The notes under the pieces: generated by a model | Told to the model about the DNA's origin: nothing | Database searches by the model: none | Seen by the model: the letters and a program-made list of their open reading frames with translations, nothing else | Made by a program: the position numbers and the translations under genes | From: Octopus sinensis | Taxonomy: Eukaryota | Length of the DNA stretch: 64,000 nt | Direction: 5' to 3' | Assembly: GCF_006345805.1 (NCBI RefSeq) | Contig: NC_043000.1 | Coordinates: forward strand, 9,424,001-9,488,000 | In this document: positions 1-64,000 of the stretch, in pieces | Layout: each line of letters starts with the position of its first letter | How positions within the stretch are numbered: the stretch's first letter is position 1

Positions 1-1581
1 GCAATGTCAAAGGTAGGCTAACTGGGAAGATAGTTTTTGTATGTGGCAGATGCTCAGGAGCATTAACCTCCGAAAATCTGCAGAAAATAACTTCAGTCAC
101 TTTCCAAGGGGAAAAACTAGAAGTAGTTGATAGCTTCCATTATCTAGGTGACCAAGTCAGTAGTGGGGGTGGGTGCGCTGAAAGTGTAACTGCTAGAATA
201 AGAATAGCCTGGGCAAAGTTTAGGGAGCTCTTACCTCTGCTGGTGACTAAAGGCCTCTCGCTCAGAGTAAAAAGCAGACTGTATGATGCGTGTGTACGAA
301 CAGCCATGCTACATGGCAGTGAAACATGGGCCGTGACTGCTGAGGACATGCGTAAGCTCGTGAGGAATGTGTAATGTCAGTGTACATACTCGACAGAGCG
401 TTAGCACCTTGAGAGAAATGTTGTACCTAAGAAGCATCAGTTGTGGTGTGCAGGAGAGACGATTGCGCTGGTATGGTCATGTGGCGAGAATGGATGAAGA
501 TAGGTGTGTGAGAAAGTGCCAATCCTTAGCAGTTGAGGGAACCCGTGGAAGAGGTAGACCCAGGAAAACCTGGGACGAGGTGGTGAAGCACGACCTTCGA
601 ACTCTAGGCCTCACTGAGGAAATGACCAGCGACCGAGACCTTTGGAAATATTCTGTACGTGAGAAGACCAGGCAGGACAAGTGAGCCCAGCCCACTTATG
701 AATGCCTTTCCTCCCTTGGACACAAAGACCTGTTGAGGCAAGCGAAGTCGATATAGAACCTCATCCGACGACAGGCACCCATGCCAACCCCCTTTGCTTG
801 CGGAGACATGTTGGGGCAAGCGAAATCGAAATCGAAGTCAAAATCGAATTGAACCAGCCAGGATCCCTGGTCTGGTGGTACGTAAAAAGCACTATCCGAC
901 TCGTGGCTGATGCCAGCGCCGCCTCCACTGGCTTCCGTGCCGGTGGCACGTAAAATACACCAATCTGACCGTATGACAGGCACCCATGCCAACCCTCTTG
1001 CTTGCGAAGACATGCTGGGGCAAGCGAAATCGAATTGAACCAGCCAGGTTCCCTGGTCTGGTGGTACGTAAAAAGCACTATCCGACTCGTGGCCGATGCC
1101 AGCGCCGCCTCCACTGGCTTCCGTGCTGGTGGCACGTAAAATACACCAATCTGACCGTACAACAGGCACCCATGCCAACCCCCTTTGCTTGCGGAGACAT
1201 GTTGGGGCAAGCGAAATCGAAATCGAAGTCAAAATCGAATTGAACCAGCCAGGATCCCTGGTCTGGTGGTACGTAAAAAGCACCATCCGACTCGTGCCGA
1301 TGCCAGCACCGCCTCGTCTGGCTTCCGTGCCGGTGGCACATAAAATACACCAATCCGACCGTGGCCGTTGCCAGCCTCGCCTGGCACCTGTGCAGGTGGC
1401 ACGTAAAAAGCACCCACTACACTCACAGAGTGGTTGGTGTTAGGAAGGGCATCCAGCTGTAGAAACACTGCCAGATAAGACTGGAGCCTGGTGCAGCCTT
1501 CTGGCTTCCCAGATCCCCGGTCGAACCGTCCAACCCATGCTAGCATGGAGAACGGACGTTAAACGATGATGATGATGATGA
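1..1581 (+). mobile_element. RTE-clade LINE 3' portion: RT C-terminus, repeat-rich 3' UTR and (GAT)n tail
   Basis: Translates to EVVDSFHYLGDQVSSGGGC..RIRIAWAKFRELLPLL..LHGSETWAV and RRLRWYGHVARM..RGRGRPRKTW (stop at 684). A short deletion/frameshift near 367 relative to the copy at 33559-34705. Ends GGACGTTAAACGATGATGAT. Confidence 0.9.
771..1360 (+). repeat. Three tandem ~190-205 bp units in the RTE 3' UTR
   Basis: ACAGGCACCCATGCCAACCC...AAATACACCAAT restarts near 771, 976 and 1162. Confidence 0.9.
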
Positions 1582-1846
1582 TATATATATATATATATGA
1601 AAAATAGGGATTTTCATAGAAAAAAAGCACCTTTTTGATGTAAATAATTTTTGGTGTTAACATGGTCCGATTTGAATTTTTTGTTCTACGGAAGGAAGAG
1701 CAAGCCTTCTTCTATCATACTCTCAATTTTTGTCAACTTGCGCTGCTGGGTCTCAGAGGAGATAGTGTTGGTTGAAGGCTACCAAACCCGCCATACACAG
1801 ACAACTTCAGCTTTATATATATATATATACATACATATATATATAA

Positions 1847-1883
<37 letters not shown>

Positions 1884-1936
1884 AGTGTGTGTGTGTGTGT
1901 ATATATTGCCTCCACATTATATATATATATATATAT

Positions 1937-2113
1937 ATCATCATCATCATCATCATCGTTTAGCATCCGCTTTCCATGCTAGCATGGGTTGGACGGTTCA
2001 GCTGGGGTCTGTGAAGCCAGAAGGCTGCATCAGGCCCAGTCTGATCTGGCAGTGTTTCTACGGCTGGATGCCCTTCCTAACGCCAGCCACTCTGTGAGTG
2101 TAGTGGGTGCTTT
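1937..2113 (-). mobile_element. 5'-truncated RTE 3' end
   Basis: (ATC)n followed by CGTTTAGCATCCGCTTTCCATGCTAGCATGGGTTGGACGG, the reverse complement of the 1400-1581 tail; flanked by (TA)n. Confidence 0.85.
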
Positions 2114-2216
2114 TATATATATATGTATGTATATATATATATTTCTATTCCTGAGCGCCATACTAATACATTTGTTTGTTTGTACTCCACCTGCCTTCGT
2201 CTTTTGTTTATTTTTG

Positions 2217-2269
<53 letters not shown>

Positions 2270-2792
2270 TATATATATAAACAAATATTAAACAATGAGA
2301 TACTGAATGTCATAAGCAATAAATGCTTAAATTATATAAATTTGCCTGTAAATTGTAGAAGTGAAGCAAAAATCATGTAATAATTGGTAAAAGTTCTCAA
2401 AAAAGAAAAAAGAAAAAATTGACAGTTTCCAAAGACAAAGAATAAATTTCTCAAGTTAATTCCTAGTCCTACATAACGAACTGTCTGATTTTTATTCACA
2501 TGCTAATGACTATTATGGATAGAATGTTTTGCCATGTTTCTGTTAATTAACACACTCTTTGTTTCAATTAATTTCAAAAATGAAGAACTTAGCAAAATAA
2601 CCTCTTTCACTCTAAAGCTAATATGTGGAGCACTAAAATGGTATTTTGAGAATAGGTTCAAATGTAGGTCTGTTTGACCGTTTAACATTTAATCTGGCCA
2701 TATCGGGACCTAATATTCTACCAGTTTTATGTTCAAACTGGTTAGATCTGGCCTCTCACACCTACCCTACATTTGTCATTATTCTAAATGCA

Positions 2793-2953
2793 CAGGAGTG
2801 GCTGTGTGGTAAGTAGCTAGTTTACCAAAGACATGGTTCTGGGTTCAGTCCCACTGCATAGCACCTTGGGTAAGTGTCTGCTACTATAGCGTCGGGCCGA
2901 CCAAAGCCTTGTGAGTGGATTAGGTAGATGGAAGCTGAAAGATGCCTGTCATA

Positions 2954-3020
<67 letters not shown>

Positions 3021-3172
3021 CTATGTATATGTTTGTGTGTCTGTGTTTGTCTCCCCCCAACATCGCTTGACAACCAATGCTGGTGTGTTTATGTCCCCGT
3101 TACTAAGCGGTTCAGCAAAAGAGACCAATAGAATAAGTACTAGGCTTACAAAGAATAAGTTATGGGGTCGAT
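2793..3172 (+). mobile_element. tRNA-derived SINE, family A (AGGAGTGGCTGTGTGGTAAG head), 3'-truncated
   Basis: A-box-like TGGCTGTGTGG and B-box-like GGTTCAGTCC; internal TA/TG microsatellite; matches copies at 6681, 28013 and 57618. Confidence 0.8.
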
Positions 3173-3845
3173 ATATATATATATAGTGTATATATATTTT
3201 CATTAGTGTTAATGTATATGTTTTCATTCATGTGCATTAACAACAGCATCAGAGTGCATTAGTTCTTATTTCTAGCAATGTAGGTGCTACCCACACTCTT
3301 CTGACAAGTTTAACACTTTTGATACCAACCCACCTGAGCCTGCTACCTGGTTCTATGATATAAACTTTCCATTCAACCCTTTAGCATTCAAATTATTCTG
3401 TCAAATGTAATGCTTATTTATTCCCTTTATTTTGAATTAATCAGGGATTATCTTGCAGCTTTCAAATTTCAGTAATGTTACTGCTTATTACTCTTTGCTC
3501 TCTTTTACTTGTTTCAGTCATTTGACTGCAGCCATGCTGGAGCACCGCCTTTAGTCAAGCAAATCGACCCCATAACTTTGGTCTACAAACTTAATTTGTT
3601 CCTGAAAGCTGTTCATCACCCAAAATGTTTATAAATCATAACTATTTCCCACGAAAGGGGCATGTGCACTGAGTGAAAGCTGGACAGTAACTGACATTCT
3701 CCCTCTGATACATCATAACTGTTATTGCTAGCTTGTGTGTTCATTACTTAAGACACTGTTCCTCACCTGAGTGTCATTTCTTGTTCAAAAAATCGTTCAT
3801 TAATCAATTTGTTTATAATGAGAAATGTTCATAAACTGAGGTATA

Positions 3846-4009
3846 AGAGGGATGACCACTAAGTGGACATCCATTATGTTTGAGGTAGATCCCATATGGT
3901 CTGACCACGCATTTGCTGAATTTTCTTAAGATCAATCTTTTCTTAGTGGTCAGACCATATGGGATCTACCTCTAGCATAAAAGATATCCACTTAGTTATC
4001 ATCCCTTTT
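3846..4009. mobile_element. Hairpin/MITE-like foldback
   Basis: AGGGGATGACCACTAAGTGGA..GAGGTAGATCCCATATGGTCTGACCAC is the reverse complement of GTGGTCAGACCATATGGGATCTACCTC..TCCACTTAGTTATCATCCCCT; ~60 bp arms. Confidence 0.75.
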
Positions 4010-4147
4010 ATATGTATGTAATATAATTTTTTTGAATCTTCAAATTTTTCAATATGCTAGGCCACTGGTTTTAAATTGATATTAATCAAATTAATATTCA
4101 ACTTTTCACCTCTATTATTTAAATTTATATATATATATATATATTAT

Positions 4148-4182
<35 letters not shown>

Positions 4183-4438
4183 CATCATCATCGTTTAACG
4201 TCCGTTTTTCGCGCTAGCACGGGTTGGACGGTTCAACCGGGGTCTGGGAAGCCAGGGGCTGCACCAGACTCCAGTCTGATACACACACACACATATAGCA
4301 AAATTGCACTTCATATTCAAGGCTCTGATGAAGCTATAGGATGTTATTCAGGCACTCAACTATGTGCCAACAGCATCTTATAGTAGAAGCAGCAGTGAGT
4401 TAATGAGGTTCATAATATATATATATATATATATATAT

Positions 4439-4493
<55 letters not shown>

Positions 4494-4494
4494 C

Positions 4495-4717
4495 ATATAT
4501 TAAAAATGGAGGAGGCTGGTTTATGGGATTACCTCAGGTTTAGCTTTATGGTGTATCATCAAATCCAAAAAAACCAGTTGGCCCATGGTTTCTTTTTTTA
4601 AGAGGTCATGGACCAACAGGGTTTTGGGATCTGACGATACACCATAAAGCTAAACGTTTTATGGATGGAAACCTGAGGTAATCCCATAAACCAGCCTTCC
4701 CCGTTTTTAATATATTC
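4495..4717. repeat. Foldback inverted repeat carrying a hammerhead in its right arm
   Basis: AGGCTGGTTTATGGGATTACCTCAGGTTT/AAACCTGAGGTAATCCCATAAACCAGCCT and GTTTAGCTTTATGGTGTATC/GATACACCATAAAGCTAAAC. Confidence 0.85.
4625..4686 (+). ncRNA. Type I hammerhead ribozyme motif
   Basis: Stem I TGGGAT/ATCCCA; core CTGACGA; stem II CCATAAAGC/GTTTTATGG; GAAA; stem III ACCT-G-AGGT; GUA cleavage triplet. Confidence 0.8.
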
Positions 4718-4794
4718 TGCTCTACATCTTAGAGTACACTTCTTCTTTCAGATTTATGTTTTCTACAAACGATGTGTGTGTGTGTATGTGTATG

Positions 4795-4829
<35 letters not shown>

Positions 4830-5113
4830 TAGAAAAAAAAACACATTTTATCAATTCAAAATGAAAAATTAAATTACACCATCTAGAAAGTTACATATAA
4901 TAGAAAGATTAAATATAAGATAAAAAATATAACGATGATTAAGTAATGTGGTTAATTAATTAATTGATAAAAGGTGGGTTTTTTCTAATTTATATATATA
5001 TTTTATATTTTGTGAAATTTGATTTAGTATTTCTAAATTGAATTTTTCCCTGTAAGTTTGGAATAATATTCCCTCATATTATTATTATTATTATCATTAT
5101 TTTATATATATAA

Positions 5114-5367
5114 AAAGGGTAAAGACCCCCTTCGGTCATGAATGACCATGGGATTGCACCTAGAAAGTTACCCTCCTAGACACAAGTCCGGGCAAGGTTG
5201 TTTATGGAAGACCAGCAGTCGCCCATGCATACCAGCCTCCCCTCTCCACGCCACCAGTGTTATCCAAGGGAAAGACAAAGGTCGATACAGCTTGGCACCA
5301 GTGACGTCGCAACTCATTTCTACAGCTGAGTGAACTGGAGCAATGTGAAATAAAGTGCTTTGCTCAA
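5114..5367 (-). mobile_element. CORE-like SINE, family B variant, 5'-truncated
   Basis: Minus strand TTGAGCAAAGCACTTTATTTCACATTGCTCCAGTTCACTCAGCTG resembles the CORE domain; same family at 11995-12276 and 26393-26737. Confidence 0.7.
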
Positions 5368-6680
5368 TATTTTATATATATATATATATATAGATATAGA
5401 GAGAGAGAGAGAGTATATTTTGCATGTTCAAATAGATGTATGACTGCTGCTGTTACGTATAGAACTCCTTGTAGATTATCATTTTCCAGTCTGCTTCCAG
5501 TATAGGGGTTAAGTAACTCCTATACTAAGTAGTATTAGTAGTTATGAAATACAGGGCAAATGTCAGAAAAATTAAGGTAAACACATCATCATATTATTAG
5601 TTGCTATATAAGTTGTTTGGAACCCTGCACTGGATGTTCCAAGTGCATTTGGATACGTACCCGGAGCAGATCCTCAGGGAAAACTTTATTGAATTAATTA
5701 CAGAGAAGTATATGTATATATGTGTGTGTATATATATGTATGTATGTATGTATGTTTGTCCCCTACCACTACTTGACAACTGCTGTTGGTTTGTTTACAT
5801 CCCCATCATAAGATAGCAGTTCAGCAAAAGAGACCAATAATGTATATACCAAGCTTTAAAAAATAAAATTCATTCGACTAAAACCCTTCTAGGTGGTGCC
5901 CCTCCTAGAAGGTCACAGTCCAGTAACTGAAGCAAGTAAAAGATGAAGGATACACACACACACACACATGCGTGCGTAAGCGCATACACTCATGTATATA
6001 AAAGTGTAAAATGGTTGACATGAGGAAGAGCATCCAGCTATAGGCATCAAAGCATGATGCAGTCCTCAGACCTATCAGAACTTGTTGAACCCTCTACTCA
6101 TGACGACATGGAACGTGCTTGTTAAATGATGATGTGTGTGTGTGTGTGTATAGGTGCCAGATGAAAGTTGTAACTTCCACTGAGTTAATTGGGTCACTTT
6201 GTGAGATATGATCTCTGTGAACTACCATATCTTTTCAAATCCAAAATCGACTTGCAAGCCCTTTCACACGCTACACACATTCAATCAATCTGGTCTGCAA
6301 GAAAGGATGTTGCATACTATTGATTTTTCATGCGACTTTATATAGTTGACATACCCAACCTTAGAATGAAGCACGCTGCCATACATTTCACACCTCCAGC
6401 CCTTTATATTCTAATCATGTTCTCAGTGACAGCCCTTCTGAATCCAATGATTTAGCCTTTCATGCTCAAGACAATCCTCTTCAAAAGTTTCACAACTTTC
6501 CCCTATACACAACCTTTCCGCCATTCATCTCTTTCCTAAGCCATCTCTTCCCATTTCTTTGCATCAATTAGCAGTTCTTTCAGGTTGCCTTTTTATGCAA
6601 TCTTTGTACCATTTTCACAGTTTGTATGAGGGCACTTTCCACTGCACAGCTCACCAGAGAACAGCTACTTTGGAATCTTA

Positions 6681-6845
6681 TAGGAGTGGCTGTGTGGTAA
6701 GTAACTTGCTTACGAACCACATGGTTCCGGGTTCAGTCCCACTGCGTGGCACCTTGGGCAAGTGTCTTCTACTATAGCCTCAGGCCGACCAAAGCCTTGT
6801 GAGTGGATTTGGTAGACAGAAATGGAAAGAAGCCCGTCGTATATA

Positions 6846-6892
<47 letters not shown>

Positions 6893-7107
6893 AAGTATAT
6901 GTTTGTCTGTGTTTGTACCCCTAACATTGCTTGACAACCGATGCTGGTGTGTTTACATCTCCATAACTTAGCAGTACGGGAAAAGAGACTGCTAGAATAA
7001 GTACTAGGCTTACAAGAATAAGTCCCGGGGTCGATTTGCTCGACTAAAGGCGGTGCTCCAGCATGTCCACAGTCAAATGACTGAAACAAGTAAAAGAGTA
7101 AAGAGTA
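6681..7107 (+). mobile_element. Full-length tRNA-derived SINE, family A
   Basis: Head with A/B boxes, central microsatellite, tail GGCGGTGCTCCAGCATG..CAGTCAAATGACTGAAACAAGTAAAAGAGTAAAGAG. Confidence 0.85.
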
Positions 7108-7112
7108 ATACA

Positions 7113-7450
7113 CGTCATGGTCTTCCCAATGCGCCTGAGAAGATATGATAAATGACTGGATGCATCTGCATCCTGCCTTTGCACGGACTTCTGTGTCAGG
7201 TGTTTTACTTTGCCACTCGATGTTGATTATGTCTCAAACATTTTTCAAGAAAGTACCAAATCAATTTGAGATGCCTACAGTGTACTGTCCATGATTCAGA
7301 AACCCACAGTTCAGCCATTAGAATGCAAGCTTTGTAAATGCTCAGCCTTGTCTTGTTGGTGATGCTGCAATTTACCAAGATTCTCTTTTCAAATTTCCCA
7401 AATGCTACAGATACTTTTAGATTGTGTAGGTGTGTTTCTACATCTAGGGA
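7113..7450 (-). pseudogene. Old RTE/BovB-like RT C-terminal fragment
   Basis: KVSVAFGKF..ITNKTRLSIYKACIL..SESWTVHCRHLKL..FLEKCLR fits the RTE thumb-region pattern. Confidence 0.65.
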
Positions 7451-10400
7451 GCCATACATGCATGCATAGATACATCCATGTATGCAAATAGTTATATACA
7501 CACACACACACATATATTTTTTTATCTATCTAGATATGTATACATATATGTACACATACATCATTGTATATACTTATGTATGTAGATGTAATTACACACA
7601 CACATATACATGTATACTTATGTACATATGTATATAGGTATATTTATATACATATGTATATATTTTATCATCTATCTTTTACTTGTTTCAGTTACTAGAA
7701 TGAGGCCATGCTGGAGCACCACATTGAACTTTAATTCAATGAATCAACTGCAGTACTTTTTTCTTTTAAGTGCAGTACTTATTCTATCAGTTGCTTTTGC
7801 CTAACTGCTAAGTTACAGGGACATATACACACCAACCACAGTTAAGTCTTGTGAGTGAATTTAGTTGACAGAAACTAAAGAGGAAGCCACTGTGTGTGTG
7901 TGTGTGTGTCTATGTGTAAGTTTAAGACAATATTCCTATGGAAACTGGAAATGGACTCAAAAGTGTGAACTTGAAACAGCTGTTTCTGCACATGTCATTC
8001 ATAAAGGTTTTTGAACAAAAGGACATAACTTCCGTTTCATATTTTAAAAATTATTTAAACAATGAATATTTCCAAAGAAAAGGAGGTTCACTTTACCAGT
8101 TGATGATTGCAAAAGAGCAATTCGGAATACTGAAGCCTTTCAATTTTAATGCACTATAAAATACTCTTCACTTGTATTGAGTCCTTTATTTTATTACTAC
8201 TGGTGAATCAAGAGGAATTTATACACACACACACACACACACACGTGTGTGTGTGTGTGTGTATGAATATATATATATGCTATGCTTTTTGAGAAGTTAA
8301 TTGTTATGGCTAGTCATACAATAACCACTAATTTCACGCCTTTAAAATGCTTAGCCATATTGGTGACTCATTAGATTCAAATGGTTGAAGGTGCATAACC
8401 TCTCTGCTGCTGGAGGAAAAATTACATCACTGTCAGTTAGTTTTGTAAACAAAAAATATTTGTCCATGCAGGAGATGCTGCTGCTGGTGGGGTAAATTTA
8501 TCCCCCCTTACAACCACTCCAACCATAGTGGTATTCAGGGAAGCTGCAGCAGGCCTTTTTCACAAATGGAGAATTCCAAGCTTGTTGTAGGAAACGTTTT
8601 AGATAATTAAATACTTCTTTCCTGGAGTTTATAAGGTCCCCGGCTCAAGCGAGTTTTTAAGGATTCTTGCTCTCTCTGCTAAACAAAACTTCCCAAAAAA
8701 GACATTAATGTTTTACAGTGTGCTTCTTTTCCAGATATATGAACTACTGATAGTTATAAATAATGATAAAAATAATGTACAATATATATTTGTCCATGTG
8801 AGTGTTGCCGCTGGTGGGTCAGTGTTATAACTTTATACACTCCTTATGGTTTCTGCTTGTATTATATTATACGTTTTATATGTTTTGTAGATTGATACAT
8901 TAAGGGGATCTTTTATGAGTACCACCAAATTAGTTGAATCCATATATTGTGACTTACATATATATATCAGCAATGTATTGATTTCATACCCATTTCTTAA
9001 TGAAAGGAAGTGAAATTTAGTGTAAAAGATATGTATTAGTTGCTCTTTGAAAGACTGAAATCATTACATCAATGCAATTAAATTTAGATTTATTTTATAT
9101 TTCATATTTCATAGTGTATACCCAAATTTATAAAGAGACCATTTCTGCATTGTACATTGTTGATTTATTATATTATGTATAAGCAGTGGTCCCAAGTTAC
9201 TTCATATTATTGTCTTCATTCTGAATTTTGTAAAGGGGGATAGAGAAAAGGAAAAAAATTGGTAGGGTAACTGATAACAATTTATTACTGTAGTTATAAA
9301 CAGTGTAGTCATCTTATATCATTTTTTTATTTAACTCATCAATTACATATTTTAGGCTGATGGTGGTGGGGAGTGGGGTAAAAAAAGATAAATAGACATA
9401 TAGAAATCCTACTTCATCTTTCTTCATCAGTGATGGCCAAGGCAAGGCCTTTGATGTTTAAATTCAAGTGGTACAGATAATATTTTGCTTTACTTCTTTT
9501 CTCTTGGCATCAGCAATTTATTTTCTAGCGTCTGTGCCTTGTAAAGTAGAGTGGAATGCTTATGCACATGGTATTCTCATGTAGATTCATGACAGCAATA
9601 TCCCTTTGTTGTTCCACATGGCATAACCATTATTATATGTTTGAATTTCTTTACTTACGGTGACTATTACACTCTTTATTTCTCATAAAAGTTTATTGAG
9701 TACCCATATTTTTATGTTAGGGAGGGAAGAAAATGAAGAAAATATTTATAATTCTTTTTTCCTTCAAGTAACTCAAAACATTTTTATATCCATATCCTTA
9801 TATAAAAACTGATTGTTTCAGCATTTTTGAGCTTCATCAGTATAGAGTGACTGATGGCAATTCATTACATTATCTCTAAACAGTGCATTCATTTTATTTC
9901 ATTTTTTTTTTTTTATCAATTACACTTTATTATCTGAATCTAGCTTCTGAATTTTTCTCTAACATATTTCCTGTTGGCAAGATCAAAAGACCTGAAAAAG
10001 GATTGCACATTTTCTGAGATAAGCGGATCACACGCAGGATGCGCTCTGGATTACTTGACAGTATACTAAAAGGAATCAAGATGTTGTTGAAGGGTGTTTT
10101 ATGGAATGACAACAGCACTTGTTCTTATTGATGCGACTGAGAAAGAGGCAATGAAGTGCTAATGAAGTGCTACTATGAAAGGTTTTCGAATATGAAGAAT
10201 TCATGGGGCGGGGAGAGAGAGAGAGAGAGAAAGTGAATGTATGTAAAATCATAATTATGAAAAATCCATCCATTCATACATATATATGTATGTATGTGTG
10301 TATGTGCATGCAAGTGTGTGTATATGTGTGTGTGCATGTGTGTGTATGTATCTGCATGTGTGTGCGTGCATGTGTGTGTGAAAAGCTGGACAAAACATCT

Positions 10401-10589
10401 ATAAAGATATCATGTAATCATAAATATGATGATAAAGAAAAAGGATAGTCCTTGATAAACATTTACAGCTGTTTCAAACATTCAGTAATTGGTTAATGCA
10501 GTAATGATTAAGACATTTAATTTTAAGACTCAGGTCTGGTTTGAGCCCTAATCCAATACATATCTATTCTACACCTTTATTGACACCTC

Positions 10590-10626
<37 letters not shown>

Positions 10627-10838
10627 ATATATATTTATTATGTATATATATATATTATGTATATATATATATGTGTGTGTGTGTATATATATATATATAC
10701 AAATTACTGCACATTAACCCGGAGTTTCTACCTTTAAATAGGTAGCTACATCCTTGTTACTTGCGTGAATTTTGCTACCCTGGTAACTGTTTATTGAATT
10801 TTCCATGTTAACGGTAAACAAAGAATAATTCATTCATC

Positions 10839-10888
<50 letters not shown>

Positions 10889-11025
10889 TACCATTCTGCT
10901 GCCTAAATAATGGATCTACAAATGCAATATCCCTGCATATCTCACATCTATTTTCATTCCTCCACTTCACTCTCTATTTCATATCTTATCTAAAATAACT
11001 ATTGCTTAACCATTTTCTCTCACCA

Positions 11026-11071
11026 TTTCAGATGAAGGGATATAAAAAGTATCCCGGAAACAGCTGTAAAA
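11026..11071 (+). ncRNA. Hammerhead-like motif with mutated core
   Basis: TTT-CAGATGA-A-GGGATA/TATCCC-G-GAAA-CAGCTG-TA-AAA. The core reads CAGATGA instead of CTGATGA and stem I is weak. Confidence 0.55.
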
Positions 11072-11290
11072 CCTTCTATTTATAAATGTTCTAAAATCTT
11101 CATAGCCTTGGATTTTTATCTCATTCTTAAAAAATCTTTTTTTATATATAAACATGCTGATATATGACCTACATTGGACTCCTTATTCACATAATCACCG
11201 AACCTGGTGCTTAACTATGGTCTGTCCATAGCACTTACTCAACATTACCTGACACCTTTGTGTCTTATTGACACCATTACCTCTCATAAC

Positions 11291-11360
<70 letters not shown>

Positions 11361-11399
11361 ATATGTATATAAAATAATATAATATATAAATATATTCAT

Positions 11400-11859
11400 A
11401 TACACATACATATATGTACATACCTACATATGTGTGTATATATACATGCATATATGGGTATGGGACATCAAAAAAACGTAGACACAATGAGAAACAAAAA
11501 CATAAAAAACAAAAACATAGAAAACGAACTTCTTTTCGAACAACGAAAAAGACAAATAGAGAAACGAGCCATGGAACATAAAGAACATTCCCTTCATCAG
11601 TTGTCCCCTGTTTTATCTACTCCACATTTCAAAGGTAAGGACAATACTCGACTTCATTAAAACAGTCCTTCCCACAAAGCAAATTAAATAAAATTTGGGA
11701 TATTTTGCGGAGGGTAAAAGTGGTAACAAAAACAGGACAATGAGAACAAGACAGTAAAAACAAACGGTGATGGCTGTTAAGCCAAGACGATGTAAAGATT
11801 ATGAACACTGTTGTTTTCTCTTGTTTTTTCTTCATTCTTTTTTAGTAATTGTGTATGTA

Positions 11860-11922
<63 letters not shown>

Positions 11923-12295
11923 TTCCCTGACCTCCCAAGATCTCTAATCACCTTATATCCAGCAATTTTCAATTTATATTAGTAATATATATATATCCTC
12001 TTCCTCTTTGACCCCCTTCAGTCAGGCACTGACCATGGGTTTGCACCTAAAGAGATACCCTTTGAGGCACAAGTCTGGGCAAGGTTGTTTTTTTATGGAA
12101 GACCAGCAGTCGCCCATGCATACCGGCCTCCCCTCTCCACGTCACCGATGTTGTCCAAGGGAAAGGCAAGGGCCGATACAGCTTGGCACCTGTGACGTCG
12201 CAACTCATTTCTACAGCTGAGTGAACTGGAGCAACGTGAAATAAAGTGCCTTGCTCAAGAACACAACACGCAGCCCATATATATATATAGATATA

Positions 12296-12390
<95 letters not shown>

Positions 12391-12407
12391 GTATATATAT
12401 GTATATA

Positions 12408-12463
<56 letters not shown>

Positions 12464-12549
12464 TATATATTATCTCCCTCTCTTGTTCTTCTTCCTTTCT
12501 GTTTTTCTCTCCCACTTTTTCCCTATACTTCTCATCTCCCCTTCACTGT

Positions 12550-12588
<39 letters not shown>

Positions 12589-13110
12589 TCCTCCTTGACT
12601 CTCTCATTACTCACATGGGACAAAAGGCCATCTTTCTTTCTTCCACTTCCTTCCTAAAGACAAGACGTGCTTATACCTGTCTCCTTCCATAAGCTCGTTT
12701 TCCTAGCATTCATAATAATTTTTGTCGTCTTGGCTTAACAACCCTCACCGTTTGTTTTTACTGTCTTGTTCTCACTGTCCTCTTTTTGTTACCACTTTCA
12801 CCCTCCGCAAAATATCCCAAATTTTATTTAATTTGCTTTGTGGGAAGAACTGTTTTAATGAAGTCGTGTATTGTCCTTGCCTTCGAATTGTGGAGTAGAT
12901 TCATCAGAGGACAACTGATGAAGGGAATGTTCTTTATGTTCCATGGCTCATTTCTCTATTTGTTTCTTTTCTTGTTCGATAAACGCTTGTTTTCTATGTT
13001 TTTTATGTTCTCGTTTCTCATTTTGTTGATGTTTTTTTGATGTCCTGTACCCATATATGCATGTATATATACATATGTATGTAGGTATGTATGTATATGT
13101 ATGTATATAT
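11400..13110. repeat. Inverted pair of ~400 bp repeats (11400-11790 and 12726-13110)
   Basis: For example AAAATTTGGGATATTTTGCGGAGGGT/ACCCTCCGCAAAATATCCCAAATTTT and CCATGGAACATAAAGAACATTCCCTTCATCAGTTGTCC with its reverse complement. Confidence 0.85.
11995..12276 (-). mobile_element. CORE-like SINE, family B variant
   Basis: Close match to 5114-5367. Confidence 0.75.
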
Positions 13111-14634
13111 GCATATATTTATATATCATTTATATTATTATATGATTGAATGCCACACATCCATTTTCAAGTATATATATATATATATATTGGGCCTCAC
13201 ATGGGGTTTGTCAAGAGACTGAGACTTCTGGTGGTTTGCTGTGCTTCAGAAGACATGTCAAGTTAAGTAAAATCTTAGTTGTCCTTGCTCACTGGCATGT
13301 CCCCCAGATCCTTCTTCAGCTAAGCTACCTTTATCTTGGATGCTGGTGCCATATAGAAAGCACCCATGTCAGTACACTCTGTAAAGTGGTTGGTATTAGA
13401 AAGGACATTCAGCTTTAGAAACCATGCGAAAACAGAAATGGGTCTCGTGCATCTCTTCGGCTGGTCAGCTCCTGTGAAATCATCTAACCCATTCCAGCAT
13501 GGAAAACTGATATTAAATGATGATGATGATGATATATAATCTTTTAGGCAGATCTTGGAAACAAAAGTTTTACCCCTTTTTTCATATTTTTGTACGAATT
13601 CCATGCAATTTGACTGGAACTATATTGTTTCAAAAATCACTCCTGGATGTTTCTAAACTCCTGTAGCCTCATCTTAAGGATTAAATAATGTTGACATTTG
13701 CTGTTGTCTCTTTATAGAAGGCCAAGTCATTGTGACTGGTGAAATGCATTACCTCTGAAATTTTAGTTATGACTATTAGATTTATACATTATCATATTTA
13801 GGTGTATCTTTATGTTTGATACTGGTTTATGTTATGTCTGCTTTTATTTTAGCATTGTTCTCTGTTATGAATATTTCATCCATCAGAAAATGTCTACTCT
13901 TATAGAGATTTCTACAGAGTACAGTTGTCATATCCACTCATGTTTTCCTGTCTAATTTCATCTTATATTAAATAGCTTTGCTCATTGTAAAGGTGCATGG
14001 CCCAGTGGTTATGGTGTTGCACTCATGATCGCAAGATCATGGTTTTGGTTCCAAAACCAGCTATGCATTGTGTTCTTGAGAAGAATACTTCATTTCACTT
14101 TGCTCCACTCAACTGTAAACAGGTCAAAGGTTACATACATTGTAATTACATTTGATTATATATATAGTGAACTGGCTGGCATGTATCATATTTGTGTGAT
14201 CAGGCAGAGTCAGTTAGTGTTCTGAAACCCTAACTTCATGTTTACATTGAATTTATTAAATCCCATCAGTCATTAACAGTTTTGTTTGCAAGTTTAATTG
14301 CTTGTCTTTTGTTATTTATTCAAAGGATTTTGTTTCTAGAGTTTCTGTGGCATATTATCAGTGTTTACATCATAAGGATTCAAAAGATATGAAATATATC
14401 GTTTTTAACAGTGGAATTTGAAATGGATAAAGATATAACTAATAGCATGTAGAATATTGGGTTTAAAATAACATCGGCTTGCAAAAAGTGGAAGGATGCC
14501 CATAACAATAGAACCCACATATTCAGTGAATATAACAAATGTGCTATCATTATACAAAACAACACTTTGAATTTTTTCCATCCAGTTTTGAATCTTTGGT
14601 CTTATCAACAAGAATTATTTGTTAATATTAATAA

Positions 14635-14851
14635 TCCTTTCTACCATAGGCACAAGGCCTGAAATTTTTGGTGGAAGGGGACTAGTCAATTACATCAACC
14701 CCAGCGTTTCACTGGTACTTAATTTATCGATCCTGAAAGAATGAAAAACAAAGTCGACCTTGGCAGAATTTGAATTCAGAACATAAAGAGAGGCGAAATG
14801 CCACTAAACATTTTGCCTGGCATGCTAATGATTCTGCCAGCTCACCACCAT
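14635..14851 (-). mobile_element. SINE family C (GGTGGTGAGCTGGCAGAA head)
   Basis: Minus strand has B-box-like GAATTCAAATTC and body GGTCGACTTTG..TTTCATTCTTTCAGGATCGATAAATTAAGTACCAG; further copies at 22597, 24270, 37952 and 56912. Confidence 0.75.
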
Positions 14852-14856
14852 TTTTG

Positions 14857-14858
<2 letters not shown>

Positions 14859-14907
<49 letters not shown>

Positions 14908-14908
14908 G

Positions 14909-14955
<47 letters not shown>

Positions 14956-14980
14956 AATAATAATAATGATAATGATAATA

Positions 14981-15053
<73 letters not shown>

Positions 15054-15055
15054 CA
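14859..15055. repeat. Compound (AAT)n/(GAT) microsatellite, ~195 bp
   Basis: Directly visible. Confidence 0.97.
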
Positions 15056-15319
15056 ATTAAAAAATCTTTATTGCTTCTAACCTTACAGCAGTTAGGAACA
15101 GCCATATCTTAGTCAGTCAGTGGAAGGACTTAACTACCTCATATGTTCTTAAAATTTAAATCCACATCTTTGTCTGTATATCTACCTTCTCTATAATGTT
15201 GCCACTTCATTTGAAAATTTTTGTATTAATGGAAAACCTCTATAATTGGCTGATGAGTATTCAGCATCTTAAATCTGTTGTAATACTTACAACATTTAAT
15301 AAAATGATGTAGTACGAAA

Positions 15320-15320
<1 letters not shown>

Positions 15321-15355
<35 letters not shown>

Positions 15356-15792
15356 TTAACGTCCGCTTTCCATGCTAGCATGGGTTGGACGGTTCAACTG
15401 GGGTCTGGGGAGCCCGAAGGCTGCACCAGGCCAGTCAGATCTGGCAGTGTTTCTACAGCTGGATGCCCTTCCTAACGCCAACCACTCTGAGAGTGTAGTG
15501 GGTGATTTTATGTGCCACCGACACAGGTGCCAGACGAGGCTGGTGAACGGCCACGCTCGGATGGTGTTTTTATGTGCCACCGACACAGGTGCCAGACGAG
15601 GCTGGCGAACGGCCACGCTTGGATGGTGTTTTTATGTGCCACCGACACAGGTGCCAGACGAGGCTGGCGAACGGCCACGCTTGGATGGTGTTTTTATGTG
15701 CCACCGACACAGGTGCCAGACGAGGCTGACGAACGGCCACGATCGGATGGTGTTTCTTACGTGCCCACAGCACGGAGGCCAGTCGATGCGGA
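15321..15792 (-). mobile_element. RTE 3' UTR fragment with four ~61 bp tandem units
   Basis: (ATC)n tail, then TTTTATGTGCCACCGACACAGGTGCCAGACGAGGCTG..CCACG repeated four times across 15507-15750. Confidence 0.85.
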
Positions 15793-15844
15793 GTGATTCT
15801 TGTTGCTTATTTTGAGTGTATATATATATATATATATATATATA

Positions 15845-16960
15845 CTTGGTAGTAGTAGCCAAATAGTGAGCGGTGTTCCACAAGGCACCTTTTGGGGACC
15901 ACTACTGTTCACAATGGCCCTCTCAGACATGCCCTCAGCCACGCAGAGAGCCACGACCACAAGTTATGCAGATGATACAAAAGTTTCACAGGCAATACAG
16001 AACCCTGAGGACACTAAACGCCTGCAATGTGAGCTGGACAAAATATACAAGTGGGCTGAAAAAAATAGCATGCAGTTTAATGCTGAAAAGTTTCAAGCTT
16101 TAAGCTATCAGCATGCAAAACTAAATGCAATACCCAATAAATACACTGGACCTGGAGGGATTGCAATCCCAGAGGCACAATCAGTGCGAGACCTGGGTAT
16201 TTACATGAGTGATGATGCAACCTTTCATGTGCATGTTGCTAAATTGGCAATGAAATGTAGGCGGCTGACCGGATGGATTCTTAGAGCTTTTAGAACAAGA
16301 GACCAAGAAACCATGATGGTCCTCTGGAGGACACTTGTCCTAAGCCACTTTGACTATTGCTCTCAGCTATGGTCACCATCCAGTGTCAAGTTAATCACAG
16401 AACTTGAGGCGATCCAACGAAGCTACACGAAGAAGATAGCCTCTGTGCAGCATATAAGCTACTGGGAAAGACTCAAGAGACTAAGACTCTATTCCTTAGA
16501 GCGTAGGCGAGAAAGATATGCCATAATATACATCTGGAAGATCCTAGAAGTTCTTGTCCCAAACTTTGGCATCGAGAGTTACACAAATGCTAGAACTGGG
16601 TGCCACTGCATGGTGCCAAGGACTCCAGATTTGCCATCAAGATTTAGGACAAGATACTGTGATAACCTGGGCTTCAGATGCCCACAGCTCTTCAATATCC
16701 TCCCGAAGAACCTGAGAGACCTGCATGGGGTGGATGCAGATGTCTTTATAATAAAACTGGATCTCTTCCTGTCAGGTGTCCCAGAAGAACCAACTTCACG
16801 GCAGAAGGTGCAGATGAGGGCAGCTGCATCGAACTCTCTCATGCACCAAATAGCAGTTGCTAAAAAGCATTTGTGTAGTAAAATCATGTAGCAACACAAA
16901 ATGGCAGTGCCCCAGCATGGCCATAGCTCGTGAGCTGAAACTAGATAAAATAAAATAAAA
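15845..16960 (+). mobile_element. CR1/L2-superfamily LINE, 5'-truncated; open RT frame to 16891 plus short 3' UTR
   Basis: SGVPQGT..GPLLF, YADDTK, VRDLGI, YCSQLWSP, SYWERLKRLRLYSLERRRER; ends in (TAAAA)n. Confidence 0.9.
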
Positions 16961-16990
16961 AAATAAATAATGATAATGATAATAATAATA

Positions 16991-19900
16991 AGAAGAATTA
17001 AAACCTGATTTTACTGAGTTAAATTAAATTATTTACGCTTCTGCTAGGGCAATTAAAACCAGCTGTATGCCCCCGAAGAAACAAAGAAAACCAAACCTGG
17101 GAAGAAATCAAACCTGGAGAAGTAAAATTGAAAAAGAGATTGAATTTATGAGAGGGGAAATATCAATATTAAATGAACTAATATGTGGAAATGATGTAAG
17201 ATCCAGAACAGGAAGAAAGATGAAGAGAAAATTTGGATCCTCACCAAGAGAAGAACTGATATCAATAAAAGAAACGCTGAAACAAAAAGTCCAAGCAAAA
17301 ACCCAAAGAATACGAAGATTTGAGAAGAGAAACAAGTTTTACAAGCAAAATAAGCTGTTCACATCCAATGCCAAAAAATTCTACAGAGAAATAGGGAAGG
17401 AGAAAGTAACCGTTAAAGACCCCCCTCCCATGGAAGAAGTTCAAAACTTTTGGAAAAGGATTTGGAGTGACAAGAAGATGTACAACATAAATGCAGACTG
17501 GATTATACAAACTGAAGGATCCTACCAAAATTTACAACAACAAGCATGGGAAGACATCACAATAGCAGACCTAAGAAAGGCACTCACGAAGGCCCATAAT
17601 TGGAAATCCCCCGGTAAAGATAGGGTGCCGAATTTCTTGCTCGCATTGCTCCCATGCGTACATGGTAAGCTAGTTCAGCTGCTCAATGGAATTATGAGAG
17701 ACCTAAAGAAAACACCTGAATGGTTAGCAAGTGGTATTACTTACCTACTCCCAAAGAATAACGAAACCAACCTTCCAAAAAACTATCGGCCTATAACCTG
17801 TCTATCCACCACGTATAAAATCCTAACATCTATCCTGGCGGAGAAAACATATGCATTCATGGAGAAGAACGATATTTTCCCCATTGAACAAAAAGGGTGC
17901 CTCCGAGGCTCTTACGGATGCAAAGATCAACTGCTAATTAATCGTATGATCCTTGAGAACTGTCACAACAACCGCAGAAATCTCAGCTCTGCATGGATTG
18001 ACTATAAAAAGGCCTTCGACAGTATACCGCATCCATGGATCTTGAGATCGCTGGACATCTTCAAAATTTCCCCTGTGATTTCAAACTTCCCGAAGCACAA
18101 TATGTCGTTGTGGAATACGAATCTCCAATTATACCACTCTAATGGAGTACTTGCCTCAGAAAATATAAACATCAACTGTGGAATTTTTCAAGGTGACTCA
18201 CTTTCACCTTTAATATTCTGCATAGCCCTAATACCCCTTACAAGTGAATTAAACAGAACAGGGTATGGGTATAAAATTGCCAATAAAAAAATAAGCCATC
18301 TATTTTATATGGATGACTTAAAACTTTATGGTAAAGACAATAATGAACTTGAAGGCCTATTGCGCACTGTGAAAGCATTCAGCGATGACATTGGGATGGA
18401 GTTTGGACTTGAGAAGTGTGCCAAGGCCACTTTCCAGAAAGGGAAAGTGAAGACCACAACTTCAGTCATGTTAGATGTTGACACAGTCATAAGAGAGCTT
18501 GAGCAAGAACAAACATACAAATATTTAGGGATAAATGAAGGCTCTGGTATTCAGCATGCAAGCATGAAAGAGAAGATCAGGAAGGAATGTTATAGGAGAG
18601 TTCGTGCAGTCCTGAAATCTGAACTAAATGCACGTAACAAGGTGTTAGCTATAAATTCCTTAGCAGTTCCAGTTGTTACTTATAGCTACAATGTGTTGAA
18701 CTGGAATATGAGTGAAGTAAAGAATATAGATAGGAAAATACGCAAGCTGCTGAGTTGTAATAGGATGCACCACCCAAAGGCAGACGTAGATCGCCTTTAC
18801 CTTCCCAGAGCCCAAGGAGGTCGAGGCCTGATCCAATTTGAACTAGCTTACAAAACAACCACAATCGGACTGGCCAAATATCTCGAAATAACGAATGACT
18901 GGATGCTAAAGCTCGTGGAAAATCACGAGAGACGAAAGAAGCTTCATTCTATCATAAAGGAAAGCAAAAAATTTGCTATTGATCTCGTGCAGGATACCCA
19001 AACTGAACAACCCGAGGGAAGTACGGCAACTATTGTTGCAAAGAAGGTGAAAATAATGGCAACGAAAAAAGCGCACGAGCAATTGGCTGATAGGTGGGAG
19101 GAGAAACCTCTGCACGGCAAGTATGTGACCCGCAGCAAACAAGCTGATGTTGACCAGAAGCAAACCCATCAGTGGCTACGGAGCTCAGGGCTAAAAGCAG
19201 AGAGCGAAGGTTTCATCCTGGCTGCTCAAGAACAAAGCCTATTAACCCGGAACTACCAGGCCAATGTGATGAAAAATGGAGCAGACCCAAAATGCTGATT
19301 CTGCAACGACATGATTGAAACAGTGGACCACCTAATCTCTGGATGTAAAGTCTTAGCACCAGTGGAGTATAAATTAAGACATGACAGAGTTGGCCAATAC
19401 CTCCACTGCCTAATAAGTCGGCATTACAATATCAAAACTGCCGACAAGTGGTATAATCACCACCCTCAGGCTGTAACTGAAGGAGAAAATGTAACCATTC
19501 TGTGGGACTTTCCAGTACATACAGACCGAATCATCAAGGCCAATAAACCAGATATTGTTGTGAAAGACCAAAACAATAAAGTTTGCTTATTGATCGACAT
19601 GAGCATCCCCTGTGATCATAATATCTCAGCGAAAGAGTTTGACAAGCTCAGAAAATATAAAGACTTACTCATTGAAATTGAGAAAATGTGGCATCTGAAG
19701 GCGGTTACAATACCAGTGATCGTAGGAGCACTAGGAATGATCAAGAAGGGAACCGAAAATTATATTAGAATGATCCCTGGCTTACCATCCCTGCAAGAAG
19801 TGCAAAAGATTGTCTTAACTGGTACATCACACGTATTGAGAAGAGCATTGTCGATGTGAGAACTGTTGCTGCTCATGTATTTTAATTTAACTTAAAAAAA

Positions 19901-20037
19901 AAAAAAATTTTTTTAAATGAACGAACTATTGAGTTTGGTTTAATGGCCTACCAATGTATACTATGAGTTTCTTTGCCCTAGGAGTCGGGAAGACACTCGG
20001 CAAGAAATGGAAGCAAATTTGAAAGAAGAAAAAAAAA
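16991..20037 (+). mobile_element. R4/Dong-type non-LTR retrotransposon with RT and restriction-like endonuclease
   Basis: RT motifs NYRPITCL, WIDYKKAFDS, GIFQGDSLSP, YMDDLKL, YKYLG; CCHC knuckle C*FC..ETVDHLISGC; RLE motif KPDIV..LIDMSIP..KY. TAA repeats on both flanks. Confidence 0.92.
17067..19859 (+). pseudogene. RT-RLE ORF interrupted by one in-frame TGA (19296-19298)
   Basis: The 743 aa and 182 aa ORFs are in the same frame, joined by AAA TGC TGA TTC TGC (probably CGA>TGA). Confidence 0.88.
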
Positions 20038-21517
20038 GTAATAATAATAATAATAATAATTATAATTATAATGAATGTATTGTATAAAGTGCTCAGATGC
20101 ACCAAAATTCACCAGAAAAGGTAGCCAAAAGTGCATGTACAGTAGATAAAATATTACATAGAAAGTGAACAGTGAATGTGTTGGTTTGAAAAAAATGTGC
20201 AGGACATCAAGTTTATTGTTGATGAATTTCAGAAAGCATGGAAGTTTTGAATGATGTAGTGTACTGCTCTTGACTTTTCCCATCCAAAGTTTTTTAACCC
20301 AGTGGTTTACTTGCTGTTATATTATTAGTGTTTGGAGGGTGATGAACTGGTTGAGTCATTAACAAGTCAGACAAAATGTTAACACTATTTCTTTTAGCTC
20401 TTTATTTTCTGGGTTCAAATTCCACCAAGTGTGACATTGTTTTTCATTCTTTCAGGGTTGATAACAGAAGTACCAGGAAAACAATATGGTCGACTTAATG
20501 TCCTCTTTAAGTCTTTAGCATTCTGATTATTCTGTCAAATGTAAAGGTTCTTTATTCGCATTCTTTTCAATTAACCATGTATTTTCTCATAGTTTCAAGT
20601 TTTCAATGTTGCGATTGTTTATTTTTAGAATGACAGTGTACAGGTAGAATATTTGGGCTGGATCTGGCCTGTTTGAAAATAAAAGCAGGTAGAATATATG
20701 GACTGGATATTACCAAAATATTAAAGGGTTAAGATTACTGGCCTTGTGCAAAAATCTGAAACTATTGTATTATTAGTGTTTGTTATGGTTTGGTGTAATG
20801 TATTTTGTGTTCTATTTTATGAAATTTTTTATATGTTTATCTTTCTATAGTTAGTCTGCTTTTGATTCATTTGCTACACTGTGTTATTTGTGTACTTTTA
20901 CTAGGTTTCGTGTCTGATGTCTATGTGCGTCTCTTGTTCTATGTCTTGATCTATTAGTTTGAATCAATAGCTGTTATTTGTTAATGTTTGATTTAGTCAG
21001 CTGATATCCTTATCTTGCACTTCAATTATGGTGGAAAATCCAAATACTCTTCTAAGTAGGGATTTTGGCTCTGACACTTTGTATCTATGCAAACATTTGC
21101 TGTTTCCATTTTAGTATATTCATTTATTTATGTCCTTGATGTAAACGGACATGGTGTAACTGCTATTTTCCATCTGAATATTTATGTTTAGGAATAGCTT
21201 TATTATATTGGTACGATTTTTATTTGTGCAGTTCTCAATACTGAATTTTATAGTAGAGTAGTTTTCGAGGTCTTCATTTATTATATCAGTTTATTCTCCT
21301 GCATCTTTTCTTTATGATGAGTATATCAACCACTTACCTGGTTTATATCATGCTTATGTAACAGTAGCATTTTATTTTCAATTGTGGCCATAGCAAATGC
21401 TATGAACATAAAGCTTAAGCAAGAACCTATGGTTGCTCCATATTTTTATTTATATAATTTATTTTGTGGACAGTGAAAGATCATTTCACTTTTATAGAAC
21501 ACTAATAATTTCTTTGT

Positions 21518-21763
21518 GGAGGCGCGTGGCTTAGTGGTTAGAGTGTCAGCATCATGATTGTAAGATTGTGGTTTCGATTCCTGGACCGAGCGACGCGTTG
21601 TGTTCTTGAGCAAAACACTTCATTTCACATTGCTCCAGTCCACTCAGCTGGCAAAAATGAGTAACGCTGCGATGGACTGGTGTCCCGTCCAGCTGGGGAA
21701 CACATACGCCACTGAAAACGGGAAACTGGGCCCATGAGCCTGGCTAGGCTTTAATATGGGAAC

Positions 21764-21795
<32 letters not shown>
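21518..21795 (+). mobile_element. Full-length tRNA-derived CORE-like SINE, family B
   Basis: A box TGGCTTAGTGG, B box GTTTCGATTCC, CORE-like TGTGTTCTTGAGCAAAACACTTCATTTCAC..; (TTA)n tail; second copy at 41623-41885. Confidence 0.8.
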
Positions 21796-21809
<14 letters not shown>

Positions 21810-22251
21810 AATAATAATTTCTTTAGTATGTTAGCTTGTGTCATGATTACACAATTCACATTACCAAAAGATGCTATCACCGTGGCACATGTTATTATAA
21901 AATTCAGTACAATGTACACAAGAATGTGTATAATGACAATGATTGGAAAATTAGGCTGATAATTATACAATTGTTAAAAGAATCCAAGACACTGACTCAA
22001 AGCTAATTATCAGCTTACCTCCGTCATTGTTACTGATAGCTAAATATAAACAGGCTATAAATAATCACAAAAACACATTGAACAGTCCACTAATTAGTCA
22101 CTTACCTTCCTTTAGAACATTTTAACAACTCTTTATTATCCACCAGCAAGATGCTCCATGTGATCTACTGTTTTACTGACTTCTAACTTTAAAACAACTT
22201 ACTGAAGGCAGTTTATCTGCACAGAAAGTTACTTAAAACAATGACTTTTAA

Positions 22252-22470
22252 CCCTTTTGTTACTATATTTATTTTGAGATGCTGTGTTTCTTTCAATTAC
22301 TTTAAATATAACTAAGAATTTAGTAAATTAACTTAGTTATCATTCAGTCAGTGTTAGGAACATAAATTGTGACTAAGGTTTGGTGGAAAATTTTAATTCA
22401 AAACTTATGAAAACAAGACCTTTGTACTACAGAGCCAGAGCCGGTTTCAGCCCAGTTGGTAGCAAAAGGG
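22252..22470. mobile_element. piggyBac-type MITE
   Basis: TTAA|CCCTTTTGTTAC ... GTAGCAAAAGGG|TTAA, i.e. CCC-starting TIRs with a TTAA target duplication. A degenerate relative lies at ~38508-38719. Confidence 0.8.
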
Positions 22471-22596
22471 TTAAATTGGAAGAAGAGCAATGGCTCTTGC
22501 CTGTATCACACATTAGTAGCCTATCTTAACTTAAAAGACATCAAAAACTTCTGGTAATCAATATGAAGAAATATGTAATAGCCCTCATATCACTGC

Positions 22597-22829
22597 TTAT
22601 TTCTTTATTGCCCACAAGGGGCTGAACATAGAGGGGACAAACAAGGACAGACAAAGGGATTAAGTCAATAACATCGACCCCAGTGTGTAACTAGTACTTA
22701 ATTTATCGACCCCAAAAGGATGAAAGGCAAAGTCGACCTCAGCAGAATTTGAACTAAGAACATAACAGCAGACAAAATACCGCTAAGCATTTCACCTGGC
22801 ATGCTAACGTTTCTGCCAGCTCACCGCCT
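22597..22829 (-). mobile_element. SINE family C
   Basis: Ends ..TTCTGCCAGCTCACCGCC on the plus strand; body matches 14635-14851. Confidence 0.75.
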
Positions 22830-23698
22830 CGTATCACTACTGCTGTCAAAAGGATTTTGTCAGCATCTTGCATTGAACTCCTTAACCTTTTACCATGCTT
22901 ATTTATTCACATTTTTCTGAATTAATCATGCATGATCTGATAGATTTGTGGTTTCAATGATCTGATTGATTATTTTTAGAATAACATTTTTGGGTAGGTG
23001 TGAGAAGCCGTATCTGGCTGGTGTGAACATAGAACAGGGGCCAGACATAGCTTGTTTAAATGCTAAAGTGTTGATGTCTAGTGTGTAAAGATGATTGTAG
23101 CACCTGGTTCTAAGACAAAAATGTCCCTGTAAACTAACTGATCCCTGACCTTCTTTGATATATTATGCTTACATGATCACACCACTCGTGAAATTTATCA
23201 GGACCTCACTTTTTAATATTTTAGTAGTCCTTCAGACAAGACTGCCAAACACTATCAAATAACTCATCAAAAATGAAATAATGCTGTTTGATCTTCACCA
23301 ACAAATAATTTCTTTTTGTAACCACTACAACAGAAACAGAACCCTGGATTTACACTGTCTGCAATATAACCAACTACACTATAGCTCATACTTTTTCTTA
23401 AAACAAAATTCCAAACAACAGAAGCTTTCGGTTATCCAGTTAAGATGATGAATGTCACTCACTGTTAAGAATGCTTGCATTTAAAAATTCGTAATTAAAT
23501 GAAATTACTAAGTATTGTGTATTATTAACCACAGGGTAGGTTCAAGACTATATAAGACTATGTGGTTAACTTTCGGGCCTGCTTGGCACTTTGGGTGGGT
23601 GTCTTCTACTTCAGTTGCAAGATGACCAAAGACTTATGCATGAATTTGGTGGATGGAAACTAAAAGCAGTCTGCTGTGTATGTGTGCGTGTGTGTGTG

Positions 23699-23742
<44 letters not shown>

Positions 23743-23763
23743 ATATGTGTGTGTGTGTGCATG

Positions 23764-23799
<36 letters not shown>

Positions 23800-24139
23800 C
23801 AATAACACAGATGGGTTGCAGTTCACTACAGCTGTTTCAGACATGTTTTTTTTATTGATGAACAAACCAATTATATCATGTGCAAAAACTAATTTCTTCT
23901 GATGAATTAAAATCCAAAATTTAATACTTAGAATTATTCATGCAAAAAGTATAGAATGTATTTTGACTCTCTCTCTTGTGTGTGTGTGTGTGTGTGTGTG
24001 TCTGTGAGTGTCCTTGTCTTGACACCACATGATGGTTGTAATCATCAGCCATTGTCACACAAGTGGTGTCATTCATTTCTCATCTTCTAAAGAAACACGT
24101 CTGGCCATGGGAAATATTACCTTGCTTCTAAAACTTTGC

Positions 24140-24650
24140 CTTAGGCAAAGTTGATCTTGGCAGAATTTGAACTCAGAACATAGTGAAAGACGAAATACCA
24201 CTAAACATTTCACCTGGTGTGCTAACAGTTTTGCCAACTCACCACCTAAATAATATTAATAATGGTTTCAAATTTTGGCATGAGGCCAGCAAGTTTAGGG
24301 GAGGGACTAAGTCGATTAACTTGACCCCAGTGCTCAACTGATACTTATTTTATCGACCCCGAAAGGATGAAAGGCAAAGTCAACCTTGGCAGAATTTGAA
24401 CTCAGCATGTAAAGACAGATGAAATGGCACTAAACATTTTGCCCAGCATACTAATGATTCAGCCAGCTCACTGACCCAATAACAATAATAATAATAATAA
24501 TAAGAGCAGAAATAATTTTTTTCTAATTTTGGCACAAGACTAGCAATTTTTTAAGGAGAGTTGATATCATCAACCCCAGCACTTAACTAACACTTATTTT
24601 ATTGATCCTAGAAGGATGATAGGCAAAGTTGACCTCCACTGCACTTGAAC
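24140..24650 (-). mobile_element. Cluster of three SINE family C copies/fragments
   Basis: GGCAAAGT..ACCTTGGCAGAATTTGAACTCAG-type body recurs near 24145, 24372 and 24622. Confidence 0.7.
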
Positions 24651-24916
24651 AATGTTACTAATAATGATGAAGTTACTGTATACAGTGCTCAAGTACACTA
24701 CAGCTTAAGGGAAAAGGTTAAAAGAAGGAACAAAGAGCAGTTATTTGAGCCAAGTGAAGAAAGCGATGAACGTTAGAAGTTTATAAAGGAATATAAGAGA
24801 AAAACAGAGAAAAGTAAACATTAAAAGCGATGCAGAGGTACATCAGGAGTAGTGTTGGTGAATATACATATATATGTATATGAGTGTGTGTGTGTGTATG
24901 TGTATATATATATGCA

Positions 24917-24967
<51 letters not shown>

Positions 24968-25080
24968 AGAACGGACGTTAAACGATGATGATGATGATGA
25001 ATGATGATGATATGTATATATATACATGCATATATATATATATATACATACATACCTACATACATACATATATACGTATA

Positions 25081-25111
<31 letters not shown>

Positions 25112-25117
25112 TATATA

Positions 25118-25280
25118 TGACAGGCTTCTTTCAATTCCTGTCCACCAAATCCACTCACAAAGCTTTGGTCAGCCTGAGGCTATAGTAGAAGACACTTGCC
25201 CAAGGTGCCACGCAGTGGGACTGAACCCAGAACCATGTGGTTGGTAAGCAAGTTACTTACCACACACCCACTTCTATGCC
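25118..25280 (-). mobile_element. SINE family A head
   Basis: GACACTTGCCCAAGGTGCCACGCAGTGGGACTGAACCC..CTTACCACAC. Confidence 0.75.
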
Positions 25281-26392
25281 TTCACAAATATATATATATG
25301 CGCATATACATACAAACATGCATGTATATAAATATACATACTTACATACATACATACATACATACATGCATACTTGCATGCATGCATGCATACATATGAT
25401 GGCCTACTTTCAGTTTCCATCAACTGAATCCGCTAATAAAGTTATGTTTGACTCCTTGCTGTAGTAGAAGAAGCTCGCCCAAGGTGCCACACAGTAGGAC
25501 TGAACCTGAAACTATGTGACTGAGTAGCTAATAAAATCTGTATACAAACAAAAGGTAAGGCTATTATCAGAAGAATGCTAAATATCTGATCCAGTGAGCT
25601 ATCATTTCTGTTCAATAAATCCAAATATTCAGCTATTTCTATTAAACCAAAAGCCATATGAAGCAATGACCCCCGACAGAGATCAAAACCACTGCATTAT
25701 CTGTGAGTGGTTCTAACATGGCTGTTTTACTTGTTGTGGCTCTCCAGGCCAAAGCTGTTTGATTTATATTTCTATGCTTCCATATCGACTGACTGGTTTT
25801 ATGAGATGAGATAAGAACCTTGCCAAAGTGTTGATGTTGTTGTTGTTGCCGTTAGAGATCATTGAGTGATATAGCATCATAAATAGCAATCAATTTGTTG
25901 ATGGTAAGTTATTAGTTTCAGCTGCCAGATTTGATATAGATTTTTAACTATTTACTTCAAAAAATTGTTTGCTGTATTTAAAATTTCAAAACAAACTGTG
26001 AATTCTATAGCCTAAAGCTGGCTGCTACCATTATAGCTTTTCTCTGGTTGTGTCATAGAAAAACTGATTCTCTTATAAATATTGGCTTTGGAAAAGGGCA
26101 CAATTTATTGACATCCCTCTGTTCTTTGTCTACTCCAGACATTTAGGAACATTTGGATTCTTTTTTATTTTCATAGTCAGAGAGAAGGGCAGCACTTGTG
26201 ACTTTCATTTTTGCAGGGCACAAGACACTTGATATAGAGAAGGAGGAAGTTGTCCTCCAACTGGAAACCTGACCTGAATGTTTTTAACATGAGTGAGCCC
26301 TGCCATAAATGTACCTAAGAACGAGATGCCAGGGTAAAATTAGGCAGTGGATTAATCCTTTAGCATTCAGATTAGTCAGCCAAATGCAAAAA

Positions 26393-26737
26393 GTAAAGGG
26401 TAAAGACCACCTTTGCTCATGAATAACCATGGGATTGCACCTAGAAAGTTACCTCTGAGACACAAGTCCAGGCAAGGTTGTTTTTATGGAAGACCAGCAG
26501 TCACCCATGCATATCAGCCTCCCCTCTTCATACCACTGATGTTATCCAAAGAAAGGCAAAAGCCAATACAGCTTGGCACCAGTGACGCCGCATCTCATTT
26601 CTATAGGTGAGTGAACTGGAGCATCATGAAATAAAGTGTCTTGCTCAAGAGCACAACACACAGCCCAGTCCAGGAATCGAACTTACTACTTCATGATTAT
26701 GGGCTTAATGCTCTAAATACTGGGCCATGTGCCTTCA
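26393..26737 (-). mobile_element. CORE-like SINE, family B variant, near full length
   Basis: Same body as 5114-5367 plus a tRNA-like head (minus strand GTTCGATTCC). Confidence 0.7.
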
Positions 26738-27395
26738 TAATCAATTGCCGTAATTGTTACCCTATAACAGGCTTGTTATTTACTGTACCAGAGCTATTAT
26801 TAGAATTTCCCCAGAAATAATCACAGGTCAGATTTGTCAAGACAAGCCAACCAGCAAGAGACATTGAAGTCAACCAAAAATGGAATGGTTGTATAATATC
26901 CATAGTCTCAGTCGGTTATACTTGCGAATCCAGCTGGAATGTGTGAATTGACAGTTGCTTCTGATAGTACCTTGTGGAGGAAGTACCTGAAGTGTCTATC
27001 TCCATGACCCTCCCAGTAACAGGGGTGGGGGAGAAAATGGATGGATGGTTATTTACTGTGCATCTAATAGGATGCTGGATGACAGAATTGTAAAGAACAC
27101 CTGAAAAAATACCTTAAAGTACTTAAATATAACACTATATTCTCTAAGATGAAATCCAGCTAAGGTTGATGTTAGCCTTTCATCTTTCCAATGTTTATAC
27201 AATATATACTAGCACAGTACTAAATCAATGTATAGTTGATTTAAAGTATAATATTAAATCAAAGTATAGTTGATTTAATCAACTGTTTGCATTCCATTAG
27301 CATGTACTTAATTGATTTCTAAGGCTAGTTAGTGTTAATGCTAGAAGCAACAGCAATCCTTTTGTTTACTTTGATAAACAATATGAACAAGGCAT

Positions 27396-27551
27396 AGGAG
27401 TGGCTGTGTGGTAAGTAGCTTGCTTACGAACCACATGGTTCCGGGTTCAGTCCCACTGTGTGGCACCTTGGGCAACTGTCTTCTACTATAGTCTTGGGCC
27501 GACCAAAGCCTTGTGAGTGGATTTGGTAAACAGAAACTGAAAGAAGCCCGT
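27396..27551 (+). mobile_element. SINE family A head, truncated
   Basis: AGGAGTGGCTGTGTGGTAAGTAGCTTGC..GAAAGAAGCCCG. Confidence 0.78.
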
Positions 27552-28012
27552 TTGGCCAAGCATGACCTTTCTTTCTTGGTTCAGCTACCATCCGTGTTGC
27601 ATCCCTTATATTTCTTCCCATGGCTTTCATCTTCTATGTTCCTGCTGTAAGGCTTTCACTTCCACACACACCAACTTGATTTAAATCGTCCTTAGTTGAA
27701 AGACACCTGTTGTTTGTATTTCTAATTGTGTACCATTTCTCTGGGGGTTTTTTGTCCTTGTTTTCATATACAGTTGCTTGCTTTCTTCCAAAGAATCTAG
27801 TGCTCTTAGCTTAGCTTTTCTTGGGGCCAGCCAGGTTAGTGCCATCTCAAGTGTAACCGGCTGAAACTGCAAAGATGATCTGGAACGCGACTGAAGATTA
27901 AAAACTCCAAAGGACCCGTCATTGTTTTTTCCTGTCCTTTTTTGTATTGTCTGACTGTCTAAATGTTTTTGGTTGCCTGTTATGTTCTTGTTCCATTTTT
28001 TATTTTGTTTAT

Positions 28013-28178
28013 ATGAGTGGCTGTGTGGTAAGTACCTTGCTTACCAACCACATGGTTCCGGGTCCATTCCCACTGCGTGGCACCTTGGGTAAATGTCTTC
28101 TACTATAGCCTCGAGCCAACCTAAGCCTTCTGAGTGGATTTGGTAGACGGAAACTGAAAGAAGCCTGTTGTATATATG

Positions 28179-28211
<33 letters not shown>

Positions 28212-28436
28212 ATGTTTGTGTGTGTGTATGTTTGTGTGTCTGTGTTTGTCCCCCCAATATTGCTTGACAACCGATGCTGGTGTGCTTACGTCCCCGTAAC
28301 TTAGCGGTTTGGCAAAAGAGACTGATAGAATAAGTACTAGGCTTACAAAGAATAAGTCCTGGGGTCGATTTGTTCGACCAAGGCGGTGCTCCAGCATGGC
28401 CACAGTAAAATGACTGAAACAAGTAAAAGAATAATA

Positions 28437-28440
<4 letters not shown>
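28013..28440 (+). mobile_element. Full-length SINE family A
   Basis: Matches 6681-7107 from head to tail. Confidence 0.85.
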
Positions 28441-28479
<39 letters not shown>

Positions 28480-28718
28480 ACTTTATAGTTATTTCTGAGT
28501 ATGCATTGTCTGGGACTTTTTCTTGCAGTTGAAGAAATAGCCAAATATTGGCTGCTATTTCTAAAAAGCTCGGTGTGTGGTAAAGTGAATTATTTTACTT
28601 TACCCTATTTTATAAAGTAATATTTCAAATATACCGTAAATGGTCGTTTTACATACCGAACACTGCTCGGTCGAATTAATTAATAATTAATTAATTCTAC
28701 CTACCCTTTTTTATTGAC

Positions 28719-28776
<58 letters not shown>

Positions 28777-28884
28777 GTATGTATATATGTATGTATATAT
28801 ATATGTATGTATATATATGTATATATATTATTTATATATATATGTATATACATATGTATATTATATGTATATATATATGTATTA

Positions 28885-28938
<54 letters not shown>

Positions 28939-28942
<4 letters not shown>

Positions 28943-29393
28943 TCATCATCATCATCATCGTCGTTTAACGTCCGTTCTCCATGCTAGCATGGGTTGGACG
29001 GTTCGACCGGGGTTTCTGGGAAACAAGAAGGCTGCACCAGGCTCCAGTCTAATTTGGCAATGTTTCTACAGCTGGATGCCCTTCCTAACGCAACCACTCC
29101 GTGAGTGTAGTGGGTGCTTTTTACGTGCCACCTGCACAGGTGCCAGGCGGGGCTGGCAACGGCCACGGTCAGATTGGTGTATTTTGTGCCACCGGCACGG
29201 AAGCCAGTCGAGGCGGTGCTGGCATCGGCCACGAGTCGGATAGTGCTTTTACGTACCACCAGACCAGGGATCCTGGCTGGTTCAATTCGATTTCGATTTC
29301 GATTTCGCTCCCAACATGTCTTCACAAGCAAAGGGGGTTGGCAAGGGTGCCTGTCGTACGGTCGCATTGGAGTTTTTACGTGCCACGGCCACG
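28939..29393 (-). mobile_element. RTE 3' UTR fragment
   Basis: Reverse complement of ~1160-1581; flanked by (TA)n. Confidence 0.85.
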
Positions 29394-29442
29394 ATTATAT
29401 ATATATGTATATACATATGTATATATATATGTATATATATAT

Positions 29443-29495
<53 letters not shown>

Positions 29496-29506
29496 TATAT
29501 AGAAGG

Positions 29507-29556
29507 AGCTTCTACAGGACTAGTACTGTTTCATTCAGGAGAATCTTCAGGAAGCT
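29507..29556 (-). ncRNA. Type I hammerhead ribozyme motif at the left end of the palindrome
   Basis: Minus strand AGCTTC-CTGAAGA-TTCTCCTGAAT-GAAA-CAG tactagtc CTG-TA-GAAGCT. Confidence 0.72.
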
Positions 29557-29901
29557 ATTTAACAAGAATTGTATTAGCATTTATACATTTAGGCAGGTTT
29601 AAAGAGTGGTGGTGGGGGACTTTTTGGGGGTAGGCATAGCGCAAAATATCATACTTGGGGGAGTGGTCAAGGAGTCAGTGGTAAGTTAGGTGAAAGAAAG
29701 ATAAATAAAAAAAAAAAAATAAAAAATAAAAAATAGAAAAATAAAAAAAATATATATAAAAAAATTAAAAAAATAAAAAAAATAAAATGTGTGCACATAC
29801 ATACATAACACATATACATACACACACACATACGTACACATGTGTGCCTATACATACCTACACATACACACATACACATACATATATATATATATATATA
29901 T

Positions 29902-29933
<32 letters not shown>

Positions 29934-30440
29934 CTATATATATTATATATATATACACAATCCAATACAGGCCCATTCCCTAATTTTAATTTTATTATCT
30001 TCATTTATTACTTTTGTTATCTTTGATCGCTAGAGCTAAGGATCCTGGCGATGGCAGCATGTCCAAATTGTCTGTCTACTAGAAGGCAAGTACTCGTTCC
30101 CGCACGCACACTCATTAGCACGTACATACACCCTTCGTACACTCATACACATACACGTACGCACGCGTTATATTCATACATACCAACATCTACATACGTT
30201 CACGTATATACACATACGTACTCGTACCTACAGATTCATGTCTACACTTTAGGAGGCTAGTCTATATATATACCCATAAATACATATATATTAATATATA
30301 TACATATATATATATACACATATACACATACACACACACACACACATATATATACTCCTACATACAGATACATACCTATATATATATATATATATATACC
30401 CACACATACATGTACACATGATTATATATACATACATATA

Positions 30441-30473
<33 letters not shown>

Positions 30474-30697
30474 CATACATACATACACACACACCCATAT
30501 AATACACACACATATACACATATATATACATACACAAACATATATACCACATATATATATATATACATATATACACACATACATACACACACCTACATAC
30601 ATGTACCACAAACACATACATACGTAACATACATACATACATCCATACATCCATACTTACATGCACTTATACGCATACACACACCCCCATCTATAGA

Positions 30698-30745
<48 letters not shown>

Positions 30746-30825
30746 AACTCACACATACATATACAAATATACGCCCACACATACATACGTGTGGGCGTAT
30801 ATTTGTATATGTATGTGTGAGTGTG

Positions 30826-30891
<66 letters not shown>

Positions 30892-31136
30892 TCACAAGAG
30901 TATATATATATATATAGATGGGGGTGTGTGTATGCGTATAAGTGCATGTAAGTATGGATGTATGGATGTATGTATGTATGTTTACGTATGTATGTGTTTG
31001 TGTGTACATGTATGTAGGTGTGTGTATGTATGTGTTATATATGTATATATATATATATGTGTGTATATATGTTTGTGTGGTATATTATGTGTATGTATGT
31101 GTGTGTATATATGGTGTGTGTGTGTATGTATGTATG

Positions 31137-31174
<38 letters not shown>

Positions 31175-31297
31175 TTATGGTATATATATATATATGTGTA
31201 CATGTATGTGTGGTATATATATATATATATATATAAGGTATGTATCTGTATGTAGGAGTATATATATGTGTGTGTGTGTGTGTATATGTATATGTGT

Positions 31298-31329
<32 letters not shown>

Positions 31330-31656
31330 TGTATATTTATTGGTGTATATATATAGACTAGCCTCCTAAAGTGTAGACATGAATCTGTAGGTACGAGTAC
31401 ATATGTGTATATACGTGAACGTATGTAGATGTTTGTATGTATGAATATAACGCGTGCGTACGTGTATGTGTATGAGTGTACGAATGGGTGTATGTACGTG
31501 CTAATGAGTGTGCGTGCGGGAACGAGTACTTGCCTTCTAGTAACAGACAATTTGGACATGCTGCCATCGCCAGGATCCTTAGCTCTAGCGATCAAAGATA
31601 ACAAAGTAATAAATGAAGATAATAAAATTAAAATTAGGAATGGGCCTGTATTGGAT

Positions 31657-31746
<90 letters not shown>

Positions 31747-32071
31747 TATGTATGTGTATGTGTGTATGTGTAGGTATGTATAGGCACACAGTGTACGTAT
31801 GTGTGTGTGTATGTATATGTGTTTATGTATGTATGTGCACACATTTTATTTTTTTTATTTTTTTTATTTTTTTATATATATTTTTTTTATTTTTCTATTT
31901 TTATTTTTTTTTTTTTTTTTATTTATCTATTCTTTCACCTAACTTACCACTGACTCCTTGACCACTCCCCCAAGTATGATATTTTGCGCTATGCCTACCC
32001 CCAAAAAAGTCCCCACCACCACTCTTTAAACCTGCCTAAATGTATAAATGCTAATACAATTCTTGTTAAAT

Positions 32072-32122
32072 AGCTTCCTGAAGATTTCTCCTGAATGAAA
32101 CAGTACTAGTCCTGTAGAAGCT
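32072..32122 (+). ncRNA. Type I hammerhead ribozyme motif at the right end of the palindrome
   Basis: Stem I AGCTTC/GAAGCT; CTGAAGA; stem II TTC/GAA; GAAA; stem III ACAG/CTGT with ACTAGT palindrome in the loop; GUA triplet. Confidence 0.78.
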
Positions 32123-32208
32123 CCTTCTATATAATAAATTAATTTTACTCTGCTATGTATTGAGTACCTTACTTACTGTGGTTAACCCCGGATCAACCCG
32201 GGACCTAC

Positions 32209-32246
<38 letters not shown>

Positions 32247-32951
32247 ATTGTTGGCGATTTTTTTCCTCTGTCTTCCTTTTCTCTTAGACTTTCCGCCATC
32301 TCCTGTCTCTGATGAAGAGCTTTGTTCAAGAGTGAAACTACCTTTCTTTTCTTCCCTGAGCATCCTGCTAATACTTTGCATGTACCACATCCTCATGTTG
32401 TTTTTTCTTGTTGTGTTTTTCTTTTTTTTTTTTATATTTATTATACAACACACATACCTACATACATTCACACACACACACATATACACATATGTGATGG
32501 ACTTCCATGCAGTTTCTGCTGCCTACCAATTCACTCACAAGTCATTGGTCAGCCCAGACTATAGAGAAGACACTTGCCCAAATTGCTGCACTGTGGGACT
32601 GAACCCAAAACCATGTGACATAATTGATTTCAAACTTATTTCATAGAATTTTTTAATGACATGACAAATTGTCTACACTTATTATCTTGTCTTAGTAGGA
32701 CTTGGTGGGAGAAGGTTGGCAGGTGTAATTAGCAAAATGAACTAATTACACTTGAACTTCTTAATTACCGTAACAATTCATTAATTGGATAAACATACTA
32801 ATTGATAGTGTATTTGTATTGTTGATGCATAAATAAAAAAAAATTAATAAAAATCAAAAGTATAAATTAAAAATATGCTTAATTATCAGTTATTCAGTTA
32901 GGTGCGTTATACGTATATGTATGTGTGTGTGTATATATATATATATATATT

Positions 32952-34706
32952 ATCATCATCATCATCATCATCATCGTTTAACGTCCGCTTTCATGCTAGC
33001 ATGGGTTGGACGGTTCAACTGGGGTCTGGCAAGCCCGAAGGCTGCACAGGCAGTCAGATCTGCAGTGTTTCTACAGCTTGATGCCCTTCCTAACGCCACC
33101 CACTCCGAGAGTGTAGTGGGTGATTTTATGTGCTACCGACACAGTGCCAGACGAGGCTGGCAGACGGCCACGCTCGATGGTGTTTTTATGTGCCAACCGA
33201 CACAGGTGCAGAGGAGGCTGGCTGACGGCCACGCTCGGATGGTGTTTTCTTATGTGTCACCGACACAGGTGCCAGACGGCCACGCTCGGATGGTGTTTGT
33301 TACATGCCCTTAGCACGGAGGCCAGTCGTTGCGGTACTGGCTACGGTCACGTTCGGATGGTTTTCTTATGTGCCACCGGCACTGGTACCACAAGGATACA
33401 AATTCCATTGATGTTCATCTATTTTGATTTGGTTCGATTTGATTTGATTTGATTTGATTCTCACTTGCCTCAACAGGTCTTCACAAGTGTCACAAGAAGG
33501 AAGGTATGCACAGGTGGACTGACTACATCCCAGGTAGGGGCCACGGATTATGGCTTCACTAGTCTTGCCGGGTCTTCTCACGCACAGCATACTTCCATAG
33601 GTCTCGGTCTCTAGTCATTTCCATGGTGAGACCTAACGTCCGAAGGTCGTGCTTCACCACCTCGTCCCAGATTTTCCCGGGTCTACCTCTTCCACGGGTT
33701 CCCTCAACTGCTAGGGATTGGCACTTTCTCACACACCTATCTTCATCCATTCTCGCCACATGACCATACCAGCGCAATCGTCTCTCTTGCACACCACAAC
33801 TGATGCTTCTTAGGTACAACATTTCTCTCAAGGTACTAACGCTCTGTCGAGTAAGTACACTGACATTACACATCCATCGGAGCATACTGGCTTCGTTCCT
33901 CACGAGCTTACGCATGTCCTCAGCAGTCACGGCCCATGTTTCACTGCCATGTAGCATAGCTGTTCGTACACATGCATCATACAGTCTGCCTTTTACTCTG
34001 AGCGAGAGGCCTTTAGTCACCAGCAGAGGTAAGAGCTCCCTAAACTTTGCCCAGGCTATTCTTATTCTAGCAGTTACACTTTCAGCGCACCCACCCCCAC
34101 TACTGACTTGGTCACCTAGATAGCGGAAGCTATCAACTACTTCTAGTTTTTCCCCCGGAAAGTGACGGAAGTTGTTTTCTGCAGATTTTCAGAGGTCAAT
34201 GCTCCAGAGCATCTGCCACATACAAAAACTATCTTCCCAGTTAGCCTACCTTTGACATTGCTGCACCTCTTATGTGTCCATAGCTTACACTGGGTACATC
34301 TTATAGAGTTTCTACCTACACCTTTTCTACAGATCGAGCAGGGCCATCTTCCTGAGGATATTTGTGGATTGTCTACCTTTCTACTTATTAGTACTTTGGT
34401 TTTAGCTAGGTTGACTCTAAGGCCCCTCGATTCTAAACCCTCCTTCCACACCTGGAACTTCTCCTCCAGTTCTGATAGTGACTCAGCAATTAGAGCGAGG
34501 TCGTCAGCATAGAGGAGCTCCCAGGGGCAACCTGTCTTGAATTCCTCCACAATTGCCTGGAGGACTATGATAAATAGGAGGGGGCTGAGTACTGAACCCT
34601 GGTGGACCCCAACCTCTACTTTGAATTCTTCTGTGTACATGTTGCCAACTCTAACCTTACTTACGGCATCTCTGTACATGGCTTGCACAGCCCTCACCAG
34701 CCATTC
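32952..34706 (-). mobile_element. RTE-clade LINE, 5'-truncated (RT coding 33559-34706, one frameshift near 34150)
   Basis: VGVHQGSVLSPLLFIIV..LYADDLAL..KTKV, Cys-rich insert, RRLRWYGHV; 3' UTR with ~60 bp units and (GAT)n tail. Confidence 0.92.
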
Positions 34707-34726
34707 ATATATATATATATATATAT

Positions 34727-35628
34727 ACAGAGTGTGGGTGAATATATTGTTGTCTACATTACGCAAAATGTAAATAACACTGACATCTCGATTTAACAGA
34801 TACATTTACCAAAATTACATGAAAATATTTTGAATTACTAAAGTGTAAATTTATTCAATAAAATCACCATTGACTTCAACAAGAGCCTCCAGATGACCTC
34901 AAAGTCTCCTGCAACTATTCTGGACAGTCTCCTTGTTTAAGTTGGTGAATGCTGCCATAATCCTTACCTTCTGTTCATCTTTGGTGTTAGAAGAGGTTTT
35001 ATTGGTCTCTTGCTCAACTGTACCCCACACATAATAATGAAAGGAGTTGTAGTCTGTGGAGTTAGGTGGCCAGATGTTAGGGATGATGTGGTCACAGAAA
35101 TTGTCTGACAGCCATGACTGGATTCTCCTGCTTGAGTGGCATGGTGCAGAGTCCTGTTGCTAGACATAGGGTGTTCCAGCAGCCATCCTCTTGGTCCAGG
35201 GCAGCACTACCTCCTCCATGCACTTGATGTAAGTCTCCATGTTGAGTCTGTGGTCATGTGGGAAGATCAATGGAGGCATAACATCGCCATCACTAGTGAT
35301 CACTCCAAACCCCATGATGTTGACTGGATGTTTCATTTTTATCACTCTCAGTACATCTTTTGGGTACACAGCATACACAGCCTCTTTTGAGTACACAGTT
35401 GTTCTGTATGTTCACCATCTTTTTGTATTGGAACTTCCAGCGTGAATGCCAAGCAGTACAGCATGTTGTTTCCAAATTTCTGGCAAAGTGAATTGCATCA
35501 TGGTGCTGTTTTTCACACAGACAGTGCCCAACTGAACCTACTATACTGGGTAGTCAACAAAATCAAAAATAAACAATGCGCATGCACAACGTAACAAATA
35601 TAAAATGGCAACAATTTACTCATTGCAT
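34727..35628 (-). mobile_element. Degenerate Tc1/mariner (maT/DD37D-like) transposon
   Basis: KHPVNIMGFGVITSDGDVMPPLIF..VLPW..QQDSAPCH-like remnants; imperfect terminal inverted ends (GGGTGAATATATTGTTG/CAACAATTTACTCA). Confidence 0.72.
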
Positions 35629-35721
35629 TTATATGTATAATAAGCATATATTATATGCATATATAAACACACACACTCACATATATTAGTGACAGTTGCT
35701 TACAACTGAGTGTCTAAATAT

Positions 35722-35975
35722 CATCATTGTTATCTTAGCATCCACTTTCCAATGTTCACATGGGTGAAATGGGATTTGTTGGGCAGATTTTCTATGACCA
35801 GATGCACTTCCTGTCACCAAACCTCACCTGTTTCCAAGTAAGGTAATCTTTTGCTATGACCAGACATGTTTTATGGAAGATTGTGAATGAAGGACCTCCT
35901 TTCATAATGGTGGCACTCATTTACAATTATCACAAGATATGAAGGCAAGGAGACAGCAACACAGACATGCACACA
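35722..35975 (-). mobile_element. SINE-like repeat with RTE-related 3' tail
   Basis: CAGATGCACTTCCTGTCACCAA..CCTGTTTCCAAGTAAGGTAAT; related copy at ~39000-39215. Tail resembles the RTE GGATGCCCTTCCT..CCAAC. Confidence 0.5.
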
Positions 35976-36003
35976 CAGACACACACACGTATATCTGTAC
36001 ATA

Positions 36004-36555
36004 CAGGGTTATTCAAAAAGAATGAACTGATTTGATTACGCAATATTTTAATAAGGAAAAGCAGTAGAAAACTCCAGCTAAGTCACAAGTATTTACTACC
36101 AATCAACTTTTATTTCCTGTCTTACAATTGTTCGATGTGGCCACCGCCTGCAGCATGGACAACATCAATACAATAAAAGAATTCCTCCCAGACACGTGTC
36201 AGCATATCACGATCCACTGACTTCATCGCTGTTGTGTGATTTTTGTTCTTGTGGGGATATGTAAAATATCATGTTTATGTTCAACCACTACTCACTAACC
36301 CCAATGACCTTAAACATTGAATAACAGCAGTGATCAACTCAGTGGATTGGGATCTGGTGATACGCATCTGGGAGGAATTCTCTTATCGCATTGATGTTGC
36401 CTGTGCTGCAGGTGGTGACCACATTGAACACTTGTAAGACAGAAAATAAAAGGTGATTGTGAGTAAATACTTGTGACTTAGCTGGAGTTTTCTATTGCTT
36501 TTCCTTATTAAAATATTGTGTAATGAAATCACTTCATTCTTTTTGAATAACCCTG
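36004..36555. mobile_element. Tc1/mariner-derived foldback MITE made of two inverted 3' ends
   Basis: TA|CAGGGTTATTCAAAAAGAATGAA..TTCATTCTTTTTGAATAACCCTG|TA; ~225 bp arms; plus strand encodes LWGYVK..VY..DLKH..WEEFSYRIDVACAAGGDHIEHL. Confidence 0.85.
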
Positions 36556-37297
36556 TAAATATATATATGTATGTATACCTATACATAACTATACACACAC
36601 ACACATGTATAACTATATTTTAAAATATATGGGCTGATTACAGAGTGCTCATAGAGAGCCAAGGCAAAAAAATATAGAGTAGAGAAAATTAAAAATACAA
36701 AGTTTAGGCAGTCAAACAGATTTCCGAATGCTTAAATGAAATCATTCAACCAAATTAGTTGAAGCATATATATTTATTCACATCAGCATAAATCATGCAT
36801 GTACAAGGCATAAAGATTCTCCAATGGTTTAAAGAATATAAAACCAAACATACAGAAAGATATAGAAGATATATAAAAATATAAAATTACCTATAACTAA
36901 AAAATTACATGTAATGAGTTATGTGTGATAAATCTGGAAGATGCAAAATGAATGAAAGATTGGTAAATATAGGAATAAAAACATCAATTTTAAGAAGACA
37001 AACTGCCTAAATCTTCTAAAAGTCACTTATACAAATAAATTATAAGATAGAAATTACAAGATAAAAGATGTTCGAGGTCAAAATTCTAAAACAAGTGAGG
37101 GCTAAATTTCAAGGTTAAAATAGAGAAATAAAAAGGATCCAAAATTGTATGTATGTATGTATGTATGTATGTAGATATGTATGTAGATATGTACATACGT
37201 ATGTATGCATGCATGCATATATGCATGTATGTATGTATGTGTGTATGTGTATATATATTTAGAAACTTTCTGCAGTGAAGAAACACTTTACTCAAAT

Positions 37298-37376
37298 GGC
37301 TCTGAGGAGGCTATAAGATGTTGCACTGGCATTCAACTCTGGGTGCAGTGACATATGGTAGAAACAGCTGTAAGCT
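37298..37376 (+). ncRNA. Type I hammerhead ribozyme motif with long stem II
   Basis: GGCT-CTGAGGA-(GCTATA..TGCAC/GTGCA..TATGGT)-GAAA-CAGCTG-TA-AGCT. A degenerate relative lies at 4321-4400. Confidence 0.68.
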
Positions 37377-37951
37377 CTCTCTCTCTATATATATATATAT
37401 ATAACAATTTCCTTGCAGTTTTCATCAATTTAATCCACTTACAAGGCTTTGATTGGCCTGAGGCTATAGTGACCAAGGTGTCATGCAGAGGGACAGCAAT
37501 TAGTTTCTGATTACCAGGTCAGTTTATAATACACAAAATGAAACATCTAATCGATGTGGCAATGTTTACCTGTAATTACCTGTTAATTAGAGGTTGTTAT
37601 ATTCTAAAATGACTAGTGTAGAACAGGTTTAAAATAGCTCACCAGGTTGAAGGCTGATCACCAGTAACAACAATGAGCTAATGAAGTAGCTACAATGTAG
37701 TCAATTTTGAACCCATTTGTATTCAGATTTCTCTGCCAAATGTAATGTGTTTATTCACATTGACTTGAATTAGTCATGCATTAGCTTTGAGATTTCAGTG
37801 ATGTGATTGTTTATTTTTTAGAATAATAATGTGGGGTAAGTGTGATCGGCCAGATCTGGCAAGTTTGAAGATAAAACAGGTAGATTATTTTGGATATGGT
37901 CAGTTAAATGCTAATGGGTTAAGTTACTAGAAATAATGGCACCTTAAAAAT

Positions 37952-38345
37952 CCCTTCTATTGTAGGCACAAGGCCTGAAATTTTGGGGGAAGGGGCCAGT
38001 CGATTAAATTGACCCCAGTACGCAGCTGGTACTTAATTAATCAACCCCGAAAGGATAAAAGGCAAAGTCGACCTCGGTGGAATTTGAACTCAGAACCTAA
38101 AGACAGACGAAATACCTATTTCTTTACTACCCACAAGGGGCTAAACACAGAGAAGACAAACAAGGACAAACGGATTAAGTCAATTATATCGACCCCAGTG
38201 CGTAACTGGTACTTATCTAATCGACCCTGAAAAGATGAAAGGCAAAGTCGACCTCAGCGGAATTTGAACTCAGAATGTAAAGACAGATGAAATACTGCTA
38301 AGCATTTCAGCCAGCATGCTAACGATTCTGCCAGCTCGCCACCTT
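37952..38345 (-). mobile_element. Two adjacent SINE family C units
   Basis: AAAGGCAAAGTCGACCTC..GAATTTGAACTCAGAA occurs at ~38058 and ~38238. Confidence 0.75.
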
Positions 38346-39546
38346 AAATAGGAAAGATCATATTGTCTTAGAAATAGTATGTCTGAATATCAGATGGAAT
38401 GGTTATGGATGGAATTCCTCTTATTGTAAACTTGTTCATTTAAGGTTGATTTGAGACTAAACAAAAACAGCAAAACATTTAAGTTTTACTGCATACATAA
38501 CAAACTTTATCCTTTTGTTATCATATTTCTGTTAAATTACTCTAAATTTATTTCAATAATTTTGAAAATAATGAAGTATTAAGTAAAATCACTTTGTCAT
38601 TAGAACATAAAAACTTCCATCAAATTTTAATGTAGTATCAATTTAGATCATTTTAAAATAGAAAGTTTGTATCATAACATCAGGAGTGGTCTCAGGCAGA
38701 TTGGTATCGAAAGGGATAAACTACGTTTTTCAGTTCGTAACAGCATATATACAGTTAAACAGAAGTTATACTAACATCAGTTATCCAAATTTTAGATTAT
38801 CTATGCAAGATCTCAAAGTCTAATGAATATTTAATTCCCCGTGTTGTGTGTAAAATTGAACTTGAGGATATTACTAGCGCAGTCATTTTGTCTTTTCTTT
38901 ATAATGAGAAAAAGTGAATTCAAATTCCTGAAGAACATGTAAAAGCATTTCTGAGACTAATGCAAGGGTCATATTTTTATGTTTATATCATAATCAATGA
39001 CTACATTTCCATGCTTGCTTGGGTCAGATGGACTTTGTTGAGGCAGATTTTCTATGGCCAAATGCCCTTACTGTAACTGATCTTTCACTGTTTCCATGTA
39101 AGATAATTTTTCCACCTGTCCAGACATGTTTTCCCAGAAAACTGGAAACAGATAATGTAACTTGTATGACAGTGACACTTGCTTACAACTGTCATCAGAT
39201 GTCATGACAAGGAGACACACACACACACATTTATATACTTATATATACTTATATATATATATATATGAAAAGTAAAAGAGTCAAAAGGAAGAGTAAGAAT
39301 GGTTAGGCAGCTTGTTAATTGCTATAAATGTTTAGATACATACAGACCTTCATATATACAGGATTTAAAGTTAAGCTTAAATTAAATTATTTAACGATTT
39401 ACCTGCATAAGAAGAATACCTAAGACTAGAATTGGTAGCATACCATAAGAATACTACTGGCTATTTGGGAATTCTAAGGGCGAACGAGCTCTATTTTGAC
39501 TCTTATACATTCTTAACAGAACACACCTCAACTATATATGTATATA

Positions 39547-39586
<40 letters not shown>

Positions 39587-39638
39587 ACAAACATAATATA
39601 TATACATATAAATATACAAATATACACGCATAAATATA

Positions 39639-40914
39639 CAAGGATAGGACAAAATAATGGAAACACCTTAAAATTTTGAACAAATTTATTTTAATATGGG
39701 GTAGGACCACCTTTGGCAGTAATTACAGCTTGAATTCTACAAGGTATGGACTCATACAAAGTTTGAATTGTTTCTGAAGGAATTTTTGCCCATTCTTCAT
39801 CTAAAACAGTCTCCAGTTCTTGCAGTGATGATGGTGGAGGATATTGACTCCTTGTTTTTCTAAAATACACCATAAATGTTCAATAATACTGAGATCTAGA
39901 GACTGTGGCGGCCAGATAAGATGTTCAACTTCACTAGAATGTTCCTCGTGCCATTCAGTAACAACTTTAGCTGTGTGAATTGGTGCATTATCATCCTGAA
40001 AGATTGCGCTTCCCTCTGGAAACAGTTCCGCAACCATAGGATGAATTTGATCAGATAAAATGCTTAAATAGTCTTGACTACTAATTCTGCCATGAAGGGA
40101 AACCATTGGGCCAGCGGATTTCCAAGATATAGTCCCCACCCAGATCATCACAGATCCTCCTTCATGTTTAACAGTTGGAAGAAGGCAGTCTGGGTCAAAT
40201 GCTTCTTTTGGCTGTCTCCACACGTATACTTGGCTGGTGGTCAGAAATAAGGTAAAGGATGACTTGTCTGAGAAAATTACATTCCTCCACTGCTCTAGGG
40301 ACCAATTCTGTAGGATTTTACTCCACTCTAAACGCTTTGCAATGTTTGTATTTGAAAGTAATGGTTTTCTGATTGCAGTCCTCCCATGAAATCCTACATT
40401 GTGCAGCTATCAGCGAACAGGTTTTGTGGAAATTGGGTTCTTGAGGTGGTCATTAAGCTCTGCAGTAATTTTGTGATCCTTTCTAACAATTCGTGTGAGA
40501 GTCTGATGGTCCCCATCTGAAAGTTTTGGTCTTCTTCCGGAGTTTTGTTTCGACAAGGAGGTTTTTCCCTCTTTGAGAAAAAGGGAAAAAACTCCTCGTC
40601 GAAAGGCTGTCATTATTTTCGAGACAGTACTTCTTGACACACTAAACATTTTGGCTGTTTTCATTATGCTAGCATACAAGCACCAACAATTTGACCTCTT
40701 TGAAAGTCAAGTAGATCTGTCATTTTAATGAATTTTTATTATCTTTTTCTGATGATGTCTGAAAAGAAACACCAAATTTAGCAAAACGTATTAAGCAACA
40801 CTAATAATAAATTAAAAAAAACATAAAAATAAACAAGCTTTTGACAGTTTTCTAGATATTTCAAAATTATGATGCCATGATGCTAGGTGTTTCCATTATT
40901 TTGTCCAACCTCTG
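39639..40914 (-). mobile_element. Tc1 (DD34E) transposon, full-length but frameshifted
   Basis: TIRs GGACAAAATAATGGAAACACCT/AGGTGTTTCCATTATTTTGTCC flanked by TA; HTH (VSRSTVSKI..GRRPKLS), PTVKHEGGSVMIW, FQDDNAPIH, WPPQSLDLSIIEHLW, IQAVITAKGGPTPY. Confidence 0.9.
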
Positions 40915-40939
40915 TATATGTAAATGTGTGTGTGTGTGT

Positions 40940-41061
40940 GTATTTTTATTGATATTTAACAGAAGTAACAGAGTGACTCAAGTGTGATAAGTGCCAACAC
41001 ACAAAACTCTCAGACCTTGAGTCACTCTGTTACTTTAGTTAAATATTAATAAAAATATACA
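40940..41061. repeat. Short foldback hairpin
   Basis: TATTTTTATTGATATTTAAC..AGTAACAGAGTGACTCAAG / CTTGAGTCACTCTGTTACT..GTTAAATATTAATAAAAATA. Confidence 0.8.
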
Positions 41062-41373
41062 TAAACTCATAATTTGAGTTGTAGTTTTTCTGTTTGCATC
41101 ACCATACTTGTATATGGTACTACAGCATAACTGTAGCTACATGACTAAAATGAATTAAAGAATAAAAGAATATATATATATATATCATCATCATTATCAC
41201 CAACATTTGCCACCTGTTTTCCATGCTGTCATGGGCTGGACGGATTGATAGGAACTGGTGAGGCCAGAGGTAGTACCAGGTTTCATAGTCTGTTTTGGCT
41301 TCATTTCTATGACTGGATGCCCTTCCTAATGCCAGCCACTTTACAGAGTGTACTAGGTGCTTTTTATATGGCA

Positions 41374-41412
<39 letters not shown>

Positions 41413-41591
41413 AGAGTAAGCATAAAAATGTGAAACAAAGTGGAAAAACTGTCCAACGAACAGGAACATGTAACTCAGAGTAACAGTTTTTGTGATATTT
41501 TTGCTGCTTTTTAATAAAGTATATATATATATATATATATATATACTTTATTAAAAAGCAGCAAATATATATATATGTATGTATGTGTGTG

Positions 41592-41622
<31 letters not shown>

Positions 41623-41623
<1 letters not shown>

Positions 41624-41885
41624 GAGGTGCGTAGCTTAGTGGTTAGGGTGTCAGCATCATGATCGTTAGATTGTGGTTTCGATTCCTGGACCGGGCGACA
41701 CATTGTGTTCTTGAGCAAAACACTTCATTTCATGTTGCTCCAGTCCACTCAGCTGGCAAAAATGAGTAACGCTGCGATGGACTAATGTCCCCTCCAGCTG
41801 CGGAACACATACACCATAGAAACTGGATAACTGGGCCCATGAGCCTGGCTAGGCTTTAGAAGGGTGCATTTATTTATTATTTTAT
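41623..41885 (+). mobile_element. CORE-like SINE, family B
   Basis: Matches 21518-21795. Confidence 0.8.
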
Positions 41886-41893
41886 TGTATATA

Positions 41894-41929
<36 letters not shown>

Positions 41930-42938
41930 TGTATGTATGTATATATATCGTCTGTATATCATAAGATGCATGTATTACCAAAGCTGGAAAACTATGCTGT
42001 TCATTTTGAGAAAGTGTATCAGTAGCAAGCATAAAGCATTGATGGGTCCCTTTTCAATTTCTGTCTACCAAATCCATTCACAATGCTTTAGTCATCCTGG
42101 AGCTATAGTACAAAACACTTGCTCAAGGACTGGAACTGAAACCCTGTATTTGAGAAGTGAAGTTCTTAACCACACATCCACACCAGTACTCACTACAGTT
42201 GTGAAAATAACCTGAAAATACCCTGCGTTGCTTGGTATGCAAGTTTGATCTCAGTCAGTCACTTTAACAGCGTTAAAGCAATTTTAACTCATAAAACAGT
42301 TTTTGATTTAGACACAGGGCCAACAATATTAATGGAAACAGGATTGGCTGATACCACCAAACCAAATAACTGATGCATGAAAGCATTTAAAAATCATGCC
42401 GAAATCAGTAGTACCATCAATAAATCTACAACTTTGTTCTTCATACACATGTTAATAGTAATTGAGTTAGATACTGTCACCATTGTCTGAGAAGTGAATG
42501 CAAATACCATTGAGGACTAAACAGAAAAGCAAGATTTTACAGCTTCTGGATTTGGGTGAAAATGCATCAGGAGATTGCACAAGTATACCATCTTTTATCT
42601 ATTGAATGTCATAGAGACTGTAAACTTGCATTGATTTGATTCTTCTTTCTTTTTTTTCATTTTGGACATGATTATTTTATATTATGTGTTTGATTTTATA
42701 AGATCAGTTATCTGATCATAAAACTCCCCAGTCTCAGCAGTTTCCGACTGTACTAACTATTAGTTACTAATATATATATCCATCTATTGATCTATCTCTC
42801 TGTCTGTCTATCCATCCATTCATCTGTCTGTCCACCTGTCTGTTTATCTGCCTCTGTATCTGTCTGTTTGTCTATCTTTAGACATATAAACCTAAGACTA
42901 TTATACTATATGTGTACCTAGTTGTAGCAAAATATATG

Positions 42939-43154
42939 CGAGGTACTGAAAAGTTCCTGGCTTTAAGGATATCATGAAAGGCCTGGTTGGAGGCCCAACC
43001 TTCCAAGTTCTTTTGCAGGGCTTAAGCAAATTGAATGGCTGCTACAATAATAAGTGTATGAATCTGAAAAGGGGATATGTTGAATAAAACCATAATTAAC
43101 TAATCCTCTTGTATTTTGTTTTACCCAAAATCAGGAACTTTTCAGTACACCCTC

Positions 43155-43155
<1 letters not shown>
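42939..43155. mobile_element. Mariner-type MITE
   Basis: GTACTGAAAAGTTCCTG / CAGGAACTTTTCAGTAC; related copy in opposite orientation at 54766-54985. Confidence 0.75.
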
Positions 43156-43198
<43 letters not shown>

Positions 43199-43273
43199 TG
43201 TATATATATATACTGTATATATATATATGTATATATATATATGTATGTATATATATATGTATATATATGTGTG

Positions 43274-43317
<44 letters not shown>

Positions 43318-43765
43318 TACATATGTGTTTGTATATATGTGTGTGTGCATATCTCTATATATAAAACTGAAATACGTTTTTACCGCTTGGATCGCTTTCA
43401 ATGCCACTACATCCCGTCCGATTCACTCCAAAATTTACAGGGACATGTAGAATGAGGTGACGATGCTCGTGGGCTACCTTAGAAATCCCTAGCTTAAAAG
43501 GTGTGGTTGCTAGGGGCCATCTTCCTCACTCACACTATTTCCTCCTATCCCTCTCTTACTCCCCTTCATTAATAACTTTGAGAATGCCACTCCCGTTATT
43601 TAATGTATTCCCCTCAACTCCCTTTCACTTTCCCTTTATAAGTTCGTCAGGCGGCTTTCTTTGATGTATCTGTTTGCATTTATAGGGAGAATTATCATCG
43701 CTACCAACAACACACAATCATGAGAACAAATATTATGAATCAGATATTCTTGCGTTCATTTATAT

Positions 43766-44335
43766 GTGTATGTGTGTGTTCTATATATAAATATGTATAT
43801 ATAATGTATGTGTGTGTGTGTGTTCTATATATAAATATGTATATATAATGTATGTGTGTGTGTGTGTGTGTTCTATATATAAATATGTATATATAATGTA
43901 TGTGTGTGTGTGTGTGTTCTATATATAAATATGTATATATAATGAACCAGCCAGGATCCCTGGTCTGGTGGTACGTAAAAAGCACTATCCGACTCGTGGC
44001 CGATGCCAGCACCGCCTCGACTGGCTTCCGTGCCGGTGGCACATAAAATACACCAATCTGACCGTGGCCGTTGCCAGCCCCGCCTGGCACCTGTGCAGGT
44101 GGCACGTAAAAAGCACCCACTACACGCACGGAGTGGTTGGCGTTAGGAAGGGCATCCAGCTGTAGAAACATTGCCAAATTAGACTGGAGCCTGGTGCAGC
44201 CTTCTGGCTTCCCAGAACCCCGGTCGAACCGTCCAACCCATGCTAGCATGGAGAACGGACGTTAAACGACGATGATGATGATGAATGTATGTGTGAGTGT
44301 GTGTGTTCTATATATAAATATGCATATATAATGTA
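43766..44335. repeat. ~45 bp minisatellite interrupted by an RTE 3' end (43944-44284, plus strand)
   Basis: Unit ATGTATGTGTG..TTCTATATATAAATATGTATATATA occurs four times, then the insertion, then a fifth unit. Confidence 0.8.
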
Positions 44336-44626
44336 TATATACAAAGTGTATATATCTTTATTTATGTATATTAAACATTTTCATACTTTTTCATAGTTAT
44401 ATATATTTTTAAACAAATTATAAATATAATTTGATAATTTTAATTTTCAATTTAAATAATTTAAATTTTTCAATCTTATATTTTATATATTTTCTATATT
44501 ATATATTTTTTTTAATGTTTTTGTTTTTGGTTTTTCACTGTTTGATTTGCCTACTAGTGGTTTTATCTCTAATTTAATTTATACAGATATATATCTCATT
44601 TGTATACATTTGTATATATAATGCGT

Positions 44627-44671
<45 letters not shown>

Positions 44672-44715
44672 CACATATATATATATATAATGTGTATATA
44701 TATATATATATATAG

Positions 44716-45121
44716 GATCAGAATCGAAATCGATCAATGGAAATCGATCAATGGAAATTGCAGATGTGTTACCAGTGCCGGTGGCATGTAAGAGAACTTT
44801 CCGTTTCGCGACCGTTGCCAGCACCGCCCCGTTTCGTGTCCGTTGCCAGCCTCGCCTGGCCCTCGTGCCGGTGGCACATAAAAAGCACCATCCGTTCGTG
44901 GCCGTTTGCCAGCTCTGTCTGGCACCAGTGCGGTGGCACGTAAAAAGCACCCACTACACTCACGGAGTGGTTGGCGTTAGGAAGGGCATCCAGCCGTAGA
45001 AACACTGCCAGATTTGACTGGGCCTGATGTAGCCTTCTGGCTTCACAGACCCCAGCAGAACCGTCCAACCCATGCTGGCATGGAAAACGGACGCTAAATG
45101 ATGATGATGATGATGATGATG
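44716..45121 (+). mobile_element. RTE 3' UTR fragment
   Basis: GTGGCACGTAAAAAGCACCCACTACAC..CATGGAAAACGGACGCTAAATGATGAT. Confidence 0.85.
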
Positions 45122-45931
45122 TGTGCATTACGTAGTCGGTCGATTCAGCTGAAAATATGCACACCTATGTTAAAAGTGCTGGCAAGTTTGCATGACAACT
45201 ATTTTTTTCCTCAAATGAAAGGTGTCACCTCTAGGACAAAATTCCTCATCTTATAAAATGTGGCCCCAGTAGACCCGAATGAAATCGGGTTATATTAACC
45301 AAAATGTGAAAAGGGGTCTAAATGGGGCTGGAAGGGGATTAAAATTTCAAGGAGCGGGTGTTTAGGAATTCTCTGTTACATCAAGCTAAAACATTTGCGC
45401 CAGCCTTTTAATCGTCAATGTGTTGCCGTCCATGATAAAGAAGTTTTGAATGCTTGCCATGGTGAGTCTACTGCCGTGAGAAAGAATCACTTCAAAACTT
45501 GGTGTTTACGAATTTTCTTTTACATCAAGTTCAAAATTTTACGCCAGCCGTTAAACTGTCAATACGTTGTTGTCCGTCGTTAAGAAATGCCAGCCATGGT
45601 GACTCTACTATCCTCAGATTCTATCTCTTCAAACTTTGGTTTCCAATATTTTATTATTTTTATTCAGCTCGCAAGTTCGTCTGTCTCTTTTAAATGTTAG
45701 CATTTTGCTGTCTGCCTTGAAGCAGACCTTTCCATTGCCACTGCCTCATATTTCTGATTGATCTTTCTAAATATTTTATTTCTCAACTTACTCAAGATCT
45801 TCTGTTGTTTATAAATGGGATAGAGATAGATAAAGATAGAGAGTAAGAGAAAGCGAGGGAGAGTCCGAGAGAAAAGAAAAGTAAGAGAGTGGGAAAGTGA
45901 GAGAGAAAGGAGAGAGAAACAAATACGGAGA

Positions 45932-46242
45932 ATCATCATCATCATCATCGTTTAACGTCCGTTTTCCGTGCTAGCACGGGTTGGACAGTGTGACCGGGGT
46001 CTGGGAAGCCAGGAGGCTGCACCAGGATCCAGTCTGATCTGGCAGTGTTTCTACAGGTGGATGACCTTCCTAACGCCAACCACTCTGTGAGTGTAGTGGG
46101 TGCTTTTTTCGTGCCGCCGGAACAGGTGTCAGGGGGGCTCGCAGCAGCAACGATCGGTTGGTGCTTTTTACGTGCCACCGGCACAGAAGCAAGTCAAGGC
46201 GGCGCTGCAATCGGCCACGTTCGGATGGTGCTTTTTACGTGC
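45932..46242 (-). mobile_element. RTE 3' UTR fragment
   Basis: (ATC)n-CGTTTAACGTCCG.. tail. Confidence 0.85.
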
Positions 46243-46659
46243 TGAAAGGAAGCAACAGAAAGTAACAACCACACTCTTACCCGCGCATAGAGCGGGTCAC
46301 CTTCAGCTAGTATATATATATATACATATTGACATATATATATGTATATATATGTATACATATGTATGTGCATATATATCTGTCTGTCTGTGTCATTGTG
46401 TCTGTGTTGGTCTCCCACCACTGCAACACAACCAGTATCGGTGTGTTTACATTCCCATAACCTAGCAGTTCAGCAAAATAGACCAAAAAAATAAGTACTG
46501 GGATCGATTGATTCGATTTAAGATTCTTCTAATGACTGGAACAAGTGAAAGATAAAAGATAGAAGATATATGTATATATATATATATATAAGCATCTATG
46601 TATCATACTAAATGTACATACACCAATGAAAGGCATGTTGTTGGGAAAAGCACATTATA

Positions 46660-47225
46660 TTGGGTTGTCCGGAAAGTTTGTGCTGATTTATAGCAGCTTA
46701 CCTTTCGACTTATTTTAGAACATGGTTGAGTCCATAAAATAGGATTTGACTACATATCTATTCAGAGCACAGTTTAAACTATCTTTTCATAGAAGAAAGT
46801 TTATGTTCCTATAAACTGTGTTAATTCTGTAACCCTTTAAAATGGAAGATAAGAAAGTTAATTTCCAGCACTTGATGCTTTGGGAACCAGACAAAAATTG
46901 CTGCAGCTCGGCTGGGATGTGTTACCCCACTCTCCATATTCACCAGATATTGCTCCTTCAGATTTCCACATATTCAGGTCTCTGCAGAATAGTCTTAATG
47001 GTAAAAATTTCAATTCCTTGGATGACGTAAAAAGATACCTTGATGAATTCTTTGCCATGAAACCACCTCAATTCTGGGAAGAGGATATTTTCAAGTTAAA
47101 GGAAAGATGGAGACGCATTGTGCAACAAAATGGTTCATATTTGGTTGATTAAAAATGTAATGGCAAGTATTTATTGCCCTTTTTCTTTCTTTTAAAAATC
47201 GGCACGAACTTTCCAGACAACCCAA
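46660..47225 (+). mobile_element. Internally deleted mariner (DD34D) transposon
   Basis: TA|TTGGGTTGTCCGGAAAGTT..AACTTTCCAGACAACCCAA|TA; start MEDKKVNF joined to the C-terminus WDVLPHSPYSPDIAPSDFHIFRSLQNSL. Confidence 0.9.
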
Positions 47226-47742
47226 TATATTGAAGCAAGAAGAACACCAGACATTTGGTATTGTCACAAGTCACTGCTGCTGCATATTTCACTCTATTTG
47301 GGCTTTGTCACCTATTTGTTACTTGCTACGGTGAAATTTGTGCTTTGATGTATAAGAAACACTAAATAATATATTCATTGGTATTGTGGAAAGCTTGCCA
47401 GGGTCTGAGATTTTTTACAGTCAGGTAAGTTTTCCTGTATATATATATAGAAGCATGGATTTCATTTCAACAAGTAACACATGTACAGGTGCACTACCTC
47501 AACAAAAGCAAAACCTGTCTCTCGCTCTCATGAGTCACAGCAGCAATGATGTTCATCTCAGTATAATATATATTATGTTTTTAACATAAGTCTATGAAGA
47601 GATTTTATCTCAATTCCACAGTGTTATGCCTTCTAACAGTGTTTATATATTTAGTATGGCACAGAGATGGAGAGTTATATTTAATGCTGTTTAAATCGCA
47701 TTCATCCAGATAAGTGTGCATATATATATATATGAGTATGTG

Positions 47743-47774
<32 letters not shown>

Positions 47775-48261
47775 TATGTATGGTATATATATGTATGTAT
47801 ATGTATGTATATATATATATGTATGTATGTATGTATATATATGTATGTATATATGTATCTATGTATATATATGTATCTATGTATATATATATGTATATAT
47901 ATATATGTGTGTGTGTGTGTGTAGATATATATATATATACATACATATATATATGTAGATATATATATATATATTTAGATAGATATATGCTTGTGTATGC
48001 ACAGATGTGTGTATCTTTGTATCTACATATAAGTTTTGTATATGTACATATATATATATATATATATCTATATGTATGTGTGATGATGATGATAAAAGAT
48101 CATGGGTAAGGCTAGAACAATGCAAAGTAAATGAAAGGCAAATCACAAGAAAACAAATATATGAATTAATGTAGACTTACCTTGTATTTAATATTTCGGG
48201 GTTATGACCCCATTTTCAAGAAATTAATGAATGTTGCCAATGTGCGTGCATTGAATAAACT

Positions 48262-49150
48262 GTGAATAAACTGTCGTCTAAATTACGCAAAAAGGAAAAT
48301 AAACCTGGCATCTCATTTTAACAGATATATTTACCAAAATTACATAAAAATATCTTGAAATACTAAAGAGTTAATTTATTCAATAAAATCAATATTGGTT
48401 TTAGCCTTCAGACAACTTTGGAGTCTCCTGCACATCTTCTGGATGGTCTCCTTGTTTAAGTTGGTGAATGCTGCCATAATCTTGTCTTCAATTCATCTTT
48501 TTGTATGCATAACACTTGGAACTTCAGAAGGGTTTGCATATAACCATGTCATTTCTTCTGTTAACTTTTTGATCTTGATCAAAGTTTTTCTCATTTGAGA
48601 AAACCCAAATCAGATTTTCTGCTGGATTATTCAGGTTGCTTAAGAACCTTTTAGATCTGATGTAGTGATTTTCTTTTGGGTTTTTTTCTGACAAATTGAC
48701 ATTTCCTCATCATATAAGACATATCTGATGTCTTCGTGGACAACATTTCTGACAATTCCTCTGACACTTGGAGATCTTTTGCAATTGACCTCATGGACTT
48801 TCTGGGATTGTAATCAATGGTCTGTTGAACTTGCTGGATAAATTCAAGTGTTCTGATGATTTCAGAACATTTAGAATACTTTTTAAGCTTTGAGGCTTTG
48901 ATGATAGGTTTCCACCTTCAGTCTCTAACTCCTTACAAACTTTGTAGATGAAAGATCTGTCAACTTTTAAAAATTGAGATATTTCTAAATCGCTCTGCTC
49001 AGTCTTTATAACCACAATAACAGCATGCCTCTTCATTTCTTAAGTAAGCTGAGGGCCTGCCTTTATTATTTTCTGCAACAGAGTTTATACAGAGTTAGCA
49101 AAAAATGCAGCAATGTCCCCAAAAAAGGTATGTCTTCAAATACATTACAT
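48262..49150 (-). mobile_element. Degenerate maT/DD37D-like transposon
   Basis: End region shares GTCTCCTTGTTTAAGTTGGTGAATGCTGCCATAATC with 34727-35628; N-terminal HTH-like MKRHAVIV..SDLEISQFLKVDRSFIYKVCKEL. Confidence 0.65.
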
Positions 49151-49179
49151 ACATGTGGATGTGTGTATATATCTTTTAA

Positions 49180-49556
49180 ATATTACTTGTTTCACTCAGT
49201 AGACTGTGGCCATGCTGGCGCACTGCCTCAAAGAAATTTAGTCTAATGAATCAATCCCAGTGCTATTTTTTTAAAACCTGGTATTTATTCTATCAGTCTC
49301 TTTTGTTGGACCACTAAGTTACAGGGTAGTAAACACCAACGCAGGTTGTCAAACAGTGGTGGGGAGACAAACGCAAAGACACACACACACACACACAAAT
49401 ATATGGCAGGCACTTTTCAGTTTACATCTACCAAATACACTCACAAGGTTTTCCTCGGATTGAAGGCTATAGTAAAAGACACTTATTCAAGATGCCACAC
49501 AGTGGGACTGAACTTGGAACCATGTGGTCAGGAAGCAAACTTCTTACCTCACAGCT
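49180..49556 (-). mobile_element. Diverged SINE family A
   Basis: TGCCACACAGTGGGACTGAAC head and TACTTGTTTCA..ACTGTGGCCATGCTGG tail. Confidence 0.65.
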
Positions 49557-49781
49557 ACATATATATATCATCATCATCATCATTTCATATCTGCTTTCCA
49601 TGCTGGCATGGGTTAGACAGTTTGATTGAAACTGATAAGCTGGAGAGCTGCACCAGTCCTTAGTCTGATTTGGCATGGTTTCTACAGCTGGATGCCATGC
49701 CAAATACCCTTCCTAATGCCAATATATGTATATATATATCATGATTTCATTTATATGTGTGTGTATATATTTATGTATATG

Positions 49782-49825
<44 letters not shown>

Positions 49826-49837
49826 ATATGTATGTAT

Positions 49838-50006
49838 ATCATCATCATCATCATCATCGTTTAACGTCCGTTCTCCATGCTAGCATGGGTTGGACGGTTC
49901 GACCGGGGATCTGGGAAGCCAGAAGGCTGCACCAGGCTCCAGTCTTATCTGGCAGTGTTTCTACAGCTGGATGCCCTTCCTAACGCCAACCACTCCGTGA
50001 GTGTAG
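49838..50006 (-). mobile_element. RTE 3' end
   Basis: Near-identical to the reverse complement of 1415-1581. Confidence 0.85.
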
Positions 50007-50035
50007 TTCTATATATATATATATGTATGTATATA

Positions 50036-51633
50036 TCATCATCATCGTTTAATGTCCGTTTTCCGCGCTAGCACGAGTTGGACGGTTCGACCGGGGTCTG
50101 GGAAGCCAGGGGCTGCACCAGGCTCCAGTCTGATCTGGCAGAGTTTCTACAGCTGGATGCCCTTCCTAACGCCAACCACTCCGCGAGTGTAGTGGGTGCT
50201 TTTTACGTGCCACCTGCACAGGTGCCAGGGGGGTCCGGCATTGGCCACGATCGGTTGGAGCTTTTAACGTGCCACCGGCACGGAAGCCGGCCACCGCGGA
50301 GCTGGCAACAGCCACATTCGGATGGTGCTTTTTATGTGCCACCGGCACAGAAGCCAGTCGGGGTGGCGCTGGCATCGGCCACTTTCGGATGGTGCTTTTT
50401 ATGTGCCACCGGCACAGGTATCACAACTACTATTTCCATTGATATCTATTTCGATGTTCATGTTCATGTACTTGACTCAACAGGTCTCCTCAAGCACAGC
50501 GGGACGTTCTGGGATCCTGGGTACTTTGAGTGGGCAGGGGGCTATGCGGAACTGGTGCAGGAAGCAGCCCGGGTCTTTGCAGTCACAGCATATCTCCAGA
50601 GATCTCGGTCCTTCGCCATTGCCTCAGTGAGGCCCAACGCTCTGAGGTCATGCTTGACTACCTCATCCCATGTCTTCCTGGGTCTACCTCTCCCCCTGAT
50701 ACCTTCAACTGTTTGGGAGTGGCACTTCTTCACACATCTCTCCTCATCCATCCGCAGTACATGACCATACCATCGCAAGCGTCGCTCTTGCACACCACAT
50801 CTGATGCTTCTTATGTCCAGCATTTCTCTCAGGGTGCTTACACTCTGTCGTGCGTGCACACTGACATTACACATCCAGCAGATCATGCTAGCTTCATTTC
50901 TTTCAAGTCTACGCATGTCCTCTGCAGTCACAGCCCAGTTTCACTACCGTGAAGCATGGCAGTTTGCACACATGCATCATACAATCTACCTTTCACTCTG
51001 AGTGAGAGACCCTTTGTTGCCAGTAGGGGTAGGAGCTTTCTGAACTTTGCCCAGGCTATTCGTATTCTAGTGGTGATACTCTCTGAGCATCCACCTCCAC
51101 TACTAACTTGGTCACCCAGGTAGCGGAAACTATCAACTACTTCTAGTTTCTCCCCCTGGAGTGTGATGGAATCTGTTTTCTGAGTGTCTGTGGTGTCTAT
51201 TGTCCCTGTGCATCTGCCGCACATGAAAGCTATCTTATCAGTTAATTTCCCTTTGATGTTGCTGCACCTCTTATGCGTCCATAGCTTACATTGGGTGCAT
51301 CTTATGGAGTTTCTACCTACACCTTTCCTACAGATCGAGCAGGTGGCCCTGCTCGAGGGTGTGTGTGCTGAGTTCGCCTTTCTGCTTACTATAACTTTGG
51401 TCTTTGCTACATTTACTCTAAGGCCCTTTGATTCTAACCCTTGCTTCCACACTCGAAATTTCTTTTCTAGTTCCGGTAGTGATTCTGCTATGAGAGCCAG
51501 GTCATCAGCATAGAGGAGCTCCCAGGGGCAACCTGTTTTGAATTCCTCTGTTATTGCCTGGAGGACTATGATGAATGAAAGGGGACTGAGGGCTGAGCCT
51601 TGGTGTACACCTACTTCTACCAGGAATTCTTCA
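50036..51633 (-). mobile_element. RTE-clade LINE, 5'-truncated (second subfamily)
   Basis: VGVHQGSALSP, LYADDLAL, Cys-rich insert, FRYLGD, RRLRWYGHV; frameshift near 50935. Confidence 0.92.
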
Positions 51634-51647
51634 TTATATATATATAA

Positions 51648-52024
51648 AGACTGAGACCTCTGAGATATGCTGTGACTGTGAAGACCCGACAAATGAAGTG
51701 AGTTCATGGCTCACAGGACAGCCTGGATCGTAGAGTGATTCGCTGTTCTTGAGGAGACCTATTGAGTTAAGTACATCAATACCAACATCAAAATGAAGAT
51801 CAAATGGAAATTGTAGGTAAGATACCCACGCCAGTGGCACGTAAAAAGCACCCACTACACTCATGGAGTGGTTGGCGTTCGGAAGGGCATCCAGCTGTAC
51901 AAACACTGCTAGATCAGACTGGAGCCTGGCACAGCCTCCTAGCTTCCCAGACCCTGGTCGAACCAACCAACCCATACTAGTATGGAAAACGGACATTAAA
52001 CGATGAAAATGATGATGATGATGA
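51648..52024 (+). mobile_element. RTE 3' end, head-to-head with the preceding copy
   Basis: GACTGAGACCTCTGAGATATGCTGTGACTG..ATGGAAAACGGACATTAAACGATG. Confidence 0.8.
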
Positions 52025-52130
52025 TATATATATATTATATATATATATATATATAATAAATATTAGGGAATAAATCCAAATTTACAGGGAAAAAAATCAG
52101 ATTTAGGATTAAATCCAATTTTATAGTAAA

Positions 52131-52379
52131 ATATTATATAATATTAATTAGAGACAAAACCACTATTTTGCAAAACAAACAAGGAAAGACTTAATCAATA
52201 CATAAAATTTTAATAAAAAGTAAAAAAAACCGCCACTACAATTGTTTCTTGTCCTGATCGACAATCTTCAGGTGGATTTCCAATAAGTCAGTTTCAAATT
52301 ATGAAACTTTTTATTAAAAATTTATGTATTGATTAAGTCTTTCCTTGTTTGTTTTGCAAAATAGTGGTTTTGTCTCTAA

Positions 52380-52392
<13 letters not shown>
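52131..52392. repeat. ~88 bp inverted repeats enclosing a hammerhead
   Basis: TAATATTAATTAGAGACAAAACCACTATTTTGCAAAACAAACAAGGAAAGACTTAATCAATACATAAA and its exact reverse complement at ~52320-52388. Confidence 0.9.
52233..52275 (-). ncRNA. Minimal type I hammerhead ribozyme motif
   Basis: CCAC-CTGAAGA-TTGTC gatcag GACAA-GAAA-CAATTG-TA-GTGG: intact core, perfect stems I and II, palindromic stem III (ACAATTGT), GUA triplet. Confidence 0.85.
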
Positions 52393-52410
<18 letters not shown>

Positions 52411-52976
52411 ATGATTTCTTTTATATATATATAATGCAAACAAAACGAGTTATTTGAAAGAAAAATATTAAAATTTAAAAGAAAATTTTTAATTCACAGT
52501 CCTACAACAAAACAATATAATGGAAACTATTAACACTTTCAGCTGTCATGATATCTCTTTAGTAACACTGTGTTTATGGTAAAGATAGTTATCTATAATG
52601 TTAACGTCATGGTAACAGTCTGAATAGCGGACTTGACTACTGAAAGTGAAACCAGTTTCCATCTAATTATTTATCAGGTCATTTTAATCTTTTGTAAGAA
52701 TACAAAGAAAAGAAAAATGTTATTTACTTTTCAAATTTTAATTTTTTTGTCTCATATATAAAAACTCAAAAACTCGTTTGTACATATATATATATAATTA
52801 TGTAGGTGTGTGTGTGTGTGTATGCACACACACACACACATATATATATATATACATAAATATATATATTCTTTTATTTTTTTACTTGTTTCAGTCCTTT
52901 CCCTGCAGTCATGCTGGAGCACCACCTTTAGTCAAACAAATCAACCCCAGTCAATCAAAAATGTTTTCCATATATA

Positions 52977-53040
<64 letters not shown>

Positions 53041-53325
53041 GGTGTGTGTGTATATATATATATATATATATGTATAAATCCATATGGACTTTTTGTTGTA
53101 TTTTTAGAAGCTTTAGTTGCTATATGTGAGGTATATAGAAACTATCAGCTTATCAAATTTCCTCACAACTTCAATATTCGCAAAGTGTGTAGTTCTTGAT
53201 GCTAATAAATTGTTATTGTTTCTTATCATATACTGTCCACATTTTGTTCTTTATAACTGCCATTTACTGCTTGAAACTTACAAACTTCCTTCACTCAGAT
53301 CCCCAGATCATATATATATATATAT

Positions 53326-53605
53326 ATCATCATCATTGTTTAACGTCCGTTCTCCATGCTAGCATGGGCTGGACGGTTCGACCGGGGATCTGGGAAGCCA
53401 GAAGGCTGCACCAGGCTCCGGTCTTATCTGGCAATGTTTCTACAGCTGGATGCCCTTCCTAACGCCAACTACTCCATTAGTGTAGTGGGTGCTTTTTACG
53501 TGCCACCTGCACTGGTGCCAGGCGAGGCTGGCGTCGGCTACGGTTGGATTGGTGCATTTTACGTGCCACTGGCATGGAAGCCAGTCGAGGCGGCACTGGC
53601 CGATG
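53326..53605 (-). mobile_element. RTE 3' UTR fragment
   Basis: Same tail family, flanked by (TA)n. Confidence 0.85.
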
Positions 53606-53966
53606 ATATATATATATATATATTGAATGGTTGTGCTATAAAACTATTCTGCACATACAAGAAAGTGGTGCTAGGAGTTACATATACCTTTTAATAACTG
53701 TTTGATTCAACTTTGTGTGACCAAAAGTTTCATGGTAATATAGAATGAACTCATACCATGAGAAATCTGAGCTGAGTCAAACTGTTGAGAATATATACAT
53801 ATGCACACATAGACACATATATAAACACACTCAGACATATATATATATATATATATAATGCATATCTGATTTGGACCATCAAAAGAAAGGCATGGTCTGT
53901 CACAAACTGTGCACAAAGAAAATTCACTGAGATTCACCTTCTTGATCACAATGTTCTTTAAATCAG

Positions 53967-54033
<67 letters not shown>

Positions 54034-54106
54034 ACTCTCTCTCTCTCTTTCTCTTTCTCTCTCTCTCTCTCTATCTATCTCTATCTATCTATCTATCTAT
54101 TTATCT

Positions 54107-54190
<84 letters not shown>

Positions 54191-54386
54191 GAAGGAGCTT
54201 CTACAGGACTAGTACTGTTTCATTCAAGAGAAATCTTCATATATGTATATATCTATCTATATATATATATATATATCTATATATATATATATAGATATAT
54301 ATATATATATATATATAGTTGGAATTTACCAAAAAACATAAGATGAAGACAGGTGTATTAGTTTAATGCCCAGGAAAGTGAGAAAG

Positions 54387-54424
54387 TCTTTAACGTTTCG
54401 AGTCTACACTCTTCAACAGAAAGA
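54387..54424 (-). ncRNA. Variant minimal hammerhead-like motif
   Basis: TCTTT-CTGTTGA-AGAG tgtaga CTC-GAAA-CG-TT-AAAGA. Non-canonical core (CUGUUGA). Confidence 0.4.
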
Positions 54425-55568
54425 AACACAAGAAATAAACAGAGAGAGAATAAAAAAGCTTTAGTGGCTAGCATTCAATCATGGTGGCTGGCTGGATGGA
54501 GGTGGTAAAACAGGAGAGCTAGGAAGTAGGGGAGATAATAGCGTAGTGGTGATCCCAAAACGAAGGTGTACGTGCATGTGTATGTGAGAGTGTGTGTGTG
54601 CATGTAGATTGGGGTTGGTGACCTTGACGTATGGATGTATGCATGTGTAGATGTGTGGATGATGGTGTGGGTGCTGGGAAGTGGTCATTGCTAGTGTGTG
54701 CAGGGTGGTGCAATGTGGTGTGGTGGTGTTTTGTGGTGTGATGGTGTGGTGTGTGTGTGTGTACACAAGGGTGGTGGCTGAAAATTCTTGGCTTTTGAGT
54801 AAAAGAAAATACAGGAGGATCAGTTGATTATGATTTTACTCAACATATTCCCCTTCACAGGTTCATACACTTATTACAGCAGTCCTTCAGTTTTTCTAAG
54901 CTCTTTAAAAGATCTCATAAAGTTGGGCCTCCAACCAGGCCTTTCACAATACCCTTTAAACTAGGAACTTTTCAGCACCCCCTTGAATATGTGTGTGTGT
55001 GTGTGTGTGTGTGTACATAGACAAACCTAGAAAGACATATATGTATGTGTGTGTGTGTATGTATAGTGTATTTGTGTGGGTTTGTGTGTATAGTGTGACT
55101 GAATAATGCTTTGCTGTAGCTGTAAAGAGAACTTACATCATAAAATTACTATAACTACTGATATTTAACACTTTAAAAGGTCAAGAGTTGATTTAAACAC
55201 ATCACTGAAAGATCATGAATCATATTTTTGTCAGAAACTATGATTTCTTGTATACTAAAGCTTTATAGCGGAGTTGAATAGATGAAGGGGCATTTTATGT
55301 CTTCTTTATTACTGAGGAAAAGACAGTAATACTGGTTATGATATAACCAACTTCTTAGCAATTCCACAAATCTCTGATTTACACACACACATACATACAG
55401 ACAGATCCTAAGTAATAAGACTAGAGATACAAATGTACCTATGTGCACAGATACCTAAAAATAAAGTCACTAGATTATCAGATACTATCATCTGAATACT
55501 TATAAACTCATGCAAAAAAGAAGTCGATGGTATTATTTTAGATTAAGTTATATTTTTTCTTAAAAAGC

Positions 55569-55625
<57 letters not shown>

Positions 55626-56002
55626 ATATAATAAAAAGGGTAAATAATCTTTTTCGTGGTTTTTTAGACAACCAACAATTATTTACCGGTAAATTTCGGT
55701 ATGTAAATATGACTTTTAGCATCTGGAACTTCTGTAGAGTTCAGTATATATAGTAGTAATTAAAAGGTCAGGCAACAGGTTGCTCTGCCGCATACTGAAA
55801 GAATCAGAAATGGCAGTCAGAGACTGTTTAATTCCATTTTCTACAAGTGGAGGCTCCATATACGACACAACCCTGCGATTCACATATGCAAAATCGGAGT
55901 AGTAAATAATCGAAAACAATCTCTTGCCGTTAATGGTGAACATATTTCTAGATCGTAGGCTAGAAATTGCCTAAATTCTTTCGTCGGCACCATATTTGAT
56001 AG

Positions 56003-56041
<39 letters not shown>

Positions 56042-56087
56042 GGTCCCGGGTTGATTCGGGGTTAACCACAGTAAATAAGGTACTCAA

Positions 56088-56140
56088 GAGCTTCCTGAAG
56101 ATTTCTCTTGAATGAAACAGTTCTAGTCCTGTAGAAGCTC
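56088..56140 (+). ncRNA. Type I hammerhead ribozyme motif (same family as 32072)
   Basis: GAGCTTC-CTGAAGA-TTTCTCTTGAAT-GAAA-CAG ttctagtc CTG-TA-GAAGCTC; 7 bp stem I. A truncated inverted copy lies at 54186-54239. Confidence 0.78.
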
Positions 56141-56149
56141 CTTCTATAT

Positions 56150-56208
<59 letters not shown>

Positions 56209-56284
56209 TATTTCATTTGTACATGAAATTATATAATATATATATATACATATATTATGTATTCAGATTATATATATATATATA

Positions 56285-56351
<67 letters not shown>

Positions 56352-56911
56352 GTATATTATTACTTATATATAGGTAATAATTTTATATTTGGGTATACAC
56401 CTTGTACACTCTTTAAAGCTTGTTCACAGTATTCGGTTATCTGATGCCAACAACAGTCTGGATGTATATTCCACTTGATTTACTTGAGGAACCCCTTACG
56501 TAGTTTTTATAAAGGCATGAGAGACAGAAAATGGAAATTACAAGACTATTCACAACTATTGTTTTGACCCATCATGCAGGTGAGATGCTGCACAAATATT
56601 TGTAGTGCATCACAGGTGCAGATGTGTCTGTCCCCTCAGGTGATTTATACATATATATGTATATGTATACATGTGTGTGTGTGTGTGTGTGTGTTTGTTA
56701 TAGTATATTATAATATAGGTGCAGGCATGGTTGTGTGGTAAGAAGTTTGCTTCCCAACCACATGGTTCTGGGTTCAGTCTCACTGCATGCCACTTTGGAC
56801 AAGCTACTATAGCTTCAGACTGACCAAAGTCTTGTGAGTGGATTTGGTAGATGAAAACCGAAAGGAGGCCATCATGTGCGTGTGTGTGTGTATATATATA
56901 TGTGTATCTCT

Positions 56912-57143
56912 AAGGTGGTGAGCTGGCAGAAACGTTAGCACACCAGGCGAAATGCTTAGCGGTATTTCGTTTGTCATTACGTTCTTAGTTCAAATTCTGC
57001 CGAGGTCGACTTTGCCTTTCATCTTTTCAGGGTCGATAAATAAAGTACCAGTTTCGCACTGGGATCGATGTAATCAACTTAATCCCTTTGTCTGTCCTTG
57101 TTTGTCCCCTCTATCTTTACTACCCTTGTGGGTAGTAAAGAAA
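56912..57143 (+). mobile_element. Full-length SINE family C
   Basis: GGTGGTGAGCTGGCAGAAACGTTAGC..GTTCAAATTC..GGTCGACTTTGCCTTTCATC..GTAAAGAAATA. Confidence 0.8.
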
Positions 57144-57615
57144 TATATATATATGTGTGTCTTTGTGTCTGTGTTCCCTGTCATTGATAAAAAACTATTG
57201 TTGGTATTTTTGTGTCCCTAAAACTAAGCAGTTTTTATGTCTCTTAACTTAGCAGGGGATAAGTCGATTACATCATCTCAAAAGGATGAAAAGCAAAGTT
57301 GACCTTTGCAGAATTTGAATTCAGAATATAAAAACAGACAAAACCTCACTAACCATTTTACCCAACATGTTAATGATTCTGCCAGTTTACCAGCTTGATC
57401 TTGTCCTAATATTATCATGCTAATTGTAGACAAAATTTACTGTCATCCAAATTGTGTTGTTTGTTTGCAATCCTTTGCGAAAGCCTGACTCTTGACCTCT
57501 CGCCCATGTCATTCCGTCACCGCATCATTTTCTATTTAGCTGGGACCGTGCACCAGCCACCCATCTTATCTGTAACCCTAAGCAGGTTATTTCATAGGAA
57601 TTCCAAGTTATTTGT

Positions 57616-58011
57616 CTCTTTACTCTTTTACTCGTTTCAGTCATTTGACTGTGGCCATTCTGGAGCATCGCCTTTAGTCGAGCGAATTGATCCCAGGACT
57701 TATTCTTTGTAAGCCTAGTACTTATTCTATCAGTCTCTTTTGCCGAATCGCTAAGTTACGGGGATGTAAGCACACCAGCATTGGTTGTCAAGCGATGTTG
57801 GGGGGACAAACACAGACACACAAACATATACACACACATACATATATATATATATATACATACATACGACAGGCTTCTGTCAGTTTCTGTGTACCAAATC
57901 CACTCACTCGAGGCTATAGTAGAAGACACTTTCCCAAGGTGACACGCAGTGGGACTGAACCCGGAACCATGTGGTTCTTAATCAAGCTACTTACCGCACA
58001 GCCACTCCTCT
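57616..58011 (-). mobile_element. SINE family A
   Basis: Reverse complement of 6681-7107. Confidence 0.85.
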
Positions 58012-58029
58012 ATTAGAGGTCTCTATATT

Positions 58030-58570
58030 CTTCTTCCTATAGTCATGCACATGAATTAAATATTTCTCTAAACCTATTCCCAACTGCAGATTTTTATAGC
58101 TTCCATGCCTTCTCACTGCATATTATCTTTTCTCTTTGTGTCTACCAGACTTTAACTCTGAAGTTACCATCCACTGATCTATATCATGTAATTATTCTGC
58201 ACCAGAAAAGCTTTTGGTATTTACATTGACCTATCTGCTCCATTTCCTGGTAAGAATAACATCCAAATTAGTTGGTAATAAGATGTTTGACTAGTTCCTT
58301 GAAGTATGTATTGCAAATTATCAGATTAGCTGCATCACAAAACTCCAAAAGACCTTACACCCTCTTCATTTCTTATAACTTGATCTATGGCTATCACAAA
58401 AGTTATGACAGTGTTGACCAACATGCATGTTGATAATGAACCAGACCCTATACTGAAGTATTTGACTATTGTTTTTGAGGAAGTCTTAAGAGGGATGTCT
58501 TTTATTCTTCTGTCAATCCTGACTGTAGGATGCACATTAAAATATGTGACTGTTGAGTTATCCATAAGAA
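58030..58570 (-). pseudogene. Highly decayed LINE RT fragment (RTE-like)
   Basis: KYFSIGSG..CML..FVIAIDQVIR resembles the RT motif F..xSGVRQGCxLSPxLFxxAIDWVMR. Confidence 0.35.
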
Positions 58571-58686
58571 ATCTTGATTTAATTATCTTATTGTATATCT
58601 ATTAGTTTATTCATTTCACAGCTAACGATATGCCTGCCTCACCATACTATCACATTTATGTGTGTGTGTATGTATATATATGTATA

Positions 58687-58727
<41 letters not shown>

Positions 58728-59115
58728 GAGCAAGACGCCCCCCCCCCCACCGTCCAATGGATGGTGCTGAGTTATCAAACATTTAAACCAAATTTTCTCA
58801 GAACAACTTGTCCGACAGTCCTATAGGCCTCCCCTTTGAGAAACACTGATTTAGCCTAAATTTGAGACACCAGCAAAAGAAGAAATAAAGATAGACTTTT
58901 TTTCTATTCCAAAGAAAAACGATTTTATTCACTTTATTGATTGCATTCTCACCTGTAATTTTTGTAATTTTTTCAAGACTTATACACGCCCTGATACCAT
59001 CAGTATCTACATATCAAATTTGAGCGCAATCGGATGGAGGATGCCCGAGATCCTAGAAGACACACACACTGACAGACAGAACGGATTTTATATAATAGAT
59101 ATACATGTATATTTA

Positions 59116-59660
59116 CAAGGGTGAGTCAAAAAGTAATGCCATTTTGTTTAGGACAGATATAATTACCAACACAGGAACATGTATCATACATCAAAATGAA
59201 GCTGGTCCTCTGTGGATCACATCCCTACTTCTCAACATAGTCGCTGTTTCTCTCAATAGCAATGTTCCACCCTCGAATGAGAGCATGTATTCCGGCCCCG
59301 TAAAATTCTGTTGACTGTCCTTTGAACCACTTCTTCACTACAGTTTTCCCTTCCTTATCACTGGAATAATGTTTGCCTCTCAAACCCTTTTTCATGGGGC
59401 TGAAGAGATGATAGTCCAGTGACGAGGAAGTGAAAAGTGTAGTAAAGAAATGGCTCAAAAGAACAGTCAACAGAATTTTACGGGGCTGAGATACTTGCTC
59501 TCATTCAAAGGTGGAACATTGCAAAAAAACTGTGACTATGTTGAGAAATAGGGATGTAATCCACAGAGGACCAGCTTCATTTTGATGTATGACACATTTT
59601 CCAGTGTTGGTAATTGTATATGTCCTAAACAAAATGGCATTACTTTTTGACTCACCCTTG
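59116..59660. mobile_element. Mariner-derived foldback made of two inverted 3' ends
   Basis: CAAGGGTGAGTCAAAAAGTAATGCCATTTTGTTTAGGAC and its reverse complement; ~250 bp arms; encodes DYHLFSPMKKGLRGKHYSSD..GIHALIRGWNIAIERNSDYVEK. Confidence 0.85.
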
Positions 59661-59662
59661 CA

Positions 59663-59720
<58 letters not shown>

Positions 59721-60352
59721 TATATGTATGTATGTGTGAAGGCCCAGTGGTTAAGGTGTTGTGCTCACGATTGCAAGATCGAGGGTTTGATTCCCAGACC
59801 GGGCATTACATCGTGCTCTTGAGCAAAGCACTTCATTTCACATTGCTTTGCGATCATTTTGCCATCTGGCATGTGGCACCCAATTGCACCTGTAGAGGTA
59901 ATGCCAATTTGATGGAGGGATTGAGCTTATGTGTACACATACATTTGATCACTATAAGCAAATCATCTGTGTGGTTGTTTGATAAGAAATTGTCGAACCC
60001 TCATATGTCATCTAACGATGGGAGATTCCATAATATATATATATACATAAAGGTAAGATCTCCATGTTCAAGGTGTAGGAAGCTATTAAGCTTTGAACAA
60101 TCCATAAAAGTTATAAAAAACAATTTTCAGGAACATTAGTGGTTTGTAGTGGTTGTAAATTTTTCCCATATCAAGGTTTGATGAGCTGAAAAAAGTTATT
60201 TTCTAGTTCAGTTAGCAGCCGAGGTTGCTGTGTATATGAATAAAAATGCAAAGTTAGGGAATGGAGTAGATCTGGATTTTATCTACTTCATTCCCTAAAT
60301 TTTGGATATGTGTGTGTGTGTATGCATGTATGTGTGTGCGTATGTGTGCATG

Positions 60353-60392
<40 letters not shown>

Positions 60393-61624
60393 CATATATG
60401 TACATGTATATATCTTTCAGCTTTTACTTGTTTCAGTAACTTGACTGCTATCATGCTGAAGGGTTTTAGTCGAACAAATCTACCCCAGGACTTTTTTGTT
60501 TTTCAAGCGTAGTACTTACTTCATCGGTCTCTTTTGCCAAACCGTCTAAGTTACAAGGACATAAACACACCAACACCAGTTGTTAAGCAGTGCAGTGGGG
60601 TAGGATAAACACACACTCACACATACAGGTTCATTGCTTCCAACATTAATGCCATATCGCCTGAGGAAATGAATACATGAACTATGATCCACCCTATGTC
60701 CATGGACGTTATGGACTGTACTGTAATTATCCTAGGAATATGGACTATGATCATAAGAAGCATGTGATTCTTGGAAATGCACATAACGATGCATCAAAAT
60801 ATTTATAAATTCTATCCATGGATTATTACTATATTTGTCCTACATTATATCGGCACAGCTTGGTACAACCCCATAAATCTGCTATTACAAGTTGGTGTCA
60901 TTAGGTTGAATCCAACATAACAAAGTGGAGTTGTGGGGTACTGCACGAGTGGAATTATATACGAAAGAAGGTTTGAAAATGCAATTTAAAAGATGTTTAT
61001 TTACTTTACCGGTTTCACTCTTTGGAAAAAGATTGTCAAAAGTAACAGGTGGAAGTTTGGTTGCGTTAATTATTGGTTGTTGCAAATTGCTACATTACAT
61101 ATATATATATACAATCTTTGGTAAAAGGGACATGTTAAGGACATAAAAAAGTTCAACAAGTTCCTTAAAATATTGGGCAAAAAAGATTACATAAATAATC
61201 GTTCTCAAGGACATACTTAAGATAGTTTCCAGAAGAATTGATATTGGTACTGTATCTGTATATTCAAACATGCACAGAATATTGGTTGACACAGAGTACT
61301 ATAATCCATATAAATATACAGTCTTTGGTGACAACAGTATGTTGAGAATATAAAAAAGTTTAACAAGCTCATTGAAATAATGGGCAGAAAAGATTAAAAC
61401 AAATATATTATACATCTCAGGGTAATTTCCAGGAGGAATTATTAAAAAAAGTTCAGTATACACATACAGAATATTATGAGTTCAAAAAGATTTACATTAT
61501 TGTAGTGGTGAAGTTGTCACTAACCTGTCCGTTTTAGGAGAAATGTGGAATTGAAAAGAATGTACCCTTTTTTTCTTTTTTTTGGCTCTCCTTCAAGCAT
61601 CAATGATTTTGGGGTTAGGATAAG

Positions 61625-63345
61625 GTGAGTATGTGTGTCTCTGTGTGTATGTGTGTGTGCATAAATATACATGTGGTGTGAATAGATGTGTCTGTGTGTC
61701 TGTAGTATTTGGTCGGATGGTGTCTGTTTGTCAACCGCGTGTGTGGTTGTCATGGTGTTGTGTGTGTGTGTGTGTACGCACGTATGTGTGTGGATGACAT
61801 TTGACATGGTGCTGCGTGTGTATATATGTGCCCGTATGGAGGTGAGATTGGTGTGAGTGTATGTGTCCCTGTGTGCGTGCACATACACGCATACATGTGT
61901 CTGTGTGTGTTTTTGATTGGTTCCAGGGTGGTGTAAATGGATGTGTGTTGTTTAAAGAATTTTTTGGGGTAGGATGGTGCGTGTATATGTGTGCCCGCCC
62001 GTGTGCGCATCTACGCGTGTGTGCGGGCCATACACACACACTACATATACATATATATACACACACACACACACATCATACACATACATACCACACACAC
62101 ACACACACACATCACAAACACACACACCACAAACACACACACACCACACACACACACACACAACACACATACACATAATATACACACACACACAACACAC
62201 ATACATACAAAACACACACACACACAATGCACACACATGATACACACACACAACACACAAATATAACATATTTATATATAATATACACACATATAACACA
62301 TATACACACATATACACACATATAACACATAATATACACACATATGATGATGATGATGATAACACACACACACAACACACACACACACATAACACACACA
62401 CACAACACACGCACACATACATACATAATATATATACAACACATATACACCTAACACATATATACATACAATACACATACACAGCATGTATATAATACAC
62501 ATACACAATATATACATATAACATACATACACAATACATACATATAATATATATATATATAGCAATGCATATACATATATACATATATATAATGTTTACA
62601 TACACATACATAAATATACCACATATACACACAATATACATACATACAATGTATATATATACATATACACATACATATAACATATATACACATAACATAC
62701 ACATACACAATGCATACATATATATACATATAATGTATATACATGTATACATGCATATACAACACACATACAATATACATATATACAATGCATATATACA
62801 CATACATATACACATAATGTACACATACATATACAACACACATACATATAATATATATATATAGACAATGCATATACATATATACAATGCATATATACAC
62901 ATACATATATATATATATATATACATATACACACATATATATAATGCACACACACAATATACATACATATAACGTACACACACATATATATATACATACC
63001 ACACACACACACACAAACAATGCATTCACATATACACATATACAATGCATACACATACATATATATACAACACACACATATATATATAACATATATACAC
63101 ATATAAATACATACACACACACACAATGCACACACACACACACATAACGCACACACACACACACAACACACACATACAAACATAACATATATATATATAA
63201 TGCATGCGTGTGTGTGCTGCGTATTTGTGTGGTCAACGTCTGCTAGTGTGCTCTATGTGTGCTGATGCGTGCATGTGTCTGCTTGCATGATACGGTGCGA
63301 GTGTGTGTGTGTGTTTGTGCGTTTGTTCTGGATGTGTGCCTGGGG
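61625..63345. repeat. Long low-complexity TG/CA/TA compound microsatellite tract
   Basis: Directly visible; lies downstream of the Penelope-like ORF on the minus strand. Confidence 0.9.
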
Positions 63346-63351
63346 GGTATG

Positions 63352-63999
63352 TTAGAGTATGTTTAGTTGTGGTCTGTATTTTTGAATAAGATTACTTTCC
63401 ATATTTATTCGTGTTTGGTCTGTGGTGTTGTCCGAGCATTGGTATAGTGGGAAGACTAAGAATTTGGGGGACTTATTGTGTGCACAAAGGTCTAATTGTC
63501 CACTTAGTAGTATCTGTCTTGTGGAGGGGTCCCTCAGTTGTTGTCGGTGAACTGTCATTCTTTCTCTGAGGGTAAGGCTCGTTTGCCCTATGTAGTCTTC
63601 GTGGCACCCTTCACACCTTATGACGTAGAGTAAATTTTTTGATGCGCACGTGAAATTATTTTTTATGATGAATGTGTGTCCCGACCGGAACTTGTACGTC
63701 GATCCCTCAATGAGGTGGATGCAAGTCCTGCAGTTGGGGCGACCACATTTTTTGATGGTGGGCGGTGGGTTTGTGTTGTGTAATTTTGCATTGGTGAGGA
63801 GGTTTTTTAGGGATTTAGGTTGTCTCTTACTTTTTATTATTTTATGAGCTGCCAGTAATTTTTTCAGGCGTGGGTCTTGATTTAGCTGTGGAATGTTGTT
63901 GTATATAATAGTGTAAGCTTCTGCATTCCTTGGGTTGTGTGTTGAGAGATAGGGGCGGCCATTTACTGTACTGTGGATGTGTTTAGGTTTTTGTAAGTC
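63352..63999 (-). CDS. Penelope-like element ORF C-terminus: Cys-rich linker plus GIY-YIG endonuclease (continues beyond the window)
   Basis: Uninterrupted frame by my translation: ..KRQPKSLKNLLTNAKL..KCGRPNCRTC..FTCASKNLLYVIRCEGCHEDYIGQTSLTLRERMTVHRQQ..RINMESNLIQKYRPQLN. LYVI/YIG, catalytic R, E and N are present. Confidence 0.9.
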   Translation of the reverse strand, partial: DLQKPKHIHSTVNGRPYLSTHNPRNAEAYTIIYNNIPQLNQDPRLKKLLAAHKIIKSKRQPKSLKNLLTNAKLHNTNPPPTIKKCGRPNCRTCIHLIEGSTYKFRSGHTFIIKNNFTCASKNLLYVIRCEGCHEDYIGQTSLTLRERMTVHRQQLRDPSTRQILLSGQLDLCAHNKSPKFLVFPLYQCSDNTTDQTRINMESNLIQKYRPQLNIL

Positions 64000-64000
64000 T

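What the first reader, a model, noticed from the sequence alone, without database searches (positions are those of the whole stretch)
29490..32208. 2.65 kb palindrome with an outward-facing hammerhead at each end
Seen: two ~1.3 kb arms separated by only 8 nt. Unique blocks are almost identical while microsatellite lengths differ. Each end carries the same hammerhead, so a transcript of either strand would fold into a long dsRNA rod with a self-cleaving site near its 3' end. Only the right arm continues into a ~70 bp tail (TTGAGTACCTTAC..CCCGGGACCTAC). Inference: a non-coding Penelope-derived element made by self-primed fold-back reverse transcription, and a possible substrate for ADAR editing or Dicer, or a DNA cruciform.
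Basis: partly seen in the sequence, partly recalled or inferred. Interest (0 to 1): 0.8.

Follow-up and report, generated by a model that had tools for sequence, protein, structure and literature searches.

The report
Penelope retrotransposon inserted as a palindrome
The palindrome is an ordinary head-to-head insertion of a young Penelope-like retrotransposon, but its sister copies carry what are likely RNA-editing marks shared by both arms, which suggests that both arms are copied from one RNA molecule and gives a handle on how these elements insert.

Summary
The 2,650-bp palindrome is in the assembly: arms 29490-30780 and 30789-32139, 8-nt spacer, hammerhead-like motif at each outer end, 69-nt tail on the right only. 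It is not a separate non-coding element. Each arm is the last 1.3 kb of the 3' UTR of a young, high-copy, 5.6-kb autonomous Penelope-like element with Hydra-clade protein motifs, inserted in (TA)n. An inverted truncated copy with a one-sided tail is the described architecture of these elements; 34 of 40 copies checked have it, and this centre is unique in the genome. The sister copies add something not found in my literature searches. All 26 two-armed insertions picked without regard to the tail have exactly one tail. Either arm can be longer, yet 14 of 43 are nearly symmetric (1.6 expected). One copy has 73 A-to-G changes among 87 private ones, mostly shared by both arms; another is a double palindrome with an edited antisense arm. 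Best reading: both cut target ends prime on one sense RNA (about 0.55); self-primed fold-back is the rival (0.3). Raw reads and transcription of this locus were not shown.

The parts
29396..29489 (.). (TA)n target run, left side
   Evidence: every family end examined abuts (TA)n
29490..30780 (-). Left arm: inverted, 5'-truncated copy of the element's 3' UTR, ending at the family's tail-less terminus (end A)
   Evidence: matches positions about 4330-5606 of the natural full-length copy L132; same terminus in sister loci
29507..29556 (-). Type I hammerhead-like motif, left copy (one T short in stem II)
30781..30788 (-). 8-nt spacer; it is the templated continuation of the left, tail-less arm
   Evidence: contigs of public runs run through it from the left arm and go on with family sequence; junction unique in the genome
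30789..32139 (+). Right arm: 5'-truncated copy of the 3' UTR in sense orientation, about half alternating purine-pyrimidine repeats
32072..32122 (+). Type I hammerhead-like motif; predicted cut after 32116 (GUA); palindromic ACUAGU in loop III
   Evidence: activity not tested
32140..32208 (+). 69-nt tail (end B): the sequence that follows the 5' pseudo-LTR and precedes the ORF start in the full-length copy
   Evidence: L132 reads through the tail into the ORF, ATG about 40 nt after it
32209..32230 (.). (TA)n target run, right side; first ATAT shared with the element
56035..56163 (.). Miniature insertion of the same family: inverted tail piece joined to a tail-less hammerhead piece; the two arms do not overlap
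54171..54239 (-). Short tail-less 3' fragment of the same family in (TA)n

Best explanation
The palindrome is one insertion of a young Penelope-like retrotransposon, two 5'-truncated copies of its 3' end joined head to head in a (TA)n run, likely made when both cut ends of the target primed reverse transcription on the same RNA molecule. Shown: the parent is a 5.6-kb element (pseudo-LTR with hammerhead motif, tail, RT plus GIY-YIG-type ORF, 3.25-kb microsatellite-rich 3' UTR); it has two fixed 3' ends 69 nt apart, both TA-like and joined to (TA)n; two-armed insertions use one of each. Inferred: the GIY-YIG endonuclease cuts both strands of (TA)n; one end primes at the tail end, the other just after the hammerhead; the downstream enzyme displaces the first cDNA; both stop early, often near the same point (for example a broken RNA 5' end); the two cDNA 3' ends are joined by a template jump or end-joining and second strands are filled in. 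The window copy is a passive product with no function shown. Such insertions can be transcribed into double-stranded RNA, and A-to-I-edited RNA of the family has likely been re-inserted (sister loci L081, L131, L183). Identity about 0.95; mechanism about 0.55.
For: Family and parent. One tail per two-armed insertion: 8 of 8 picked on the RT region and 18 of 18 picked on a mid-arm block; 0.5^26 = 1.5e-8 if ends were chosen independently. Tail-less arm longer by more than 65 nt in 9 of 43, tail arm longer in 20; tail-less single-arm insertions exist (L132, L137, L143, L148), so that site can start a first strand. Non-overlapping mini-insertions at window 56035-56163 and L083. One template molecule: 38 private substitutions shared by both arms; in L081, 34 of 43 A-to-G sites covered by both arms are in both and no sibling carries the pattern among 40 scored of 456 candidates. 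Sense template: the L081 and L131 changes are A-to-G on the sense strand. In vitro, a Poseidon-clade element nicks and extends both target strands and starts at two RNA sites that bracket the tail (PMC11167929).
Against: The excess of near-symmetric junctions (14 of 43), several centred on self-complementary TA runs, is just what self-primed fold-back predicts. Tail-less-arm-longer cases could come from later inversion of the spacer between arms, or from trimming of a tail. Shared variants fit copying of one arm from the other, or gene conversion, equally well. In L183 both halves share a junction whose unedited parent was not found; if that junction arose during reverse transcription, the second half must be a fold-back copy. 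Junction mapping in microsatellites is imprecise, and the window's spacer was set by hand. No raw reads were examined.
Confidence: 0.6

Rival explanations
1. Same element, but the second arm is made by self-primed fold-back: one cDNA turns back on itself and is copied towards its start; tail trimming or later inversion of the spacer explains the cases where the tail-less arm is longer.
For: Near-symmetric excess, 10 of 43 within 20 nt against 0.6 expected; zero-spacer centres on TA or AT runs in L072, L074, L082, L085; shared private variants; L183; self-priming was proposed for rotifer Penelope palindromes (PMC3846280).
Against: The window's spacer continues the tail-less arm and offers no base pair for a hairpin primer; 9 of 43 and a further 4 of 18 have a clearly longer tail-less arm, up to 4.5 kb; tail-less single-arm and non-overlapping insertions; the antisense template that PMC3846280 said self-priming would need is not what L081 and L131 show.
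Confidence: 0.3
2. The palindrome at this locus is an assembly artefact of fold-back (chimeric) long reads.
For: 31 of 38 gap events between the arms are single-base, as in noisy long-read consensus; no contig of four public runs was seen to span the centre among the 32 of 1,247 pieces shown.
Against: A chimera would mirror the tail and the right flank; here the left arm stops at the family's fixed tail-less end and has its own flank. 34 of 40 tail-bearing copies show the same design with different centres. The arms differ by a CpG-type G-to-A change at 31401.
Confidence: 0.04
3. The palindrome is a non-autonomous unit (fold-back element or retrozyme-like RNA) that spreads as such, or has a host function as a dsRNA source.
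For: L183 suggests that a read-through of one palindromic insertion was re-inserted once.
Against: This centre occurs once in 2.7 Gb; all 43 junctions mapped are at different places; no tandem hammerhead units; the window copy has no private A-to-G change.
Confidence: 0.05

Closest known systems
Hydra clade of C-terminal EN+ Penelope-like elements (PMC8557442), nearest named family Hydra-1_Obim of Octopus bimaculoides
   Same: RWK-like, DKT, CxCX5C linker, no CCHH, CxxC and CxH around the catalytic E and N, hammerhead with CTGAAGA core, (TA)n target; by eye the RT motifs line up with the Hydra-1_Obim rows of the supplement.
   Different: 5.6 kb with a 3.25-kb microsatellite-rich 3' UTR against under 3 kb (2,507 bp for Hydra-1_Obim); different hammerhead stems; a pseudo-LTR copy is present here (L132); tail 69 nt against the 30-40 bp described. 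No alignment or tree with the published proteins was run.
Typical Penelope-like insertion: 5'-truncated copy, adjacent inverted 5'-truncated copy, tail at one end (PMC8557442 Fig. 2; PMC3846280)
   Same: Exactly this anatomy.
   Different: Arms are unusually long and near-equal here; the one-tail rule, the symmetry excess and the shared edits were not in the passages I read.
PAc, Poseidon-clade element of Anolis, in vitro (PMC11167929)
   Same: Two RT start sites bracketing the tail; cleavage and extension of both strands at AT-rich DNA; hammerhead in the pseudo-LTR.
   Different: Other clade; the PAc tail lies inside the ORF, here it lies before the ATG; inverted products were not addressed in the parts I read.
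LINE-1 twin priming (PMC11702581, passages)
   Same: Both target ends prime on one RNA and give a 5' inversion.
   Different: L1 arms abut with 1-10 bp overlap or deletion; here both primers sit at fixed sites 69 nt apart and the arms overlap for kilobases.
Non-LTR retrozymes (10.64898/2026.07.22.740005)
   Same: Non-coding, type I hammerhead, Penelope-related.
   Different: Retrozymes are head-to-tail tandem units with a hammerhead in each; this is head-to-head and a truncation of an autonomous element.

Membership tests
EN+ Penelope-like element | Single ORF with RT and C-terminal GIY-YIG endonuclease | tested here: met
   In sister copies, not in the truncated window copy: L132 (frameshifted) and L137 (539 aa open) have YRDD and LVY...YIG; model pLDDT 81 matches RT folds including TERT; Pfam itself does not detect either domain, one homologue has a weak GIY-YIG hit, E 0.006
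EN+ Penelope-like element | Partial tandem forming a pseudo-LTR | tested here: met
   L132: 101-nt 3' end repeated upstream of tail and ORF, 100% identical
EN+ Penelope-like element | Inverted 5'-truncated copy next to the 5' end; tail at one end only | tested here: met
   34 of 40 tail-selected copies; 26 of 26 two-armed copies selected without the tail have one tail
EN+ Penelope-like element | Hammerhead motif in the pseudo-LTR | tested here: met
   Core and stems I-III present; 73 identical and 13 one-letter variants among 97 motifs matched in held loci
EN+ Penelope-like element | Retained spliceosomal intron | not tested
   No RNA data
Hydra clade | RWK motif, DKG changed to DKT | tested here: met
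   RIRWRSF (R for K) and SDKTKN in L132 (definition)
Hydra clade | CxCX5C linker; no CCHH between GIY and YIG; CxxC and CxH around E and N | tested here: met
   CNCHDKTTC; one cysteine between LVY and YIG; CDLC..E..N..CMH
Hydra clade | Insertion into (TA)n | tested here: met
   All ends listed
Hydra clade | Generally short (under 3 kb) | tested here: not met
   5,606 nt with a 3,254-nt 3' UTR; given as a tendency, not a diagnostic, in PMC8557442
Hydra clade | Placement in the RT phylogeny | not tested
   Reference proteins were seen only as text in a supplement
Type I hammerhead ribozyme | CUGANGA, GAAA, NUH core with three stems | tested here: met
   Stem I 6 bp, stem II 3 bp, stem III 4 bp, GUA triplet; -7.4 kcal/mol, not the minimum-energy fold of the right copy
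Type I hammerhead ribozyme | G10.1-C11.1 pair; match to an Rfam hammerhead model | tested here: not met
   U opposite U; no hammerhead family at E<=10
Type I hammerhead ribozyme | Self-cleavage | not testable with these tools
   Loop III could dimerise (-15.2 kcal/mol), as proposed for metazoan PLE hammerheads (PMC4209133)
Non-LTR retrozyme | Head-to-tail tandem units, each with a hammerhead | tested here: not met
   Head-to-head pair; definition
Non-autonomous fold-back element or MITE | Copies share the same internal centre and both termini | tested here: not met
   Centre unique; centres differ among 43 insertions
ADAR hyper-edited template (sister loci) | Clustered, strand-specific A-to-G with 5' U preference and 5' G depletion | tested here: met
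   L081: 73 of 87, 16 of 16 in a unique block, 0 of 481 A columns upstream; L183: 47 of 49, 5' U enriched (P 0.002), 5' G 0 of 47 versus 13 of 230 (P 0.13, not significant)

The most novel reading that the evidence does not exclude
Penelope-like elements build their inverted arms by twin priming at two fixed sites on a single sense RNA, and in this genome the resulting palindromes are transcribed into ADAR-hyperedited duplexes that the element can write back into DNA, so the genome holds a fossil record of A-to-I editing and of second-generation palindromes.
Probability: 0.45. Interest if true: 0.75.

Novelty: new member of a known kind. Interest (0 to 1): 0.5.

Why it matters
The locus itself is an ordinary product of a known class of retroelement. 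The family matters because how Penelope-like elements make tails and inverted repeats is stated as open in the papers read (PMC8557442, PMC11167929, PMC3846280). A young family with thousands of near-identical copies, two fixed ends and molecule-specific editing marks lets the competing models (twin priming, self-priming, sense or antisense template) be tested by counting alone. If most of these insertions are near-perfect kilobase inverted repeats, the family would also be a large source of double-stranded RNA; octopus has the strongest hyper-editing signal and a very high share of duplex-forming loci in PMC5625713, and the host here looks like an octopus (inferred, not verified).

Tried and rejected
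Rfam: no family at gathering score in the window, no hammerhead at E<=10. Pfam and PDB sequence searches do not recognise the element's protein. Neptune or Nematis clade was my first guess from memory; dropped after the linker and endonuclease motifs matched the Hydra description. Public runs: no RNA holder listed; contigs laid on the centre neither span nor exclude the junction, so the read-level artefact test is open. Host gene: no host domain among 84 of 274 non-repeat open frames scanned; this does not exclude an intron location. BLAST end points were too rough for junction offsets and were replaced by arm-to-arm pairing; junction microhomology was not scored systematically. A sense-edited motif search found nothing; the antisense control found L183. 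No unedited parent of the L183 junction. A-to-G counts in microsatellite columns are noisy and balanced by G-to-A in several loci (L078, L089, L093, L098) and were not taken as editing; L088 (8 A-to-G, 7 in one arm only) was left undecided. Screens of 58 short loci (partly overlapping earlier ones) and 20 further loci found no new hyper-edited copy. Earlier findings: none for this genome. Literature searches showed no paper on twin priming in Penelope-like elements or on A-to-I-edited copies fixed in a genome; the library lacks most subscription journals.

Full report
Observation. The arms align over their whole length around an 8-nt spacer at 30781-30788: left 29490-30780, right 30789-32139, 2,650 bp in all, with 1,265 matches, 10 substitutions and 38 gap events, 31 of one base. 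Each outer end holds CTGAAGA ... GAAA ... GTA between AGCTTC and GAAGCT, at 32072-32122 (+) and 29556-29507 (-). Only the right arm goes on into a 69-nt tail, 32140-32208. Both ends meet (TA)n.

What it is. The window lies at G000:C4:9424001-9488000 in a 2.72-Gb genome; the host looks like an octopus, which I infer from recalled repeat types and the nearest named family, without a test. The last 286 nt of the right arm have 2,533 first-look candidates in the genome; the 40 scored are 98-100% identical. A mid-arm block has 1,174 candidates and an RT block 213, a 5'-truncation gradient. The longest copies run, about 3.2 kb upstream of the end, into an ORF. L132 is a natural full-length copy: a 101-nt repeat of the 3' end (pseudo-LTR with the hammerhead), the tail, an ATG about 40 nt later, a frameshifted ORF, a 3,254-nt 3' UTR that is 65% alternating purine-pyrimidine runs, and a tail-less 3' end; 5,606 nt in all. 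The window arms match its positions of about 4,320-5,606. The 539-aa open frame of L137 has 1,613 homologues at E<=1e-10 among 8,000 scored, 39-56% identical in the 120 listed. Its model (pLDDT 81) matches retron, DRT, group II intron and telomerase RT structures. Pfam recognises neither domain. The motifs RWR, DKT, YRDD, CxCX5C, no CCHH, and CxxC..E..N..CxH fit the Hydra clade as defined in PMC8557442. That paper's supplement lists Hydra-1_Obim (2,507 bp, (TA)n target) with other hammerhead stems, so this is another, longer family. An older subfamily (ORF 95-97%, UTR about 80%) is also present.

The architecture is the known one. PMC8557442 describes an inverted 5'-truncated copy adjacent to the 5' end and a tail at one end; PMC3846280 shows the same in rotifers; PMC4209133 notes hammerhead pairs on opposite strands 100-700 bp apart. 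Of the 40 tail-bearing copies (window included), 34 have an inverted arm within 10 kb and 6 do not. The window's centre occurs once in the genome, so the palindrome does not spread as a unit. An artefact is unlikely: a fold-back read would mirror the tail and right flank, whereas the left arm stops at the family's fixed tail-less end and has its own flank. I could not test this with reads; public contigs laid on the centre stop at the spacer on either side in the 32 of 1,247 pieces shown, which is expected with or without the junction.

Rules seen across sister insertions. There are two 3' ends, A (tail-less) and B (tail), both TA-like at the junction. In the tail-selected set the inverted arm ends at A in 35 of 35 insertions. 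Among loci selected without the tail, 8 of 8 two-armed insertions in 20 RT-selected loci (12 had one end in view or were interrupted; one A end runs about 12 nt long) and 18 of 18 in 20 mid-arm-selected loci (2 single-armed) are A+B; chance under independent choice 1.5e-8. In 43 mapped junctions (35 + 8), 14 are symmetric within 65 nt (1.6 expected, at most 8 in 20,000 shuffles), the tail arm is longer in 20 and the tail-less arm in 9, by up to 4.5 kb (the window's spacer was entered by hand). In the window the spacer continues the tail-less arm. Tail-less single-arm insertions exist, and two miniature insertions have arms that do not overlap at all, one at window 56035-56163. Over 17,805 compared columns, 38 private substitutions are shared by both arms and 41 are in one arm.

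Editing marks. Of 108 arms, 83 under 2.5% divergence were kept. In unique columns only L081 (18 of 19 private changes A-to-G) and L131 (5 of 9) stand out, and no arm has more than 2 T-to-C. With microsatellite columns included, L081 has 73 A-to-G of 87, confined to UTR positions 2,811-4,840, none in 481 A columns upstream, 16 of 16 in a unique block; 34 of 43 sites covered by both arms are in both; no sibling shares the pattern among 40 scored of 456 candidates. A control search for antisense editing found L183, a double palindrome: tail and unedited arm, arm with 47 T-to-C of 49 changes, its mirror with 40 of the same sites, unedited arm, A end. Its half-unit reads like a transcript through an earlier palindrome whose antisense arm was edited (5' U enriched, P 0.002). 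Against the simple rod reading: the sense arm has 0 edits in 221 A columns, and no parent with that junction is in the assembly, so a switch from an unedited sense RNA to an edited antisense RNA is possible. Hyper-edited copies are rare: one strong and one moderate case among about 69 insertions not chosen for it. The window copy has none.

Mechanism. PMC11167929 found that a Poseidon-clade protein nicks and extends both strands at AT-rich DNA and starts at two RNA sites that bracket the tail. Taken with the one-tail rule, offsets of both signs, A-only and non-overlapping insertions, and edits shared by both arms, the simplest reading is that both target ends prime on one sense RNA, at A and at B, and that the two cDNAs are joined head to head. 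The cut, the displacement and the joining step are inferred. Self-primed fold-back explains the symmetry excess and the shared variants as well, and perhaps L183, but needs tail trimming or spacer inversion for about a third of the asymmetric cases. I put these at about 0.55 and 0.3.

The hammerhead and the rod. The motif has the core and three short stems but U opposite U at 10.1-11.1, no Rfam match and no unusual stability. Loop III is self-complementary (-15.2 kcal/mol as a dimer), like the poorly active metazoan PLE hammerheads; PAc's needs protein and is dispensable for insertion in vitro. In a transcript through the palindrome it would be paired with its mirror (-97.7 against -7.4 kcal/mol). 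Transcription, editing, dicing or cruciform formation at this locus are untested. PMC5625713 reports heavy RNA editing of Penelope in lizard and the strongest hyper-editing in octopus, so RNA-level editing of such repeats is known.

Papers seen: PMC8557442 passages and supplement rows; PMC11167929 and PMC4209133 parts 1-2 of 4, supplements not read (Figs S1-S2 of the former may bear on the two start sites); 10.64898/2026.07.22.740005 part 1 of 5, supplements closed; PMC3846280, PMC11702581, PMC4866542, PMC2873906, PMC5625713 passages. Searches listed no report of twin priming in Penelope-like elements or of A-to-I-edited copies fixed in genomic DNA; older subscription papers on Penelope structure are outside the library.

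Verdict. A real but ordinary insertion, a new long-UTR member of the Hydra clade. The value lies in the family-level evidence on mechanism and in the fossil editing. Interest 0.5.

Noticed in passing
L081 (G000:C15:995068-1005067): 73 A-to-G among 87 private substitutions, in the 3' UTR only and mostly shared by both arms; likely an ADAR-hyperedited RNA written into the genome.
   Followed up: yes
L183:2279-5314 (G000:C5:125213500-125221500): Double palindrome with 47 T-to-C changes on the inner arms only; likely a re-inserted transcript of an earlier palindrome. The unedited outer arms and the missing parent are unexplained.
   Followed up: partly
L131: 9 private A-to-G changes, 6 of them clustered and seen in both arms; moderate editing candidate.
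   Followed up: partly
L132 (G000:C2:166847350-166857349): Natural full-length copy with pseudo-LTR, tail and frameshifted ORF; the only one seen among 20 RT-bearing loci.
   Followed up: yes
window 30887-30900: The right arm has about 17 extra nt inside a TA run that mirror 30812-30825, a small local hairpin absent from the left arm; error or secondary fold-back.
   Followed up: no
window 63355-63999 (-): 215-aa open frame with a GIY-YIG domain (E 3e-05) running off the window end; possibly another Penelope-like family.
   Followed up: no
window 17028-19859 (+): Long non-LTR retrotransposon ORF with RVT_1 (E 4e-28), one stop at 19296.
   Followed up: no
window 15797-16891 (+): 3' part of another LINE RT (RVT_1, E 2e-09).
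   Followed up: no
window 39804-40706 (-): Tc1-like transposase pieces (DDE_3, HTH_Tnp_Tc3_2).
   Followed up: no
window 840-1362, 15501-15765, 28941-29395, 32950-33400, 44833-44951, 49819-50417: Abundant (CAT)n-headed repeat with internal 61-67-nt or 186-nt tandem units, next to RT fragments at 33559-34805 and 50542-51710 (-); one copy flanks the palindrome on the left.
   Followed up: no
L088 6631-9702; L192 9476-9679; L138 7105-7871 (element-oriented coordinates): New insertions directly beside older ones of the same family in the TA target; L138 has two tandem tail pieces about 660 bp apart.
   Followed up: no
L095: Array with a period of about 477 bp, over 99% identical, arranged as a large inverted repeat upstream of the element.
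   Followed up: no

What the first reader, a model, noticed from the sequence alone, without database searches (positions are those of the whole stretch)
52131..52392. 260 bp MITE-looking hairpin whose loop is an intact minimal hammerhead
Seen: ~88 bp near-perfect AT-rich inverted repeats flank a 43-nt motif with every catalytic nucleotide and perfect stems. It would be annotated as a DNA MITE, but the ribozyme points to an RNA intermediate (inference). This is the cleanest small example of the proposed system.
Basis: partly seen in the sequence, partly recalled or inferred. Interest (0 to 1): 0.75.

Follow-up and report, generated by a model that had tools for sequence, protein, structure and literature searches.

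The report
Fold-back Penelope-like retroposon with hammerhead
The 260-bp hairpin is two head-to-head copies of a short non-coding repeat that carries a hammerhead ribozyme motif, most likely left by the already described Penelope-like way of reverse-transcribing an RNA into both strands of a cut microsatellite, so it is an ordinary member of a known kind and not a new mobile-ribozyme system.

Summary
There are 87-nt arms that are 99% complementary (52135-52221 / 52306-52392), and an 84-nt loop with a complete 43-nt type-I hammerhead motif on the minus strand (52233-52275, A17 at 52237).

The element is larger and asymmetric: an 82-nt "tail" (52053-52134) belongs to it, and (TA)n flanks both sides.

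In the window's own 2.7-Gb genome the family has thousands of copies. Exact 35-mers give 4174 arm, 2440 tail and 959 hammerhead matches. Copies share a constant outer end and have variable inner ends, from about 100 nt to over 2 kb. Some are solo copies abutting unique DNA.

Outer ends fall at only two positions 77 nt apart (81 and 94 of 175 copies). Head-to-head pairs carry exactly one tail in 81 of 82 cases. Both arms of a hairpin always belong to the same subfamily, and junctions vary.

These are the published signatures of Penelope-like element insertion. The family itself is non-coding, and no autonomous partner was identified.

I found no evidence that the ribozyme cleaves or is under selection: there was no Rfam hit, no covariation, no extra conservation, and no pile-up of copy ends at the cleavage site.

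Verdict: a new member of a known kind, of low to moderate interest.

The parts
52021..52052 (.). (TA)n microsatellite on the tail side; likely the insertion target
   Evidence: Sequence. All 30 aligned copies sit between (TA)n runs.
52053..52134 (-). 'Tail': the 3'-most ~80 nt of the longer, sense (minus-strand) copy. It is two diverged ~39-nt sub-repeats related to the outer end of the arm.
   Evidence: Conserved in copies on one side only. Sub-repeats D1 and D3. Exact 35-mer found 2440 times in the genome. Exactly one tail in 81 of 82 head-to-head pairs.
52135..52221 (-). Left arm: the 3'-terminal 87 nt (without the tail) of the complete copy
   Evidence: IR arm. Exact 35-mer found 4174 times in the genome, reversed control 0.
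52222..52232 (-). Spacer CGG-U8 (sense) between the hammerhead and the arm. The A/U run is a hot spot for inner ends of truncated copies.
   Evidence: 20 of 81 arms end at offsets 17-25 (arm end, GTC and A-run).
52233..52275 (-). 43-nt type-I hammerhead motif. The predicted cleavage is after A at 52237, between 52237 and 52236.
   Evidence: The 35-nt core is found exactly 959 times in the genome, reversed control 0. Activity was not tested.
52276..52305 (-). 5' leader of the short unit (sense 5'-UUCAUAAUUUGAAACUGACUUAUUGGAAAU). Its first ~21 nt match a site ~1.8 kb further in within long family members, so the short unit is an internal-deletion derivative.
52306..52392 (+). Right arm: a second copy in inverted orientation, tail-less and 5'-truncated 15 nt 3' of the hammerhead cleavage site
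   Evidence: Subfamily markers are the same as in the left arm.
52393..52412 (.). (TA)n microsatellite on the tail-less side

Best explanation
The hairpin is a head-to-head pair of one complete and one 5'-truncated copy of a short non-coding repeat that carries a hammerhead motif on its sense strand and lies in a (TA)n microsatellite. It was likely made by Penelope-like target-primed reverse transcription of one RNA on both strands of the cut target.

Shown here:
- The unit (sense = window minus strand) is 5' leader (~30 nt) - hammerhead (43 nt) - CGG-U8 spacer - 87-nt arm - optional ~80-nt tail - 3'.
- It is an internal-deletion derivative of a non-coding element of about 2.1 kb or more that has the same 3' end.
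- Copies keep the 3' end and lose variable amounts of the 5' end.
- 3' ends fall at two discrete positions 77 nt apart, with or without the tail.
- Pairs are joined 5' end to 5' end at variable points, carry exactly one tail, and both members belong to the same subfamily.

Inferred:
- An RNA of the unit is copied by the reverse transcriptase and GIY-YIG endonuclease of a resident Penelope-like element, which cuts and extends both DNA strands.
- Reverse transcription starts at either of two internal sites, and the 'tail' is the stretch between them.
- The two cDNAs come from one template or by fold-back copying. They meet in the middle, which leaves the hammerhead-bearing 5' part of the longer copy as the 'loop'.

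The hammerhead is a family heirloom of such elements. Its published proposed role is processing of longer transcripts. Whether it cleaves here is untested, and it is probably not needed for insertion.
For: Family size and structure:
- The 35-nt hammerhead core is found exactly 959 times (484+/475-) and the reversed control 0 times. The arm 35-mer is found 4174 times and the tail 35-mer 2440 times.
- Among the first 100 listed hammerheads there are 16 pairs within 5 kb in (-,+) order, with sense pointing outward, 62-4251 nt apart. There is 1 (+,-) pair and 3 same-strand pairs.
- All 7 long pairs fetched have inverted arms of 277 to about 2000 bp (94-99% identity) with the same outer ends as this hairpin, a tail on one side only, and no ORF or Pfam hit inside.

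5' truncation:
- Copies in the position-ordered sample end inside at U229, 393, 433, 560, 610, 678, 727 and on up to >1700.
- Solo copies abut unique DNA (L130, L101, L065, L062) or (TA)n.

Two 3' ends: of 175 copies, 81 start at U1-4 and 94 at U65-83 (75 of them at U78). None start elsewhere.

One-tail rule: exactly one tail in 30/30, 19/20, 6/6 and 26/26 pairs of four samples, 81/82 in total.

Same template: three subfamily markers, one of them an indel, agree between the two arms in 23/23, 29/29 and 28/28 scorable copies. 14 of 30 hairpins have identical arms.

Junctions are variable and often exactly palindromic, with loops of 0-2 nt in L063, L123, L148, L113, L139 and L141.

All 30 aligned copies lie in (TA)n.

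The genome holds abundant GIY-YIG/RT elements: 5029 first-look candidates, and 149 of 150 scored are over the Pfam cut-off, with open frames up to 883 aa. Three such copies that were read also end in (TA)n.

Literature (passages read):
- PMC8557442: inverted 5'-truncated copy adjacent, one-sided tail, (TA)n bias, hammerhead in pLTR.
- PMC4209133: minimal hammerheads in Penelope-like elements, dual motifs on opposite strands 100-700 bp apart, palindromic helix III.
- PMC11167929: the protein cleaves and extends both strands; reverse transcription starts at two internal sites and the tail is what lies between them; hammerhead mutants do not affect insertion.
Against: - No RT or endonuclease ORF in any family member read.
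- No significant similarity between the unit and the 3' end of the one resident autonomous family compared: local score 23 against a shuffle mean of 22.1, and 197 of 500 shuffles were as good. BLAST against 30 GIY-YIG loci gave only a chance neighbour copy (L039) and a low-complexity match (L033).
- The tail is ~77-82 nt, not the 30-40 bp described for Penelope-like elements.
- PMC11167929 saw no difference in start site between the strands in vitro, whereas here pairs almost always have one tail.
- Target-site duplications cannot be seen in (TA)n.
- No RNA evidence. Only assembled contigs of runs whose RNA label is a guess could be laid.
- Hammerhead: no Rfam hit. The hammerhead fold is not the predicted minimum: -5.5 against -6.6 kcal/mol alone, and -9.1 against -12.9 in the loop. 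It has a U10.1-A11.1 pair instead of the usual G-C.
- 4 of 31 copies have a broken core and 5 of 31 a broken helix II pair, with no compensation. Its diversity (3.1%) equals that of the arm (2.8%).
- Inner ends of truncated copies do not pile up at the cleavage site: 0 of 81 at offsets 26-32, and 20 of 81 lie 7-14 nt 3' of it.
Confidence: 0.75

Rival explanations
1. A DNA-level element, either a MITE or fold-back transposon with long terminal inverted repeats, or a palindrome made by fold-back repair at fragile (TA)n. On this reading the hammerhead is carried along passively, and short hairpins arise from long-TIR parents by internal deletion.
For: Near-perfect arms and (TA)n flanks fit a TA-targeting TIR element. 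Long members have inverted arms up to ~2 kb, from which deletions could make short hairpins. The tail start and the other end are 71% alike in inverted orientation (D1). Exactly palindromic junctions can also arise by DNA fold-back synthesis. Tandem copies of whole hairpins exist (L140, L005).
Against: Many copies have only one terminus and end at variable points in unique DNA. Outer ends fall at two discrete sites, and pairs carry exactly one tail (81/82), which a symmetric TIR element does not predict. No transposase or any Pfam domain was found in 7 long members. The inverted copy stops at the element's own end and does not copy the tail or the flank.
Confidence: 0.1
2. A non-LTR retrozyme in the strict sense. 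Tandem units would be transcribed, cut at two hammerheads, ligated into a ~340-nt circular RNA and copied back into DNA. The hairpin would reflect the rod-like fold of that circle.
For: Unit size is ~255-343 nt with a type-I hammerhead that has a weak helix III and a palindromic loop, as in metazoan retrozymes (PMC7229834, passages read). Head-to-tail pairs exist: L005 with period 341, and 3 same-strand pairs among 100 hammerheads. A 2026 preprint argues that animal retrozymes are non-autonomous Penelope-like sequences (10.64898/2026.07.22.740005, abstract and passages read).
Against: This copy and most others are single or inverted, not tandem: 16 inverted against 3 direct pairs per 100. One hammerhead cannot excise a unit. 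Junctions are variable and do not lie at the cleavage site. No circular or cleaved RNA could be looked for.
Confidence: 0.1
3. The hammerhead-like motif is a chance or decayed sequence with no catalytic capacity, in a repeat of another class such as a Helitron-like or SINE-like element.
For: No Rfam hit. The fold is not the predicted minimum. No covariation or extra conservation.
Against: The full descriptor match is expected 0.005 times per window. A second, unrelated repeat in the same window carries another hammerhead-like motif in the same position and architecture. In both families the motif lies on the strand with the constant 3' end.
Confidence: 0.05

Closest known systems
Insertion units of endonuclease-positive Penelope-like elements (Penelope/Poseidon, Neptune, Naiad), as described in PMC8557442 and PMC11167929
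   Same: Hammerhead motif on the sense strand near the 3' end. Heavy 5' truncation. An inverted 5'-truncated copy joined head to head. An extension ('tail') at only one end, with two discrete 3' ends. A strong bias for (TA)n microsatellites in which target duplications cannot be seen.
   Different: No RT-endonuclease ORF in this family and no detected sequence link to an autonomous element. The tail is ~77-82 nt instead of 30-40 bp. Direct pLTR-type partial tandems are rare here. The one-tail-per-pair rule is nearly absolute (81/82).
Minimal / type-I hammerheads of metazoan Penelope-like elements and retrozymes (PMC4209133, PMC7229834)
   Same: Type-I topology, a short helix I (4 bp), helix III of 2 bp closed by a palindromic AAUU loop that would allow dimers, thousands of genomic copies mostly as single motifs, and dual motifs on opposite strands 60-700 nt apart.
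   Different: A U10.1-A11.1 pair instead of the conserved G10.1-C11.1. No extra nucleotide between A9 and 10.1. Helix II is 5 bp rather than 7-8 bp. Very low sequence diversity within the family (about 3%). Not recognised by Rfam models.
Non-LTR retrozymes and hammerhead satellites (newt satellite 2, Schistosoma Sm-alpha; named from the papers' text and from recall)
   Same: A non-coding, AT-rich unit of about 170-350 nt with one type-I hammerhead, dispersed and occasionally tandem.
   Different: Mostly solo or inverted rather than tandem. No circular RNA has been shown.
MITEs and fold-back DNA transposons
   Same: A small, AT-rich, near-perfect hairpin between TA repeats that a MITE finder would call.
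   Different: Asymmetric ends, single-ended truncated copies, variable junctions, and no transposase-bearing parent found.

Membership tests
Hammerhead ribozyme (type I, minimal/PLE type) | Catalytic core C3-U4-G5-A6-N7-G8-A9, G12-A13-A14, cleavage-site H17 | tested here: met
   CUGAAGA ... GAA ... GUA on the minus strand 52233-52275.
Hammerhead ribozyme (type I, minimal/PLE type) | Three helices around the core, with helix I open | tested here: met
   Helix I CCAC/GUGG, helix II UUGUC/GACAA, helix III AC/GU. The strict descriptor gives 1 hit in the window, and 1 of 200 shuffles gave any hit.
Hammerhead ribozyme (type I, minimal/PLE type) | Short helix III with a palindromic loop (dimer-capable) | tested here: met
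   ACAAUUGU is self-complementary (sequence). The feature is as listed in PMC4209133.
Hammerhead ribozyme (type I, minimal/PLE type) | G10.1-C11.1 pair and an extra nucleotide between 9 and 10.1 (features of PLE min-HHRs in PMC4209133) | tested here: not met
   U10.1-A11.1 and no bulge.
Hammerhead ribozyme (type I, minimal/PLE type) | Match to a curated covariance model | tested here: not met
   No Hammerhead family at gathering score (whole window) or at E<=10 (501 nt; 69 nt).
Hammerhead ribozyme (type I, minimal/PLE type) | Compensatory changes in helices among relatives | tested here: inconclusive
   31 copies: no double change, 5 single changes that break helix II pair 10.1-11.1, 4 changes that break the core. 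The family is too young (about 3% diversity).
Hammerhead ribozyme (type I, minimal/PLE type) | Self-cleavage | not testable with these tools
   No raw RNA reads were on offer. Copy ends do not mark the site.
Penelope-like element (insertion signature / non-autonomous derivative) | RT plus GIY-YIG endonuclease ORF | tested here: not met
   None in 7 long members. Abundant elsewhere in the genome. So at most a non-autonomous derivative.
Penelope-like element (insertion signature / non-autonomous derivative) | Constant 3' end, variable 5' truncation | tested here: met
Penelope-like element (insertion signature / non-autonomous derivative) | Adjacent inverted 5'-truncated copy | tested here: met
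   16 (-,+) pairs against 1 (+,-) pair among 100 hammerheads. Pairs are also seen.
Penelope-like element (insertion signature / non-autonomous derivative) | 'Tail' at one end only / two reverse-transcription start sites | tested here: met
   Outer ends at U1-4 (81) or U65-83 (94) of 175 copies. Exactly one tail in 81/82 pairs. The length of ~77 nt differs from the published 30-40 bp.
Penelope-like element (insertion signature / non-autonomous derivative) | Microsatellite target, no clear target duplication | tested here: met
   (TA)n on both sides of 30 of 30 copies.
Penelope-like element (insertion signature / non-autonomous derivative) | 3'-end homology to an autonomous element of the same genome | tested here: not met
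   Only 30 of 5029 candidate loci and one family's 3' end were compared, so the partner may have been missed.
Non-LTR retrozyme | Head-to-tail tandem units, each with a hammerhead | tested here: not met
   This copy is single plus an inverted partner. There are 3 same-strand pairs per 100 hammerheads in the family.
Non-LTR retrozyme | Circular RNA of unit length | not testable with these tools
MITE / TIR DNA transposon | Both terminal inverted repeats in every mobile copy, and a fixed target duplication | tested here: not met
   Single-ended solo copies. Asymmetric tail. The duplication is not readable in (TA)n.

The most novel reading that the evidence does not exclude
In this young family of thousands of copies, the two cDNAs of an insertion always use different start sites, giving one tail per head-to-head pair (81/82). 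They also come from one template molecule, shown by subfamily concordance and exactly palindromic junctions. If so, the family is a natural record of the polarity of Penelope-like integration: one DNA strand primes at the RNA's 3' end, the other at an internal site 77 nt upstream, or the second copy is made by fold-back on the first cDNA. The one in vitro study did not resolve this polarity.
Probability: 0.35. Interest if true: 0.5.

Novelty: new member of a known kind. Interest (0 to 1): 0.3.

Why it matters
For annotation: hairpins of this kind will be called MITEs by structure-based finders, although they are dead-on-arrival retro-copies. Thousands of them in a 2.7-Gb genome would inflate counts of DNA transposons.

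For mechanism: how Penelope-like elements produce inverted copies and one-sided tails is still open. This family gives unusually clean numbers: two 3' ends exactly 77 nt apart, one tail per pair in 81 of 82, and same-subfamily arms in every scorable case. These numbers constrain models.

For ribozyme biology the result is sobering. A perfect-looking hammerhead in a hairpin loop shows no sign of selection or of use in the genomic copies.

Tried and rejected
- Rfam scans of the window and of the motif alone gave no hammerhead match; only a spurious SNORA12 fragment at E 1.4.
- Public runs: no RNA holder was listed. The 24 runs are Logan contigs and their RNA label is a guess. Laying 4 of the 24 (X1, X2, X3, X11) gave short contig pieces, no joints, and no start or end information. 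A second lay, on runs of other organism labels, did not complete twice because the machine was busy. The family's spread to other species is therefore left open.
- Autonomous partner: I fetched 30 of 5029 GIY-YIG candidate loci. Only a chance neighbouring copy (L039) and a low-complexity match (L033) resembled the element. 1 of 30 has a hammerhead-like core within 900 nt downstream of the ORF. The 3' end of the main family is not significantly alike, and short shared words (TAGTGGCG, AAGAAACAATT) are within chance.
- I tested the idea that truncated partners are copies of hammerhead-cleaved RNA, which would put inner ends at the cleavage site. I rejected it as stated: 0 of 81 arms end at offsets 26-32, and the hot spot lies 7-14 nt further 3', in the A/U run.
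- Pure snap-back copying of the first cDNA cannot explain every pair. In 7 of 30 hairpins, and in L070, L083 and L132, the tail-bearing copy is the shorter one.
- Target-site duplications were looked for by eye in four solo copies with unique flanks; none was clear. One possible long duplication in L030 was not followed up.
- ESM Atlas look-up of the window's RT ORF, done to place the organism, was uninformative. The organism is left unnamed.
- ORFs of long family members and of the second family's interior have no Pfam match.

Full report
**1. The observation**

The inverted repeat is as described: arms 52135-52221 and 52306-52392, 87 nt, 99% complementary, with 84 nt between them. As RNA the 262 nt fold to -133 kcal/mol, against -39 for shuffles (z -24).

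The loop holds, on the minus strand at 52275->52233, CCAC-CUGAAGA-UUGUC(GAUCAG)GACAA-GAA-AC(AAUU)GU-A|GUGG. This is a type-I hammerhead layout with every core nucleotide, and A17 lies at 52237.

- A loose core pattern has 12 matches in the window against 1.4 expected.
- A strict descriptor with perfect helices hits only this site, and 1 of 200 dinucleotide shuffles of the window gave any hit. The motif is not chance.
- Rfam does not recognise it, at gathering score or at E<=10.
- The helices are short (4, 5 and 2 bp).
- The hammerhead fold is slightly less stable than the predicted minimum: -5.5 against -6.6 kcal/mol for the 43 nt, and -9.1 against -12.9 in the loop context.

**2. The element is larger and asymmetric**

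The window lies in a 2.72-Gb assembly. A search with the 262 nt gave 2288 first-look candidates. The 40 that were scored, together with the window's own copy, make 41 places covering essentially the whole query at 90-100% identity.

I aligned 30 copies with their flanks (L006 dropped as the same place as L005).

- An ~82-nt extension (window 52053-52134) is conserved next to one arm only. With the loop held in one orientation, it is on the left in 23 copies and on the right, reverse-complemented, in 7.
- All 30 copies lie between (TA)n runs.
- The junction between the loop and the shorter arm differs from copy to copy.

**3. The family**

Exact 35-mers were counted over the whole genome: hammerhead core 959 (484+/475-), arm 4174, tail 2440. 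The reversed controls were 0 in every case.

The first 100 hammerheads are listed by position. By my reading they include:

- 16 pairs within 5 kb in (-,+) order, with the ribozyme sense pointing outward, 62 to 4251 nt apart;
- 1 pair in (+,-) order, which lies between two adjacent pairs (L109);
- 3 same-strand pairs.

I fetched seven of the wide pairs. They are large fold-backs with inverted arms of 277, 443, 715, 798, 1469, 1588 and about 2000 bp at 94-99% identity. Their outer ends are identical to the arms of the window's hairpin, and the tail is on one side only in 7 of 7. No ORF of 150 aa or more lies in the element bodies, and the smaller ORFs have no Pfam match.

I used one natural copy (L091:859-3113, called U) as a ruler. 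The short unit of the window equals U1-229 joined to about 21 nt that lie near U2056-2076. It is therefore an internal-deletion derivative.

**4. Constant 3' end, variable 5' end**

In the position-ordered samples, copies begin at the same outer end. They stop inside at U229 (short units), 393, 433, 560, 610, 678, 727, 873, 900 and on up to beyond 1700.

- Solo copies with no inverted partner in the fetched flanks end against unique DNA (L130, L101, L065, L062).
- Complete short units end against (TA)n on both sides (L112, L117-L119, L126, L075, L088, L105).
- Of 175 copies, the outer end is at U1-4 in 81 and at U65-83 in 94 (75 of them at U78). No copy ends anywhere else.

The hammerhead reads on the strand whose 3' end is this constant end.

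**5. Pairs**

- Exactly one member of a head-to-head pair carries the tail. This holds in 30/30 query-like hairpins, 19/20 pairs of the hammerhead-listed sample, 6/6 long pairs found by the script and 26/26 pairs of the arm-listed sample, 81/82 in all. The exception is L072.
- Either the longer or the shorter member can carry the tail.
- Three markers define three subfamilies: two substitutions and a 1-nt indel. They agree between the two arms in 23/23, 29/29 and 28/28 scorable copies.
- 14 of 30 hairpins have identical arms.
- Many junctions are exact palindromes, with loops of 0-2 nt in L063, L123, L148, L113, L139 and L141. Others, like the window's, are asymmetric.
- Whole hairpins also occur in tandem (L005 with period 341; L140 with three units).

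**6. What it is**

Each of these features is published for Penelope-like elements.

- PMC4209133 (parts 1 and 2 of 4 read) describes minimal type-I hammerheads in these elements. It reports thousands of mostly single motifs, dual motifs on opposite strands 100-700 bp apart, a palindromic helix III, and low activity in vitro.
- PMC11167929 (passages read) shows that a purified Penelope-like protein cleaves and extends both DNA strands. It starts reverse transcription at two internal sites, and the tail is the sequence between them. Hammerhead mutants did not affect insertion, and no RNA-seq ends lay at the cleavage site.

The genome holds many RT/GIY-YIG elements. There are 5029 first-look candidates, 149 of the 150 scored are over the Pfam cut-off, and frames reach 883 aa. 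Three copies that I read also end in (TA)n.

The hairpin is therefore best read as one complete unit with a tail (sense on the minus strand) plus a tail-less partner truncated 15 nt 3' of the hammerhead site, both made during one Penelope-type insertion. The copying by such an enzyme, the use of one template and the way the two cDNAs are joined are inferences.

**7. What does not fit or is missing**

- The family has no coding capacity, and I could not link it by sequence to an autonomous element. I examined 30 of about 5000 loci and the 3' end of one family.
- The tail is 77-82 nt rather than 30-40 bp.
- The in vitro study saw no strand difference in start site, whereas here the one-tail rule is nearly absolute.
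- No RNA evidence could be had.

**8. The ribozyme**

- Of 31 copies, 4 have a broken core: a deleted A of GAAA, G8>A, and A13>U twice.
- 5 have a broken 10.1-11.1 pair, 4 have an A>G in loop 3, and 1 has a deletion in loop 3. There is no compensatory change.
- Mean pairwise difference is 3.1% in the motif, 2.8% in the left arm and 4.5% in the tail.
- In an arm-anchored sample of 81 arms that is unbiased for the motif, inner ends fall as follows: 11 inside the arm; 20 at the arm end or A-run; 0 at the cleavage site; 1 inside the motif; 49 beyond it.

The copies therefore do not record cleaved templates. This is what one expects of dead-on-arrival copies of a young family. It neither proves nor disproves activity of the master copies.

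**9. Rivals**

- A TIR transposon or DNA fold-back origin explains the arms, the (TA)n flanks and the palindromic junctions. It does not explain single-ended truncated copies, two discrete ends, the one-tail rule or the lack of any transposase.
- A strict retrozyme cycle needs tandem units, which are rare here.
- A chance motif is excluded by the descriptor test. It is also excluded by a second, unrelated family in the same window with the same layout.

**10.

A finding from another genome (e1-8039718) reached the same reading for a similar hairpin. I treated it as a lead and tested the reading independently here.

**Verdict**

The 'system' is the known Penelope-like insertion pattern. This is a new, abundant, non-autonomous member of a known kind.

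Noticed in passing
window 29495-29808 and 31823-32140 (motifs at 29513-29550 minus, 32078-32116 plus); also 56030-56150 (motif 56095-56133 plus): A second, unrelated repeat carries a hammerhead-like motif: GGAGCUUC-CUGAAGA-UUUC(UCCU)GAAU-GAA-ACAG(UACUAGUC)CUGU-A|GAAGCUCC, with a weak helix II that has a U-U at its base. The motif lies ~20 nt from a constant end at (TA)n. The copies form a head-to-head pair 2.5 kb apart, with a ~70-nt extension on one side only (32141-32208). The 56-kb copy is preceded by the reverse complement of that extension. The exact 35-mer occurs only 4 times in the genome, including one (-,+) pair 43 nt apart. The interior has no Pfam match.
   Followed up: partly
family copies, offsets 17-25 after the arm 35-mer (window equivalent 52221-52229): Inner ends of truncated copies cluster at the arm end and the A/U run (20 of 81 arms), 7-14 nt 3' of the predicted cleavage site. 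None are at the site and 1 is inside the motif. The cause is not determined; it could be a homopolymer pause, fold-back priming or something else.
   Followed up: partly
window 51900-52020; also flanks in L005, L015, L038: A SINE-like repeat ending in (GAT)n/(ATC)n followed by (TA)n lies next to the hairpin. The same repeat with its microsatellite also flanks other copies of the family and the 3' end of a resident RT/GIY-YIG element. It seems to be a recurrent landing site.
   Followed up: no
L031-L060 (own genome, GIY-YIG loci): The main resident RT/GIY-YIG family has frames up to 781-883 aa and ends in (TA)n. In 29 of 30 loci no canonical CUGANGA...GAAA core lies within 900 nt downstream of the ORF. 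Its 3' region shares only short words (AAGAAACAATT, TAGTGGCG) with the hairpin family, which is not significant.
   Followed up: partly
window 50928-51710 minus and 34143-34805 minus; 15797-16891 and 17028-19298 plus; 39801-40406 minus: Other mobile-element remains are present. There are two RT fragments followed by a PHD finger. There is a 756-aa open frame with RVT_1 (E 4e-28), preceded by a 364-aa RT fragment. There is also a Tc1/mariner-type DDE_3 + HTH_Tnp_Tc3_2 fragment.
   Followed up: no
L140 (G000:C1:3735750-3737090) and L005 (G000:C11:14448536-14451797): Whole hairpin units, each arm-arm or arm-loop-arm with one tail, are repeated in tandem. L140 has three units 312-400 nt apart with identical junctions. 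L005 has two units with period 341. Hairpins are therefore also amplified secondarily at the DNA level.
   Followed up: no
L030 (G000:C2:13949481-13952738) flanks: The block GTTTGTGG(G)TTTGGG plus (TA)n occurs on both sides of the copy. This is either a long target duplication of some tens of bases or a pre-existing repeat.
   Followed up: no
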